From: a virus
Lineage: Duplodnaviria > Caudoviricetes
IMG/VR virus record: IMGVR_UViG_3300009149_000033
Location: 1-63,143 of that record
DNA length: 63,143 bases
Reading direction: 5' to 3' (one strand)
Below are positions 1-63,143 of this stretch, piece after piece. A program made the translations under genes and the position numbers. Below the pieces are notes generated by a model. It worked only from the letters and a program-made list of their open reading frames with translations, did not search any database and was not told where the DNA came from. Each line of letters opens with the position of its first letter. Position 1 is the stretch's first letter.

Positions 1-80
1 ATAGTACAGTCCGCAACTACGTGAATAGACTGAACGAGCTTACACTCTAGTTCTGGTATAGACCTAGCTCCCCACTTCAT
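1..80 (-). CDS. 5' part of a hypothetical protein running off the window (MKWGARSIPELECKLVQSIHVVADCT...)
   Basis: Manual translation. The ATG at 80 overlaps the TGA of the upstream 29-aa ORF (ATGA coupling), and the frame is open to the window edge. Confidence 0.4.
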   Translation of the reverse strand, partial: MKWGARSIPELECKLVQSIHVVADCT

Positions 81-166
81 ACTCTTCTCGCTGAATCAAT
101 AAGCATATTACTTTGAAAGTTTTCTGTAGAAAAAGCTGACCCGCTACCTAAGAATGTAAGTTTCAT
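77..166 (-). pseudogene. Truncated N-terminus of an MBL-fold metallo-hydrolase (MKLTFLGSGSAFSTENFQSNMLIDSARRV*)
   Basis: Strong RBS (AGGAG) then ATG at 166. MKLTFLGSGSAF...NFQSNMLI is the typical first strand/loop of RNase Z/PhnP-like MBL hydrolases, but TGA follows after 29 codons with no HxHxDH motif. Confidence 0.6.
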
Positions 167-199
167 TTTTATCTCCTATTTTATGTGTTATAAATACAA

Positions 200-370
200 C
201 TATTTTTTTCTGCGCACAAGAGAGTTCCTTAAAAACTGTAACATTTTGAGAGCTTTAGGATAAGAAAATGAATCTGGCAAACTTTCAGGATTAGTCCTAT
301 AAATCTTAAGATCCTTTTTTACTCTGTTTATTTCAACTATTACATCTTCCCTTGTCTTTTTTTTAATCAT
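200..370 (-). CDS. Small basic hypothetical protein, 56 aa (MIKKKTREDVIVEINRVKKDL...LVRRKK)
   Basis: Manual translation; not in the supplied ORF track, whose shortest entries are 60 aa. The ATG overlaps the end of the sigma gene and the ORF fills the gap. Confidence 0.55.
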   Translation of the reverse strand: MIKKKTREDVIVEINRVKKDLKIYRTNPESLPDSFSYPKALKMLQFLRNSLVRRKK

Positions 371-1067
371 GGTAACTTTTCCACTCGCGATACTTTTCTT
401 TCAACTCGTTTTTAATCAAACGAATCATAGCGGTAGACAAACTAAGCATACTTGCTATGTCAGTGCCAAGGCATCCTTCTCTCTTCCTGTCTATATACAT
501 TACCATTCTTTCTGCTTTATTCTTTGGCTCAGTACGTTTAATGTAGCGTTTAAACTCTTCCAATTCTCTGTTAAACTCAGCCTCTTTCGCAGAATCAATA
601 GCAGGGCAACTAAACCTGCAGTCTACCTTAAAACTTACTGAAGAGGTTTTATCTGCCGTGCTACGCTCTTCATCTTCTTCAGTTTTTTTAGACACACGTT
701 TCTTTGGCTCAAAGTCTACGGTATGTGTGCTCTTACTACTAATAAAATCCCACACATCTACGTTCTTTTGAGTGCTATTACAGCCCGCAACAGTAACCGA
801 TGAAAAAACATCAAAATTAACCCTAAAATTATCTCTCCTAGACTTAGGTAGGGTCCAGAAAAAAAGATTAGTGATGTAAGTCTTGAAAGTACCGGCTTCT
901 TCATCATAAATTTCAAGAGCTCTAGTCTCTATAAGTTTTACGTAGAAGTCCTGTATAGATTCATCTACTAGATCTTTATCGAATATACCTGTCTTATAGT
1001 TCATAAGACGACGTAAATCACCTTCATTCTTTCTTGCAAAATCTTCAACCGAGCGAACTACAACCAT
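363..1067 (-). CDS. Phage sigma70-family (ECF-like) sigma factor
   Basis: Region-2-like segment (VDESIQDFYVKL...YDEEAGTFKTYI) and a C-terminal region-4 HTH (GTDIASMLSLSTAMIRLIK); GGAGG RBS upstream. Confidence 0.7.
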   Translation of the reverse strand: MVVVRSVEDFARKNEGDLRRLMNYKTGIFDKDLVDESIQDFYVKLIETRALEIYDEEAGTFKTYITNLFFWTLPKSRRDNFRVNFDVFSSVTVAGCNSTQKNVDVWDFISSKSTHTVDFEPKKRVSKKTEEDEERSTADKTSSVSFKVDCRFSCPAIDSAKEAEFNRELEEFKRYIKRTEPKNKAERMVMYIDRKREGCLGTDIASMLSLSTAMIRLIKNELKEKYREWKSYHD

Positions 1068-1088
1068 TAGTAACCTCCGAAATTTGGA

Positions 1089-4000
1089 TTAAATATTATA
1101 CCAAAGGCACAAGGACTGAAAAGCATCAACAGAGACTTTATTATAAACTTTATGCAGCACACTCCCGTCCGGAGCGACAAGCTTTATCCGACATTTAGGG
1201 CCTATCAACTGGCTGTCGTACTCATTTAGCATGTCTATTATATTCTTCAAATGGTTTGATACCATAGGAACAATAGATTTTATTTCATATACGTAAAAGC
1301 CCAAATCATCTAAGTAGTTTTTTAGCCTGTCGTCTGCTAGGGCTTTTTCGTCCACTTCTACATCTTTATCTTTAGACTGCACTACTTTATCATTTTTAGT
1401 CTCAGAAAAAGTAACAGTAAAATTTATGTACGGGTCTGTGCCGTTACTCTCTGAAATAAAACTATGCTTCTGAATCTCATGCGACTGATTTGAGTGCCCT
1501 TCTTGCTCCGTTTGAGTGTCCTTTCTCTTAATATCTGGCTCTTCTTCTTTTTCTTCCGGAACCTCCTTTTCTTCGGGTTTTTCTATCTCAGGTTCTATTT
1601 CAGCCCCTGGCTCTTCTTCAGAAGAATGTTCTGTAGAATTAAACTCATTTTTAATATCAGGCAGTGCTGAGCCCTCTGCATTAGCTTCTTTTTCTAGCTG
1701 TGCTTTTTCTTTAAAATAATCGTTTGTAATAGAGAAGCTGTCGCCGTACTCAGCATCAACCTCTAAACCTACGGGCCATTTTAAACGTTCAGTAAACTCT
1801 CTTAGCTTCATTATTTCAGATATATTTTCTATAAAATAACCAAGCATGTCTTCTTTTACTTCATATACAATTTCATCATGCACAGGCATTAAGATACGGA
1901 TTTGATCGTCACCAAAACCGTTGCTATGTATCCATTTCCATACACGGTACAAAGCTATCTTAATAATATCCGCCCCTCCACCCTGAATGCAGCTGTTGAT
2001 TGCGCAACGGTCACCACGAGCCATAATCTGACGATCACTACTTCTGTAAAACTCAGTAAGAGGACGCCGACGACCAAAAGCGGTTTTACTATACCCTCTT
2101 TTCTTAGCTCTTTTAGCTTCATCTACTAACCACTTCGCTAATACATCATATTTTTTAAAAAAGTTAAATAGCATCTTCTTCGCGATGTCTACAGAAAGTT
2201 TAGCACGTACAGCAAATCCTCCCGCACCCCCACCATAAATTGTGTGGAAGTTAAGTGTATTGTGAGTTACTAAGCCCTCCGCAACATAGGTGTGGTCTCC
2301 TTTTATAGTAAGGTCCATTAACTCTACTGAATCATGAAACTCTTTTCCTTTTACCTTAGTTACCCATTCTTGACCCTTAAGAGTTTTTGCGGCCTTTGGT
2401 TTATCTATTAGTGCCTGTAGTTTAGCTTTCTTTATATTACTAATAAAACCTATATTCTTATAAAATTCCTCGGCACCTGCTCTACCAAATTGAACCTGGT
2501 AATAAACCCTGTCGTATCTTTTGGAAAGTTTTTCATATATATAAGATTTTACGTCAAATTGAGCCAGCAACAAAACTACGTCTCTAGCCAAGTCTATGTC
2601 TTTGGTACATATAGAAACGGTACCGGACTTATCAACTGTGCCATCCGTCTCAAAAAGAGCTTGTAAAAACCCTCTAGATACATCTTTAGTTGACCTTAAA
2701 ATCCAATCAGGTACTTTAAAAATCTTTTTATGCCTGCCTGAAAATCCTATTCTTTCACAAAATCTAGAAAAAACAGTAGACCCTACATTAATTTCCCATA
2801 AAGCCTGGTAACTTTCTGGCTTGTCTTTTCTTTTACGTAACTTTGCGCTACAAGGTAATCCTAGGCCCTCAGCAGTTCTAATAATATCTTCTTTTACGTC
2901 GGAGTATTTTTCAGAGCAAATAATACCGGCATGGTACCTGTGTATATGCCCATCTCCTAAAAGATACCCTAATAGCTTTCCCCACTGATAATTAGGCTTA
3001 ATGTAAGGTAAACTATCGCTAATGTTGTTATCTTTTCCTTTTGCCCAGAAATTAAAATGAATATCAGGAGAAACCTTTGGGTTAATTAACTTACAAGAAC
3101 TTGAGAGTATTTCTTGCCCTAGTTTTAAATCCTCTGCTCTTACCCACTCTCCTGCTGGAGTGAGGAATCTATGGTTGTATCCACATTTTATTTTATGGCC
3201 AGAAGAGGATATTATTGTTACCGCTTTTTTTACTCCCATATCATGTATAGCTTCTATCTTTTTAAGCTTACCGGTATGAGTAATTACTTTGTCTTTAAGT
3301 GTAAGCTCTTCTACAGGTATCCACCCTCTTTGTGTTGCTATCCTAGTACCTTTAGCTACGCACTTACCTAACCCACGTTCCTGCTTATTAATTTCTTCTT
3401 TGCCGTGGATAATCTTACCAGTAATAGTATGCAGATCTGCAGAGCCGTGATTAAACTCCTGGATCCATTTAGGCTCCCTAGACATGTTAGCTGCGATACG
3501 AAGTTCTTCACCACTATAGTCAATGGTAAATATCTTATATCCAGGGCGGGCTATTACTGCTCTACGCATATCTATAGAATCCGGGTCATTCTTATTATAG
3601 GTAGGTATGTTTTGGCAGTTGACTCCACAACACCCATCTACTTTTATACCCCTACCACCACTAGCAGAAAAACGTCCTGTATCCGCTCGTACCTGATTGA
3701 GTTGGAACTTTGCGTAATTATCCTCGTCAACATTATTTAAGAAATTTTCTATGTACGTGCCGAGAAGTTTAGTGTATCCGCGATAAGATAAAATCTTTTT
3801 TACGATAGGAGCTTCTTGTTCTATCAACACAAGAGTTTTTTCATCAGTCTTATACTGACCGCTTGCGCTCTTTTCTTTAAGAGGATAACGAATCTTAAGC
3901 TCGTCAAAAAGCAGTGTACCGAGCTGTTTAGGACTATTTATATCAAACTCACGCCCTGCTATAGCGTGTACATCTTTTAATATATTTTTCATACGACTTT

Positions 4001-4817
4001 GGACATCTTCTTTTATTTTAAGAAGATACTCGCGGTCTATCAAAACATGGTTGCGCTCCATCTCCATTGTAACGAAAAGACAACGCTTTTCAATCTTATA
4101 GATATACCAAGGACCTTGCTTACCGTCAGGATCTTGTTGGTCGATACTTTTCTTAAATACCAGGTATAACCCCAGCGTATTCATGGCATCACTAGCACCA
4201 TAGTATACAGCGGTCTGAGGAGGAACCATGTCAAACGCAACTACCTTCTTTTTAGAACCGGTAACCCCGAGCTCAGAAATTTCTATCATGGGACGTTTTA
4301 AAATATGCTCTGAAAGCCATTTTAATCCTTTATCTTTACGGGAGGCATCCTGAATAGCAGCCATAAGATAAGTATCTTCATATAAGTCTTCATCCTCAAT
4401 AATGATGCCATGATTCCTTAATACTTCTCCATCGTATTTAAAATTATGATAGACACAAATACAATTAGCTGTTAGTCTTTTTAGTTGCTGTACCATAAAT
4501 TTATATGGCACATTATACTCTTTATCCTCATGGGATACTGGTATGTATACTCCTTCGTTAGGAGATATAGCCAAACAGACTCCAACTATTTTTGCATATA
4601 CTCCCCCATTTTTTTTCCTACGTGTATTAAGACTCGTGGTCTCTAAGTCAAGCCCGCAAATACCTTTTTCGATAAGACGGTCTATATATTCTTCTACCTC
4701 TGTAGGTTTTGTAAGAAGTAAAAAAGTTTTATCTTGCATCCAAGGGCGAAGGTCTAATAATTCCTTGACGGCATCCTCAGTAAAAACATCTAGCATTCCG
4801 GTGGCAATATCACCCAT
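1089..4817 (-). CDS. polA: Family A DNA polymerase with 3'-5' exonuclease, an intein and a C-terminal extension
   Basis: ExoI GLDLETT, ExoII HNFKYD, ExoIII YGASDA; DTGRFS; motif A DYSGEELR; motif B RGLGK/TLNFHTIYG (split by the intein); motif C VHDE. No 5'-3' exonuclease domain. Start placed at ATG 4817 (AAGGTG RBS) rather than GTG 4826. Confidence 0.95.
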   Translation of the reverse strand: MGDIATGMLDVFTEDAVKELLDLRPWMQDKTFLLLTKPTEVEEYIDRLIEKGICGLDLETTSLNTRRKKNGGVYAKIVGVCLAISPNEGVYIPVSHEDKEYNVPYKFMVQQLKRLTANCICVYHNFKYDGEVLRNHGIIIEDEDLYEDTYLMAAIQDASRKDKGLKWLSEHILKRPMIEISELGVTGSKKKVVAFDMVPPQTAVYYGASDAMNTLGLYLVFKKSIDQQDPDGKQGPWYIYKIEKRCLFVTMEMERNHVLIDREYLLKIKEDVQSRMKNILKDVHAIAGREFDINSPKQLGTLLFDELKIRYPLKEKSASGQYKTDEKTLVLIEQEAPIVKKILSYRGYTKLLGTYIENFLNNVDEDNYAKFQLNQVRADTGRFSASGGRGIKVDGCCGVNCQNIPTYNKNDPDSIDMRRAVIARPGYKIFTIDYSGEELRIAANMSREPKWIQEFNHGSADLHTITGKIIHGKEEINKQERGLGKCVAKGTRIATQRGWIPVEELTLKDKVITHTGKLKKIEAIHDMGVKKAVTIISSSGHKIKCGYNHRFLTPAGEWVRAEDLKLGQEILSSSCKLINPKVSPDIHFNFWAKGKDNNISDSLPYIKPNYQWGKLLGYLLGDGHIHRYHAGIICSEKYSDVKEDIIRTAEGLGLPCSAKLRKRKDKPESYQALWEINVGSTVFSRFCERIGFSGRHKKIFKVPDWILRSTKDVSRGFLQALFETDGTVDKSGTVSICTKDIDLARDVVLLLAQFDVKSYIYEKLSKRYDRVYYQVQFGRAGAEEFYKNIGFISNIKKAKLQALIDKPKAAKTLKGQEWVTKVKGKEFHDSVELMDLTIKGDHTYVAEGLVTHNTLNFHTIYGGGAGGFAVRAKLSVDIAKKMLFNFFKKYDVLAKWLVDEAKRAKKRGYSKTAFGRRRPLTEFYRSSDRQIMARGDRCAINSCIQGGGADIIKIALYRVWKWIHSNGFGDDQIRILMPVHDEIVYEVKEDMLGYFIENISEIMKLREFTERLKWPVGLEVDAEYGDSFSITNDYFKEKAQLEKEANAEGSALPDIKNEFNSTEHSSEEEPGAEIEPEIEKPEEKEVPEEKEEEPDIKRKDTQTEQEGHSNQSHEIQKHSFISESNGTDPYINFTVTFSETKNDKVVQSKDKDVEVDEKALADDRLKNYLDDLGFYVYEIKSIVPMVSNHLKNIIDMLNEYDSQLIGPKCRIKLVAPDGSVLHKVYNKVSVDAFQSLCLWYNI
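2259..3362 (-). mobile_element. 368-aa intein with LAGLIDADG homing endonuclease, inserted in PolA motif B
   Basis: Block A CVAKGTRI; block B CGYNHRF; endonuclease blocks LLGYLLGDG and FLQALFETDG; blocks F/G LMDLTIKGDHTYVAEGLVTHN followed by Thr(+1). Removing it restores K-T-L-N-F...YG. Confidence 0.95.
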
Positions 4818-5364
4818 TAACAGCACCTTTCTTTAATCTAATCACGGCATCTCTTATCTTAATAATAGATTCTTCAAATTTATCTTCGTCCGTGGAGTAC
4901 TTTAACAACATATAAGCAAAAACTAATCTTACGTACTTCTCCTGAGGTATTTCGTTCCTTATATCAGTTATTATATTGTGTAACTTTTCAAGGTATAGCT
5001 TCTTTGTGTCATATTTAACATGCTTAGCTTTTATCCTTTTTTGTTTCGCACCCTCTACCGCATCTGGTACATCAGATATATTTACGTGATACTTACGTAC
5101 TAGCCTATCTAATACTTCCCTAAAATTTGATCCATCTCTTTTAATAATATAGGAAAATAAATCCCAGCGCTCTTTACATGTCCAACAGTACATAGAATCA
5201 GTAGCTTTGTAAAACCGGGCACTTTTCTTCAAGTCTCTACCATGAAAAGGGCACGATATCTGCTCTTCTGAAAAGTCGGAGACAAGGACTCCATCTTCCT
5301 TTAGAACAGTAGCCAAGTTTATATACTCACGTATCTTATCTTTAAGTTTCGTTAAATCTTTCAT
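4810..5364 (-). CDS. Stand-alone DnaG-type CHC2 zinc-binding domain protein with no TOPRIM domain
   Basis: CPFH...SARFY...YCWTC...DLFSYI; only 184 aa, with a helical C-terminal part. Confidence 0.85.
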   Translation of the reverse strand: MKDLTKLKDKIREYINLATVLKEDGVLVSDFSEEQISCPFHGRDLKKSARFYKATDSMYCWTCKERWDLFSYIIKRDGSNFREVLDRLVRKYHVNISDVPDAVEGAKQKRIKAKHVKYDTKKLYLEKLHNIITDIRNEIPQEKYVRLVFAYMLLKYSTDEDKFEESIIKIRDAVIRLKKGAVNG

Positions 5365-6893
5365 TAGCTATCAAGATCATAAATACTTATCATGTTATCC
5401 ATCATGTCAATATCACTGTCGTCACCAGCGTAATCATATATACATTTAGTTTTAAAATTTATACAGGCGTTGAGTGCTTCAAATAGTCTGTCCCTTCTGT
5501 TCTTCAAATTACATATTTTAAGCATTCCGCTTTTTCTTTCACTTTCTCCAGCAAAGATAGATATGATAACATCAGCTGAACGCTCGGCTTCGTGAGCATT
5601 TGATAGCGCCGTAGAATCGTACATGCCATCATTTTCTTTTGCTTTCCTATATCCATCACGATTAGTCTGAAAAGGAGAAAGCATTCTTATCCCTTTACCG
5701 TTATTAAAGGTCAGACAAAGCCTTTTAAGCCTCTTAATAACAGTGTTGAGATTCTGGTTATAGTCGTTACTTTTCTCGTTACGGTCTACTCCAAGCAAAC
5801 TGATGTAGTCAATGATAACAAACTGTAAATCTTCTCTATCATTCTGTAGCTCATACTGATACTGACTAAGTTTCAGTTCTATATCAGATACAGTAGTTAC
5901 AGCCTTATCTGGTTGCCACGCAAAAAATTTACCGTAGGGATTATTTTCCCTGAAGTCTTTAACTACAAGTTTGTAGTACTCGTATTCTTCATCTGTGAGG
6001 TTACCGTATACAACATCATTGTAATTAATTTTACCTACGTATTTAGCATATTCTGGATGTTTTTCTCGAAATAAAGGATGACAAGAGTGCAGGACATACA
6101 TAGCTCTACGAATCTCAGGCATAGACATTTCAAGGGTTACGAACGCTGTGTTAAATCCTGAGTAAAGAGCACGGTATGCCATATTTAGACAAAAAGTAGT
6201 TTTACAATGCCCTGTATACGCAGCAGCAATCATAAGTTCATGATTCTTTAAACCTTTTAAAGATGAATCTATTTTTTCTATACCGGTAAAGATACCAAGC
6301 ACGTCCGCAGGATTATGCTTTACTTCTTCATACTCTTTAATAGCCTCGTCTGCATCTTCTGCACTATTTATTTGAGATTCAAGTTTAATGTTTGTTATTT
6401 GCTGCTGAAGCTCTTTCGTCTCGCTTGCAAAATAACTTATGCCGTCCATGATCCCTTTAAGATTGCGCTTATTTATGGACATACCTGTAGTTGATACTTG
6501 CAGTGTATTAGTAAGAATACGCTCCATAGAAGATATGTCTTGCTCTTCTTTATACTCCTTTATAACCTGTCTAAAACTCTGACCAACATATGGTCGTTGC
6601 TGTGCGATATCAGACAATGAGGCAAGTACTGCTTCATTGCCCTCAGTACCCTCAAAATAATCCTTTAGGTATTCCAGGCTTGGGAGCTCAGGCCCATCTC
6701 CTCCATCACAACTTTTAAGAAAATCTAGAATAAAATGATAAAGTTTCTTATATGCAGGATCCTCTGGTTCTTTAAGATTTATCTGCTGCAAAGACCTAAA
6801 ATTTTTAACAAGGTCTTGCTGAGTAATAGTAGGCTTACCTTGTGCATTTCTAATATCTACTAAAGAACGAAAAACTGTCGCTAAATTAAACAT
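5364..6893 (-). CDS. dnaB: DnaB-like SF4 replicative helicase
   Basis: TGIEKIDSSLKGL; Walker A variant AAYTGHCKTT; FVTLEMS; Walker B IIDYI; Q-x-N-R; AERSADV; KNR arginine finger. Confidence 0.9.
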   Translation of the reverse strand: MFNLATVFRSLVDIRNAQGKPTITQQDLVKNFRSLQQINLKEPEDPAYKKLYHFILDFLKSCDGGDGPELPSLEYLKDYFEGTEGNEAVLASLSDIAQQRPYVGQSFRQVIKEYKEEQDISSMERILTNTLQVSTTGMSINKRNLKGIMDGISYFASETKELQQQITNIKLESQINSAEDADEAIKEYEEVKHNPADVLGIFTGIEKIDSSLKGLKNHELMIAAAYTGHCKTTFCLNMAYRALYSGFNTAFVTLEMSMPEIRRAMYVLHSCHPLFREKHPEYAKYVGKINYNDVVYGNLTDEEYEYYKLVVKDFRENNPYGKFFAWQPDKAVTTVSDIELKLSQYQYELQNDREDLQFVIIDYISLLGVDRNEKSNDYNQNLNTVIKRLKRLCLTFNNGKGIRMLSPFQTNRDGYRKAKENDGMYDSTALSNAHEAERSADVIISIFAGESERKSGMLKICNLKNRRDRLFEALNACINFKTKCIYDYAGDDSDIDMMDNMISIYDLDS

Positions 6894-6904
6894 CTATATC
6901 TCCG

Positions 6905-7612
6905 TTAAATATTCGCATTATTTATTTGGGCGCTACGTTTTCTATTAACCGATAACTCTTCTGTACTACCGAAGCCGGGGTAAGCAAAGTTCTTGCTTAA
7001 ATCATACTTCTTAAAATGATCCTTTAGTACCTCTCCTAGTCCATCACTGTATTCTTTACTCTGTTGAAGAGAATTTATATCCGGGGCGTATATCCAGGTA
7101 GCTCTATTTACTCTTATTCTATTTTTAACGACATCAAGGATAGTTGTATCCATCGCGTTATTTTTAGCAACACTTATGAAACAAATACCAAGTAATTTAA
7201 AATTCTGTAGGTCATATAAAGTCTTTTCATCCTTACCTACAAAATAGTTATGCACTATTTGTATTCCGTCTAATAACTCAAAAGCTGTTACATTATTCCA
7301 GTAGAAGAGCATAAGAGACTTAAAGACGTAAAAAAATCTTTTTTCGGGGCCGAAAAACAGGCAATTCTTAATGCTACGTTTGTCCTCTTTTATTTCGGTG
7401 AATCTTTTTGCGATACTTATAAATTCTTTGGCGGGAGGGTCAGCTACAGTAAAAAGAGTAGGAAACTTCTTGTTTATTAGGGCTGCGTTTGTGCAGCAGC
7501 AAGGAATGATGGACTCCCCTAGTTTACCTTTTTCTCTATCAGGTTTACCCTGAATATGTAAAAACGAACTGTCCTTACAATAAGGACAAGGGCTTTCCCC
7601 TCGATAACTCAT
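6905..7612 (-). CDS. DnaC/IstB-like helicase-loader homologue with N-terminal Cys cluster and degenerate ATPase motifs
   Basis: CPYC...PCCC; LFFG at the P-loop position without GKT; C-terminal LDVVKNRIRVNRATWI resembles the DnaC sensor region; adjacent to dnaB. Start reassigned to ATG 7612 (GAGG RBS), which removes the overlap with SNF2. Confidence 0.55.
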   Translation of the reverse strand: MSYRGESPCPYCKDSSFLHIQGKPDREKGKLGESIIPCCCTNAALINKKFPTLFTVADPPAKEFISIAKRFTEIKEDKRSIKNCLFFGPEKRFFYVFKSLMLFYWNNVTAFELLDGIQIVHNYFVGKDEKTLYDLQNFKLLGICFISVAKNNAMDTTILDVVKNRIRVNRATWIYAPDINSLQQSKEYSDGLGEVLKDHFKKYDLSKNFAYPGFGSTEELSVNRKRSAQINNANI

Positions 7613-7634
7613 ACAAGACCTCTTTTTATAAAGC

Positions 7635-9395
7635 CTAATTTTTAAATACAGTTTCAAATAGAGCGTCAATCGAGCTCTCATCATCTTTAAACACGAGTTC
7701 ATCGGCTTTTGTGAACTCTAGTGAGCCCTCAGCTATGTCACCCATAACCTCGGTAATTAAGTCTTTTTTTTCGAACAGTACCTTCAATACGTGTTCATCT
7801 ATAGTACCCCTATTGACCATATGAATCAAATGAATGTGACCATATATACTACCTATACGCTGCGCTCTACCTATTGTTTGATAAAGGTCACCGTAAGACC
7901 AAGGAGTGTCATAGAATAATATAACATTTGCCGCCTGCAAATTGATAGCCGCAGAACCAGCTTGTGTTATAAAAATTGCATTTATATCTTGATTTAAATC
8001 TGAAAAATCTAATCGGGCCTTTTTTCTATCCTTAGAAGATACATCACCGCTAACCTTACGGTGTTTTAATTTAAGGTCATCAAGGATGGCCTCCAGGCGA
8101 GAAATGCCTGACTTAAACCTAGTAAAAACAATAACTTTTTCCGTAAACAATTCCTGCTCGAACAACCTTCTGAATTCCTGCTCTTTCGAGCTTTCTCCCT
8201 CTTCACGCATCCATTCAGGACCGTTTGAGATAAGTTGGCAATAACTAAGGGCTGCCATTTTACTGTTGGCTAAACCTTGCTCTGTCAAAGATTCATCGTA
8301 CTTCTTTTTATAGAACTCAAGCTTCTGGTAGTCTTTTTCACTTGGACCCGCATTAGTACTCATGTATTCTTCAAATTCAAAAAGCTTCCTTTTTACTTCC
8401 TTACGATATATATCGCCGTTAAGCGCTTGCTTATATAATCGTTCCTGGACAGTCGTCATATCAAGAATAACTTTTTTAGACATCAATCTTGGTAGCTCAT
8501 CCGCGACTTCACGAGTTCTTCTAAGAAGGAAATATGGATCTAATAAACTACGGAATTTCTCTAAATTCTTGTACCCAGACACAGTCTTTACATACCGTGT
8601 TTTACCTTTAATAAACCTGGGGACCTTCTTAAACTTCATGAAATTCTTTTCAAATTTAGGGGGTCCGCCAAACAGCCCAGGTACAACTACCCTGTATATA
8701 TTATATGCTTCCTCAAGTCTGTTTTTTATAACAGTGGCGCTCAAGCCATAGACTTTAAGCGCCTTTTCTGAAATCTTGTCCGCACCTAAATGTTTCATAC
8801 CCTTACGGTTTTTAAGCTCCTGAATCTCATCAAATATAACCATGAGCTCTTCGCCGCGATTCTCAATAAGAAAAATATAATCTTGTTGAATAGGGAAATA
8901 CCCACAAACAAGAATATCTGCATCTACTGTGTCATACTGTGCTTTTCTAGCCTCAAAGCCAGTTAATCTACTTACTTGCCCTCTTTTATGCCGGGCCTTC
9001 AACTCATCATAGTCCCCATATTCACCCGTAGCCTTAACCATCCCATAATAATTTTTAAGGGCATGGGAAGTAACACCAGAGGTAAATTTATCTATCTCCT
9101 CGCACCACTGGTCTACTGCAGATTTAGGGGTAGCAACGAGCATCTTAAGTTTTGGGTATTTGCTTCGACTGTAGCAGTAGCCTGCAATGGCCTGAACTGT
9201 TTTTCCTAAACCTACTCCGTCACCAAGTACCATTCTATTTAAAAGGAGGAAATGAAGGGCTCCTATAGCTTGATAGGGCCTTAGCTTGATATCGTCTCGA
9301 AGTAGTGCACAAGGCTTAAGAGAAGCCTTTTTACTTTTTCTCAACTTTTTTATAAAGTCATAGTTAGACGGAACAGCCGAATATTTAGTCGTCAA
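7635..9395 (-). CDS. SNF2-family (SF2) helicase/translocase
   Basis: LRPYQ, GDGVGLGKT, DEIQ, LSAT, KVIVFT, INLQAAN, QTIGRAQRIG; TTG start with AGAGGAG RBS. Confidence 0.92.
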   Translation of the reverse strand: MTTKYSAVPSNYDFIKKLRKSKKASLKPCALLRDDIKLRPYQAIGALHFLLLNRMVLGDGVGLGKTVQAIAGYCYSRSKYPKLKMLVATPKSAVDQWCEEIDKFTSGVTSHALKNYYGMVKATGEYGDYDELKARHKRGQVSRLTGFEARKAQYDTVDADILVCGYFPIQQDYIFLIENRGEELMVIFDEIQELKNRKGMKHLGADKISEKALKVYGLSATVIKNRLEEAYNIYRVVVPGLFGGPPKFEKNFMKFKKVPRFIKGKTRYVKTVSGYKNLEKFRSLLDPYFLLRRTREVADELPRLMSKKVILDMTTVQERLYKQALNGDIYRKEVKRKLFEFEEYMSTNAGPSEKDYQKLEFYKKKYDESLTEQGLANSKMAALSYCQLISNGPEWMREEGESSKEQEFRRLFEQELFTEKVIVFTRFKSGISRLEAILDDLKLKHRKVSGDVSSKDRKKARLDFSDLNQDINAIFITQAGSAAINLQAANVILFYDTPWSYGDLYQTIGRAQRIGSIYGHIHLIHMVNRGTIDEHVLKVLFEKKDLITEVMGDIAEGSLEFTKADELVFKDDESSIDALFETVFKN

Positions 9396-9419
9396 CAGAG
9401 ACTCCTCTTCTTTAAACTT

Positions 9420-9448
9420 AATCTAAATATACTATTTGGTGAATTCAA
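9420..9448 (-). promoter_or_regulatory. Candidate sigma70-type promoter for the replication module
   Basis: TTGAAT-N17-TAGATT on the minus strand, about 25 nt upstream of the SNF2 start, in the gap between the structural and replication modules. Each box matches consensus 4/6 in AT-rich DNA. Confidence 0.35.
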
Positions 9449-9526
9449 AATTTAAGTAAAATATCAATAAAAATACACTTAAGCCTTAAACAGCAAGGAC
9501 TTATACTTTTTTAAAACGAGTTTAAC

Positions 9527-10765
9527 CTATTTTTCCAGATATTTGGATAAAACATTTTCCACTAAAGATGCTGACGAAGCAACAGTCGCGGTCATTTGTG
9601 TATTAAGTTTATTTACTTGGTCTTGTATCTTTTTCTGTTTTTCACCCAGCTGCTTCAATTTATTTGCATTGTTTATGTTATCATCAGCTTGATTCATATC
9701 GTGAACAGGAATAGAGTTCTTATTCTTCGATGTGTTAATAGTCGAAGTTGGGGCTGTAGGTGAAGTAGGAGAACTTGTTGTGTAGTTAGCCTGCCTTATC
9801 TTCATCCTCTTGTGCTGACGTTTTACTAAATCTTGCATAATGCTATTATCCCTTGCATATCTATTCGTAACATCTTCTTTAGAAGTAGGATGCTGTTCAT
9901 CTACTGGTGTATTAACCGTCTCTTCCTCTTCTTTAGGCTGTACTTGCTGCAATTCATCTTCTGGTTTTTCTTGTACTTCTTTAGATATAGCTTCTTTTAA
10001 TTTATTCATCTGTGTAGTATCTCCTGTAAAAGCTATATTTTCTCCCATAAAATTATCCGCTTGAGCATTAGGTACATTATACATAGGACCTATTAATATG
10101 TTACTAGTATTAGACAGCCCCGGTATACTTATCCCGGAAGTTATTAAACGCATACGATATTGACTAGGACCAAATTCTTGCTCAAAAACATTTTTATTAT
10201 AAACTTCTCCTGGGACTCTCTGGCCTTTAAAAATACGTACTAAATCTCCTGATTCTGGAGCAGTACTCCTTTTAAAGACAGGATTAAAATCAAAAGAAAG
10301 TTTATTATCTTTAAAGGCTTTTGAAACTATTTTATTTAAAACAGAATCATAGTCTTCAGTATTGTTGTTATCTAAAACTTTATTATCACTATTTATTATT
10401 TTTTGATCCGGGGCAATTAAACTCCCGTCTCCACTTAATTTAGATGTTAAAATATATGACTTTTTTGGGTCTACAGGAGACGCCCCATAATCATTAGTTT
10501 TTATTACTATATGATTCCAAAAGAAATTACCGCTCTGAATTTTTTTTATTAAAGCATTACCTTGTTTTTTTACTTCTTCATAAATATTAGAATAATTTAT
10601 AGGATCATTTTTATCCGCCGTAAAATATAGAGTAACAGATGTATCCTCGTCCGCTGTAGAAGTACTAGGCTGCGGTATCTTTTCATTCTTTTCTTCTTGA
10701 GTTTCTTCTTCTTCGACAGCATACCTTTTTTTCAAAACATTTTGCGCAGATATCTTTAAATTCAT
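9527..10765 (-). CDS. Hypothetical protein, 412 aa, with acidic and Thr/Asn-rich low-complexity tracts (possible virion or internal protein)
   Basis: Long ORF on the coding strand, translationally coupled to the upstream gene; no recognisable catalytic motif. Confidence 0.75.
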   Translation of the reverse strand: MNLKISAQNVLKKRYAVEEEETQEEKNEKIPQPSTSTADEDTSVTLYFTADKNDPINYSNIYEEVKKQGNALIKKIQSGNFFWNHIVIKTNDYGASPVDPKKSYILTSKLSGDGSLIAPDQKIINSDNKVLDNNNTEDYDSVLNKIVSKAFKDNKLSFDFNPVFKRSTAPESGDLVRIFKGQRVPGEVYNKNVFEQEFGPSQYRMRLITSGISIPGLSNTSNILIGPMYNVPNAQADNFMGENIAFTGDTTQMNKLKEAISKEVQEKPEDELQQVQPKEEEETVNTPVDEQHPTSKEDVTNRYARDNSIMQDLVKRQHKRMKIRQANYTTSSPTSPTAPTSTINTSKNKNSIPVHDMNQADDNINNANKLKQLGEKQKKIQDQVNKLNTQMTATVASSASLVENVLSKYLEK

Positions 10766-11130
10766 TACAACTTCTCCCTAGGAATACTTTGACCTTTTTC
10801 TTTTATCATAGATACAATACTTAAATTCTTTAAATTATTTGAAAGGTCTTTATTTTGTTTACTTCTTCTTATTCTTTCAAATAAATAGATACCAAAAAGA
10901 AGAGCACCAAACAGGCTTACTATCCCAAGTCCTACAAATAAATGAAAAGTTAGCAACGACCTAAAGTCAAAAATAAAATCTTCGTTTAGCTTATATTTCT
11001 GAAGCAAAGAAACTAAATCAGTATAAATTATAAAAGATTGCGTTATTAGAGCCATAAACAGAGCCACAACAAGAATTGGACTTATACTAAGCCACCCTAG
11101 TCTACTTCCTTTATTAAACAGCTTATCCAT
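10765..11130 (-). CDS. Two-TM small membrane protein, holin-like topology
   Basis: Two hydrophobic segments (ISPILVVALFMALITQSFII; LFVGLGIVSLFGALLFGIYLF) and a basic C-terminal tail. Holin function is inference. Confidence 0.55.
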   Translation of the reverse strand: MDKLFNKGSRLGWLSISPILVVALFMALITQSFIIYTDLVSLLQKYKLNEDFIFDFRSLLTFHLFVGLGIVSLFGALLFGIYLFERIRRSKQNKDLSNNLKNLSIVSMIKEKGQSIPREKL

Positions 11131-12016
11131 TTATTCCTGCTATTCTACTAACGAACTGTTTTAACCTTTTTTCCATCTCTTCTATTTTCTTTTGTGACCT
11201 AATTGCTACGTCTCTAGCGTCATTAAAAATATCCTCTACTATTGATCTAATTTCTAAAAAAGTAGAATTATGAAGTTCCATAACACTGCTCTGTTTAATT
11301 TCCCAGTTACCCATGTACATTTCAATAGTAGTATCATTTATGACGTTTTTTATGCTTTCGAACTGTTTTTCTATATAATCATTGTACTGGCCCTGGCTTT
11401 TAAAATCAGCTAGATGGTTGTTCAAAAGAGCCGCTCGTATAATAAGATCTTTTATATCTTGTAACATTATACGGGTAAGAGCCTGATAAAACTTATAAGC
11501 TACTAAATTGTCTCCACTTATTTGATCCTGTTCATTAGCCTTTCTCGCTAATAAAAAACGATACTTATTCTGTAAAATAGTTCTCATTCTAATAAGGTGC
11601 TGGTCAGCTTTAAACATCTGCTCAGACATGCAGCCTTTATACTTAATCTCAGATATTACAGATACAACATTAGTAGTCTCTGTAATAATTAGAATGAAAT
11701 CATTAACATGAGGACAGCCTGAATGAACAGACACCCGATTCCCTGTAGGAAATTCTTTTTTAAAAGAATTTGTATCCTCCACAGTAGAAACTTCTTTATT
11801 ATCTGCTCGCGCCCTTTTCTTACTAAGGGTAAAGGAGCCACTATCCTTCAGCTGCACATCTAATAAGTTTCTTCCAAACATAGATATAGTTAAATTTCTT
11901 TTATACATCATGGCGACCAAAACAAGTATAAAAACCACAGAAAATAAAACTAAGTAAGTTTGTGGATGCTGCAATGATGCCGGAATTATATCTAAAAAAG
12001 ATGCCTCAGAATTCAC
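11123..12016 (-). CDS. Single-TM membrane protein with a large helical soluble domain
   Basis: N-terminal TM (YLVLFSVVFILVLVAMMY); GTG start with AAGGAG RBS; overlaps the two-TM gene. Confidence 0.65.
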   Translation of the reverse strand: MNSEASFLDIIPASLQHPQTYLVLFSVVFILVLVAMMYKRNLTISMFGRNLLDVQLKDSGSFTLSKKRARADNKEVSTVEDTNSFKKEFPTGNRVSVHSGCPHVNDFILIITETTNVVSVISEIKYKGCMSEQMFKADQHLIRMRTILQNKYRFLLARKANEQDQISGDNLVAYKFYQALTRIMLQDIKDLIIRAALLNNHLADFKSQGQYNDYIEKQFESIKNVINDTTIEMYMGNWEIKQSSVMELHNSTFLEIRSIVEDIFNDARDVAIRSQKKIEEMEKRLKQFVSRIAGING

Positions 12017-12025
12017 CTTTACTCC

Positions 12026-15000
12026 TTATAATTTTATTAAAGGACGACCTATCAGCTCAAACAAATCAATAGTGTCTTTGTCCGTGTAATTATTAATTTT
12101 TGTTTCAACTGTGTCATTTTTAGACTCACTAGATATTACAGCCATATAAGGCTTGGTTACCCCGTTACTATCAATCTTTAAATATAAATATGGTTGAAAT
12201 ACTTTTTTATATATAGTTCCAGAAGTCGAAACAGTTGTGTATTGAATAGATGGTCTCTTGAAAGACAATTGAAAATTAGAGTCATTAGGATCAGAGGATA
12301 AAATAATATCAGAAACCCCTCTACTAGTCTGGTTATTAAGATTAGAGGCAGATCCTATAACAAAAGTCCCCGGCGTAGCTTTAAGAGGATCCTGTATGTA
12401 ATTAACAGCATCAGTATAAATAAAAGAAGAGGATACTCCAGAAACAGTCATTAAAGTAGACTCTCCTTTGTAGTCCTCGTATAAAAAAGTAGGCATACGA
12501 TCAATAGTGTTGCTTACGTTATCACTAGGAACATCTTCTCTTATTATCTCGTATTCATCCCCTGCAGAAGAGGGAGCGACCAAATCTTGCCTAAAGGGTT
12601 GGTTCAAAACAACCCACCCAGTCCTACCTACTCCAGAAGCAAACTTCTCTATTTTAAAACTTGTGGCGTCATTTTTAATACGTATAAAATATGTATAATT
12701 ATCTAAGTCTAGGTAAGATGTCCAATCTGGTACTCCACTACCATCACTTATAGGCTGTACGAATCTAGAAGAGACAATAAATTTAGCCTTTCCACCAATA
12801 AGACTATCCGTGCCTATTACTATACTAGATTCTCTTCCGCTTCCCTTAGAACTTATATTAGCTTGAGTACTTGACAAAAACTCCCCGGAAACGACACTGG
12901 TAGGGGATAATAACCCTTGGTACGGAATAAATTCATAGTTGAAGTTGTACGGCTGCTCGTTAGACGATACGTAGCTTTTAACTAACAAAGGAACTTTTAT
13001 ATAGTTACCTGTTATGCTTGAGCTTGTATCTTGTACCTTTATACGGGTAGGAGTCTTTTGAGTAGAGTAGGCGTCAGAAGTTAATATAGGTAAAATACTA
13101 TTTATTTGAGCTGTCCCTGCAACTTTTATGCTATCAAAAACATTACCGGAAGAATCGTACACATAAGGCACCCCAGTTAAATAGGTCCCTTCCGCGTCAC
13201 TCGAAGAAGTAGCTTTAGTAGCTATCTTTATAATTGGCTTATCTACAGTATCAGCAATAAAAAAATCAGTAGAACCGTCTCGTTCGGCAACTACTTCAAT
13301 CATTTCAAAAATATCAATAATTCCTCTAGCCTGCCTATTAAATTTAAAAAACTTTAGGGCGTTGATTTCATCTTTTACTATTTGCTGAGTGGCAACTTTA
13401 TAGTAGTCTGGCTTAGACCCAACCACTAAAGTTATCTTAAATTCCTTGGCCCCAGTATTAGCTACGCTGTTTATACTAAGCCTATAAGCTGTAATTTCTT
13501 TCTCATCAGGGTTAGAAGGAGTAACAGCAACTTCATCCCTGATATGGTTAAAAGTTCTTAGTACCCAATCAGGACTAGCTGTAGTTCCTACATTTTCATA
13601 GACACTCTTAACACCAAGAATATAATAACCATACAATTTACTTTCTGTTAAATTGATAGTAAACTGAGAAGGAACCACTCCTATAGGCCTATGTATAAGT
13701 AAATCCATACCAAAATCTACAGTTTCCGTAAAACTATTATGAGCGTTCTGTATAAAGTCTCTACTATCTGTTTCCCCGTCATTTATATCTTTACCGTTAC
13801 TACCGTAACAAACAGCTATACCCGTAAGATTATATCTTAATGAAACTGGAACTCCGGAGGCAGAGATAGGATTTTTTATACTTTTATTAACTTCAAATAT
13901 CTTTTCCGGCACATTCCTTAATCCATTGTTGCCTGCAATGTATGTTAAATCTACTTCTAAATAAATAGTTGAAGAAGTACCTATAATATTGCTACCCTCA
14001 GAAATAGTAATCTCTTTGTTTGATGTACTATATGAGGATAAAGTAACTTCCCCTAAAGAAGGCTCATATATGCCTTGTGCAGTAGTAATAGTAACTAACG
14101 AAGTAGAGGGTATATAGCTTGAAAGGTCAAAAGTCCCGGCACTCCAGGTCGAACCACCAGATGCCGCTACTGGTATAGAGACTATATTAAAAGAAGTAGA
14201 AATAGCTGCATTAGCGTATACACTTCTTTTAAAATAAGATGTACTACTTTCTCCTGATGACAAATTAGGTATATCGTTTCCTCCGGCACCATTTATCTGC
14301 TCTATCTTAAATTGTTTAGATGCGCCAGAATAAATCGCTTTACCTCCAGAAAAATTAGTAAATCCTTTGCCTATGTTAGTGCTAACACCTCCAGTTACTA
14401 ACTTCTTAAAAGTATTCTCCATTATGTCTTTAGACTGTGACGCATTAACAAGTATTCTATGCCTGTAGTCTACTATATCGCTTTTATAAATAACATCCAA
14501 TAGCTTACCGTCGGGCCTATCAGAACGATACCCACTTAGGTAGCTCTGGCGGGTTGTAGCAGACGAGTGTATAGCTCCTGTATTAAAGGAACCTTGTTTT
14601 CTTCTATATACCATAAACATAGGTATAGCATAAACATACCCATCCACGGTGTTCAGAATAGTTTGATCCGCAGAAGACCCACTACCTGAAATATAAAGTC
14701 CTACATCATCGCTCCCTTTAACCCTAAATTTATATGAAGGAAATTGATACGCAGAAGTTCTTCCCCCTATAGGGTAGATACTTGTGAGGTCAAAACCTTC
14801 GTTAAAATTAGAAATAGAAGTAATTTTTTGTGTGCGTATACGATACTGTATCTGTACCCTCTTTGTAGTTTCTACTCCTACTACATCGTAAACTAATTCA
14901 TTGTCAGTGTAAGGAGTGGCGGTAACATTTCCGTGTGGGTATATTGGATCGTTTTCACCTGTAAGTTTTTTCCAAACTTCCAGGAAAACAAAATCATATC

Positions 15001-15409
15001 TATAAGAATCTGCTGTAGGAGCATCCAGTTCGATGATATTATCCGTACCAGTTGAGTTATACCCAGCAATACAAATAGGCCAACCATTAACAACAGCCGT
15101 AGCACCAGTATCGTTACTCATCAATTTAAAGGTATTTGCGCTATATGTTAAAGAAGTAAAAATATCACCTACTGAGGCATTTGTTTCAGAGACGCTCATA
15201 TCTTCTAAAGACTTTACATCCCCTACTTGCACCCAACCGGAAGGAGTAAAAGAAGATACAGCATCTTTTATCTTCTGATTACCTATTTGATTAATAAGAT
15301 TCCACTCAGAAGAAAGAGGAGGAGTTTTATATTGAAAAACTATATTATCTAAACTTCTATCTTCTGTGCTTAATACCCTAGGTTGACCAGAGCCAAAATT
15401 ATCACTCAT
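12026..15409 (-). CDS. Large virion protein (baseplate wedge or fibre base), paralogue of 35035..39456
   Basis: Shares VFQ..., FLEVW, GVETTKRxQIQYRIR, NTVDGYxYAxPMF, RPD...DIVDxR and the C-terminal LxxxPL motifs with the 1473-aa protein; structural-gene context. Confidence 0.7.
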   Translation of the reverse strand: MSDNFGSGQPRVLSTEDRSLDNIVFQYKTPPLSSEWNLINQIGNQKIKDAVSSFTPSGWVQVGDVKSLEDMSVSETNASVGDIFTSLTYSANTFKLMSNDTGATAVVNGWPICIAGYNSTGTDNIIELDAPTADSYRYDFVFLEVWKKLTGENDPIYPHGNVTATPYTDNELVYDVVGVETTKRVQIQYRIRTQKITSISNFNEGFDLTSIYPIGGRTSAYQFPSYKFRVKGSDDVGLYISGSGSSADQTILNTVDGYVYAIPMFMVYRRKQGSFNTGAIHSSATTRQSYLSGYRSDRPDGKLLDVIYKSDIVDYRHRILVNASQSKDIMENTFKKLVTGGVSTNIGKGFTNFSGGKAIYSGASKQFKIEQINGAGGNDIPNLSSGESSTSYFKRSVYANAAISTSFNIVSIPVAASGGSTWSAGTFDLSSYIPSTSLVTITTAQGIYEPSLGEVTLSSYSTSNKEITISEGSNIIGTSSTIYLEVDLTYIAGNNGLRNVPEKIFEVNKSIKNPISASGVPVSLRYNLTGIAVCYGSNGKDINDGETDSRDFIQNAHNSFTETVDFGMDLLIHRPIGVVPSQFTINLTESKLYGYYILGVKSVYENVGTTASPDWVLRTFNHIRDEVAVTPSNPDEKEITAYRLSINSVANTGAKEFKITLVVGSKPDYYKVATQQIVKDEINALKFFKFNRQARGIIDIFEMIEVVAERDGSTDFFIADTVDKPIIKIATKATSSSDAEGTYLTGVPYVYDSSGNVFDSIKVAGTAQINSILPILTSDAYSTQKTPTRIKVQDTSSSITGNYIKVPLLVKSYVSSNEQPYNFNYEFIPYQGLLSPTSVVSGEFLSSTQANISSKGSGRESSIVIGTDSLIGGKAKFIVSSRFVQPISDGSGVPDWTSYLDLDNYTYFIRIKNDATSFKIEKFASGVGRTGWVVLNQPFRQDLVAPSSAGDEYEIIREDVPSDNVSNTIDRMPTFLYEDYKGESTLMTVSGVSSSFIYTDAVNYIQDPLKATPGTFVIGSASNLNNQTSRGVSDIILSSDPNDSNFQLSFKRPSIQYTTVSTSGTIYKKVFQPYLYLKIDSNGVTKPYMAVISSESKNDTVETKINNYTDKDTIDLFELIGRPLIKL

Positions 15410-15410
15410 C

Positions 15411-16409
15411 TTATGATCCCTTTATTTCATTTAACATCTGCAATCTTACAAAATCTAGCGGGTCTAATACTTTAGACTCTATAGTAGGAGAAAGGCATAA
15501 AAATTTTATAAGAACATTAAATCTATTCTGAGTCTGCTCAATTATTTCATCAGATATAAAAAATTTTGCGGGATAACTTGTTTTCTCCGTAAATGTTTTA
15601 TCCATCAGAATCAACGGGGCCAGTAGCGTGACTAATCTAATTACTACGTCTTTTATTTTTGCGTAGCTTTCAATTATGTCTGGGATCAAAACTCCCACCA
15701 CCATTTTCTTTTCTTCAAAACACTCTTCATCGAATATACTTTTAAATTTATAGACTAACCTATCAATTGATTTTTCAATTAATTCCAAACTAACGTACGC
15801 CTGATTCCAACATTTATTTAAAAACTCGGAGCGTAAACTGTCTAAAATTTGTTGCATAGGTTTTGCTCCCCACATACTATCTTTTAATTTTCTTCTAGTA
15901 AACGTACTAGCTACATCTAATGATTCTTCTAAATCAGAGCTTAAAGCTGATATTTTCTTTTTTAACACCTCTAAATTATTCATTAAAATTTCAGTTGGTA
16001 TACAACCCTCTGCCGAAAAACCAGAAGCAGCCCTCAATCTAATATCTCTCTCTTCTTTAGGTTTATTTCTTATTATAACTACAGGATTTCCTACACTATC
16101 GTTAAGGTTGGGGATTATCTCTTCTAACAAATTTACAGAAGATTCTTTTATATTTTTCCACTCACTTTTATATAGTCTAATCTTTTTATCTTCGCTACTT
16201 TTAAACATATAATCTAATACAGAAGCTATAACTATGCCCGCCTCTTTAAACCGAGGGTCTTTCTCTGATATGCTATAAACCTCATACCCATCAAGGAAAC
16301 CCTTAATAGAGTTTCCTTTTCTAATAAGATTAAAAGTTTTTCCCCCTATAGATGAATAACCTATAGCTTCTGAATTTAGTACAGATATCCTTTTTATTAA
16401 ATGCTTCAT
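15411..16409 (-). CDS. Hypothetical protein, 332 aa
   Basis: Coding-strand ORF coupled to both neighbours; no motif recognised. Confidence 0.7.
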   Translation of the reverse strand: MKHLIKRISVLNSEAIGYSSIGGKTFNLIRKGNSIKGFLDGYEVYSISEKDPRFKEAGIVIASVLDYMFKSSEDKKIRLYKSEWKNIKESSVNLLEEIIPNLNDSVGNPVVIIRNKPKEERDIRLRAASGFSAEGCIPTEILMNNLEVLKKKISALSSDLEESLDVASTFTRRKLKDSMWGAKPMQQILDSLRSEFLNKCWNQAYVSLELIEKSIDRLVYKFKSIFDEECFEEKKMVVGVLIPDIIESYAKIKDVVIRLVTLLAPLILMDKTFTEKTSYPAKFFISDEIIEQTQNRFNVLIKFLCLSPTIESKVLDPLDFVRLQMLNEIKGS

Positions 16410-16987
16410 TAAGAAGTTATCCTAAAAATTACAGTAAGGGTCATAGTATTTGTTTTTGAAATAACCGGAAAAGTCCTCCAGTTAACCATTGTACCACTGT
16501 TAGGCTCTTCTGTAGCATCCCCACCAAACAAAGATAGCTCCATTATAGGCCCTACAGCCTCAGCCTCCCCAAAAGAAATAGAATAATCCACAATATTGGT
16601 TTGAGTTTCTGTAGGCTCACCAGTATCTGGATCTACAAAAGTTGCTAAGTCTATGGATTTTCTATATAACTCGTTTTCAAGTCTTGTCTGAGAAGTTGTA
16701 GGAGCAGGAGGGTCTAATAACTGCCAGGAAGAATTGCCGCTACCGACAGCTAAATAAGAAATACCGTTGGTAGGCTCTGAGTTATCTTTTAACAATCTAG
16801 CTATTAGTATAGATGCTGTGTTTACTATAATATTAGATTTACGGTACTCGTGGACTAGTTCACCATTCTCATAGGCTTTAAGGTACAATTCTCCTTTTAA
16901 TTTTGTAGAATCGTCCTCATACTTGAGAGTAGGGCTCATCTTCATTAAATTAAAAAATCTTTGGATTCTTTCCTTAAAAATTGCCAT
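16409..16987 (-). CDS. Tail-collar or fibre-attachment-type protein
   Basis: NIIVN...ISYLAVGSG...PTTSQTRLENELYRK...EAVGPIMELSLF...FPVISK pattern, typical of phage tail-fibre attachment domains; GAGG RBS. Confidence 0.7.
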   Translation of the reverse strand: MAIFKERIQRFFNLMKMSPTLKYEDDSTKLKGELYLKAYENGELVHEYRKSNIIVNTASILIARLLKDNSEPTNGISYLAVGSGNSSWQLLDPPAPTTSQTRLENELYRKSIDLATFVDPDTGEPTETQTNIVDYSISFGEAEAVGPIMELSLFGGDATEEPNSGTMVNWRTFPVISKTNTMTLTVIFRITS

Positions 16988-17049
16988 ACTTGTTTCCTCT
17001 TAAAAGTTTGTTATTTAAATATGGGTATAAACCTTATAATAGCTAGAAT

Positions 17050-17059
17050 TATTAATAGA
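17050..17059 (-). promoter_or_regulatory. Candidate late-promoter motif TCTATTAATA (copy 1)
   Basis: Identical 10-mer in the gaps upstream of genes starting at 16987, 29233 and 43578; variant upstream of 22749. Confidence 0.5.
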
Positions 17060-17086
17060 TTATGATTGAGCTTTAGACTCTCACAA

Positions 17087-20000
17087 TTATATCGGTTCAT
17101 ACTGCCGTATTTCAGTTACTCTAAAGCTGTTGTCGTGCAACAACTCTCGAATTATAAGTTGGCGATGCTCGTAGTTGGTGTCATTTAAATTAAACTCAGG
17201 ATACTCAACTACAGGATCTAATCCTTCCCTATATGCCGATGATATTACCCTAGCCTGGTAATTGTTTAGAGGTACCAGAGCATCGCTGTAGGTAGCCTTA
17301 GGTACTGATGCTTCCACGCTTTCAGAGCTTTCAATAACAGAACCAAAAAAGTACATATCAACTATCCCCGTTGCCCCTGCGTCATAGTTATCTGTGCTCC
17401 AGAAACTCCTTTTAATACCTTCACCTATGTCATCTAACATGTTTACAGGATCTTCTACTAAAATACCTTGCTGTCCAGTTTCTGCTCCAGTCTCTCCAAA
17501 ACCAATAATAAGCATATCCTGATCCCAATTCCTCCACTGAACGCGATATTCAGACTCACTATACGATAAAAATATGCCACTCTCAGCAGAAGGAATATTA
17601 TAAACAGGATCGTTATCTAAAGAAGGTACCCTGGGGTTAGGAGTTCCTACAGGACCGGTTAATCCTAAATCGACTGCACCACTAGGCCCAGTAAAGCCAC
17701 TAATCCCTGTTGCGTAAGTTGAACCATCAGTATATATTACTTCTGATGTCAAAGGCACTTGAGTTTCTTGCCCCGTATAATCAGTAAATAAAGTATTAGG
17801 ATCTCCAGTAGGAAGCCCTGTAATTTCTGGGTTATCTGGATTACGCGGGTATGGGTCTGGATCCGGATCTGAAAAATTCAAAACAAAATTAATACCTGTA
17901 TCTCCATACCCTGGATAATGTTGTAACAGGCTGTCAGGCAAAGAGTAAGAGTGAGAGATAAGACCATTAAGTACAAGCTTCCTTTGAACTTCATTAAGCC
18001 TAACATCGACGTTAAAGACTACATCCCTTTCAAGCTCAAAATTATATTCATTACTAGCACCGCTAAACGGTTTGTTTATCTCTGCGGTCTCATGATCAAT
18101 AATATTTGTTATAACATACCTTTGGTCTTCGTAAAATACTCTATTAGACAGAGTAATCGGGTCCCACTTAATAACTGCAACATTTTTGACAGTTATTGTG
18201 TCACCTCTTCTTGTACTTCTTAAATCTGTTAACCTGGATTTTATTATCCTACTACTCCCTAGTAACTTTACAGAACCATATTTAAGGTCATCCGGAACCT
18301 TATTTACAAAGTCTAAATAATCATTTACTCTTAACTCTCTATTAGGATAATACTGTTCGATCATTGTTGTAGAGATAGGTAAAGTTTTACTTCCCTCATT
18401 TATAGTAGAAAGAGGTAGGTCTGTGCCAGAACTATTAAACTTTTTTATTTCTAGGTCTGAGTATAAATTAATGTTTCTATGAGTTTTATAGTCACAGACT
18501 CTATTGTATTCTATATCCCCCGACTTGTCTTGGCCTATAATAGTAAAACCTGCCTGTAAATCTTTATGCGCAGCGGTTTGACCCTCATACGTATTTACAG
18601 GAGTGTCAGGATACTCAGAATAAACAAAGTGAGCGTCATCGTTATATGTCTGTACAAAAGGAGGAGTGCCCTTATACAGTTGAGTGCTCGCAGGGATATT
18701 TTTATCTAAATACTTATCATTAAGTACTATATTATTATCTGTGTCCTCTAAATACTCCGGACTAAACATAAGTTCAAACTCATTTAAATTACCGCTATTA
18801 TTCTTAAAAGAACCTTGAGCTCCTTGCTTTTCAAAAGAATTTAAAGAAAAAGTGTCAGAAGAATTTAAAACAGAAGAATTAGAAAGATTAAAGACTCTGT
18901 ACCTATACCCTATTTTAAGGACTGTCTCATCTTCTGTGTATGGATATAAAGAATTATACGTAGGACTTAAATCAGGTATGATGGTGTAGTTGTCATAAGA
19001 ATTAAATACTGTATCAGGTATAGAACCCTCTAATTCGTCCGGGGTCATGACATACTTACGATTATAATGCGTATAGTAAAAATCAAACTTTAAAAAACTG
19101 CATGATGGAGGTATAAAATTTAATCTAATATGACCTAATAAAGGTTTGATAGAAAAAACAGCATTTTCAACTTCTAAAAAATTTATAATCCTATAAGGGA
19201 ATATATCAGATCCTTTATTGGGTGGCACAAGATCTGCTGGAGGAAACTCAGAGCTAAGTAGTATGGTATTAGAGTCTATTACTTCTTCGACAGTATATAC
19301 TAGAGTGCTATCTAAATAATTTACAGCTGTTATGATTATTGTATCGTCTACAGCAACCGAAGAAAAATCAGCTGAAGTATCGACAACTATATTTGATCCC
19401 CTAGTAATTACTAAATTACCGTTTTCTACTAAAGACCCTACTGACACAACTACGTCGCTAGCTGTAGCAAGTTTACCCTTATTGGTCATTATAGGAAACT
19501 TATTCACTTGATGATCTAGAGTATCCCCGGATAAACTTGGGTCTTCTACGTTAAAAGGCCATAAAAGTTTATTTATAACAACATCAGTTCCTATTATTGT
19601 ATACTCTGCCCCTAAATTGTTATCTCCAGGAGCATCCTGTATTTCTGTCCTAAACTCTTTTATATAACTATTGGGCTTAGGGTACCTATCCGCGTAATAA
19701 TAGTCTACTCTTATTGTGCTATTAAAAGGCGGCAAAAAATTAAAAGTTACTATTCCCGTCCAAGGATCCAGGGAAAATATAGAATCATCTACCTTTAAAC
19801 CATTCACATAGACTATTAGATCTGACTCAGAAGCAGGGTTGCCTGCTGAGTCTAAAACTGGAAGTAAAGGCATTACGTATTGGTCTGAGTCCTCGGATAT
19901 AGCGTAATAAGCTGGTACGTTTTCCTCTCCAGGATTGTTTTGAATATCCCAGTCCTGAAACAATACTATAAACCCAGAAGTTAATCTAACCTCTGGCCAC

Positions 20001-21721
20001 GACCAATATTTTCTTGTGTCTTCATAAAAGGGAATAAGCTGGCATTCTGCGTCTCTATCGCAAGCTTGTGTTTCTTCCTCAACTGATTCTATAATAGAGT
20101 TATTTGTGGAATCGAAAAGTTTTGATGTTTCAGAGACTCTTATACTATAATTGGTACTAGAATTTTCTAGTTCAGAGTAACCATATTGATTAATAAATAT
20201 TTCTTTAGCTTGAGAACTAGAGATAGGCTCCTGCGGCTCTGTTATAGAAAATTGAGCTCCGGACTGAAAAGTATCATCAATAAAAAGGCTATAAATATAT
20301 ACTTGTTTTTCTATAAAATTTTTAGTGTCTTTTCTAGCGTAAAACCTACTTTCTACGTCAACTACTTTTACGACTCCATCCTCAACTATTACATGATAAC
20401 CCTCAGGTAACCCGTCCCGTGTACTTAAAACTTTTTTAACATTTTTTTGAAAATAGGGCAGGTCAATAATCTCTTGGTCAAATTGTTTATAGCTGTTGTC
20501 CTGTACTTGTTCAGGGATATTATAAAAGTCAAAAGTTTCCGTATACTTTTTACCCTTAAATATTAGCTCATTGCTAGGGTATAAATCTGATAAATTTATT
20601 CTATACTCGCCGTCTCCGTCTCTTGTATATACTAGAGTGTTGCTATTATAAACAACGCTGGAAGAGTCAGATAAAGTTATTACTTCGTCGGTACTGTTTA
20701 TAGAACTTATTGTCCCTGTATATTCCCACTCTGAAGATATTAAAGTAGAAGTAGACGAAGAATCCTTTGTTGCGAAATATTTAATTTCATCCCCTATTTC
20801 TAACACTGTAGGACTTATTAGAGAATCGTTTCCCTGCGCGTTTCTACTGTAAAACTTTGTACTGCTTGTGTAAACAACTATCTTATTGTTTGTAAGTTTT
20901 ATAACTCTTGTGTCCAGGTCTATAGAGTGTAAGACACCAGTACTCCACCCCTCTTGCCCTGTCTCTACTGCCGTAAGATAAACTCTAGAGGCAACATAAG
21001 TTACGACGTACATCTTATCAGAATAATAAACTATCTCGCTACTAGAATTAGTCTCATATTCAGGAGTACAATCTCCTCTTTTATCAATATTTTCTGTCCA
21101 TACTAATCTTGTGTCATAGAGGACGTGTGCTGGTCTTATTAAATCCAGGAAAAACTTTAAGTCACTTATTATAGAGCCAATGTCACTAGAACTACCTACG
21201 TTGTCCATAGCAATATCAAAAAACATTTTATGCGTGTCTTTAACTGTATAAGATGTTTTTTTTATTCTAAGAGAAAGATAAACTTCTTTTAAAATTACAG
21301 GAAGGCTTAATATGTCTGATACTGTTGCTTCTAGATTATCCGGACGGCTGCCTCCAAAATATCCATTCCTAACATTTATTAAAAAGTCTCGATACTCGGT
21401 ATCCGCAAGATTCTCGTTTATAGAGCGCTCACCAAGAAAAAGCATATCACCAAGAACCAAAAATAGATTTTCTGCCCTGGTTTCAGTGTGAAATTTATCA
21501 TCACTGACTTCGGAAGAGGAAAACTCAAAACGAGCAAATTCTTCTGCCACCGATCTAAAGAATTCAGCTAGATTAGTGTTTGTACTTCTAGTATAGTTAC
21601 TAGGCAGCTTATCAAGCATACTAGCTTGAATAGTACGAACTCTACTCAATAGACTCTTCTGGTACTCTACTCCTGTGCCAAATCTTTGTCCTTCAACCTT
21701 ATTCTGTGTACTATTATCCAT
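17087..21721 (-). CDS. Large baseplate wedge protein (P2 gpI / T4 gp7-like N-terminal domain)
   Basis: N-terminal LPSNY...LFLVLG...YRDFL...LDLIRPAHV wedge signature; repeated GIVTFNFLPP / GHIRLNFIPP modules; Gly/Thr-rich C-terminal part. Confidence 0.7.
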   Translation of the reverse strand: MDNSTQNKVEGQRFGTGVEYQKSLLSRVRTIQASMLDKLPSNYTRSTNTNLAEFFRSVAEEFARFEFSSSEVSDDKFHTETRAENLFLVLGDMLFLGERSINENLADTEYRDFLINVRNGYFGGSRPDNLEATVSDILSLPVILKEVYLSLRIKKTSYTVKDTHKMFFDIAMDNVGSSSDIGSIISDLKFFLDLIRPAHVLYDTRLVWTENIDKRGDCTPEYETNSSSEIVYYSDKMYVVTYVASRVYLTAVETGQEGWSTGVLHSIDLDTRVIKLTNNKIVVYTSSTKFYSRNAQGNDSLISPTVLEIGDEIKYFATKDSSSTSTLISSEWEYTGTISSINSTDEVITLSDSSSVVYNSNTLVYTRDGDGEYRINLSDLYPSNELIFKGKKYTETFDFYNIPEQVQDNSYKQFDQEIIDLPYFQKNVKKVLSTRDGLPEGYHVIVEDGVVKVVDVESRFYARKDTKNFIEKQVYIYSLFIDDTFQSGAQFSITEPQEPISSSQAKEIFINQYGYSELENSSTNYSIRVSETSKLFDSTNNSIIESVEEETQACDRDAECQLIPFYEDTRKYWSWPEVRLTSGFIVLFQDWDIQNNPGEENVPAYYAISEDSDQYVMPLLPVLDSAGNPASESDLIVYVNGLKVDDSIFSLDPWTGIVTFNFLPPFNSTIRVDYYYADRYPKPNSYIKEFRTEIQDAPGDNNLGAEYTIIGTDVVINKLLWPFNVEDPSLSGDTLDHQVNKFPIMTNKGKLATASDVVVSVGSLVENGNLVITRGSNIVVDTSADFSSVAVDDTIIITAVNYLDSTLVYTVEEVIDSNTILLSSEFPPADLVPPNKGSDIFPYRIINFLEVENAVFSIKPLLGHIRLNFIPPSCSFLKFDFYYTHYNRKYVMTPDELEGSIPDTVFNSYDNYTIIPDLSPTYNSLYPYTEDETVLKIGYRYRVFNLSNSSVLNSSDTFSLNSFEKQGAQGSFKNNSGNLNEFELMFSPEYLEDTDNNIVLNDKYLDKNIPASTQLYKGTPPFVQTYNDDAHFVYSEYPDTPVNTYEGQTAAHKDLQAGFTIIGQDKSGDIEYNRVCDYKTHRNINLYSDLEIKKFNSSGTDLPLSTINEGSKTLPISTTMIEQYYPNRELRVNDYLDFVNKVPDDLKYGSVKLLGSSRIIKSRLTDLRSTRRGDTITVKNVAVIKWDPITLSNRVFYEDQRYVITNIIDHETAEINKPFSGASNEYNFELERDVVFNVDVRLNEVQRKLVLNGLISHSYSLPDSLLQHYPGYGDTGINFVLNFSDPDPDPYPRNPDNPEITGLPTGDPNTLFTDYTGQETQVPLTSEVIYTDGSTYATGISGFTGPSGAVDLGLTGPVGTPNPRVPSLDNDPVYNIPSAESGIFLSYSESEYRVQWRNWDQDMLIIGFGETGAETGQQGILVEDPVNMLDDIGEGIKRSFWSTDNYDAGATGIVDMYFFGSVIESSESVEASVPKATYSDALVPLNNYQARVISSAYREGLDPVVEYPEFNLNDTNYEHRQLIIRELLHDNSFRVTEIRQYEPI

Positions 21722-21858
21722 TTACGCTCTTCACAATGCTGTTTAGATAGTTATAAACTTCTATCAAATTTGTACCTAAATATCTTTTAACTTCTACCTT
21801 TTAATAAACTCTATAGTATTATTAGCTATATAATAAAAAAATTTTATAAAAAGGAATC

Positions 21859-22749
21859 CTACTCCACTTCTATATAGTTTACCTTTACCTCTATATCTTC
21901 ACCGGCTTCATTAGCAACTTTTAACGAAACAGTATATGTTCCAGGAGTCGTGTAGATATTTTGAGGGCCTGTCTCAGAAGAACCGCGACCATCCCCAAAA
22001 GTCCAATCGTACTCCTCTAAACTTTCACCAGCACTTAAATCTGTAAAATCTACAGCTAACGGAGCACTACCCGATAAGGGTGTGCCCGAAAACTCAGAAC
22101 CAGGTTTAACTTGCCTTACTATCGTAGGCTTCGGCACGGACTCTCCCTCAGCGCCACGAGGCCCTGTTTCTCCTACTATCCCTACTCCAGGAAGTCCTGT
22201 ATGGCCCCTACTACCTTGCACTCCTTCTATACCTGTTACACCTAATATACCTGTTATACCTGTATAACCTGTTTCACCCTTTGGTCCTGTCTCTCCGCGA
22301 GGGCCTTCTAACGTGAAATTCCCATAACCCTTATATACTTCTATATCTTCCGGTTTTACTCTTTTTATACCTGTCAACCCAGCAGTACCATCTTGAGTCA
22401 ATTTAACCAACAGCAAAGGAACCTTCCCAGAGATATTAGCAAAGACTCTAATCTCGCCCGAAGACACTTTATTGTAAGAAATACTGGGAACAACTTCTAT
22501 CTGACCCTTATCCGTCAAAACTATAAGAGCATAAAGTATTCCATTTACTTCATTAAAGATTCTACTTGAGAGAGTCTTCATGTAGTTTGTTACTGTTTGC
22601 TGTACATCTATTTTTAGATCGTTGAAAAAAATCCAACGGTTATTTACTAAGGTAGAGCCGCCTTTGATAGTGTACACACTATCTCCATATACATTTCTAT
22701 CTTTTTCCTTTAAACCGAAGCTTTGTTTTTCTATTCTTTTAAGTCCCAT
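21859..22749 (-). CDS. Collagen-like fibre protein A (N-domain, Gly-X-Y tract, PKD domain)
   Basis: Gly-X-Y tract at 22138-22305; PKD signature WTFGDG...YTTPGTYTVSL. Confidence 0.85.
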   Translation of the reverse strand: MGLKRIEKQSFGLKEKDRNVYGDSVYTIKGGSTLVNNRWIFFNDLKIDVQQTVTNYMKTLSSRIFNEVNGILYALIVLTDKGQIEVVPSISYNKVSSGEIRVFANISGKVPLLLVKLTQDGTAGLTGIKRVKPEDIEVYKGYGNFTLEGPRGETGPKGETGYTGITGILGVTGIEGVQGSRGHTGLPGVGIVGETGPRGAEGESVPKPTIVRQVKPGSEFSGTPLSGSAPLAVDFTDLSAGESLEEYDWTFGDGRGSSETGPQNIYTTPGTYTVSLKVANEAGEDIEVKVNYIEVE

Positions 22750-22763
22750 ATTAAAACCTAAAT

Positions 22764-22773
22764 TATTATAAGA
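22764..22773 (-). promoter_or_regulatory. Candidate late-promoter motif variant TCTTATAATA
   Basis: In a 27-nt gap, preceded by TAA as in copy 1, and 14 nt from the ATG (13 nt for the copy at 43592). Confidence 0.4.
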
Positions 22774-22776
22774 TTA

Positions 22777-23421
22777 TTAACTAAACGATTGAAAGGGAAA
22801 ATGAATAGTCCAACTAACACCAGTCAATCCTTGCTCCCCTATTTCTCCTTGGGCACCTATACCGTCTATTCCTGTCTCTCCTATATGCCCTGTTATCCCC
22901 CAGGGTCCCATTTGCCCTATTACCCCTGTTACTCCTCTAAGACCTGTATCTCCAGGCTCTATACCGCTCATACCTTGTGTACCAACTATATTCTTGTCTT
23001 TTATATTACCCGCGCCTGAAAAGACAACAATACTTGAGTCCGTTATACTTTTAAATGAATTAAGATCGTTAGTTCCATCCTGTACAAGTATAATCCCTAC
23101 AAAAGGTAAAAAAGTTGTGATTGCCGGAACAGGCACTCCGTTATTAGAAGAGTACTTAACTTGAGTACCTTCTGCCGTTCTAATCGTACCAAAGCTATCT
23201 ATTCCTATAACGAGCATCACGGAATAGCTTCTGTTTAAGAAAAATCTAGTACGAGGGGAAACTACTACATCCTTTATATAGTCCCTTATCTTATAATTTA
23301 TACTCTTATAAGATACCCATTTATTATCAATAACAACAGAACCAGAGCTTATGTTAACGGTATCCTCTGATATAGCTCTTACTTTTTTACCAGTTATTAA
23401 ATTATTATTAATCTTAATCAT
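22777..23421 (-). CDS. Collagen-like fibre protein B (N-domain, Gly-X-Y tract, short aromatic tail)
   Basis: Gly-X-Y tract at 22813-22983; N-domain resembles protein A (GSVVIDNKW vs GSTLVNNRW; LVQDGT vs LTQDGT). Confidence 0.85.
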   Translation of the reverse strand: MIKINNNLITGKKVRAISEDTVNISSGSVVIDNKWVSYKSINYKIRDYIKDVVVSPRTRFFLNRSYSVMLVIGIDSFGTIRTAEGTQVKYSSNNGVPVPAITTFLPFVGIILVQDGTNDLNSFKSITDSSIVVFSGAGNIKDKNIVGTQGMSGIEPGDTGLRGVTGVIGQMGPWGITGHIGETGIDGIGAQGEIGEQGLTGVSWTIHFPFQSFS

Positions 23422-23433
23422 ATTATCTTCCTA

Positions 23434-26400
23434 TTAATCAAATATCAAAGAAGGTCCTTTTTTACGGACAAAACCTGAAGGTGAAATCTCATTAGAGCCT
23501 AATGGTATATAAACTGTAACACCTCCATTTTCACACTCAGTTAAAGACCCAGACCCCTTAAAAACTGCTGCTGAAGCTTCTATGTCTGTGCCATCTACTG
23601 AGCTGTCTATTGTAGTGGTTGTATCTGTAACTATAATAGACCTTGTTACGGATTCTGTTTGGCTAAAAGAGTCAACTACAGTAAGCGTAACATTGTAGGT
23701 GCCTGTATTATTAAATACGTAAGAAAAAGTCTGAGCGCTAGAAACCGTACCTATACCAGATATCTCCCAAGCCCAAGTAGCTACCGAGTTATTAGATATA
23801 CCGTTAAATAGCACAGTTAAAGGAACTTTACCTGTAGATGGAGTCGCAAGAAATCCTATCTTTAGGTCAGAAGACCCAACAGTTATCTGAGCCGTTTTAT
23901 TTACAGTTATTAAAGAAGTTTCTTCTACGTTTAAATACCATATAATATCTACAGATACTGTATAAGTTCCGATGTTACTGTACACGTAGCTAGGTGTAAA
24001 CTCCTCAGAGTCAACTACACCGTCATTTGTAAAGTCCCACTGCACTTCACTTATAGTACTTGGCTGTCCATTAAGTAATGAAAAATTAACCGTTAGAGGA
24101 GCTTCTCCTGAAGAAGTAGAAGCAAATATGTATATATCCTCTACCACAGTAAAAGGCTCTACTACTGTGTATACTGTACTCTCCGTATCGGTAGCTTCAA
24201 GTTTAATGCTATAGGTTGCAGGAGCCAATATTTGTTGTGTAAAAACTTTATCCAGCGGATCAGTCGTACTCTTTGAAAAAACAACAATCTCTCCTAAACT
24301 AGGATCATCATAAATAATTTCCCAATCCCATTGTACTATACCAGAATCATTCACAGGAGTAATAATAAAAGTTTGTGGTACGTTCCCAGGAGTAGGAGCT
24401 ATGCTTATTTCAAGAGCGTCCGTTACGGTAACAGTTTTAGATACACTTGCATTAAACCCATATATATTATATACAGTCATTAAAGGATTAAACACCCCTA
24501 CTCCCGTATATGTGTGTAGAATAGTAGAACTTATAGTAGCACCTGTAAAACCATCCCCAAAGTCCCACTCCCAACCTGTTGGAGACCCTATGCTAGCATC
24601 TGTAAATAATCCAGTAAATGGTGTCTTGCCGCTATCTGGGGTAACTGTAAAATCAAGACTTAAGTCAGACACAAAAACTCTTAGTTCTGAAAGATTTGAA
24701 TCTCCCGCATTATAGTTAAAAACTGCTTCCGTAGGTAAACCTTCATCTAAGGTTAAAACAGCATCAAAAATACCTGCGGTAGTAAAGGTATGACTAACGC
24801 TGTAAGTAGCTCCTGGATTTGCTTTAAAATGGACCGGAGAACTATCCCCAAAATCCCACTTTAAAGTGTTAGGAGGTCCTCCTAAAATAGTAGTGGTGTA
24901 GGATACTGGATTATTTATGTACAAAGCATTAGGGTTAACAGTTATAGTAAGACCGATAACTACTAACTCAGTTGACGAGGATACAGTCTGTTTAGTGTAG
25001 TCTAATCCAGACACTCCAATATCTCTAGCAATAGCTTCTACCGTATAAGTACCTTCAGTGAGGTACCCACTATACTGCAATCCCGTAACATTAGAATCAG
25101 TATCTCCATTACCTAAATCCCAGGAGAAAGCCTCATACGGAGGGTCTGGTATAGGGTCTAAGGGTCTAGTAGCTCCTGTTACCCCGATATCAAAAGTTTT
25201 AGGCACACCCCCGTACCAGGCATCAGGGTAAGCTATAACACTATAACTTAATTCTTTTACAACTACAATGTATCCTACTTTAGTTTCGGTTGTTCCAGTA
25301 TCTCCATTTATATAAAGAGAAACAGTATAAACTCCCTCTCCTACGTATTCGTGCGTAGGACTTCTAGTAGTAGAAGTACCGCCATCACCAAAGTCCCAAT
25401 TCCAGGAAGTAGCTCCCGTATCATATAGGGGCTCAAACGAAACATTTACAGCATAATTAGCCCCTCCAAAAGTAGCTTTAGCTACTATCTCATTATCTAC
25501 ATCTTTGTAAATAAAATTTGTAGCATCCCCTTTAAGGCTTAAAACTAACCCGAAATAAAATGCTCCAACACCAGTTCTAGACTCACCCCACAAACCTACA
25601 GGATAGTTTGTATAAGATCCAGACCCAGGGATAGAAATACTAGAACCTATCCTAATGTAAGAAAAGCCTTCTTTTGTATCGGAGATAATAGAAGTAAAAG
25701 AGGGCCACGATATTCCTAAATTTTGTTGATTAGTACCTGTATATGTTATTCCTGTTCCAGACCATGTCGTGTCTGTTTGAGCTACATCTTGTAAATCTAT
25801 TGAATTGTAGGTCCAGGAACCGGGTGTAACCGCAGGAGTATCAATAACAGAATCTAGTATATCCGTGTCGCTATCTTTTGAACCATAAGGAAAACTACTA
25901 GAATCTCCGGGAGTAACACCTTCTGCTTGAAACTTAAAACACCCCATACCGTGATTATCAGCACCTTCAGCATTTAAATAAAAAGCATCTGAGTAACTAT
26001 GGGACCCGGTCACTGCTATCCAGTCATAAGGATTATCTACAGAATACTCTGCAGTAATAACACCACTAGTACGAGTAAGCCTACAATAGACTTTTCTAAA
26101 AGGAGAATAACTTACTGTAGCAGAGCCTATATTATCAAAAGTTAAAGTACCTGGATCGTACGTGAATCCTGTTTCTACAGCATCAGTAGAAGAATTTATA
26201 ACCAATATTTTTTGAGATATATTACCTGTATTTACATCTGCTAGAGCAAAGCACATTTCTAGTATAAAATCGCCGGTTAATGAAATACCCGCTGGAGTTA
26301 GTTGTACGCTAGTATTCCCATTCTGTACCGCTACATAACTACCGGAACCCACAGGCCTTTCCTCAAGCTCAAACTTATTAGCATCAGTAGTAAACTCAGA

Positions 26401-28407
26401 GTTCCACCAACTATCAAATTCTCCAGCAAAAGGATCTTCTATATATGCCCACCCATCTTCTACCCAAGAAGGGATTTCTTCGAAAAATGCTATAGGAGAC
26501 CCAGAGGAAATTAGGTTACAACCCATTATATCTTTACTACCTGAACCTACCTTAACTTGCCCAGAAGCATTAAAGAACATATCTTTAATTTCTGTATTAC
26601 CTACATAAGGATAAACCACATAACCAGACAGGCTTATATCAGTGTCCGTATATACTACTCCATTGTATAAACTAATACCTGAAAAAGTTGCGCTATTTGC
26701 TTTAATACCCCAAGGCCCGTTTGTACCGTTATCCCAATCAATTACTTTATTATTTGAAAAAGGATTTAATTCGTTACGCCACACTAAATCGTCAGTTGAT
26801 TCTAAAGTTATATCCCTATACCCTTTAGCACAAAAAATAGATCTATTTTTAAGAGATACTACATCTGATAGATAAGCGTAAGTTGCCGGATAAGAAGAGT
26901 CAGACCCGTCTGTTACCGAAGTATCATTACTTGTGCTTATATCCACATAATAGTAAGACGGAAAATTAATAACACCGTATATAGACTCTCCTATAGCGAA
27001 CTCCTCTAAATCTATTTCAGAAAAAGACGGAAGCGAAGGAGTAGACCAGCTATACTCATTCCCTCCTCCATCAACATACGTTCCTGAAGGATCCCCTTGT
27101 ATATCTGAAAAGTCTGATCCTCCAAATTTAGTATTAGAAATAGTAACGGTAGTATTATTTTGAGCGCTTACAGAAGTACTACCAGAAGAAGCCCCCTCTA
27201 TTAAGCACCCATCTACGTTTAAGTCACTTGCTATGTTTGAGATATAGGCGTCACCCACCAAAGTAGAATTTACCATGTCCCCGAAATACATATACAATAT
27301 GACAGGACCAGAACCTACGTATACATACATATTTTCTATTTCTGCCAAATTTAGCGACGAAACTAAATTATAGAGTATTCCGTTTTTTGTAGTAGCGTAC
27401 AGGCTTGAGGAGCTATCAAAAGAATAAGATCCTCCAAAATCTATCCTCCAAGGACCATATTTGCCGAGATTCCAAGCTTCTATAGTATATCTACTACTAG
27501 CGAGAGGAGTATAATCAGAAGATAAAGTTTTTGATCCTCTACATTTAAAAGTAAGACCGTCTGTGGTTATAGCTATAAACTCATCCCAACCTATACAATC
27601 TTCCCCATAATAACCGTTATTCCCTGTTGAAGATTCATTAAAATTTACATAATATGTTTTACCGTTAGCCCAACTATCCCCATAACCAACCCCTCCTATA
27701 GATGTTATGTCAGAAGGAGTTCCTCCTCCTAAAGAAAAATCTGTGAGGTTTTTAGAAGTTATAGTAGGCTTAACAGGAGGAGTCCAACCATAAGTAATAT
27801 TAGACTCGTTTATTGTCCCAGTGCCCGGGAACAAAAAAGCTGCAGAATCCGCTAGGTCAGTTATACAATTACTTATATTTAGAGTAGCAGATCCCTCTAT
27901 ACCTATAGGTTTTCCAATAAAAGCGCATCTAGATATATTATTCACACTACTATAAAAACCTACCTTAGTGGATATAGATGGAGACACAGAATAAAAAGTG
28001 CAGTCTTCAACATCTCCATTAATGCGGGAACTGCCTCCTACCAAAATATCAAAATACATCCTTTTAGCGCCGACAGGTCCATTTAAATATATAGAACCAG
28101 CCTGAATTATCCCGTCCTCTAAATAAGTTGAGGTAGAGAAAGCATTAACACTTGGAATATTTATACGCCAAGGACCATATTCGTCTAAATCCCAAGCAAT
28201 AAGAGATACATTGGTAAAAAAGGTATAAGTAAGAACATAAGTACTATAATTCTTAGTGCCTCTTAATAAAAACACAGTATTATTTGTTGAAGAATTCGAT
28301 AAAGAAGTTATCATCTGTTCCGCAGAATAAGGGTCAGTACTAGTACCTACGTGACCTACACTTGTATAACTGTCGTCTAAAAAAACATATATTCTTCTTT
28401 GCGCCAT
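23434..28407 (-). CDS. Multidomain adhesin-like virion protein: three beta-helix-like modules and about seven PKD-like domains
   Basis: Three Y[VF].....W-x5-GPW modules; PKD-like signatures WDFGDG, WDLGNG, WDFGDS, WDFGDG, WDWEI, WDFTNDG and WAWEISG, most followed by GxYTV. Confidence 0.8.
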   Translation of the reverse strand: MAQRRIYVFLDDSYTSVGHVGTSTDPYSAEQMITSLSNSSTNNTVFLLRGTKNYSTYVLTYTFFTNVSLIAWDLDEYGPWRINIPSVNAFSTSTYLEDGIIQAGSIYLNGPVGAKRMYFDILVGGSSRINGDVEDCTFYSVSPSISTKVGFYSSVNNISRCAFIGKPIGIEGSATLNISNCITDLADSAAFLFPGTGTINESNITYGWTPPVKPTITSKNLTDFSLGGGTPSDITSIGGVGYGDSWANGKTYYVNFNESSTGNNGYYGEDCIGWDEFIAITTDGLTFKCRGSKTLSSDYTPLASSRYTIEAWNLGKYGPWRIDFGGSYSFDSSSSLYATTKNGILYNLVSSLNLAEIENMYVYVGSGPVILYMYFGDMVNSTLVGDAYISNIASDLNVDGCLIEGASSGSTSVSAQNNTTVTISNTKFGGSDFSDIQGDPSGTYVDGGGNEYSWSTPSLPSFSEIDLEEFAIGESIYGVINFPSYYYVDISTSNDTSVTDGSDSSYPATYAYLSDVVSLKNRSIFCAKGYRDITLESTDDLVWRNELNPFSNNKVIDWDNGTNGPWGIKANSATFSGISLYNGVVYTDTDISLSGYVVYPYVGNTEIKDMFFNASGQVKVGSGSKDIMGCNLISSGSPIAFFEEIPSWVEDGWAYIEDPFAGEFDSWWNSEFTTDANKFELEERPVGSGSYVAVQNGNTSVQLTPAGISLTGDFILEMCFALADVNTGNISQKILVINSSTDAVETGFTYDPGTLTFDNIGSATVSYSPFRKVYCRLTRTSGVITAEYSVDNPYDWIAVTGSHSYSDAFYLNAEGADNHGMGCFKFQAEGVTPGDSSSFPYGSKDSDTDILDSVIDTPAVTPGSWTYNSIDLQDVAQTDTTWSGTGITYTGTNQQNLGISWPSFTSIISDTKEGFSYIRIGSSISIPGSGSYTNYPVGLWGESRTGVGAFYFGLVLSLKGDATNFIYKDVDNEIVAKATFGGANYAVNVSFEPLYDTGATSWNWDFGDGGTSTTRSPTHEYVGEGVYTVSLYINGDTGTTETKVGYIVVVKELSYSVIAYPDAWYGGVPKTFDIGVTGATRPLDPIPDPPYEAFSWDLGNGDTDSNVTGLQYSGYLTEGTYTVEAIARDIGVSGLDYTKQTVSSSTELVVIGLTITVNPNALYINNPVSYTTTILGGPPNTLKWDFGDSSPVHFKANPGATYSVSHTFTTAGIFDAVLTLDEGLPTEAVFNYNAGDSNLSELRVFVSDLSLDFTVTPDSGKTPFTGLFTDASIGSPTGWEWDFGDGFTGATISSTILHTYTGVGVFNPLMTVYNIYGFNASVSKTVTVTDALEISIAPTPGNVPQTFIITPVNDSGIVQWDWEIIYDDPSLGEIVVFSKSTTDPLDKVFTQQILAPATYSIKLEATDTESTVYTVVEPFTVVEDIYIFASTSSGEAPLTVNFSLLNGQPSTISEVQWDFTNDGVVDSEEFTPSYVYSNIGTYTVSVDIIWYLNVEETSLITVNKTAQITVGSSDLKIGFLATPSTGKVPLTVLFNGISNNSVATWAWEISGIGTVSSAQTFSYVFNNTGTYNVTLTVVDSFSQTESVTRSIIVTDTTTTIDSSVDGTDIEASAAVFKGSGSLTECENGGVTVYIPLGSNEISPSGFVRKKGPSLIFD

Positions 28408-28408
28408 A

Positions 28409-29233
28409 CTATATACCTAATTCCTCTTTATCTATGTCCATCAAATCTTTAACCCAAGTATCTGTTAAAGTTACTCCTAAAGCAAATCTCCAATTATATA
28501 AAGTTATGCTCTGACCTGCTTCATACACATAAGGGCACCAAACGTCTCCTCCACCTATTCTTTCTGCTAGGTTATACGCTATTGAGTATTCTAACCCCTC
28601 ACTATCTATACCTTCTCTAGCAGGCACTATTTTATCATCTACAGAATATCTCATAGTACCGATATTATCAACACATACCCACCTTAAAAAATGCCATTGA
28701 TTATCCTCTAAATCTACGCCTACAGATTTATTTATCAGCTGACTCTCAGAATTATTAAAAACAAACTTATAATCCCCATCCTCTCTTAACAACATAAACT
28801 TAAGCGAACTCTCAGACTCCAAAACATCTCCTGCATTATCTTCTACTGCCAGAGGGACCACATAGTCACCGTTTTGGTAGGAAGGAGATTTTATCCACCC
28901 TATAGTAATAAATTCAGTACATGCTTTATATGGGACTGTCTCAGCGCTTGTTCCAGCATAATGCTCGTTGAGTGAAAACTTATTGTCGAAAGAATTAATA
29001 TAAGCTGTTTTTGTTGCTACAGAGGACTCTAAAGTAGAGGTGTTTGTCGCAGTTAGAACAACAGAGTACTGCCCCTCATCCGCATAATAATGGGAAGGGT
29101 TCTCTTCTGTAGAAGTGCTACCATCGCCAAAATCCCAAACGTATGAATCTGCGTTAACAGAATAATTATAAAAAGTTACTTTAAAAGGGTAAACACCCGC
29201 TAAAGGGGAACCACTAAACTTGGAGAGGACCAT
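28409..29233 (-). CDS. PKD + LamG/ConA-like domain protein
   Basis: WDFGDG...NPSHYY...GQYSVVL; then FITIGWIK...QWHFL...YSVD...YNWRF, a LamG-like pattern. Confidence 0.75.
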   Translation of the reverse strand: MVLSKFSGSPLAGVYPFKVTFYNYSVNADSYVWDFGDGSTSTEENPSHYYADEGQYSVVLTATNTSTLESSVATKTAYINSFDNKFSLNEHYAGTSAETVPYKACTEFITIGWIKSPSYQNGDYVVPLAVEDNAGDVLESESSLKFMLLREDGDYKFVFNNSESQLINKSVGVDLEDNQWHFLRWVCVDNIGTMRYSVDDKIVPAREGIDSEGLEYSIAYNLAERIGGGDVWCPYVYEAGQSITLYNWRFALGVTLTDTWVKDLMDIDKEELGI

Positions 29234-29282
29234 CTAAATCTCCCACAAATAAATAAAATATAAGTATCAATTAGAACTGAGA

Positions 29283-29292
29283 TATTAATAGA
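29283..29292 (-). promoter_or_regulatory. Candidate late-promoter motif TCTATTAATA (copy 2)
   Basis: Exact 10-mer in a 67-nt intergenic gap. Confidence 0.5.
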
Positions 29293-29300
29293 TCATAATA

Positions 29301-31805
29301 TTAGTCGCTTAAACCATCAGCTTTGCCCCATAAACTAGCAAAATAACTGGTAAGGTCCTGTTCCCCGTACCAAATTTTTAACTCATCTATCACAAATGAG
29401 CTATTTAGGGCGGAATAAAGCCTCTTTTTTGTGGGACTCTCTGGTGAGCATGTAGATGTAGTTATCATATTAATCTCTCTAATAAAATTATTTGGATCCC
29501 CTACGTACATTTTATTAGACCCTGGATTAAATTGAACAAACGTCCAATTATTTATATTTATGATCTTATCTACCGACCTATAAGTCACCCTCTCATTCTC
29601 AAAAACAAGATGTCCCTCTTGGTCTAAATAAAAATTCCAGTATCTTCCTTCGCCCTTACTATCTGATTTAGCCATAATTAAATTAGGCTCGGCTATGTCT
29701 GGATTAACCGCTATATAGTTTACCTTAGATTCTATATCAGATGTTACACCGTCAGTAACCGTTAACTGAACGGTATAAATACCGGCACTTTCATAAGTAT
29801 AGATTACGCTCGTGTCATTGCCTGTCAGAGTTGTCCCATCCCCGAATACCCAAGTTCTAGCTGTAATAATACCGCCTGTAGAAGAATCTGTAAAAACTAC
29901 CTGATGAGGAGTTGTTCCTACTCTAGGAGTACCGGAAAAAGCGGCTAAAAGACTTACAGAACCAACAGTAATATAGTCCGTTAAAATTAAGGTGTCAGAA
30001 GTTCCATCCGGACCAGTTATAGTAAGTGTTACGGTATAGGTACCACTAGAAGAGTACACATTAACAGGATTCTGTGCAGTATCTGTGTTAGTGTCCCCAA
30101 AATCCCAAGCATAGCTTAGTATGATACCTGTAGAAGCCTCCGTGAAGCTTACAGACAAAGGAGCGCTACCAGAAGTAGGAGCCCCTGTAAAAGAAGCTGA
30201 AATAGGAGGAAAATAATAAGCGCCCATTCCGTACCTAGAATTACCCGACAAACCAGAACTGTATCCTGTTTTATTTGCGTATAGAGAAGAGGTGTCGTTC
30301 AGTACTGTATATATTTCTGAAGGGTATAGATAGTCATTTTCTGTATAGGTAGTGCTAAATGTAACATCTGAAACATTTACATTAAAAGCAGAGTCATACA
30401 CATTTAGCTCGTTGGCCCCAGGACTCCCAGTAATATCAAAAAAACCCGCGATACTATTAGAGACATAACTAAACACAGAATTTATAGCGTTGTAATAGAG
30501 ATAAACAACAGTACCAATATCTGACGGTCCTACGTCCTTTACGTATGAGTCAACGATATTAATCACTTCAAAAGTAGAGCAGGAACCTATCCTAGAAGGA
30601 ACCCCAGAACTTATAATTGTGCTTCCTTTTACTATATAATAAAAAAAGGTATCTGAATAATTACGTGGGTAAGACGAGGAAAAAACTATTCTGTTTGCAT
30701 TTATGTAGCAGTCATTAATACCGTAAGTAGATAAAATAAAATCATCCTCGGTACGTATAATAGCCCCACTTATTTTTGTACTCTGAAAACTAATACTACC
30801 GTCTCTTTTTACGCCCCAAGGGAGAGACCCCCATTTTTCTAAAGATACAGACTCGTTAGCGACTAAAGCTATGCTTCCTGAAGAGTCATCGAACCCTCTT
30901 ATTTTAACTTTAGTCCCAACACTAAATGATGTAAAACTAGCATAGAATTGAGTTGAGTTGTATGGAGAGAGCTCCGTTCCTGTGCCTGTAGAAGTCCCTG
31001 AATCTAAATCCACATAGACCTCAGTATTAGCCCCACTTCTACTATAAAAGGCTCCTACTGATATTGGTTTTAATTCTCCATCGAAATGAAACTTTGTCTT
31101 AAAAGTGCTACTAGAAACAGTAATGCCTGTAGGTAATTCCGGGTTATCGTCTATGTCCGAAAGTAGCGTAAAGGAAAAAAAGTCTTGATTATTAAATAAA
31201 TTAAACCAGCCAGAAAATCCTGGGTCCGGCGTGATAGCTGTAGTATCATAATTATATGTACAACGACTTATAGCCGCAGAAGACGCAGAAGAAGGTATGG
31301 TTATACCGTTCTCTACGTAAACACAGGTTTCATTTAAACTACCCCTAATTATTTCAAGTATACCATCTACTTGAAAAGTACTACTAAAAAAATTACACCT
31401 TCCAGAAGCTGATCCTAGCGTAAGTTTATCAGAAGCACTTGTTGTCTGTCTATAAAAATTAACATTATAATAATCTTGATAACTAGAGCCACCAAGCGCT
31501 ATATCTCCTGTTTGATTTAGTATAATAATGCCGTCATAGATCTCACCTGAGGAAATAAACTTAGAGATATCTGTTATCTCTAAACGCCACGGCCCAAACT
31601 CTTCAAGATCCCAGGCACATATAGGGGAGCTTCCTGTTAAGGCTGTAGAGGATGAAGATACAGTGGCTTTGCCTTTTATAAAATAATAATAGCTTGATCC
31701 TACAGAATTATAAGAAGAAACAAAATCTTCGTACGAGAAAGGATCTTCTATAGTACCCGAGTAACCGGTACCTGATTTACTAAAATCTGAAAAATAGGAT
31801 GACAT
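29301..31805 (-). CDS. Adhesin-like protein: two beta-helix-like modules, two PKD domains and a C-terminal partial LamG-like domain
   Basis: GTIEDPF...AWDLEEFGPWR; YVDL...GTGTELSPY...KWGSLPWG; PKD signatures WDFGDT and WVFGDG; C-terminal WTFV...IDELKIW. Confidence 0.8.
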   Translation of the reverse strand: MSSYFSDFSKSGTGYSGTIEDPFSYEDFVSSYNSVGSSYYYFIKGKATVSSSSTALTGSSPICAWDLEEFGPWRLEITDISKFISSGEIYDGIIILNQTGDIALGGSSYQDYYNVNFYRQTTSASDKLTLGSASGRCNFFSSTFQVDGILEIIRGSLNETCVYVENGITIPSSASSAAISRCTYNYDTTAITPDPGFSGWFNLFNNQDFFSFTLLSDIDDNPELPTGITVSSSTFKTKFHFDGELKPISVGAFYSRSGANTEVYVDLDSGTSTGTGTELSPYNSTQFYASFTSFSVGTKVKIRGFDDSSGSIALVANESVSLEKWGSLPWGVKRDGSISFQSTKISGAIIRTEDDFILSTYGINDCYINANRIVFSSSYPRNYSDTFFYYIVKGSTIISSGVPSRIGSCSTFEVINIVDSYVKDVGPSDIGTVVYLYYNAINSVFSYVSNSIAGFFDITGSPGANELNVYDSAFNVNVSDVTFSTTYTENDYLYPSEIYTVLNDTSSLYANKTGYSSGLSGNSRYGMGAYYFPPISASFTGAPTSGSAPLSVSFTEASTGIILSYAWDFGDTNTDTAQNPVNVYSSSGTYTVTLTITGPDGTSDTLILTDYITVGSVSLLAAFSGTPRVGTTPHQVVFTDSSTGGIITARTWVFGDGTTLTGNDTSVIYTYESAGIYTVQLTVTDGVTSDIESKVNYIAVNPDIAEPNLIMAKSDSKGEGRYWNFYLDQEGHLVFENERVTYRSVDKIININNWTFVQFNPGSNKMYVGDPNNFIREINMITTSTCSPESPTKKRLYSALNSSFVIDELKIWYGEQDLTSYFASLWGKADGLSD

Positions 31806-32330
31806 TTATATCTCCAAACACCTTCTATGATCTATGTACCCAACCTTCATACCTATATCTGTAATATACTCACAGACACACCGACAATTACAGCTAATTT
31901 CATTATTAAACTCTAAACCTATTAACACGTCTCTTCTTATCAGCATGCATGCAATATCCGTATGAAAATTATCAATCAATTTATAAATTTTTTTAGCCCT
32001 TGTGTTTATCGCGACAGCTGCAAATTCTTTGTTATCTTTTAAAAAATTAATTAAATCCTTTACATCATTCTCCCGCTCTAGGACGACATCTCTATTTAGC
32101 ATCAAAAAATATTCTGCTTCGTATTTTTTTAAAGCTTCATTTTTAATTATATTTCTACATTCCGACATAGACAAGTAACCTTCTTTAGCTCTACCATATC
32201 TGCTACTCATAGGCCTGGATACTGTCATTATATCTATGTCTACTGTTTGCTTGTACAATCCTTCGTATATTTCTTTCCTAATAGCATGCCCATCTTTAAG
32301 TGGTATCATGGCTACCAACCGTTCACTCAT
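31806..32330 (-). CDS. Minimal GT-A-fold (GT2-like) glycosyltransferase-like protein
   Basis: VAMIP...CRN...A.....EYFLMLNRDVVL (NxD at the DxD position)...ACMLIRRDVL...GMKV. Confidence 0.6.
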   Translation of the reverse strand: MSERLVAMIPLKDGHAIRKEIYEGLYKQTVDIDIMTVSRPMSSRYGRAKEGYLSMSECRNIIKNEALKKYEAEYFLMLNRDVVLERENDVKDLINFLKDNKEFAAVAINTRAKKIYKLIDNFHTDIACMLIRRDVLIGLEFNNEISCNCRCVCEYITDIGMKVGYIDHRRCLEI

Positions 32331-33871
32331 ACCGGCAACTCTCCTATTTCTAGATCATAGATAGAGTTTACTGTTTGAGCTGTTAAAACCTCTTGTGTAA
32401 TAGCAAACCTTGGTTTAGAAATTTCCACAACTTTACCTGCGGATTCTATCCTAGGCATATAAATCCTATAATTAGAACCTGTTGAACTAAGCTCAAACCT
32501 GAAATTAGAGGCAGATAGTAAAGTTTTATCTACATAAACTTTTACGTAATAGCTATTATTTTGGTCTACTGTCATTGTAATTAGATGCCATGTAGTATCT
32601 GTTATATCGTGCGTAAGAGTAACTGTATTTGAGTTAGATACTGTAAGCTGGCTAGAGCCTGTAATCTCTATTTTTGAGTAGGTAATTGTCCCTGTACTAT
32701 CTGTAAGCTCCCAAAGTTTAACACCTGTTACTCCTGTTCTTACCCACGTAGAAAAATTAGCCTTATTAAAGTATGGATCTCCTACCCCAGGTACCGTAAT
32801 GGCAGAGCTAAAACTAGGGAAGGTGCTTGTACCTTTGTAGAGGGAGCCAGACCTAAAAAAAGCAGAATTTTGGTCTGCTGACCTTTTGTAATAAGCTCCT
32901 CCGGAGAATGCTATAAAAACAGCATCTTCTGTAGATTTAATATCGTCTACTTCCATGTCTTCCTGGCTAAACCACCATGCACCTATACCGCTAGAAGCAT
33001 ATTTCCTATTTGTAACAGATCCACTATCAACTTCTCTTATTTCTCCGTGTAGTCCTTGCTCGTACCCTGTATGATCTCCGTCAGATAGCTCTACTGTAAC
33101 AGAACTTGTAGTATAGTTAGGGACTGACGAGGATACTCCCTGAGGAGTTATGAGAATTTGCTCTGATAGTAGGGTATTTATATCTCTTGTCGATGGTGTG
33201 TTACCTGTGTACGGTAACCTTGAATATAAGGGGGCGGTCCATCCGTATTGCGTATCGTCTGATGTACCCTTAGTAATGTTAGTGCCCCCGTAAAATTCTG
33301 ATGCTCCGGTACCGTCCACTAAATTAACTACACAGTTATTCACATTAACAGTAGTTGCTATTAAAGATTCTATAGGATTTTCACATATTACAGTACTATC
33401 TTTTAGCGTAAAAGTAGAAGAAGCAAAAATAGCCCCTACAGTACCTTTTGTTATAAGAGTACTTCCTTCGCAAAGACCGCCCGTAAAAGTAAACTTACTG
33501 TCCGTATCTTGAGCGATAAGCATAACATTTCTTAAAGCCTCTATGCTACACAAATCTGGGGTATTTAGATTTATGACCCCGCCCTCAAAATCCACTAATC
33601 CTAAATCGAGCTCTAATGGAGAATCAATTACCCAAGGACCAAACTCTAAAAGATTCCAGGCAAGTACTGATACATTAAGTAAAGAATCTCTTACTAAAGA
33701 AGGATTGTAGTAATACCCTTTTAAAAAGAATCTATCCGTATCAGCAGAAGAATAACCGTTAACAACGATACCCTGTAACAGATCAAAAAATTGATCTGCA
33801 CTATAGGGGTTATCAGTGCTATTAGCTCCCGTAGCATTTAAACCATTTAAATCTATATACCAACTAGACAT
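32327..33871 (-). CDS. Adhesin-like protein: one beta-helix-like module plus a LamG-like domain
   Basis: WYIDL...DNPY...FFLKG...AWNLLEFGPW; C-terminal FSTWVR...WHLITMTVD...VYVD...LTAQTVNSIY. Confidence 0.75.
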   Translation of the reverse strand: MSSWYIDLNGLNATGANSTDNPYSADQFFDLLQGIVVNGYSSADTDRFFLKGYYYNPSLVRDSLLNVSVLAWNLLEFGPWVIDSPLELDLGLVDFEGGVINLNTPDLCSIEALRNVMLIAQDTDSKFTFTGGLCEGSTLITKGTVGAIFASSTFTLKDSTVICENPIESLIATTVNVNNCVVNLVDGTGASEFYGGTNITKGTSDDTQYGWTAPLYSRLPYTGNTPSTRDINTLLSEQILITPQGVSSSVPNYTTSSVTVELSDGDHTGYEQGLHGEIREVDSGSVTNRKYASSGIGAWWFSQEDMEVDDIKSTEDAVFIAFSGGAYYKRSADQNSAFFRSGSLYKGTSTFPSFSSAITVPGVGDPYFNKANFSTWVRTGVTGVKLWELTDSTGTITYSKIEITGSSQLTVSNSNTVTLTHDITDTTWHLITMTVDQNNSYYVKVYVDKTLLSASNFRFELSSTGSNYRIYMPRIESAGKVVEISKPRFAITQEVLTAQTVNSIYDLEIGELPV

Positions 33872-33874
33872 TTA

Positions 33875-35026
33875 TTAAAACTCCAGTATTGTGTCCCAAA
33901 TATCAGCGCCTGTTATTGTTACTAGCTTATAAACATAGCTGGTACCGGCTAAGTTTGTTGCTGTTAATTTTACTATATAATCTCCAGTAGTTGCATAATT
34001 ATGCTGAGGATTTTGACTAGTAGAGCTCCCACCGTCCCCAAAATCCCAAACCCAAGAGGTTGGGAAAAATTTAGAGTTGTCCACAAATCTAAATATATAA
34101 TTTACTGCATCTATAGTCTCTACTGAAAAATCTGGTAAAGGAACTTGCTCTAGCTTAACCCAAGCAGATATAGTACCTCCTGTATACCCTTGGGCTCCTG
34201 TTATGCTACCTCCTATACCAAAAGGATAGTAAATAGCTCCAGACTCTCCAAAAGGTAAAAACATATTTCTTTTATAAGCAGAGTAACCGCCGTTATATAC
34301 TACCTTATGAGCATAATCTACTATACCTTCTTCACGTATAAAATAAGATTCTCCTCCAGACAGTCCCCACTGCACACTTCTTTCGTAGATAGAATAATCA
34401 GTTAAGTCAAAGTCATTAGCTTTAAACTTTAGATAAAGCTGTAGTCTTTCATCAGGGTAATATCCTGTCTCCCCTTTTGGACCCGTATCCCCAGAAATGC
34501 CAAAGCCTGTTATACCCTGTAAACCCGTTAATCCTTGTAACCCGTCTTGTCCGGTTTCCCCCTGAGCTCCTGTCTCTCCTTGAGCTCCTGTTTCTCCTAG
34601 TAAACCTTTTACTCCTGTTTCTCCTTGCACCAAGCTATTGCTTATAGAAAAAGTAGACATTTGTGAAAATTCATTCACATGGTCTACCACATAACTTTTA
34701 GACTCTTGCTTTAGAACAAATTGTGCTATAGGAATAGTATTTCTAAAAGCTTGGGCAGAAGCCCTAGAAACATAACGGGTGTAGAGTCCTACCTTTTGGT
34801 ATACGAACTGAACCGGCTTTAATTGATAGTATACATTTACAACAGCATACTTACCTTTATCCTCTGGGAGAGTAAAAAAGTCCCTATTTAAAATAGGTAT
34901 GACCAAGTTGTTAATTTTAATAAATCTATTATTATATACGATAGTGCCTATATTAGCAAGATACTGTACCCCTGTAGAGGTCTCTTTTTTAATAATAGAA
35001 TTGTTATTTGTTATTTTGAGCTCCAT
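33875..35026 (-). CDS. Collagen-like fibre protein C (N-domain, Gly-X-Y tract, N-terminal part of LamG, PKD)
   Basis: Gly-X-Y tract at 34457-34624; LQLYLKF...D.S...TISAWVK immediately followed by a PKD domain (WVWDFGDG). Confidence 0.85.
34563..34598. repeat. Tandem 18-nt duplication encoding GETGAQ twice
   Basis: tgagctcctgtctctcct / tgagctcctgtttctcct (17/18 identical). Confidence 0.8.
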
Positions 35027-35034
35027 AGCAGCCT

Positions 35035-38000
35035 TTACATCCTTACAAGAGGTTTATTTGTAAGTCGATAAATATTTATAGCCGTATCTGCCTCTTCAAA
35101 AAATCCTGTTCTGTACTCTTCTCCATTATCTGTGAAAGTACCAACTTTATTCTCGTTTCTAGCTTTGTATACTTTAGAAATTATGATTAATACTAATTCA
35201 CCTCTTAAAAAAGGTTTAGTTATATCAGAACGAACTCTGCCTAATACGGGAACAAATACTTTTCTAGGAGTACTTATTGATAAAGGTAATGCCTCGTATA
35301 TTAAGTCTTTAGAAGCTTCCTCATAAAAAGTTCTGCCTAAACTATCTCCTACATTATTAGGAGAAGAAAAAATAATATCCCCACTATAATTATTAGAAAT
35401 AGTAGCAGGCAACTTTATGAATCCTGTCTCTACTGTAAAGTTAATGAGGTCTATGTCGTCTATATTAGAAAAAATATTATCATTTAAAAAACTATTATCG
35501 TTTACAGCTATATGCTCTATAGGACTCTCGTAAGGCTCAGGGATAATTACACTACTACTCCCCGTACCCAAATTAGACACATAAACAAAGTCTGACCCCT
35601 TTATTATCTCTACGGTCATGGATTCAGGTAGATCTTTTACACTCTGGTAAGGTACATACTTGTAAAAAACATTTGCAGTTGTGTTTGTAGCATCTTGAAG
35701 ACTAGGCAAACTAAATTGCTTTACTATTATAGGTATATAAGCTGTACCGTTTCTAAGATTGACCCGAGAATCTATATTAACCGTTACTATTGAAGTCCCC
35801 AAATTTTCTACCGATGATATAGGTACTGCTGCATAATAATCCATGCTACTCTCTGCCTGATACCATAAATACATCTGTCTGTTTTTTTCCCTTGTAGGAA
35901 AAGAGCTTACCCCCAATACTATACCATTAGCTAATTCTTCTAAACCAGAAGCCGGGTTTAGGAGGTCTACAGTAACTACATTTGTTACATCATTATCTTG
36001 AAGAGCTAAACCACTAACAGGATACATAATAGATTTATAAAATCCTGTTATACCCTTAGAGGTAACCCCATAGTTAGAAACATAACCAGCCCTATAGGCC
36101 CCTATATTCTCTCCCTTGTTAGATACAGTAATGCCTAAATTAGCCTGAACATTATCACTAGGAAACGTCATAACCTCTAAAGTTACTTCAACTATGCTGC
36201 CAGCAGGAATTATGTAGGCATCATCAAGATATACTATAAGATTAGAATCATCGGTAGTAGATTCTACCGTTTCTTCCCTATCTCTTATCGTTTTAAAATC
36301 TTGAAAAGTTGTAGCTACCCTATACTGAGAACCGTTAACATTACGAATATCTTTAACTGCAAATACAGAGTACTCGTTAATATTCTTAGGTACCTTAAGA
36401 ATTTTTGTAGAACTCTCTACACGAGTAAAGTAGTGGTACTCTATTAATGAGCCTCTAAATTGCTGCTCCCTGAATTTGTTTATAGACCTATTGTAGTCTG
36501 GGTCTGTTTCCGAGGCGGTTCCTGCGTCCTGGTACAGAGACAATTCATCAGAGTTTCTTGTATCAATAGCAGAATTTATTACTGTATAGTCTTTATAACC
36601 AGAGACCCTTTCGGTTAACTCTTCTATAATCTCACTAGAAATGTTTTTATTTATACCTCTATAGTAAAGCTTATTAGTAACATCACCAGGAACATACGTT
36701 ATACCTAGAGGTATCTTAGGAACTCTCTTAAGACCTACGCCGCTATAATCTAGATAAGTTGCTTTTAATCTGTAAACAACATTATCTGTCCCACCTGTAG
36801 GCGTATAATTTTGATCTATAGTAAAGGTAACACTGCTTGTTCCTAAACCTTCAAAAACACCCTCTACATCCTCTGTAACAGTTTCTGTACTCTCTACTAT
36901 TCTTACTGCCTGAGCGGAGTAAAAAGAAGGATCGTTATGAAAAAGCCCCTTCTGTATAGGGCCAAAAGTTAATTCTGTAGGAGTAGGAGTAGGATCCGCT
37001 GGTACATCCCTAACTCGCTCTACAAGAGAAGCTTCAGAAGTTACTTGCCCATTTAATAATGGTCCTATTTGAGTGGCTCCTGCATACGTATCCACAGTAA
37101 ACACAGAAGTACCGTATTGACTACCCTCTTGGCTTCTGTTTGATATACTGGTATAAAGACTATTATCCAAAAGATTATTAAAATCTTTTTCTAATAGGTG
37201 ACTGTAGGAATTGATGTTAATTTTTCTACGTATATCTACAATATCTCTTTCTCTAATTTCCTGGTAGGTTTGCAGATCAGGTCGTATAGCCCCGAGATTT
37301 TCATAGGTAGACCCGTTAATGTTAGAGTTAGGATCGAAGGGGGATAAATTTCTTCTTGTTACAAAAAACATAGGCACTGCATAAGCGTACCCGTCGACCG
37401 TGTTTTTACAGCGAGACCTCCATAAACCATAATCTCCGTTCTCAGTTCCCATGTTTTGAAAGAAATAATTTCCTGCACTAGACTCTGTAGTGTTAGGTCC
37501 TAAGCTGTATATATAGTCAGCGCCTAAACCTGCCTCAGGGAAATTAAAGGGGTCAACACCCTCTACGCTCCTTATCCTATACTGTATCTGCATTCTTTTA
37601 GTAGTCTCTACCCCTACCAAAGGATTAATAATATTGTCTATTAGGTATTCCTCTGCCTCGGACTCTATGTTACCTTCTGGGTATACTCTTCCTGAACTTT
37701 TATACACTAAATCTGTAGACTGTTCAGAAAAAATTCCTGCATTATAATTTAAAATTACCCCGTTATTTGATACATACCATCCTAAAGTACCTGTCACGTA
37801 AAAAGCGCTATTAAAAGAATTTCCATAGTCAGTGGACACCGTCTCCCACTTAGACCCACTATTATTAGTTTTTAAAAGAATTCCGTTGGTACCTGTTATC
37901 CAAGCTTTATCCTCTAACGAAAAATCTATAACAGCCGCACTGTCCGAAGTAAAAGAACCTGAGCCAGACCTTAAATCAGAAAGAGTCACGGGTACGTAAT

Positions 38001-39456
38001 TAACTGTTGATGTAAAAACTCTAATTTTTTGTCTAGAGGCTTCTGGAAGAGTTACATCTTCCGCTTTGTATGGGCTCGTTATTGAGTCAATGGCGTTCTT
38101 TAGCTCATCGGAGTTCTCGTAAAGACTTAAATTAAGAACATTTCTATAGCTTTGCCCGTCCAATATTCCATCATATTCTAAAATTAAAGAGTTAGGATAA
38201 TTTGAGGGAGAGATTTGATACTTAAAATTGTTAAAGTACCTTTTATTACCCGGATAAGCTCCGATAGAAAATTCAATAGGAAACTCTTTCCTTATATTAA
38301 CTTTTGTTAAAGTATTAGTATTATTAACATATATCTCATTTAAACTCTTATAAGACCCTCCGTAAAAAATTCTATCAGAGACACACGTCCAAGTAGATCC
38401 GCTATCGGTGCTCTTAAGTATAGTACCGTTATCACCTACCACTATTCCGTCATTAACTGTAAAGAATCCTAAAGAATTTAGGTTTACGTTAACATTTAAA
38501 GATGTAAGGCTATCTTTAACAATTATTTTTGTCCACGACAGACCTCCGTCTAAGGTCCTTATGAGTGACCCGTTTTCTCCACATGCCCAGCCTACAAAGG
38601 AGTCATAAAAATATACACTTTTTAAATTATCTGTTACCCCGTCTACGCTTGTAATAGAGTTAAAAAGAGTACCATCTGTAGATAGCAGCACTGTACCGTC
38701 ATCTCCCACTACACACACTCTACCATCCTCAATAATATAAACGTCATTTAGATTTGAACTTACATCATTAAAAACAATATTCCAGGAATCCCCGCCATTA
38801 TTAGTCTTAATTATATTGCCGCTGTTTCCTACAATATAGCCTAAGTCAGAGGTTTGAAATTTTATAGCATTAAAGTTCGTGTCTACAGGCTTCTCCTGTG
38901 AATTCCATATATTACCGCCATCGGTAGTGTTGAGTATTATACCGTTCTCTCCGCACGCCCAACCTACGCTGTCATTATACATGTAAATATCTCTAATATC
39001 ACCTACTTTAGTAATGGAGTCTGGCTTATTGATACCATCATTTTCACCGGGAGAAATTAAAGATCTCCACACTTCTAAAAACACACCATCTACACGGGAC
39101 CCAGAGTTTAACCCGCTTTGAGATAAATCTATTTTATTAACATGTTTTAATGCTGTCTTTGTATTAGTAATGTGTATAGGCCACCCATTAACTAAAGCCA
39201 CCTCAGGTTTTGAGCCTGTAGGATTTTGCGTGTAAAAGGACTCACTTAGGCTCGAAGAAGTATAATAAGGTCTATAGCTTAACCAACCAGAGGGTAAATG
39301 TGCTGTAGACTTTTGCCTTAGAATCTCTTGAAGCTCTTGAAATAGATTAACCTCGGCATCAAGTATAGACTTACCTTTTTGAAAAACCACTTTATCAAAA
39401 TTATACCCTTCAGCCTCATACACACTGGAAACATCTAATCCTAAATTTTTTGCCAT
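35035..39456 (-). CDS. Large virion protein with an inserted Ycf48/BNR-repeat beta-propeller, paralogue of 12026..15409
   Basis: About seven GWxxGxxGxIxxTxDGGxxW-type blades inserted between the FLEVW and YPEGN motifs shared with the paralogue. Confidence 0.8.
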
Positions 39457-39457
39457 T

Positions 39458-42400
39458 TTATAATCCTCGTTTAGTAACTGCTGTATCTATAACATCAATG
39501 CCAGACAGACTAGCGCTATCAACTCTTAAATATTCAGTCTGGTTAGCCTGAATATCTCCTGAAGTGCTCTCATTACCCGCGTAATAAACATAATAAGCTG
39601 CTTTATATTCTTTTGTGTGCGGAGGAGACCCGTCTAACGTACTTACAATTATTTTACCATTAGCTTGTATGTAAGCCCTTCCATAGCCCGCGCTTACTTT
39701 AGAAGCGTCATCTACAAGCTCCAGGGCTATGTTATTCTCGTAAACAGTCCTAAAAAGGTTGTCGGGACCGCCTTTTTCCTGTGTATTATAAGATAAAACA
39801 GAGTTTATACTCCTATAAGAGATAATCCCTAAACTGTTAGATTTACTATAAACCTCAAAAGAAACCGTACCTAAATCGTCTAAAGGTATAAAAGACCCGT
39901 TTCTTTTCATCATCTTTGTTATTGGCATTATTATATCTTTAACGCCAGACACAGACTTAATAGTAGAAAGGACTGTACTTTGAGTTAAAGTCTCACCCAT
40001 TTTTAAATTATTAACTAAATTGGATAAAATAGTTCTTATCCTAGACTTAAGCCTCGAAACGTTTACACCAGGCTGTCTTATAATTTGAAAATTGAAATCA
40101 ATATAATTTCCTACAGCCTGCTTAATAGCAACATCCGCACAGGCGTGTTTAGTGTCTTTTATTTTATCAGCAACAGCATCGATGATACTGTTATACACAT
40201 ACGTAACAAAATAGTTTTGAGCTGCTGTATAGTTTACTGAAACAAGTTCTCCTTGCCTAATCATGCTTCCTGTTTTAAGTTTTATAACTGTACTGTTTAT
40301 TTCATTGCCCACGGTTACTATGTAGTCTACATCCTTTACATAAACAATTGATGTATCTGTAGGGTTATAAACCCTCAGGGTAGATATATCTACTCCTTTG
40401 TAACTGAGACTAGAATCCGTGTTAAAATATAAATTATGTTGCTCATCTGTTACGTTTATAAATTCCTCATCAAAGTCTGCAGTACTGGTGAATATAAACT
40501 CTACACCACCATCAGCTAAATTAGAAAGACCTGTTTGTAAAGGGTCGTCTTTTTTTACTATTTGATATAGATCTTCTCTTATTACATCGTTGTTTGAATT
40601 AACGATAGAAATTATTCTATCGAATGGCTGCTTTGTAAGTTTCAATAAATTGTCGCTTCGATATTTATAGTTCACAGTAATAACATCAAAGGCGCTCATT
40701 CCTATACTCAGATTAGATACGTTTTTTTGCAAAACAAAGGTATCAAAATCTCCTACTATATCTATACCAGTTAAATCGTAACTTTCCCCTTTAGTAACAT
40801 TCCTAACTTCAGAAACAGAAACTATAGGAGAATTACTGCCCACCTTTGGATTTCTACAACGGATTCTATACTCAGAAGCATTTGTCACATCAAACCTCTC
40901 TAAAGCATTTGCTCCTAAAGAATCTGTAGGGTATTCATATTTAAATGCTACTTGATCTACGGTTTGAGCTGACCTATTGTCTTTTATATAAATGTCTACC
41001 TTTCCGCCTACATGCTCATTAGTAGTAGAATAAAAATCTCTCATCATTAGTGGGTCACCGACTTTTTCTACTCGTACTTCTGATACTCCGGGTACCTCTA
41101 AAGAATCTTTTGTATAACCTCCCTCAGTACCGGAGTCGTAAGAAATTATTCCTAGTTTTATCCTATTAGCAAGGTCTCTATTGCTCTCTCTATTTACCCC
41201 AAAATCTGTAGGAGCGTTATTAGTTAACTGTAGGTTAGGGTTTAGGCCATTACCCACAGTTATAGTACCTGCAGGCACGTTACCGACGCTTCCAGCACTA
41301 GTGGCTTCTATATCTACGGTAACCTCGTACCTTTTTAGACTGGAATTGTAATAATATTCTTTACTTTCCGCCTCAATAATGTATGTTCCCACGATTCTAA
41401 ATGTTATAGAACTTCTTCCTGTGTCAGGGTCTGAAGGAGCAGTCAAAATAGTTCCGTCAGATATAAGAATATCACTATTTACAGTAGAAGTAAATAAAGT
41501 TACCGTTCCCCTGGATATTTGAGCCCCTTTTCTTACTAGATTATAATTAGATGCCAATTTATCAAATTGTTGGTTTATAAATATTTGAAAACTGACTTCA
41601 TCAGTAAAACCTAAAGCATCTGCTAATCTCAATTTCTCTACGTTTTGTGATAATGGATCACTAATCCCATCTCCGTCTGAGTCATCAAACGCTATTAAGC
41701 TATCGATAGATAGAGCTTTAAAAACAAAATCTTGTACTACATAATATTTTTCAAACATTAGGGTTATGGGATCTAGCACGTCTCTTATTACAGACCCGCC
41801 TATCACGTTAACCATGCTATTATTTGTTATAAGCCTTTTATTTATAGAGAGTAAAACATCGCTTCTTGTCCTTCTAGGCAAACCTAAGAAACCTACATTA
41901 TACTCTAAAAATTTACCCTCTATTTCTATCGAATAATTACTCTCTATAATCTGATTTGAAGAACTATTATATTTTACTATAGTAGTAACTAAATAGTATA
42001 TGTTATTAGGATCTAAAGTACTATTATCGCTTAAAAATATATTACTTATTTTACCTTCTTGGACCATAAGACTTAAGACAGAGGGGTCTATAGTATAAGT
42101 GTAGTAAGTCTTATTCTCTATTCTTGTTTTTGTTGTCGTTATTTCTAAATCCTCTAGCTCATCGCTATAATTAGAAACTCCCATGACAGTCTCAACAGTC
42201 TCAGAAGAGTCCACAGTATTTATATAGCTATCATTAATTAACTTATAACCGGCAGACCCTCCTCCAGAATTAAGTGAAAGATAAAAATTAACGCCTACAA
42301 AATCTTTCCCTTGTTCTGATGCTACAGATTCAAAAGGTACTAAAACCTTTATACTATCTTGACTTCTTTTAATGCTAACTCCAGTAGGAATGCTTATAGA

Positions 42401-42829
42401 CTCACTTATAGCATCCTCAGAAACTATTTCAGCAATAATTGTAGATACGGTGCTTTCAGTAACTGTATAGCTCAACGCTTGGTTTATTCTTCTTCTTTCT
42501 ACAGTTTTTAACTCAAGAGTTAAAACATCATCTTGCTGTAAATTTATTATTCCATAGCTATTAAATGACCAAGGTACTGATGTAGTATTACTTGTAGTTA
42601 CTCCTACTGTTACCCCAGCAGTAGAGAAAGAAGTATAATCAGAGGTTACACCATTTCTTAATATTTTATATCTTTGCTCTATAGTTAGTATTACGTCTCC
42701 GTCTAAAATATCAGAAACTACCGCAGGCACATCTCCCTGGATAATCTGTGTTAAAGACTCAGAAAAATACTTATTATTAGTACCAGACCAATTTGTTAAT
42801 GGGTATAAGATATTGGGTGAGGAAGCCAT
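39458..42829 (-). CDS. Baseplate J-like (T4 gp6 / Mu gp47) wedge protein, expanded
   Basis: GSVIRD, FDKLASNY...RK, AGSVGNVPAGTI, ESNRDLANRI, GTEGGY...VPGV, GGKVDIYI, NLKMGE. Confidence 0.88.
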   Translation of the reverse strand: MASSPNILYPLTNWSGTNNKYFSESLTQIIQGDVPAVVSDILDGDVILTIEQRYKILRNGVTSDYTSFSTAGVTVGVTTSNTTSVPWSFNSYGIINLQQDDVLTLELKTVERRRINQALSYTVTESTVSTIIAEIVSEDAISESISIPTGVSIKRSQDSIKVLVPFESVASEQGKDFVGVNFYLSLNSGGGSAGYKLINDSYINTVDSSETVETVMGVSNYSDELEDLEITTTKTRIENKTYYTYTIDPSVLSLMVQEGKISNIFLSDNSTLDPNNIYYLVTTIVKYNSSSNQIIESNYSIEIEGKFLEYNVGFLGLPRRTRSDVLLSINKRLITNNSMVNVIGGSVIRDVLDPITLMFEKYYVVQDFVFKALSIDSLIAFDDSDGDGISDPLSQNVEKLRLADALGFTDEVSFQIFINQQFDKLASNYNLVRKGAQISRGTVTLFTSTVNSDILISDGTILTAPSDPDTGRSSITFRIVGTYIIEAESKEYYYNSSLKRYEVTVDIEATSAGSVGNVPAGTITVGNGLNPNLQLTNNAPTDFGVNRESNRDLANRIKLGIISYDSGTEGGYTKDSLEVPGVSEVRVEKVGDPLMMRDFYSTTNEHVGGKVDIYIKDNRSAQTVDQVAFKYEYPTDSLGANALERFDVTNASEYRIRCRNPKVGSNSPIVSVSEVRNVTKGESYDLTGIDIVGDFDTFVLQKNVSNLSIGMSAFDVITVNYKYRSDNLLKLTKQPFDRIISIVNSNNDVIREDLYQIVKKDDPLQTGLSNLADGGVEFIFTSTADFDEEFINVTDEQHNLYFNTDSSLSYKGVDISTLRVYNPTDTSIVYVKDVDYIVTVGNEINSTVIKLKTGSMIRQGELVSVNYTAAQNYFVTYVYNSIIDAVADKIKDTKHACADVAIKQAVGNYIDFNFQIIRQPGVNVSRLKSRIRTILSNLVNNLKMGETLTQSTVLSTIKSVSGVKDIIMPITKMMKRNGSFIPLDDLGTVSFEVYSKSNSLGIISYRSINSVLSYNTQEKGGPDNLFRTVYENNIALELVDDASKVSAGYGRAYIQANGKIIVSTLDGSPPHTKEYKAAYYVYYAGNESTSGDIQANQTEYLRVDSASLSGIDVIDTAVTKRGL

Positions 42830-43578
42830 TAAAACGCCACTCTTTCTCTTGTTTGCGCGAACTCTAATAGTTGTTCGTACTGCAGACTCTTTCCGCTTCT
42901 TGCAGTAAATCTAACAAAAACTTTAATAAGAGTAGGATCTTCTTCAGCTCTTTCTAACTCTACTCCTATCAAGTCTCCGAATAACTCTCCAGAGCTTAAC
43001 TGCCTGCCAGTATTTATATGCTGAGTTTGCATCTGCTTTAATTTACTTATCGCTAAATTTATTTGATTAATAACTTCTAATCTAATCGTATCTATATCTA
43101 GGATCTTAGAACTTAACAAATCGTGCAGCGATGTTCCCATCCATTTATGAAAAGAATTACTGCTTACTCTCGTAACTATATATTTCTCAACGGTTTGTAA
43201 TAACAGCAACTCATCTTTAGCTGTTGTTATGTCTCCATTATTATCATATTTAATATCATCTAGAGCTGTCCCTCCGTAACATTTAGGACAATTCTCTTTA
43301 TTTGTAACATAGTTTAATTCTATTAAAGGTAAATAATCCCTATTTCTCCGACTTAAGTATACATACCTTTCTTTTATACTACTTATAAACTGATTAGGCT
43401 TTATAAGTATAAAAAATTGACCTGAACCTAATTCTATACCGTTTATCCTTACACTTACAGAGCTACCAGCTGCTATAGGGTAGTTAGAGATAAGAGTTTT
43501 TCCATCTGTTCCTAGAGAAACCCTCTCCCAAAGGATACGATGATCACACAAATTCTGTATTCTAAAATCAATAGACAT
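42829..43578 (-). CDS. gp25/GpW-like baseplate wedge (sheath initiator) protein with a CxH...CPKC metal motif
   Basis: LLQTVEKYIVT...FHKWMGTSL...DPTLIKVFV resembles gp25; directly upstream of the baseplate J gene. Confidence 0.75.
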   Translation of the reverse strand: MSIDFRIQNLCDHRILWERVSLGTDGKTLISNYPIAAGSSVSVRINGIELGSGQFFILIKPNQFISSIKERYVYLSRRNRDYLPLIELNYVTNKENCPKCYGGTALDDIKYDNNGDITTAKDELLLLQTVEKYIVTRVSSNSFHKWMGTSLHDLLSSKILDIDTIRLEVINQINLAISKLKQMQTQHINTGRQLSSGELFGDLIGVELERAEEDPTLIKVFVRFTARSGKSLQYEQLLEFAQTRERVAF

Positions 43579-43591
43579 ATTAAGGACCTAT

Positions 43592-43601
43592 TATTAATAG
43601 A
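43592..43601 (-). promoter_or_regulatory. Candidate late-promoter motif TCTATTAATA (copy 3)
   Basis: Exact 10-mer in a 26-nt gap, upstream of the gp25-like gene. Confidence 0.5.
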
Positions 43602-43604
43602 GTA

Positions 43605-44624
43605 TTAATAAGCGTCGTAGTTACTATTTCTTATAGCTTTTCTTAATGCCTCTAAAGTTGCTTCGGTCCTAGGCAAATAAATCCCAGACCCAATATTTAT
43701 TACTTCTTCTCTTTTATAGAAAATACCTTTTATTTCGATAGGCTTTTCTTCCTCATCTACTTCATCACAAAAAGGAACATTGCCTCCGTATTTTTTTCTT
43801 ATCCTATCCCTCCAGTACCCCTCAAAAGACTCTTCAAAGTTTTTATCAGACTTTGCAGGCATAATACCAGCGTAAGTTAATCTTTTAAATAATCTTTTAA
43901 ATAGCCTGTTTTCTCCTAAAGTATCTAAAATTATTTCTTGCACAGCATCCGCAGGACGTTCTATAATATCACTAACCCTATTTTTAAAATTATTAACTTC
44001 TTCCACGGACTTATTGTAGTTAACTGATAGTTTGTTTTGCTCTGTTTCTACAGTAGTTTCTTTATCTAAAAAAGAACCAGTTATAGTAGGGTCGTCTAAA
44101 GCATTTAAAATTTTCTGTTTTAAAACCTTTATTCTTTTATCTCTTACGTAGCCCCCTTCATTACCCTGTAAAAAAGCGGTAAGACCTGCCAAAGCTAGTG
44201 CCTTAGCTCTCTTTAGCTTATTCTTGTAAAAAACTAAAGAATTTAAGTAGTCATCTCTATTAATCAGTACTTTAGATAGCTTATATCCGGACAACATTTC
44301 TATGAGTGTTCCGAAATCTTCTACTTCAGAAAAGAAACTTACATTTAATATCGCTTCTGCTGTGTCTAAAGTTGATTTATAATCACTATCATTTATCCTT
44401 TCTTTATACTTAGCTATCTGTATAGAAAGCCATTTTACCCCTCTCCTATATTTTCTATTAACTCTATTTAATTTAATCCTGTACAAAGATTTAAGATCCT
44501 CCCGGGTAATACCCTCAGGAAACTCATTAATGATACTAATAAGATCAAAGGTTTTATACCTCATCATATGATAATTACCCGCAAGGTCGTCCAGTCTTTT
44601 ATAGTCTTCTGATCTATTAGCCAT
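43605..44624 (-). CDS. Hypothetical helical protein, 339 aa
   Basis: Coding-strand ORF within the tail operon. Confidence 0.7.
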   Translation of the reverse strand: MANRSEDYKRLDDLAGNYHMMRYKTFDLISIINEFPEGITREDLKSLYRIKLNRVNRKYRRGVKWLSIQIAKYKERINDSDYKSTLDTAEAILNVSFFSEVEDFGTLIEMLSGYKLSKVLINRDDYLNSLVFYKNKLKRAKALALAGLTAFLQGNEGGYVRDKRIKVLKQKILNALDDPTITGSFLDKETTVETEQNKLSVNYNKSVEEVNNFKNRVSDIIERPADAVQEIILDTLGENRLFKRLFKRLTYAGIMPAKSDKNFEESFEGYWRDRIRKKYGGNVPFCDEVDEEEKPIEIKGIFYKREEVINIGSGIYLPRTEATLEALRKAIRNSNYDAY

Positions 44625-44628
44625 ATCA

Positions 44629-45120
44629 TTAATCCTCTATAGAGTTCTCTCTGCTTTCAATATCTTCTATTCTTTTTAACTTTATCATTCTAATCATATA
44701 CTTTTTTTTGATCTCATTCTGATACCAGTCTAATTTTTTTACCAAAGGACCTAATAATTCATCCGCCTCATTTAAAGCTATTGATAGGGGAAAATACGTA
44801 GGATTAGGACTTATAACTTCGCTATTATCTACATAATCATAAGAATTAAAATTAGGAGGTGCCCCTAAATCTGAGAGATCAGAGTAGGGTACTACAGATT
44901 CAGCGTCTATGTCTTCGTCAATTAAATTATTTGTCTCTAAAAAATCTACATACTCTTGTTTCAATTTTTTCATCTCACCCTCTAAAGAAAATACTTGCTC
45001 CTGTAATAGAATAACTTCATGCTCTCTTATTTGAGAAGTATTCTCTACTATCCTATTAGACTCTTCTAAAGAGATAGTGTTGTCGGTACCGTGGACATTT
45101 AAAGGTCTTATACTAGCCAT
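44629..45120 (-). CDS. Hypothetical coiled-coil protein, 163 aa
   Basis: Coding-strand ORF with heptad-like segments. Confidence 0.7.
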   Translation of the reverse strand: MASIRPLNVHGTDNTISLEESNRIVENTSQIREHEVILLQEQVFSLEGEMKKLKQEYVDFLETNNLIDEDIDAESVVPYSDLSDLGAPPNFNSYDYVDNSEVISPNPTYFPLSIALNEADELLGPLVKKLDWYQNEIKKKYMIRMIKLKRIEDIESRENSIED

Positions 45121-45128
45121 AATTAATC

Positions 45129-46814
45129 CTACTCTGTAGAGGATAAGAGAATACTTTTGTAGATACCAAAAGCTTCTTGAAATTTCTTTATCTTTTCTTT
45201 GTACTCTTCTGCCTGCTCCTCTGGTATAAATCTTTGGTCTAGATCCCCATTACCAAGAACCGGAAAACCGTAAACTATGGCTACACCGGCGTAAAGACCT
45301 TCTTCCTGGCTAATAGTATCATTATCTAACTCAGCATTACTAAACCTTTCTACTAAACCCTGCATACCACCTTCTTCTGGTTCAAGATTTAACAAAAGAA
45401 CAGTACCGCTTAATTTATACGAGAGTATTCTCTGTATTATCTCTTTTATTTTCTGCACTACCTCCAAAAGTTTAGATACTTTTTTAGAAAGAAAATCAAT
45501 ATATTTATCTAGTGCGGATCCCGCACTACTTAAAGACCCACTAAGTCTATCAGCAAAATTATTTAGTAACCTAAATATGCTATTAAACTCTAATGGTAAT
45601 AGATCTCCTAAAGTAAGATTTATCCATTCTTGTGCTAAATCGTCCGTATCTACAGGGTTTCCGTCTACATCTTCTACTAAATATTTTTTTAGCTCACTCA
45701 GTGGAATACAGCTACGAGGCGTAGCGCTCACTCTATTAGACCCTAACGGGCTCTCTACTGCCTGTAAAAACTCAAATTTGTCACTAAAATCAAATCCAGC
45801 TTTACTGAATAACTGGTAATGATATTTTGTCCCTGACTCTACGTCAAAATCAACATACTTATATTTATTCTTAACAAGAAGAGAATCCACTTCTACCGGC
45901 TCTCCTCCATTAAAATCTTCGTCAGAAAAAGCAAACCTTATTACTTTTTTACCATTTACCTCTACTACTTTTTTTAAACCTTTAGCAGCCTTACACCTAT
46001 AGATATAGTAGCCAGTAACCCCCAATACTCCTGATGGTTGCTCCCAACTAATTTCTACCCCTAGTTTCTTCTCTCTTGTTTCATTCCTAAAATAGCCTGA
46101 ATTTGCAGCAACGTTAACAGGCGGAGGCGGCATAGGATTACTAAACCCAAAAAATCTAGATAATACTCCTAAATTCTTAATCATATCAGCTACCGCTCCT
46201 GGATCATTCGTAGAAAATCCAGTAGCAATCACAAAAGCTCCTACGCTGTCCTGCGCTACAAAAGGAGGGGCTGTAGGATCTTTAGAGTTTAAGCATGAAG
46301 ATATAAAAACTGACTTATACTCAGAGAAACCCCCATTTATAGGCAACTCGAATTTAGGTTTCTTAGGGTCCATTTGAGGTATTATTGGTAAAACATATAA
46401 CCCCGTACCCAACAAAGATTCAATAAACTCCTTTAATCCTTTTATAACCTGCTTAACTACTACCTTAATAAGCTTAGATAAAGACTTTAAATCATTACTA
46501 AAGAGCCTCATTATCTTCAGTACTACAGTAACTACCTTTATAATTTTATCTAGGGCTTTTAGTGGCTTCTCTGCTGCTTCAGCCAAAGACTCTATTTTAG
46601 ATAAATCCACATTAATAGTAAAATCAATCCAGGAAGAACCCCCTTCTTCACCGTCTGAAATATTGGAGTCAATCTGACTCCCCTGCCTAAGCACTGGGGG
46701 CAGAGTAGTCGTACCTGAAGAATTAAGGTCTGAGAGCTCAGTGTTACTGGGCTCTTCTGGTAACTCAGGTACTACAAACTCAGATTTAATCTTTGTCCTT
46801 GGTCTTACGCTCAT
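45129..46814 (-). CDS. Tail-region protein with a central FN3-like domain flanked by a duplicated helical domain
   Basis: PPPVNV...ISWEQP...VTGYYIYR...YVDFDVESGTKYHYQL (FN3 pattern). Confidence 0.7.
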   Translation of the reverse strand: MSVRPRTKIKSEFVVPELPEEPSNTELSDLNSSGTTTLPPVLRQGSQIDSNISDGEEGGSSWIDFTINVDLSKIESLAEAAEKPLKALDKIIKVVTVVLKIMRLFSNDLKSLSKLIKVVVKQVIKGLKEFIESLLGTGLYVLPIIPQMDPKKPKFELPINGGFSEYKSVFISSCLNSKDPTAPPFVAQDSVGAFVIATGFSTNDPGAVADMIKNLGVLSRFFGFSNPMPPPPVNVAANSGYFRNETREKKLGVEISWEQPSGVLGVTGYYIYRCKAAKGLKKVVEVNGKKVIRFAFSDEDFNGGEPVEVDSLLVKNKYKYVDFDVESGTKYHYQLFSKAGFDFSDKFEFLQAVESPLGSNRVSATPRSCIPLSELKKYLVEDVDGNPVDTDDLAQEWINLTLGDLLPLEFNSIFRLLNNFADRLSGSLSSAGSALDKYIDFLSKKVSKLLEVVQKIKEIIQRILSYKLSGTVLLLNLEPEEGGMQGLVERFSNAELDNDTISQEEGLYAGVAIVYGFPVLGNGDLDQRFIPEEQAEEYKEKIKKFQEAFGIYKSILLSSTE

Positions 46815-47040
46815 CTAAAATCCTTTTTCCAGTCTTTCTTTCATAGTCCTTAATTTCATATTCTAATGCCTTATTTACAGCGTACAATATAGGGCTTATA
46901 AATTTATCTATAAATTTATTACCCTTTCTTGTTTTAGAAGTATCTACCACTTTCCACTTTACAGGTCCTGAGGAAGTGTCTCCGAGTCCTCTTCGTCCTC
47001 CTGTATCCTCTTGAACAGGTCTCTTGCCTTTTGGTCGCAT
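46786..47040 (-). CDS. Small basic hypothetical protein overlapping both neighbours
   Basis: Fills the gap between 46814 and 46959; AAGGAG lies 5 nt before ATG 47040. An alternative GTG start near 46950 is possible. Confidence 0.55.
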   Translation of the reverse strand: MRPKGKRPVQEDTGGRRGLGDTSSGPVKWKVVDTSKTRKGNKFIDKFISPILYAVNKALEYEIKDYERKTGKRILDERKTKDKD

Positions 47041-50000
47041 CCTATCTCCTTATGAAACTTTAAATAAAGCCATAAATACTTATTACCTACTAATTGCTCG
47101 TCTTGTATACTCTTTTTAATCTCGTTGAATCTAGTGTTTTTCATATACCCTAAAAACTTTTGAGAGTGTATAGCGATTGGATTACCGTCTGTCCCTTCTC
47201 CTGTTCTACCATAATAATCATAGTAATAATTAATGTCGTTGTACCAATCATCCTCAAAAGTTCCATCTTCTTTTAACCAAGGTTTTCCTAGCCTTTGCTT
47301 AATGTTACCTAACTCGGTGTACAAATTAAAATCTGATATTTGATAAAATCTTATGTCTCCTAAGAAACCAAAATTAACATGAGTTGGCTCATTACCGCTT
47401 GCCTTTACAGGTACTGTATCTCTTAAAGCTCCGTACGATATACCCAACACCTTTATAGGTAAAACATCTACACTTCTAAATCCCTCTAAAAAATCTCCAG
47501 TAATAGAGTCTATAAACCCGTCTAAATCCTTGCTTGAGCCCTGATAAAAAGTCTGTGCGCCTAAACTAGTAGTAACACTTAAAGCATCACCTGCTACCTG
47601 GTAGCCGCCTTCATTCTCCATAAAGAGAAGATTTAACGCAGGCTCTGCGCTATAAATTGCACCAAAATCTTTATAACTATATAAGTTATTTAGTGCGTCA
47701 TAGTCGTCACCTTCTGATGGGACTAGATACTTAGCATCTAGTCCTTTATACCCCGGATCTCCTGTAAATAAATAACTAGAACTTACTCCAGTTAAAGGGT
47801 ATTCTGCATTTATGCCATTAACTAAACTCTCTAAAGTACTCGTGGTAGGATATGATCTACTCACAGAAACAGTTGTAGTCACCGTAGTTGTGAAAGTCTG
47901 AGACCCACCACTTCCATTAATTCCTGTGGCTTGTGCAGCACTATAAGCACTGCTAATTATATTAGAGTTAAACAAAGGCGGAAAATATGTTCCATCGTCT
48001 CCTAAAGGATAAATAGAATTTAAACTAGCGGAAACATCAGAAACAGTTTGAGCAATAGAAATGTTTCCGCTGTAACTTCCCGTGTAAACCAGTGTCGCAC
48101 TTAAAGTTAATTTACCTACTGTTACTCTAACCTGAGCACTAGAAATACTAATCCTTGAATCAGCTATAGTAGCCTCAGATATTGATAGAATATTACTACC
48201 TGATATGTCCCTTAGCGTTTCTGGCAGAGTTACGGTACTTGTTACTCTTAATTCTTCAGGGTCCGCAGAAGGCACTATTGCAGTAGCACTAAATAAATTT
48301 ACGTCTGGTACTGTTAACAGTGGGGCTAGTAAGTCGTTTATCCCGTCATAGCTCCCATTACCGTTAATTAACTCTGTTATGCTAGCATAATTACTTAAAT
48401 CTAACTCTACGCTATACTCATAGTTACACTCATAGTCTGTAGCCAACGATATTAAATTAGACCCAGTATTAATGTTGTAGGTAGAGTTGGTTAGAGTGTA
48501 CTGTCCCGTGTTACGGCTAAAATCAAAAACTTTAGCGTCCGAATTAATAGTTAAGTTATTAATAGACGGAGGGTCCGTAACAGGGGTTATTTGGTCCATT
48601 TGGTATTGAGCATTTTCAGCCTTATCAGGATTTAATCTTATTACCTCAGAATCATCAGCCAAATAAATAGTCTCAAGAGTCGATTGTGGCACGGTAGATA
48701 AAACGTTAGGCAAATAAGTATACTCAAAGAAACCTACATTGTTCTCTTCATCAGGTTCTCTAACAAATTTTAGATTAGCATAAAAATATCCTTTAGCATC
48801 TGAAGTATTAATTCTACCTACTAGCTCGCCTACAGTTTCCCCTTCTAGCTCTGGGTAGGTGGCTGAACCACTGATGCTAAAATTATTTATGTCAGATACA
48901 AAAGTTACTGTACCAATAGCCCCGGTAAGAGGTATAGCCGATTTTACTTTATCACTACGCATCAAAAACCAGTTATTTCTTATTTCAAAAGAGGCGTTAG
49001 TGTCCCACGAATACATATCGAAAGGAAGAATGTTAGCATTAGGGTTATCTGAATTTATCTCTAAAGACCGTAATCTAGCGTCTTCTCCTATGAGGGGTCT
49101 GAATCCGTAGGTGTTCCCAGGGCTGTATTCAAGCTCATCATTAAGCTTTAGTGTTATCTGCTGACCTTCGTCTACTGTCCTTATTTCAGGCACCCAACCT
49201 AACAATATATTCTCTTTGTCTAAATAGTATTCATACTCTTCGGTCTCTGGCATAAAAGTAATAGGATTAATAGTGTTTCTCGTATCCGTGTATGGCCCCA
49301 CTTTAAAAGACTTAATAATCGATTCATAAAGTACTTGTATCTCAAAAGAGCTACTTTCACCTTGGTCTAAGGGGTCTCCTATAAGCTCTGCGTCAAACAG
49401 TCTTACAAACTTAGAGTCTGTTATGTCGTCTGAAGTTTTTGCAGGTTGCCATTCATTACTATCGTCTTTATAAAAATAACCGTTCATAGCCGTAACTACC
49501 TCATTAATTGTTCTAAACCTGCGAGTATTAAAACGAACAGTTATTTCTTCTCCAAACTTACTAAGTTTTACAGTTAAAAATTTTATAAATATATCTTTTG
49601 TTCTTTTACTCCTATCTACTTCTTCTATAAAATTATACTCTTCGACACTTATTGTTCCAGTATCGTCTATCTTATTAATAATACTTACCATATCAGAAAC
49701 TTTACTTCTGTCAGGTAGAATTAAATTTAAAGTTTGCTCATTTACAATATCATTAAGTTCATCCTTGTCATACACTGCTGTTACAAGGTAAGAAGTTGTG
49801 TAGTCTGCTTGAACAGATGAGAATCTAATGACATCATAGTATGAAGAAGGAAGCTGTTCCCAGCTGCCAGGTACTTTTAATCCTTGTATAGCTGCCTTTT
49901 TAGGCTGATAATTTTCTGGGCTACTATAGTCGCTGTTAGTCGGATCATTGTAATATGAAATATATGTAGGCCAAGGATTAATGGGGGTTTCACTTGTTAA

Positions 50001-53000
50001 AGCTAGTAAATCTTCTTCCTTTTTTTCTAAAAACAATACTCTTGAGTCATATTGTCGGTGGTCGTCCACATTAAGAACCTCAATAGTGAACCCGTCTGGT
50101 TCTATACCTGTAGCTGAAAAAGGAGAAATCCTTAGTGTAGTATACTCCCCTTTTGGGTAATAATAAAAAACCATTTCAGATGTAAAGAACTGAATACCTA
50201 GAGGAAAATCACTATCGTTTATTGCTCCCACTAAAAGATCTAAAGTAGTATAGTCTTTAAAAAGATATACATATTCAACGTTACCAGACAATAACTCAAC
50301 GTCAGGGTTGTTAAAATCAAGGGGCTGCTCATAAGTTGCGGTGAGTACTAACCTTAGGCATTGATTTACTAAATCGTAGTCTACCTTAGCCTGCGGATCA
50401 GTTATAATAATCTCATCAGAATTTGTGTTATAGTTAATGGTAATAGCGTCTAACAAATTAAATCCAGTGACAACCAAATTATCTACTCTATTGTCTCTTG
50501 CCGATAATTGAAAAACAGTCCCCTCTCTAATACTGAGAATCCATCTGATATATGAATTAGTCCACTGATTAATACTATTAACTATTCTATTATAAAAAGA
50601 ATTTGCTTCTGTAAAAGAACGGGCAAGAAGCAAAGAATATTTGTTAAATGCTTCTAATGTTCTTTCATAAGACTCTTTCATTTCTGCAGAAGGGAAATCT
50701 CGATCATCTATAGGAATGTTGTCTGGCGTACCACTCTCTTGTAAAACCCCCATTATAGAACCAAAATCGTCAGGAGTATTTCTAAGCAAGAACTCTACTT
50801 TATTTTTGTACTTTTCCATCCTTGTTTTAATGATATTTCCTATATCTAAAAGATACTGCCTAAACTGACTATATTCTATATTAGAAGCTACGTTTCCTTC
50901 TGTAACAGCACCAACACCACTATTAAGTATTCCGTCCTTAAAAGCTCTAGCCAATTTTAGCTGAACATCATAAATATCCTCAACAATCAATTGTTCTGTT
51001 AGCCACGCCTGTTTTTCTAGTACAAGCTTCGTGTAAATATTTTCTGGGTCGTAGAAACCTTTTAAAACTAAGTTATTAGGCACACCATAATTAGTATTAA
51101 CATAATCATCAGATGAATTGAGCGGGAAATTAAACCATATATCTCTATTTTTAGTCTTAAAATGTATAGCATCAACATAACCCCTATCAACAGAACTAGT
51201 ATAAAGTTGGTCGAAGTCAAGATCTAAAAATCTATTTAAACCTCTCTGCTCTTGCTCTGGTACTATATCTCCAGGATTTAAAGAAAAATAAGCTGTTCCA
51301 TTTATGTAGGCATACAGATCTCCTTCCTTAAAACCATAATATTTTATACTGTCTATATAAGCGTATTCTCCAGTACTGTCTTCCCTGGCTTGGTCCTCTG
51401 ACACAATACGCATATCACTATCCTTCACGACATCGTTTGAAATAGTATCTAAGTTATCAGATACTTTTCTTTCCTCTATAAAATTTAAAGGACTTAAGTC
51501 TATCTGCTTGTAAGCCTCTGAATCAGTAGGGTCAAAAATATCATTAGCATAGTTATATGAGCCTAAAACATATTCGCCCGTATCTTCATCAAAGGTACCC
51601 CCTGTAAATTCAAATATTTCAGGAGGCTCTTTTAGGAAATTAAAGAAAGGAAAAAACAGAATCTTTAATATCTCTACGGGATGCGGAACTTTGCGTATTC
51701 TATTCCTACCCGTCTTCTGTCCTTTTATCTCGTTATAGCTTAATGTTACTCCATAGTTCCCCCCGTCATCATACACAGGGAAAGACTCTGGCTCTTGTTT
51801 TTTAATATGTATTTTATTCCCTCGATACGGAAAAGCAGTTTCCATAGCCTCAATACTTACATACACGTCTATGAAAACCTTAGGGATATTTATACCCCTT
51901 ACAGAAAAAATATTATTATCATCTTTTTTGTCTTCTCTAATCTTATAAAAATTCCCATTAATGGTCTGTAGCACCCCTCCTGACGCGTCCGTACCTTCTG
52001 TAACAGAACCATCTAGAGTCTTGGTACCGTACTTTGTTATTAAGCCCCCTACAAACTCTTCCTTTTCTCTGTCTGTCGCAAGATATCCGGCGGATAAACT
52101 AAATCTATAAGCATACGTTTCATTTTCAGAAGAGAGCTCATCTTGATATTTACTTGCAAAGTAAGTTTTTATATTTTTTTCTTTAAAGTATTTACCACCC
52201 TCAAGCTCTAAACTCTCAGTGAGTAAATAGTCACTTTGCCTGTTATTAATAGCTCCTATTTTATAGTACGTCTTTTGGTCTTCTAGCTTAATCTGATCTC
52301 CTACTAATACTCTTTTTAAAAACGAAAAAATTGAACTATCAGAATCATATATAAGCTCATCTTTAAACTTAGAATCCTCTACCCTATTACTGCTATATAA
52401 AGGGACATTATACCCTCCCACAAGTTCCGTAGAAGCGTTCTTCAAAACCATATAATCTAAATCCGATGCTTTATCACCAGATTTAGGAGCCCAATAAGGT
52501 TTCCAGGATCTAACTCTACCTACAGTAACGTCATCCTCTTTATAATAGACATTATAGGCATAGACATCCTTATAATCCTTATACTCTCTGCTGAACCTAG
52601 GGTAGTATTTAGGAGCTGCTTTTTTATAATCAAAAGGAAAGAACCTTGAGAAACCTCCGTTTTCAATCTCATCTATCGCGTCCTGTGTGGTTAGAGTATA
52701 ATTGATATCATCTTCTACCAAAGAATCTTGTAAAGAGTAGTATGACCCATTTTTATAGTAATGCGTACTATTAGCAAATTTAAAACCTAATGAAAGTTGT
52801 GCCTCAGAAGCAAAATATCTAAGTCTCTTTTTATACCATTTATATATCTTAAGATATAATAATTTTTTTATTTGCTCATCTCTAAGCAAATAATAAAGAT
52901 TAGCATTCCCAGCCTGGTAATTAGGAAAAGAGTCGTTGCTACCTGAATCGGCTCCAGAGCCTCCTCCCCCACCCTTTTGCTGAAGGAGATCTCCTACTTG

Positions 53001-56000
53001 TGGAACAGTAACTAACTCAAGAAACTTTCTCTCCGTAAGCTTCTGTATATAGTACTGATCGACATTTAGGTAATCCATGTAGGCTTCTACTTTAGAACCC
53101 GCCGACAAAGAACCAAAGTATCTGCAAAAAACGTAAATATCTTTTTCCTCAAACTCTGATAGTGTATTTAAACCTAAATAATTTAATTTATATCTTTCGT
53201 ATCTTTTCAAAGGGCTAGTAAAAGATAATGAACCATTAGACACAGAATAACCTGTGCCTAAAATAAGTCTTCTAAGATTTTGTGGCTCTTGTAAATACCA
53301 GGAAGCGGTGTCTATAGTAGCAGGTATATTCTGACTTAATGTAAGATATTCATCTGTTTGAGTCCTAGGTATGCTGTAGACCCCTCTTGTGAAAAATTCT
53401 ATTGGGTCAAATTCTCCTGTAAAGCTATTTACACTAAAAGGCTGTTCCCCAGTTATAGTAGAAGTTAAATCGTTTATAGCGCTAAACAATTCATATATAG
53501 TAGCGTAGTTTTCATAAGGCAAAACATACTCCTGCTCGACAGGGCCCTCTACATTGTGCACTAGTTCTTCTTTTAAAATTAATCTACCTATTTTACGTTT
53601 TAAACTAGCTGTGCCTGTGTAGTACGAATCCTCTAGAGTATAATCTATCTTAAAAGTACTCTGGGCAACTAAAGCTGTGTAAGGTAGCTTTTTGCTTAAT
53701 GTGTAAGTAGGGACTATAGTGAACTTTTCAAAACCGCCCAATCGGTAAAGACCATCGTATACTTCTACGTTTACATAGTATGGAAAATATCCTGCTATAT
53801 ACGATTCAGTATTATTTATAGCTTCACCAAGTTCGTATATATCCTGATAATTAGAAAACTCAAAAACAGTCTCTTTTGACACGGTCTCAGATCCGTCTAC
53901 GTACTCTAATAAAGTTAGTTTATCATCTTCTATAGATATCTCTGCATAACCGATATGCGCCTGGACTTCAGTGTAAGTAAAAGTCAGAGAAGGCTGATGG
54001 CTGGCTTCATCTAGGTATAAAGGAAGGTCTGTATACTGAAGATATCCAGGATAAAATTCTTCCTTTATTAATAGTGTTTCATTCTTATAGACATCAGGTG
54101 AAAGAGTTACAGTGGTTACATCGTTTTCAAAAACCACAGATTCTACTTTATATACATAAAGTCCTTCAAATTTAAAAAGCATGCTACTTCTTATAGTTCT
54201 AGTTAAATCTCCTTGAAATATCAAGGTTGAACTACTAGAATCTATAGAAAAAGAATCAGCAAGATTTAACCACAAAGGATTATCATATCTGTATAAATAC
54301 GGGTCGGTGAAATTTATCTTAAAATAGTCTTTAATCTCCACTACAGTGTCTTTAAGACCTTCGTTTGTTTCGTTTTCTACCGAAGACGCTCCTTGAACAA
54401 TATGATAATAAATATCTCCGGTAATCTTACTCTTCACAGCTATAAGATTACCCTCGCTGTAGCTAGAAGATACATCTACCTCTTCTATCTTAAAATTCTT
54501 TGAGTATCTTTCGAATAGATTTACTTTCCATTTATATAAATCAGGGTTTATTGTTAATGTGTAAGGTAGTCCCTCTTCTGTGCCCTCTTCAAAAGGCTCT
54601 ATAGTTTGAGTGCTCCAGGCACCGTCACCGAGGTAATACTGCTCTTCTCCTCCAGGACTTATAGTAAAAGGGTAGTAACTTAAACCGATAAAGGTTGAGT
54701 GTGTGCCCTGTATAGCCTTAGCCATAGTATATAAATCAGAATAGTCCTTAAAATAATAAAAGTATGGGCTAGGATTTAAATACCCAGCTACTATCTCTTG
54801 AAGTATTATTTTTTCGTTATCTATAGTTATTAAACCTTTACCGCTAAGCTCTACAGGTTCGGTAGGAGGAACAAAACTTATAGTAAAAGCAGGTTGTAAA
54901 GGATCCGTAAGAACATCTAACTTTGGGAGGACACCCGTTATTCCTTCTTCCCTTACAGGAAAATCTGAAACAAATACGTCGCCCTGTATATAACTTTGCA
55001 AAGGAGGGAATACACTTACTGTAGCTTCTTCATTCTCTATGCTAATACCTAGTACTGAGTATATTTCAGAACCGTCTATCTGAAGCAGACTGTTTGCTTC
55101 TATCTGTTCCGATAATTGAAGTAAATTATTTCTAAATTTTATCTCATTAGATCCCGGAGTTAGACCTTCTACGACTTCAGTGTCTGCAGGTAACCTGGAG
55201 AAGGACACACCACTATCAAATAGGAAAAAATTAGGGTTTCTTATGTCAGAGGCAAAAGAACCTTCAATAACAACTTTTGTGGTCTCACCATCAAAATCTA
55301 CTGATTTTAACTTAACGTAATAAGTCTCTTGAGGGTTAAAATTATCTACTCGAAGTATAGCCCCTGCTTTTAGTAAATCAGTTCTATCTAAACCCTCTAT
55401 ATAAAAATTATTACTTCCTTCAAGTATAACCGGAAATAAAGCCTCCACAGGCTTATAGGGTAGCGTGTCTCCTATGAAACTATAAGTAGCTACTATAACA
55501 TCATTAAAATCAGGTCTAGCTTCGTTTAAAGACTCGTCTAGTCGTATCTCTTTAACTTCGTTATCATAGGTATAACCGTTAGTATCAAATTCAATATCAG
55601 TAATCACCCCAAGTCTGTCTGTAGAAGTAACTCCGGGTTCTAACAATTCTTCATTAACGGTGCCTAACCCGGAACGAACTCGTATACCAACACTTAATAT
55701 GCTACCCTCTATTATTGTACTATTATAAGATACTTTATTAGGGTCATCGTCTGATAAAAAAGGATCGTTTTCCGGCACAGAAACCTGAGGATTTCTTACC
55801 TTAAATTTTAAAGCAAATGGAGACTCTACCTCAAGGGCATCATCAACAATAGTAAATCTATAAGTATTTGAATCTTCTGTGTTAGGTTGAATAATAACAT
55901 TCGTTAAGGCCATTGGTATATAGGAAATATTTAAAGACTTAACATTTTCTCCCACTAAAGAGTCAGCTAATGGTTTAACTACTCCTGTAGTGTTATTTAT

Positions 56001-57569
56001 CTCATAGTCTGTGCCCTCGCTTAAAACAATTGTTTGATCAACATTGTCGACACCGGTATATACTTTTGTAAGCACAGAGCTACCAGCCATAACTGGAAAT
56101 TTTTTAATCCTGAGATCCTCAGCCTCTAATAGATCTTCGTTTTCTTCTTGTACTCCTTCTACATAATAAGTAACAAGAACTGATTCCCCTTCTTCCAGAG
56201 TCTGATTTATTCTTATAGCACCGGCATCATAAGCTAAGATGTAGTCTACATCTTTTTCAAGATTATTTGCATCTGTATCCTCATAGTAAACCGTACCTTC
56301 TATACCCGCTAACCCTGTTATGGGTCTAATAACTAAATCTTCGTTCTTGGTGGGGTTTAGGTCTCCTACTACTTGATCCTCTTTAACCCCTCGGATAACT
56401 GTCACGCCGTCCCACAACAAAGACCTAGGATACGATACAGACTGTATTAACTGCTCGTTATTTATATGCTTGATAAAAGTTATTAATCCAGAACGATAGT
56501 CTATAGAATAATCTTTATTCTTATCTACTATTGATTCTGATACTTTTATTTCCTCAGTGTCCTGTACTATATCTGTTATAGAAGTAACTAGATTGTTAGC
56601 CCCAGGAACTTCTGTTGTTTTAGTTACCGCCACATAACCCTGAAAATCCTCATCAATAGTACCTTGAGACTCATCTAAGTCAAAAAGAAATTTTAAGAAA
56701 GCAACTTGTCTCTCTTCCATAGGAGGAAAAGGAAAAAGAAAGTCAGGATTTTGTGTATAGTTTACAACATAATCTGTCCATTCTTCCTTCTTTGCTAGGC
56801 CTCCATCCTTAGGCCCCCAGTAAACTTTTAGCGTCTCATGAGGGTAAGGTACTGCTGGCAACGACAGGTCGGATACCGGGTCTTTATTGTCATTTACAAC
56901 TGTGAAATTTTCTGACTTAACAGCAGTTATAACAGGTGCCCCGTTTGTAGAAGAGTTTTGAAAAGACGCCACCATATAGTCATCTGAAGGGAACACGTAA
57001 GGATCACTTTGCGTGTCGATAGGACCTTCGGTTTCGAGGCCAGTTATACCCCACTCAAGTCTATCCTGGTTAAAAAATATTTTATTCTCTCCATCTAAAC
57101 TACGGACATACTCAAACTCTGCGTTGCCCATTTTTTCTTTTCTCAAAGTAGCCGAACCAGTAAACGTAGTGCCTTCAAAATTAGTACTAGTATAATCTGA
57201 CAAAAGAGTAATAACGGTGCCTGTTACTTCCTTTATTTCAAAAAAAGTATTATCCAAATCATTGCGAACAATATCCCCTTCTTTTAATCCGCTTATAGGA
57301 TTTGATAAAGTTACTTCTTTGCTGCCCTTCGTAAAAGTAGCCTCAGTTCTAATATTATTACCATCAATGGATCCTTGGAGAAGATACTCTGTATTAACAT
57401 CTCTTTCTCCAGAGTATATACCGGTCTCTCCGGCATAGAACTCTGAGCCTGTGTCGGGAGAAGAAATAACCAACTTAGAAGTAGGGTTATTTTTAAAACC
57501 TACACGAGACTGCCTTATAACGCTTTGCTCAACATCTAAAGTCTTTAGCTTAAAAATTTCTTCTGACAT
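46959..57569 (-). CDS. Giant (3536 aa) acidic repeat-built virion protein, tail/baseplate associated
   Basis: Uninterrupted 10.6-kb ORF between the spike and wedge genes; recurring DYxIxxxxGxI and YxTIxELxxAIN-type motifs. Confidence 0.8.
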   Translation of the reverse strand: MSEEIFKLKTLDVEQSVIRQSRVGFKNNPTSKLVISSPDTGSEFYAGETGIYSGERDVNTEYLLQGSIDGNNIRTEATFTKGSKEVTLSNPISGLKEGDIVRNDLDNTFFEIKEVTGTVITLLSDYTSTNFEGTTFTGSATLRKEKMGNAEFEYVRSLDGENKIFFNQDRLEWGITGLETEGPIDTQSDPYVFPSDDYMVASFQNSSTNGAPVITAVKSENFTVVNDNKDPVSDLSLPAVPYPHETLKVYWGPKDGGLAKKEEWTDYVVNYTQNPDFLFPFPPMEERQVAFLKFLFDLDESQGTIDEDFQGYVAVTKTTEVPGANNLVTSITDIVQDTEEIKVSESIVDKNKDYSIDYRSGLITFIKHINNEQLIQSVSYPRSLLWDGVTVIRGVKEDQVVGDLNPTKNEDLVIRPITGLAGIEGTVYYEDTDANNLEKDVDYILAYDAGAIRINQTLEEGESVLVTYYVEGVQEENEDLLEAEDLRIKKFPVMAGSSVLTKVYTGVDNVDQTIVLSEGTDYEINNTTGVVKPLADSLVGENVKSLNISYIPMALTNVIIQPNTEDSNTYRFTIVDDALEVESPFALKFKVRNPQVSVPENDPFLSDDDPNKVSYNSTIIEGSILSVGIRVRSGLGTVNEELLEPGVTSTDRLGVITDIEFDTNGYTYDNEVKEIRLDESLNEARPDFNDVIVATYSFIGDTLPYKPVEALFPVILEGSNNFYIEGLDRTDLLKAGAILRVDNFNPQETYYVKLKSVDFDGETTKVVIEGSFASDIRNPNFFLFDSGVSFSRLPADTEVVEGLTPGSNEIKFRNNLLQLSEQIEANSLLQIDGSEIYSVLGISIENEEATVSVFPPLQSYIQGDVFVSDFPVREEGITGVLPKLDVLTDPLQPAFTISFVPPTEPVELSGKGLITIDNEKIILQEIVAGYLNPSPYFYYFKDYSDLYTMAKAIQGTHSTFIGLSYYPFTISPGGEEQYYLGDGAWSTQTIEPFEEGTEEGLPYTLTINPDLYKWKVNLFERYSKNFKIEEVDVSSSYSEGNLIAVKSKITGDIYYHIVQGASSVENETNEGLKDTVVEIKDYFKINFTDPYLYRYDNPLWLNLADSFSIDSSSSTLIFQGDLTRTIRSSMLFKFEGLYVYKVESVVFENDVTTVTLSPDVYKNETLLIKEEFYPGYLQYTDLPLYLDEASHQPSLTFTYTEVQAHIGYAEISIEDDKLTLLEYVDGSETVSKETVFEFSNYQDIYELGEAINNTESYIAGYFPYYVNVEVYDGLYRLGGFEKFTIVPTYTLSKKLPYTALVAQSTFKIDYTLEDSYYTGTASLKRKIGRLILKEELVHNVEGPVEQEYVLPYENYATIYELFSAINDLTSTITGEQPFSVNSFTGEFDPIEFFTRGVYSIPRTQTDEYLTLSQNIPATIDTASWYLQEPQNLRRLILGTGYSVSNGSLSFTSPLKRYERYKLNYLGLNTLSEFEEKDIYVFCRYFGSLSAGSKVEAYMDYLNVDQYYIQKLTERKFLELVTVPQVGDLLQQKGGGGGSGADSGSNDSFPNYQAGNANLYYLLRDEQIKKLLYLKIYKWYKKRLRYFASEAQLSLGFKFANSTHYYKNGSYYSLQDSLVEDDINYTLTTQDAIDEIENGGFSRFFPFDYKKAAPKYYPRFSREYKDYKDVYAYNVYYKEDDVTVGRVRSWKPYWAPKSGDKASDLDYMVLKNASTELVGGYNVPLYSSNRVEDSKFKDELIYDSDSSIFSFLKRVLVGDQIKLEDQKTYYKIGAINNRQSDYLLTESLELEGGKYFKEKNIKTYFASKYQDELSSENETYAYRFSLSAGYLATDREKEEFVGGLITKYGTKTLDGSVTEGTDASGGVLQTINGNFYKIREDKKDDNNIFSVRGINIPKVFIDVYVSIEAMETAFPYRGNKIHIKKQEPESFPVYDDGGNYGVTLSYNEIKGQKTGRNRIRKVPHPVEILKILFFPFFNFLKEPPEIFEFTGGTFDEDTGEYVLGSYNYANDIFDPTDSEAYKQIDLSPLNFIEERKVSDNLDTISNDVVKDSDMRIVSEDQAREDSTGEYAYIDSIKYYGFKEGDLYAYINGTAYFSLNPGDIVPEQEQRGLNRFLDLDFDQLYTSSVDRGYVDAIHFKTKNRDIWFNFPLNSSDDYVNTNYGVPNNLVLKGFYDPENIYTKLVLEKQAWLTEQLIVEDIYDVQLKLARAFKDGILNSGVGAVTEGNVASNIEYSQFRQYLLDIGNIIKTRMEKYKNKVEFLLRNTPDDFGSIMGVLQESGTPDNIPIDDRDFPSAEMKESYERTLEAFNKYSLLLARSFTEANSFYNRIVNSINQWTNSYIRWILSIREGTVFQLSARDNRVDNLVVTGFNLLDAITINYNTNSDEIIITDPQAKVDYDLVNQCLRLVLTATYEQPLDFNNPDVELLSGNVEYVYLFKDYTTLDLLVGAINDSDFPLGIQFFTSEMVFYYYPKGEYTTLRISPFSATGIEPDGFTIEVLNVDDHRQYDSRVLFLEKKEEDLLALTSETPINPWPTYISYYNDPTNSDYSSPENYQPKKAAIQGLKVPGSWEQLPSSYYDVIRFSSVQADYTTSYLVTAVYDKDELNDIVNEQTLNLILPDRSKVSDMVSIINKIDDTGTISVEEYNFIEEVDRSKRTKDIFIKFLTVKLSKFGEEITVRFNTRRFRTINEVVTAMNGYFYKDDSNEWQPAKTSDDITDSKFVRLFDAELIGDPLDQGESSSFEIQVLYESIIKSFKVGPYTDTRNTINPITFMPETEEYEYYLDKENILLGWVPEIRTVDEGQQITLKLNDELEYSPGNTYGFRPLIGEDARLRSLEINSDNPNANILPFDMYSWDTNASFEIRNNWFLMRSDKVKSAIPLTGAIGTVTFVSDINNFSISGSATYPELEGETVGELVGRINTSDAKGYFYANLKFVREPDEENNVGFFEYTYLPNVLSTVPQSTLETIYLADDSEVIRLNPDKAENAQYQMDQITPVTDPPSINNLTINSDAKVFDFSRNTGQYTLTNSTYNINTGSNLISLATDYECNYEYSVELDLSNYASITELINGNGSYDGINDLLAPLLTVPDVNLFSATAIVPSADPEELRVTSTVTLPETLRDISGSNILSISEATIADSRISISSAQVRVTVGKLTLSATLVYTGSYSGNISIAQTVSDVSASLNSIYPLGDDGTYFPPLFNSNIISSAYSAAQATGINGSGGSQTFTTTVTTTVSVSRSYPTTSTLESLVNGINAEYPLTGVSSSYLFTGDPGYKGLDAKYLVPSEGDDYDALNNLYSYKDFGAIYSAEPALNLLFMENEGGYQVAGDALSVTTSLGAQTFYQGSSKDLDGFIDSITGDFLEGFRSVDVLPIKVLGISYGALRDTVPVKASGNEPTHVNFGFLGDIRFYQISDFNLYTELGNIKQRLGKPWLKEDGTFEDDWYNDINYYYDYYGRTGEGTDGNPIAIHSQKFLGYMKNTRFNEIKKSIQDEQLVGNKYLWLYLKFHKEIGCDQKARDLFKRIQEDEEDSETLPQDL

Positions 57570-57577
57570 TTTTACCC

Positions 57578-58198
57578 TTACGCGATCTTATTAAAAACTG
57601 TGGGTATTCCTGCTGTTGCTATAGGTCCAGCCGGAGAAACAGGAGCAATAGCCCCAGTTACCGTGGCAATAACTGTAGGACTCTGTTTCATATGAGAAAC
57701 AAAGCCAAAACCCACGCACTGAGCTAGCTGTCTTGCGTTTTTACCCTTTATTATCTTACTTAAAAAATTAGCGTACACGAGGTTGCTTACCGGCGCCTCT
57801 ATCATATTTGTGAATCTTCCTGTACCAACCCCAACAGCTAAGCCTGCCGTGCTCCCTGTCACTTGCATAGTACTAAAATGAGAAGCAACTCCATTACTTA
57901 TAGCCTGAAACAATTGAAGAATATTTTTACCCTTAAGTTGCAGGCTTAAAGCCTTAGAATACATCAAAGTGGCCATAACAGACGGAACTATAGGAGCGAC
58001 AGACACACTAGTGACCTGGCCCACAGGACCTACAGTACCACTCAATGTAAATAGTATTAAATTAGGGGTGGAAATAGAGTAAGTAACAAGACCATTAGCT
58101 ATAGCATCCGCTAAATCTTTATCATTTTTACCCGTAAAAGATTTGCTAGCTTCATTGGCTAATATAAGCCCTGATGCTGCCTTCTTAACTAAAGCCAT
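57578..58198 (-). CDS. Three-repeat small protein next to the spike gene, putative spike-tip protein
   Basis: GKNxxxLxxAIxxG-type motif at residues 23, 90 and 152; directly downstream of the spike gene. Confidence 0.6.
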   Translation of the reverse strand: MALVKKAASGLILANEASKSFTGKNDKDLADAIANGLVTYSISTPNLILFTLSGTVGPVGQVTSVSVAPIVPSVMATLMYSKALSLQLKGKNILQLFQAISNGVASHFSTMQVTGSTAGLAVGVGTGRFTNMIEAPVSNLVYANFLSKIIKGKNARQLAQCVGFGFVSHMKQSPTVIATVTGAIAPVSPAGPIATAGIPTVFNKIA

Positions 58199-58199
58199 A

Positions 58200-60248
58200 T
58201 TAACTCGTCGCGCTTACTGTTAAAGAGCCTTTTAGTGTAGCTCCGGTTATATAATCAAAATGAGTCTTATCTGTTACTACTCCTCCACTTATTGGAGTTC
58301 TACCTTTTAGATTAACTTTGGTTCCTTTGATATCTGTAACTATTCCTGCCTCTAAAGTAGCATTACCTCCGGTAGTCTTATAGAGGATGTTTCCAGCAGT
58401 AGTGCTGTTTTCAATGTTACCTGCTCTGGTTGTGTGCGTTATATTACCAGCACCTATTATTTTATACTCGATATCTCCTATTTTAGTCTCAAACTCTCTA
58501 CTACCTGTAGCAGTAATTTTCTCTTTTATACTCCCCAGTTTAAGGGTAGTCTCTTTATTCCCTATAAATTTTATTTTCTCTATTATTTTTCCGGTACCTG
58601 TCTTATTATCTATGATCAATTCAGAATCTCCAGAAGTCACCGTAGTTATCCTACTACCAAAAGTTTCTTTTTTCTCTTGTGTCGCGACCTCAGAATAAAC
58701 CTCACTAACTACAACATTCATATTATTTGCTACAGATATATCAAAATTTTGGGTAATTCTTTCTTCTCTCATACCCTCTATTCTATTCAGCACACTTCCA
58801 TTTACTATAGCCTCACTATTGCCGTCTATTTCCTTTCTTTCCCTACCATTTACTATATCTATCTTTTTATAAGCTCCTGTATTATTTATGAGCTTATCTG
58901 GACTTTCTATGTCATCCCACTCATACAATTTATACTCGCTTAAAAGATCTTCTTCTGGTGCGCCGTAATAAGTAAATATACTTTTTGACGTCCTGATATC
59001 GATACTTTTTTCTTTGTACCTATCGTCAGCTGAGCTATGATTACCTACTATCCACCTTATTCCTCCACGAGTATTTAAATCCCAAGAGTTACCTATATCA
59101 CTATCTAAACCAAATTGTTCTTTTTTTGAACCATCGGCAAGTATAGAGATAGACCTACCAGAACCTAGACCGCCGCCAGAGGCTGACTGAACATACTGAT
59201 AATAATGACCTTCTTTATCTATCCCTAAAAAAGTTCCTTTATTATAATTTCTTGAGCTCGGTTTTAAAATAGTTACCGCTAAGCTATAATATGGGGAAGT
59301 CTCAGAGGAAAGGGCTGTTAAATTAAATTGCCCATTTACATCATCTATATCTTTAAAAAGCTGAACTCCTAAAAGTTTACCATAGGTGTCTGTTTTATTG
59401 GGGCTGTTACCCACAAAATTACCTAGACTAAACACCGCTGCAGGCACCCTTTCTTCGTCTATTGACAAAGAATTTACATTATTATAGGGTATAGTTTTAG
59501 TTGTCTCTTCGTCTACCTCTAATAGAAATTCTGTGAAGTACTTCTTAATAGACTCAGACTTAGGATTAGAAACTAAAGGATATTGATATTTACCCTCAGG
59601 GTCTATCTCCTTCTGAGCAAATTGCCCTTCATTTGTATTTGAATCATCTAAAGAATTTCTGTATATTATCCCAGCGCTATTCCATACACCTCCGCTAAAA
59701 GTATAATTATTTACAGATGTATTTATTATAGAATTATCGTAATTCCTTATTAGAATAGAATCCCCTACTCCATCGTCAATCTTTAAATTGTTATTAAGAT
59801 GTATCTCAGGTCCGTCCGAAGAGCTTATAGCAATCTCTCCTGGGTGCAGCCTCCTATACCTAAAATAATAGTCATTTTTACCTGCATTCTTTATATCGTC
59901 ACTATCCCAAAATGTTATAGCTTTTGAATCTAAAGCAGCGTCATAAGTAGGTAAATAGGTTACAACAAAATATTGATCTGAAACTTTACACAGCAAAACC
60001 ACACTACCTACATCAGGCACGGCAGATATATAGCTGTTAGTCCCGGCAAAAGGCTGAGTAAGGGGTATGTCTACAGAACCCCCATCTTTTTTAAACAAAT
60101 CTACAGATATCTCTTGTTTTTTAAAATTAAAATGAGTAACAGACCCAAATAAAAAATTTAAATTTTTACGCCTAAGACCTTCAGGAGGAGAGTCTCCTTC
60201 AGGTATATATCTTCCAGTGATCCTGAATATATCTTTAAAATTTGCCAT
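58200..60248 (-). CDS. Baseplate central spike (gp5 / gpV / VgrG-like)
   Basis: N-terminal OB-fold motif (AVPDVGSVVLL); C-terminal beta-helix-like repeats (GSVLNRIEG, GNITHTTRAGNIENSTTAGNI); terminal THFDYITG. Confidence 0.75.
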   Translation of the reverse strand: MANFKDIFRITGRYIPEGDSPPEGLRRKNLNFLFGSVTHFNFKKQEISVDLFKKDGGSVDIPLTQPFAGTNSYISAVPDVGSVVLLCKVSDQYFVVTYLPTYDAALDSKAITFWDSDDIKNAGKNDYYFRYRRLHPGEIAISSSDGPEIHLNNNLKIDDGVGDSILIRNYDNSIINTSVNNYTFSGGVWNSAGIIYRNSLDDSNTNEGQFAQKEIDPEGKYQYPLVSNPKSESIKKYFTEFLLEVDEETTKTIPYNNVNSLSIDEERVPAAVFSLGNFVGNSPNKTDTYGKLLGVQLFKDIDDVNGQFNLTALSSETSPYYSLAVTILKPSSRNYNKGTFLGIDKEGHYYQYVQSASGGGLGSGRSISILADGSKKEQFGLDSDIGNSWDLNTRGGIRWIVGNHSSADDRYKEKSIDIRTSKSIFTYYGAPEEDLLSEYKLYEWDDIESPDKLINNTGAYKKIDIVNGRERKEIDGNSEAIVNGSVLNRIEGMREERITQNFDISVANNMNVVVSEVYSEVATQEKKETFGSRITTVTSGDSELIIDNKTGTGKIIEKIKFIGNKETTLKLGSIKEKITATGSREFETKIGDIEYKIIGAGNITHTTRAGNIENSTTAGNILYKTTGGNATLEAGIVTDIKGTKVNLKGRTPISGGVVTDKTHFDYITGATLKGSLTVSATS

Positions 60249-60261
60249 AGTACTAATTCCC

Positions 60262-62664
60262 TTAAGGTGCCATGCTACTTAAATTATTAGCTGTGTTATT
60301 TATGTCATCATTAGACGTAGAATGAGCTGGAGAAATGTATTGCGGCCTCTGTGGACTACGTCTTGTGTCTTCGTTTTGGTCGTTAACTTCTTGCCTTTGA
60401 TCTACTTCTTGTTGAAAAGCTTGGGGCTCCGCAGACATAGCTTCAAGAAAACCTCCTTCAGTCCCGCCTGTAGGCGTATACCCACTAGAACTTGCTGGAG
60501 ACATACCGTTTAATTCTCTAGCTTCGCTAGCAGAGTCAGCCCCGGGGCTACTCTCCACAAAACCCTTAGGTGTGATTTTTAAGTTTGCCCCGTAAGGGTA
60601 CCCACCTATATGTCTATACCCTTTTATATCTGTGTATGGTATTGTTTCCTTAGACCTTATGTTAGAAACTATCTGCTCATCATCATCAAGAGCAGCAGCT
60701 ACTTCTGTATCATCTGGGAAACTCATCATAATCAATTCGTTAGACACTACTGTTTTTTTTCCACTCTCAAGAATAGAACTCTCTACTCTTGCCTTATCTA
60801 CTTTATAGAAACCTGTCAAATTAGGGCCGCTCATTAAACCGTTTTGCAGCAACTGCAGATACTTTTTCTTTTCGTTCTCAGCTACATCTTCTTCCCCGGG
60901 ATTAGGCTTAAAAGTTTTAAGTGCTTCCGCCATAGCTGCTTCCCTAGTACGATTATTTATCTGAGCTACAGTCTCAAGGGCACTTGTGCTTGATTCTGTA
61001 TCACTGTTAATACTTCTCGCTGCATTATTATACCTGAACACGCAACCGTCTAAAACATCTCCTAGTTCAAACCCGTCAATTGTACCATCACTAAAAATCC
61101 TATCCCTTCTTACCTCTAAAGATAAACTTGTAGTCGAAGAGCTGCCAAATGCTATAGAATGAGATAACCCCGTAACATAATAATAAGAATCTATATGGCT
61201 TAAATAAACTGGATACCCGAGGCGTACCTCAGGCCTCATAGGAATAGAGACACTACCTGTGTACGCTCTGCCATTCATCTTAGCCATTTTAGCAGCAGCT
61301 AATAACCTTAATTGTTCCGCGTTGTTACCATATCTTAAATCTAACTTCTGCCTCCTAATACCAAATCTTTTTATTAGATCAAAATCAAAATGATATGCTA
61401 TAGAGTCTAGTTTTGTGTCAAATTGGTACTTAGGACCAACAACTTGTAGCCAAGTACATATTTGATCTGTGTCCACGCTAGAGTTAAAATTTATAATATC
61501 TTTAGCTTTTATGGTATACTCAGGAGTACTAGCTGTATTTACATCTAAATTATAAAAAGGGGGTTTAAACACGCATGAACCATTGGTATCCATAAAAAAT
61601 TCCATCTCAGACTGCTCGCAAACTTCAGTAGCAATCTCTAGCTTATTATGCTCTAGAGCCGACTTACCCCCATTAAATATATTAAACTGACCGTAAGGTT
61701 GTATCTGAGCTAATAGACTAAAATTAACTCTTAGCTCTTTTACGTTAAACTCTTGACTATTAGACTTGTTTAAATCGTCGTAAGATAGTAAATACTCATT
61801 AATTGATTGATTGGTTAAATCTACTGACTCCAATAGACCAAACATTTCTAAAGTCATTCTATCTGTTGATTTTTGGGCTGTAGCCCCTAACCTATTTCTC
61901 CAGTAGGCGTTATAATCATTAGCGAAATCTGAGAAAAAATCTTCTAAACCGCTACCTTTAAATAGAGAACCAAAACTTGGAAGAACCTTAATACCCTCAG
62001 AGGGTAATGGGTATACGAAATCATATCGGTCTTTATCACTATCCACCCATTTAGTCTGATAAAATAAACTATACATAATTTGCCATATATTTTTATTTCT
62101 AAAAATAGTAGGGAATCCGTCTAAATCGGGAGCAGGTCCTATAGCACCTGTTAATGAGGAAGGGACTATAGTTAACTGCTGATACTTCCAGAGGCTTAAA
62201 AGGTCGTTACAGGTTATAGATATATTATATACTCCGCCACTATAGTCTTCAGACACATCTTTTATATAACCCCAAAAAGCTGGGTAATAAATTGGGTTTC
62301 CGTTTTTTAAATAGTATCCTTTTAAATAAACCTTTATCTCCATCATGGGCTCTATAATGCATTTCCTAACCCCGTTAGGTTGCGTAAAATAATAATCTTC
62401 ATGCAACCCTTTATATATCGGAGCAACTATCTGTATATTAGCTCTATTCGCCCCTGGGGGGCTTACAGCAGCTGTGATATTTATAGACGTTACCCCTCCC
62501 CTAACATCTAAAGACTGGTAACCATTGTTATCAGAAGTAGAAGATAGCGGAGAAACAAATCTTAAACCTATTTGGGTATTAATAGCCATAAATCCATCGG
62601 GAGCTAAACGTAAAACATTTCTCCCTAAAAATTCGGAAAAAGAAAACATACCTGAGTCAGCCAT
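60262..62664 (-). CDS. Baseplate hub (gp27 / gpD-like) protein
   Basis: EIKVYLKG...FWGYI...ISITCND; EFFMDTNGSCVFKPPFYN; GSVSIPMRPEVRLGYPV...YYVTGLSHS. Confidence 0.78.
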   Translation of the reverse strand: MADSGMFSFSEFLGRNVLRLAPDGFMAINTQIGLRFVSPLSSTSDNNGYQSLDVRGGVTSINITAAVSPPGANRANIQIVAPIYKGLHEDYYFTQPNGVRKCIIEPMMEIKVYLKGYYLKNGNPIYYPAFWGYIKDVSEDYSGGVYNISITCNDLLSLWKYQQLTIVPSSLTGAIGPAPDLDGFPTIFRNKNIWQIMYSLFYQTKWVDSDKDRYDFVYPLPSEGIKVLPSFGSLFKGSGLEDFFSDFANDYNAYWRNRLGATAQKSTDRMTLEMFGLLESVDLTNQSINEYLLSYDDLNKSNSQEFNVKELRVNFSLLAQIQPYGQFNIFNGGKSALEHNKLEIATEVCEQSEMEFFMDTNGSCVFKPPFYNLDVNTASTPEYTIKAKDIINFNSSVDTDQICTWLQVVGPKYQFDTKLDSIAYHFDFDLIKRFGIRRQKLDLRYGNNAEQLRLLAAAKMAKMNGRAYTGSVSIPMRPEVRLGYPVYLSHIDSYYYVTGLSHSIAFGSSSTTSLSLEVRRDRIFSDGTIDGFELGDVLDGCVFRYNNAARSINSDTESSTSALETVAQINNRTREAAMAEALKTFKPNPGEEDVAENEKKKYLQLLQNGLMSGPNLTGFYKVDKARVESSILESGKKTVVSNELIMMSFPDDTEVAAALDDDEQIVSNIRSKETIPYTDIKGYRHIGGYPYGANLKITPKGFVESSPGADSASEARELNGMSPASSSGYTPTGGTEGGFLEAMSAEPQAFQQEVDQRQEVNDQNEDTRRSPQRPQYISPAHSTSNDDINNTANNLSSMAP

Positions 62665-62678
62665 ACTTAACCTCTATT

Positions 62679-63143
62679 TTAATCTTCACTTTCTTCCTCT
62701 TGGGTTTCTGGTTCTTCTGCCTTAGGCCCGGGCCTATCACTTGAATTATAGTTTACAAGATCAAGATAATCCTGTACAGTGTCTATATTAGGGTTAGATT
62801 CTCGAACCGTTTGAGAGAACATTATTGTAGGACTTGAATCCATATAAGACGGATAAAAAACAGCCATATTTAGTTGCTGTTGATTTCCAGACACATATCC
62901 TTCAGAAGGCGCTCTAAGTCTTAGATATTCTTCCATTAAAGTAACTTGTGCCTCAAAAGATCTGTTTTGTGCTATCATATTTGCAGAGCTAGAATAACCT
63001 AAATCTTCTGCTGCCACATTTGTAAACTGAATAAGACCTATAGCGGTAGATCTAGGGTTAGACGCCTCTATATCATTTTTAGACTCAAACCATATCAGGT
63101 CTTTTAGCTGGTTTGGGTCAAGATTTAATCTATCTGCTACACC
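62679..63143 (-). CDS. Lytic transglycosylase (SLT/lysozyme-like), 5'-truncated by the window edge
   Basis: The frame is open upstream of the called GTG: ...LNLDPNQLKDLIWFESKND...NPRSTAIGLIQF..., giving the catalytic ES, a GLxQ motif and a downstream MAVFYP. Confidence 0.85.
   Translation of the reverse strand, partial: GVADRLNLDPNQLKDLIWFESKNDIEASNPRSTAIGLIQFTNVAAEDLGYSSSANMIAQNRSFEAQVTLMEEYLRLRAPSEGYVSGNQQQLNMAVFYPSYMDSSPTIMFSQTVRESNPNIDTVQDYLDLVNYNSSDRPGPKAEEPETQEEESED

Follow-up and report, generated by a model that had tools for sequence, protein, structure and literature searches.

Three divergent collagen-like genes in a phage baseplate module as candidate chains of one mixed stalk

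Introduction

Does a phage that encodes three different collagen-like proteins of nearly equal stalk length wind them into one mixed triple helix, or does each protein build a stalk of its own? The question is raised by a 63,143-nucleotide stretch of viral DNA (Duplodnaviria; Caudoviricetes; IMG/VR record IMGVR_UViG_3300009149_000033, positions 1 to 63,143), referred to below as the window, in which three genes, A, B, and C, each encode an N-terminal domain followed by an interrupted Gly-X-Y tract (Table 1). A preliminary description had proposed a heterotrimer like complement C1q, which is made of three different chains from paralogous genes. Collagen-like proteins of prokaryotes and phages (the Scl/Bcl type and phage tail fibres) have been described as homotrimers (PMC8968730).

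If the proposal is true, giant phages would provide the first known case of a natural mixed-chain collagen outside animals. A natural, short, hydroxyproline-free set of three self-sorting chains would offer collagen chemists a genetically encoded ABC system, and, with bacteria as the expression host, chain selection, register, and kinks would become open to study. Phage biology would gain an account of how a trimeric fibre fits an asymmetric baseplate wedge, and of how huge phages build branched adhesins out of PKD and sandwich modules. Even if the proteins are homotrimers, an invariant ruler of 56/57 residues, its hinge fixed and its surface greasy, stays unusual, as does a split payload domain.

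Table 1. Features of the window (position 1 is its first nucleotide). L078 is a divergent related locus.
Feature	Position	Strand	Description
192-aa protein	16409..16987	(-)	Like baseplate-wedge tail-fibre-network component; Pfam PF25691 BW3TFN; phrog_5417
Chain A gene	21859..22749	(-)	296 aa; N-domain followed by collagen tract of 56 residues and PKD domain; ORF
Chain A PKD payload	21862..22113	(-)	About residues 213-296; Pfam PKD_4 at 232-294
Chain A collagen tract	22138..22305	(-)	Residues 149-204; 13 GXY + GV + 5 GXY = 56 residues
Chain A N-domain	22312..22749	(-)	Residues 1-146; beta-rich, in no named family; AF2 places strands at 25-138 (block pLDDT 62-83)
Chain B gene	22777..23421	(-)	214 aa; N-domain followed by tract of 57 residues and aromatic tail of 11; ORF
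Chain B aromatic tail	22780..22812	(-)	11 residues, motif W-x-I-x-x-P-F-x-x-F
Chain B collagen tract	22813..22983	(-)	Residues 147-203; 2 GXY + GIEP + 10 GXY + GI + 5 GXY = 57 residues
Chain B N-domain	22990..23421	(-)	Residues 1-144; hhalign vs A N-domain
Variable insert between C and B	23434..33871	(-)	PKD-rich fibre-like proteins of 1657, 274, 834, and 514 aa; 174-aa protein
Second beta-sandwich half	29517..29651	(-)	Residues 719-763 of 834-aa PKD protein (gene 29301-31805)
Chain C gene	33875..35026	(-)	383 aa; N-domain followed by tract of 56 residues, half beta-sandwich, and PKD; ORF
Chain C post-collagen domain	34142..34456	(-)	About residues 191-295; first half of beta-sandwich intact in L078 chain B
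Chain C collagen tract	34457..34624	(-)	Residues 135-190; 13 GXY + GF + 5 GXY = 56 residues
Chain C N-domain	34631..35026	(-)	Residues 1-132; beta-rich; AF2 strands at 10-119, block pLDDT about 71-90
Baseplate wedge genes upstream of C	35035..42829	(-)	Baseplate_J protein and propeller protein
1473-aa protein	35035-39456	(-)	BNR/Ycf48-like propeller, wedge-position gene; Pfam PSII_BNR
1123-aa Baseplate_J protein	39458-42829	(-)	Pfam Baseplate_J

Results

Translation of the open reading frames reproduced exactly the tract layout given in the preliminary description: thirteen units, a break of glycine plus a hydrophobic residue (GV, GI, or GF), and five triplets, with the break after unit 13 at the same position in all three chains. 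The extra residue of chain B in unit 3 (GIEP) was seen, and the tracts started between residues 135 and 149, as claimed. That the X and Y residues largely differ between chains was also borne out, since identities in non-glycine columns amounted to only 5/37 (A-B), 8/37 (A-C), and 4/37 (B-C); at the nucleotide level, 83 of 168 positions were identical between the A and C tracts. The Pfam Collagen profile (PF01391, cut-off 27.2 bits) scored 31.1 in A, 28.9 in C, and 27.0 in B, i.e., 0.2 under the cut-off in the last case. Collagen and PKD were the only Pfam families found in A and C, and Collagen the only one in B; many PHROG collagen-like tail-fibre families matched the chains. Orthologs were collected for A (n=22, identity 43-75%), B (n=6), and C (n=16, identity 43-75%).

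The composition of the tracts is unusual. Hydrophobic residues occupied the X position in 49-76% of triplets, 2.5-4 times the 19% calculated for 104 other collagen-like proteins, and proline was rare (2-11%). Threonine made up 34-43% of Y positions, a feature shared with other collagen-like proteins from bacteria and viruses, whose Thr-rich triplets are described in PMC11923368.

The triad genes sit in a contractile-tail baseplate module. Gene C directly follows the 1473-aa wedge-position gene, and the order is alike in locus L009, with wedge genes and then C. The wedge genes upstream of C matched Pfam Baseplate_J (E 8.4e-16) and PSII_BNR (E 4.5e-24), as well as the baseplate wedge subunit family phrog_6 (E 7e-22), and the 192-aa protein matched phrog_5417 (E 6.7e-26) and PF25691 BW3TFN (E 6.5e-6; its 26.7 bits fall slightly short of the cut-off, 27). 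The order C ... B-A recurred in 17 triad sets from related phages of ~465 kb, comprising 12 viral-contig genomes and those metagenome loci, 5 out of 28, whose sequence extends far enough. N-domain HMMs detected C, B, and A in every locus spanning the region, and a 466,729-bp, 98%-complete genome contained exactly one C-type and two A/B-type N-domains, the same counts being found in three other long records. Of the 28 metagenome loci, 26 had B immediately upstream of A, and the remaining two contigs end just after B. The insert between C and B measured 1.9-7.3 kb in other genomes and was absent in L078, where C, B, and A are contiguous; in all other loci C was 1.9-10.4 kb from B-A.

The three N-domains had been taken to be related. 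For A and B this was confirmed by hhalign on N-domains only (Prob 99.2, E 1.6e-19; identity 21-28%), but not for C, whose comparison with the A and B N-domains was non-significant (E 0.033 and 0.068; E 0.0083 with deeper profiles). C shares with A/B few motifs, though these occur in the same order, and its size and strand order are similar. The N-domain of chain A belonged to no Pfam or PHROG family and gave 0 matches in a PDB sequence search.

Tract length was compared across 64 distinct ortholog tracts that passed extraction (A 25, B 26, C 13). The break position was constant, and the glycine period of three was kept throughout. The C tract contained 56 residues in 13/13 cases and the B tract 57 residues in 26/26; chain B of locus L033 has 56. 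Chain A was 56 residues long in 20/25 tracts and 57 in the other 5, and in 4-5 of the 25, as well as in several database orthologs, it consisted of 19 clean triplets with no break, while B and C of the genomes with a break-free 57-residue A retained a one-residue-short break. The A tract reached 59 residues in the divergent L078-like clade, and that of L033 carried a 38-residue non-collagen insert. The break was often a 5- or 8-residue unit in orthologs, and its type was identical in all three chains in 1 of 14 triads, the window's own (GV/GI/GF). Because orthologs down to ~40% identity retain both length and break position, the match between tracts reflects homology under constraint and not chance. 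It had been suggested that co-variation of tract lengths among relatives would separate joint assembly from mere duplication history. The lengths were near-invariant and the rare changes affected a single chain (A 57, A 59, the L033 insert), so this comparison does not discriminate between the readings.

The different payloads claimed for the three chains were recovered, namely PKD domains in A and C and the aromatic tail in B. The PKD profiles (PF18911/PF00801, cut-off 27) scored 44.6 bits in A and 52.8 in C, with PKD_4 E values of 1.6e-11 and 4.3e-14, respectively, and fold matches were 1l0q_A for A (Z 13.2, rmsd 1.4, 81 aligned) and 4l9d_A for C (Z 12.1). In chain A orthologs, the PKD domain was replaced by a tail of only 8-9 aa (in many genomes), by an acidic tail of 38-41 aa, or by up to 264 aa of PKDs. 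The B tail was 11-15 aa long in every examined locus but L078, and the post-tract payload of C was 161-207 aa in triad loci, the L078 clade excepted.

The post-collagen domain of C (AF2 pLDDT about 68-78, with 255-291 disordered) had been called half a LamG domain. Its status as half of a domain is supported by comparison with the intact version in L078 chain B: residues 6-42 of the L078-B payload matched the C ortholog of L022 at 192-228 (phmmer, E 2e-4), and residues 103-147 matched the window's 834-aa protein at 719-763 (E 6.8e-5). As to the LamG identity, no Pfam family, LamG included, matched the C post-collagen part, the C-terminus of the 834-aa protein, or the intact L078-B payload up to E = 10; weak LamG-type matches were confined to neighbouring genes (Laminin_G_2, E 0.0094; Laminin_G_3, E 0.012). 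In 10 other loci, the second half of the sandwich was the C-terminus of a ~220-230-aa gene that comes just after C. The L078 clade has the roles swapped: B holds the intact sandwich, C stops one residue past its tract, and the A-like proteins P0172 and P0175 end exactly with the last triplet. The sandwich is thus borne by exactly one chain, usually C and in this clade B. Payloads that are uneven over the chains and movable between them fit what one joint assembly predicts, and a sandwich on one chain with bare chains flush with the helix end suggests a mixed helix, for which it is natural, while it would be odd for free-standing homotrimeric fibres.

Charge complementarity was scored against triplet-order shuffles. 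Cross-chain pairs in ABC exceeded the shuffles at z 3.4-3.6, although the z values ignore shared ancestry and the signal is not robust. With the same disregard of ancestry, homotrimer motifs gave z 2.2-2.3 for AAA, 2.6-2.8 for CCC, and -2.9 for BBB, the last shrinking to -1.3 once one break residue was included, and the net score per trimer was highest for CCC (2.21 vs 1.43 for ABC). The scores do not discriminate trimer compositions.

Discussion

From the comparison of sequences and gene order, we regard A, B, and C as chains of one baseplate-attached stalk, with a mixed 1:1:1 collagen triple helix as its likeliest form, at a probability not far short of even. The three beta-rich N-domains would fix the proximal end to the baseplate wedge, and the tracts would wind into a single helix about 16 nm long, the collagen rise being ~0.29 nm per residue. 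The one-residue-short interruption, 17 residues from the distal end, may act as a hinge or kink. Past the helix, only one chain would run on into the beta-sandwich; the others would stop, or bear short tails or PKD modules. The payload is split in most genomes, with its first half on C and the second at the C-terminus of a PKD-rich protein, which might dock at the stalk tip by complementation in trans, and the PKD and sandwich modules may serve in adhesion. The helix surface is unusually hydrophobic, and the stalk would therefore be expected to pack against other protein instead of standing free in solvent.

A mixed helix is supported by the single-copy conserved triad and by the invariance of stalk length and break position despite N-domains that are 21-28% identical (A-B) or undetectably alike (C), as well as by a payload that sits on one chain and can move between chains, and by the contiguity of the genes in L078. 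The cross-chain charge pairs of ABC add weak evidence. Analogy points the same way. A heterotrimeric fibre present in six copies per baseplate is made from the consecutive paralogous genes gp35/36/37 of mycobacteriophage Mysterious (PMC13252515, preprint), and a heterotrimeric tail complex from neighbouring paralogous genes of virophage DSLV2 (PMC12724248). Unlike these proteins, which have beta-sandwich or gp37-like folds, the triad is collagen-like; B and A are adjacent and paralogous, whereas C is contiguous with them only in L078 and its paralogy is non-significant by sequence. A fuller reading, which we advance tentatively, is that the stalk, fixed at 19 triplets minus one residue, is a natural A:B:C heterotrimeric collagen, the first outside Metazoa, in which non-identical N-domains would solve the mismatch between a trimer and a single wedge, the split one-chain sandwich would be completed in trans, and the asymmetric stalk would form a branched adhesin hub.

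The triad, a candidate heterotrimer, resembles C1q in its three different genes, in globular modules at the distal end, and in an interruption at an aligned position, although in 13 of 14 triads the chains do not share one break type. No gC1q domain was found by Pfam (Collagen and PKD in A and C; Collagen in B, which ends 11 residues past its tract). Unlike C1q, the triad has its conserved globular domain at the N-terminus and its main payload on one chain, and is Thr-rich with little proline. With Scl/Bcl-type and phage collagens it shares Thr-rich Y positions, the lack of hydroxyproline machinery, and tail-fibre PHROG matches; it differs from them in its fixed length, bare chains, one-chain payload, and more hydrophobic X positions.

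Three separate homotrimeric stalks, A3, B3, and C3, are a serious possibility, if a rather doubtful one. They would be paralogous baseplate fibres, perhaps lying side by side in a bundle and splaying apart at the hinge like the stalks of MBL and C1q, with the ancestral length and hinge retained because each stalk spans the same fixed baseplate distance. To treat aligned interruptions as typical of heterotrimers is a weak premise, because the short stalk of homotrimeric MBL is also bent by a single G-Q-G interruption, with lateral association of the helices that lie N-terminal to it (PMC9898670). The GV/GI/GF breaks in the window are likewise of the G1G type, but MBL has one gene and one chain type, whereas the phage set comprises three divergent genes with the same layout. 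A baseplate precedent is staphylococcal phage 80alpha, whose paralogous fibres FibL and FibU have homologous N-domains and occupy separate baseplate rings, FibU combining a baseplate-docking N-domain with a collagen-like segment (PMC7048315). Changes of length and register are confined to single chains (A 57 or 59, the L033 insert, the extra residue of B), the break type is matched in one triad of 14, and the self-complementary charge motifs of A and of C exceed the shuffles; all of this tells against a mixed helix, and the hydrophobic X positions fit lateral packing of helices. However, homotrimers would need two kinds of stalk with an empty tip (B in almost all loci and A in many genomes), and in the L078 clade both A and C end 0-1 residue past the helix. 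They would further need three independent constraints for equal length and hinge position in the 64 tracts, and they offer no reason for a sandwich on exactly one chain or for its move from C to B.

A mixed helix of A and B alone (A2B or AB2), with a separate homotrimer of C beside the wedge protein, is improbable. The adjacency of A and B and their homologous N-domains agree with it, as do the non-significant similarity of the C N-domain and the distance of C from B-A in all loci but one, which count against the three-chain helix, and the position of C beside the 1473-aa wedge-position gene. AAB exceeds the shuffles in charge score (z 2.2-3.5) and the best net score is that of CCC, but these scores are not robust, and the equal tract length and break position of C, as well as the C/B payload swap in L078, where the three genes are contiguous, would be left unexplained.

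Finally, a different fold or an extended linker in place of a collagen triple helix is very improbable, since the atypical make-up of the tracts, their Pfam Collagen scores at the cut-off, and AF2 monomer pLDDT values <50 across them are set against the PHROG matches, a monomer run that is not expected to model a triple helix, the Thr content of the Y positions, and a strict glycine period of three in all 64 distinct tracts.

Three collagen-like chains with matched tracts

Every long ORF in the window (a 63,143-bp virus record, 13% complete by CheckV) lies on the minus strand, and Pfam recognised Collagen in the products of three of them, chains A, B and C, together with PKD in A and C. The tract of chain A consists of 13 triplets, the residues GV and 5 triplets, and that of chain C of 13 triplets, GF and 5 triplets (56 residues each); chain B has an A-like layout with a third unit of four residues and a GI break (57 residues). 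The preliminary description had assigned Gly-X-Y tracts of this layout to the three genes and had found their X and Y residues mostly different. Translation of the ORFs recovered all three tracts in place, and few non-Gly columns proved identical (5/37 for A-B, 8/37 for A-C and 4/37 for B-C). Over the tracts, A and C are identical at 83 of 168 nucleotides. X positions in the triad are hydrophobic in 49-76% of triplets; in a reference set of 104 unrelated collagen-like proteins (6,999 triplets) the figure is 19%. Y positions hold Thr in 34-43%, and Pro is rare.

Coordinates of the three chains, the payload halves and neighbouring features in the window
Feature	Position	Strand	Remarks
DNA polymerase	1089-4826		family A, with intein
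Chain A gene	21859-22749	minus	296 aa
Chain B gene	22777-23421	minus	214 aa
Fibre-like protein	23434-28407		1657 aa
Fibre-like protein	29301-31805		834 aa
Second half of beta-sandwich	29517-29651	minus	in 834-aa protein
Small protein among fibre genes	31806-32330		174 aa
Fibre-like protein	32327-33871		514 aa
Chain C gene	33875-35026	minus	383 aa
First half of beta-sandwich	34142-34456	minus	chain C, after collagen
Propeller protein	35035-39456		1473 aa
Large ORF	46959-57569		3536 aa

Conservation of the triad

Database searches returned full-length orthologs of the chains at 42-75% identity: 22 among 27 matches for A, 6 among 7 for B, and at least 16 for C among the matches listed (300 of 1,906 candidates), the other matches to C covering the collagen part only. 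When six-frame ORFs from the fetched loci were scanned with HMMs of the three N-domains, each locus spanning the region proved to have a single C, a single B and a single A, giving 17 triad sets (12 distinct viral-contig genomes and 5 of the 28 metagenome loci). A 466,729-bp, 98%-complete record has one C-type N-domain and two of the A/B type, no more, and so have three further long records. The A/B N-domain is rare: a set of 1.84 billion proteins contained 28 representatives of it (E <= 0.001). A tblastn search of chain C against 50,697 phage records yielded no match, and thus no cultured relative among them.

Gene order is constant (C, a variable insert, B, A), the insert being 10.4 kb long in the window and between 1.9 and 7.3 kb in other loci; the C, B and A genes of L078, a locus of a divergent clade, are contiguous. 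B adjoins A in 26 of the 28 metagenome loci, and the remaining two contigs stop just after B. No linked contigs of the L078-like clade were found in viral contigs or genome contigs.

Tract length and interruption

Anchoring on flanking motifs allowed 25 A, 26 B and 13 C tracts, all distinct, to be extracted; seven ORFs with anchor failure or truncation were left out. All 13 C tracts measured 56 residues and all 26 B tracts 57, and the A tracts had 56 residues in 20/25 and 57 in 5/25 cases. The interruption always fell after ~39 residues, at the cost of one residue of triplet count. Its form varied (G-x-G or a unit of 5 or 8 residues), and the same type was present in all three chains in 1 of 14 triads, that of the window. 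Four A tracts are runs of 19 clean triplets, and B and C in those genomes retain the break. In locus L033, the B tract, which lies outside the set of 26, has 56 residues, and chain A is broken after triplet 10 by a non-collagen insert of 38 residues. In the divergent L078 clade, the tracts of the A-like proteins P0172 and P0175 run to 59 residues: 14 triplets, then a unit of 5 residues, then 4 triplets. Tract length is nearly constant, and any change is confined to one chain.

The insert in the L033 A ortholog (L033 15193-16206) is acidic and resembles an acidic C-terminal tail motif (..IQD..W..D..D..IQ..) carried by many A orthologs and absent from chain A of the window.

N-domains

A related N-domain had been proposed for all three chains. 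This held for A and B, which are homologous (hhalign on the N-domains only: Prob 99.2, E 1.6e-19); for C, the comparisons with A/B were not significant (E 0.033 and 0.068; E 0.0083 with deeper profiles). The C N-domain is close in size to those of A/B and has a few motifs in common with them in the same order. AF2 modelled the N-domains as beta-rich, their strands following a similar order, at a block pLDDT of ~71-90 (C) and 62-83 (A). Searched against PDB sequences, the A+B profile gave 0 matches and the C profile nothing better than E above 0.3; no Pfam or PHROG family matched these domains. Fold searches of the PDB and BFVD were made with whole-chain C and A models, so that PKD/Ig matches filled all four lists. 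An Atlas search gave sub-threshold matches only: the same lactophage RBP "shoulder" cluster for C (0.89) and A (0.84), as well as DUF4815 clusters at TM 0.31-0.36.

P0177, a collagen-free database protein of 794 aa, has four copies (E 5.5e-11) of the motif at the C-terminal end of the A/B N-domain (..P-L-x-L-V-x-x-Q-D-D-G..); P0179 (267 aa) was noted alongside it. This sub-domain therefore exists outside the triad too.

Payloads and a split beta-sandwich

After the tract, B has an 11-15-residue aromatic tail in all loci but L078. A continues for 8-9 residues in many genomes, for a 38-41-residue acidic tail in others and for 92-264 residues of PKD in the remaining ones; C continues for 161-207 residues, L078 excepted. 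In L078, C ends one residue past the tract and B bears a 174-residue payload, an architecture repeated in the database proteins P0171 and P0174. The A-like partners of these two, P0172 and P0175, stop right at the final triplet and have Cys as their last residue. The payloads of the three B proteins of this clade have an invariant Cys in common, and a disulfide staple is conceivable.

The L078-B payload (L078 1084-1626) was used as a phmmer query against 14 loci. Its residues ~85-170 matched the C-terminal part of the gene of ~220-230 aa that immediately follows C in 10 loci (L009, L017, L018, L022, L024, L028, L034, L067, L069 and L071; best match L018, E 6.6e-11). Residues 103-147 matched residues 719-763 of the 834-aa protein in the window (E 6.8e-5), and the second-half region also matched stretches inside longer proteins of L019 and L033. 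The post-collagen domain of C was matched by residues 6-42 (E 2e-4). Judging by these two-part matches, the payload that is intact in B of L078 is split elsewhere, with its first half on C and its second half C-terminal in a separate PKD protein. The split has PKD domains to either side. The arrangement suggests that the halves may dock by complementation in trans. Neither half matched a named family in Pfam.

Mixed helix or homotrimers

A mixed A:B:C collagen triple helix is our leading candidate, held tentatively at a little under an even chance. Counted in its favour are the strict, single-copy triad, the invariant length and hinge position across deeply diverged paralogs, and the contiguity of C, B and A in L078. 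So are the sandwich payload, which is always on exactly one chain and can move from C to B, and the bare chains, which end flush with the helix. Heterotrimeric fibres made from consecutive paralogs are, moreover, known in phages (PMC13252515, PMC12724248).

Counted against the mixed A:B:C helix are indels private to single chains, break types that are unlike between chains in most genomes, and self-complementary charge motifs in A and C. A single break of this kind is also found in a homotrimer: in MBL, one G1G break bends the stalk, and the helices bundle laterally N-terminal to it (PMC9898670). Three homotrimers, A3, B3 and C3, separate or bundled, are a serious possibility, with the balance somewhat against them. 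The undemonstrated homology of the C N-domain to A/B also counts against the A:B:C helix; a helix mixed from A and B next to a C3 homotrimer is improbable. That the chains form no triple helix at all is very hard to credit.

Prediction of the full-length A+B+C complex, scored for chain B and run without controls, gave ipSAE values of 0.18 and 0.14, the mark being 0.32, and is counted on neither side. Charge pairs in same-genome ABC sets exceeded those in cross-genome sets (p 0.034 and 0.0095), a comparison confounded by correlated charge density. Relative to triplet-order shuffles, ABC was favoured, and AAA, CCC and A/C mixtures equally so; charge-pair modelling, uncorrected for shared ancestry throughout, was rejected as a discriminator of trimer type. 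B showed a self-pairing deficit (z -2.6 to -2.9) that shrank to -1.3 and -0.9 once the residue before post-break triplets was counted, and the proposal that B cannot self-pair was dropped because the deficit vanished on so small a scoring change. The charge-pair tests excluded L033 because of its A insert, and some of the shuffle tests also left out L034, L073 and L078 (anchor failure or truncation).

Among the papers listed in literature searches, none described a naturally heterotrimeric collagen of bacteria or phages. C1q is a heterotrimeric kinked defence collagen, and such kinked collagens (C1q, MBL) are the closest analogues of the triad in function. The triad lies outside the C1q family because it is without a gC1q domain, none being found by Pfam. 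Among phage collagen-like fibre proteins, the triad is a variant that is new, rare and conserved: its ruler is fixed at 56/57 residues and its hinge is fixed too, its surface is greasy, its payloads are uneven and one payload domain is split.

Genomic context

The region around the triad encodes the fibres of a contractile-tail baseplate. Genes upstream of C encode a Baseplate_J wedge protein and a BNR-propeller protein of 1473 aa, and downstream of A is a gene for a 192-aa protein resembling a tail-fibre-network component; in L009 the order is the same, wedge genes and then C. The 1473-aa protein, in a gp7-like wedge position, has a Ycf48/BNR-type beta-propeller (PSII_BNR, E 4.5e-24, four stretches), and L009 encodes its ortholog.

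On reading by eye, the proteins of 1657, 834 and 514 aa encoded between C and B have similar N-terminal ~100 aa, with a W-D/N-L-x-E-F/Y-G-P-W motif in common; they look like a second paralogous fibre set with interchangeable PKD-rich ends. The 174-aa protein among the fibre genes matched no Pfam or PHROG family; a glycosyltransferase would be a natural suspect, conjectured purely from the Thr-rich tracts.

Elsewhere in the window, an intein with Hint and intein-splicing domains and a LAGLIDADG endonuclease interrupts a DNA polymerase of family A that has a 3'-5' exonuclease, and a single 3536-aa ORF lies upstream of the baseplate genes. The 466,729-bp record (G004, behind locus L021), which IMG/VR classes as a provirus, has more very large collagen-repeat ORFs, located at ~33-39 kb and 367.5-369.9 kb; one encodes 2562 aa, and another, of 988 aa, immediately follows chain A.
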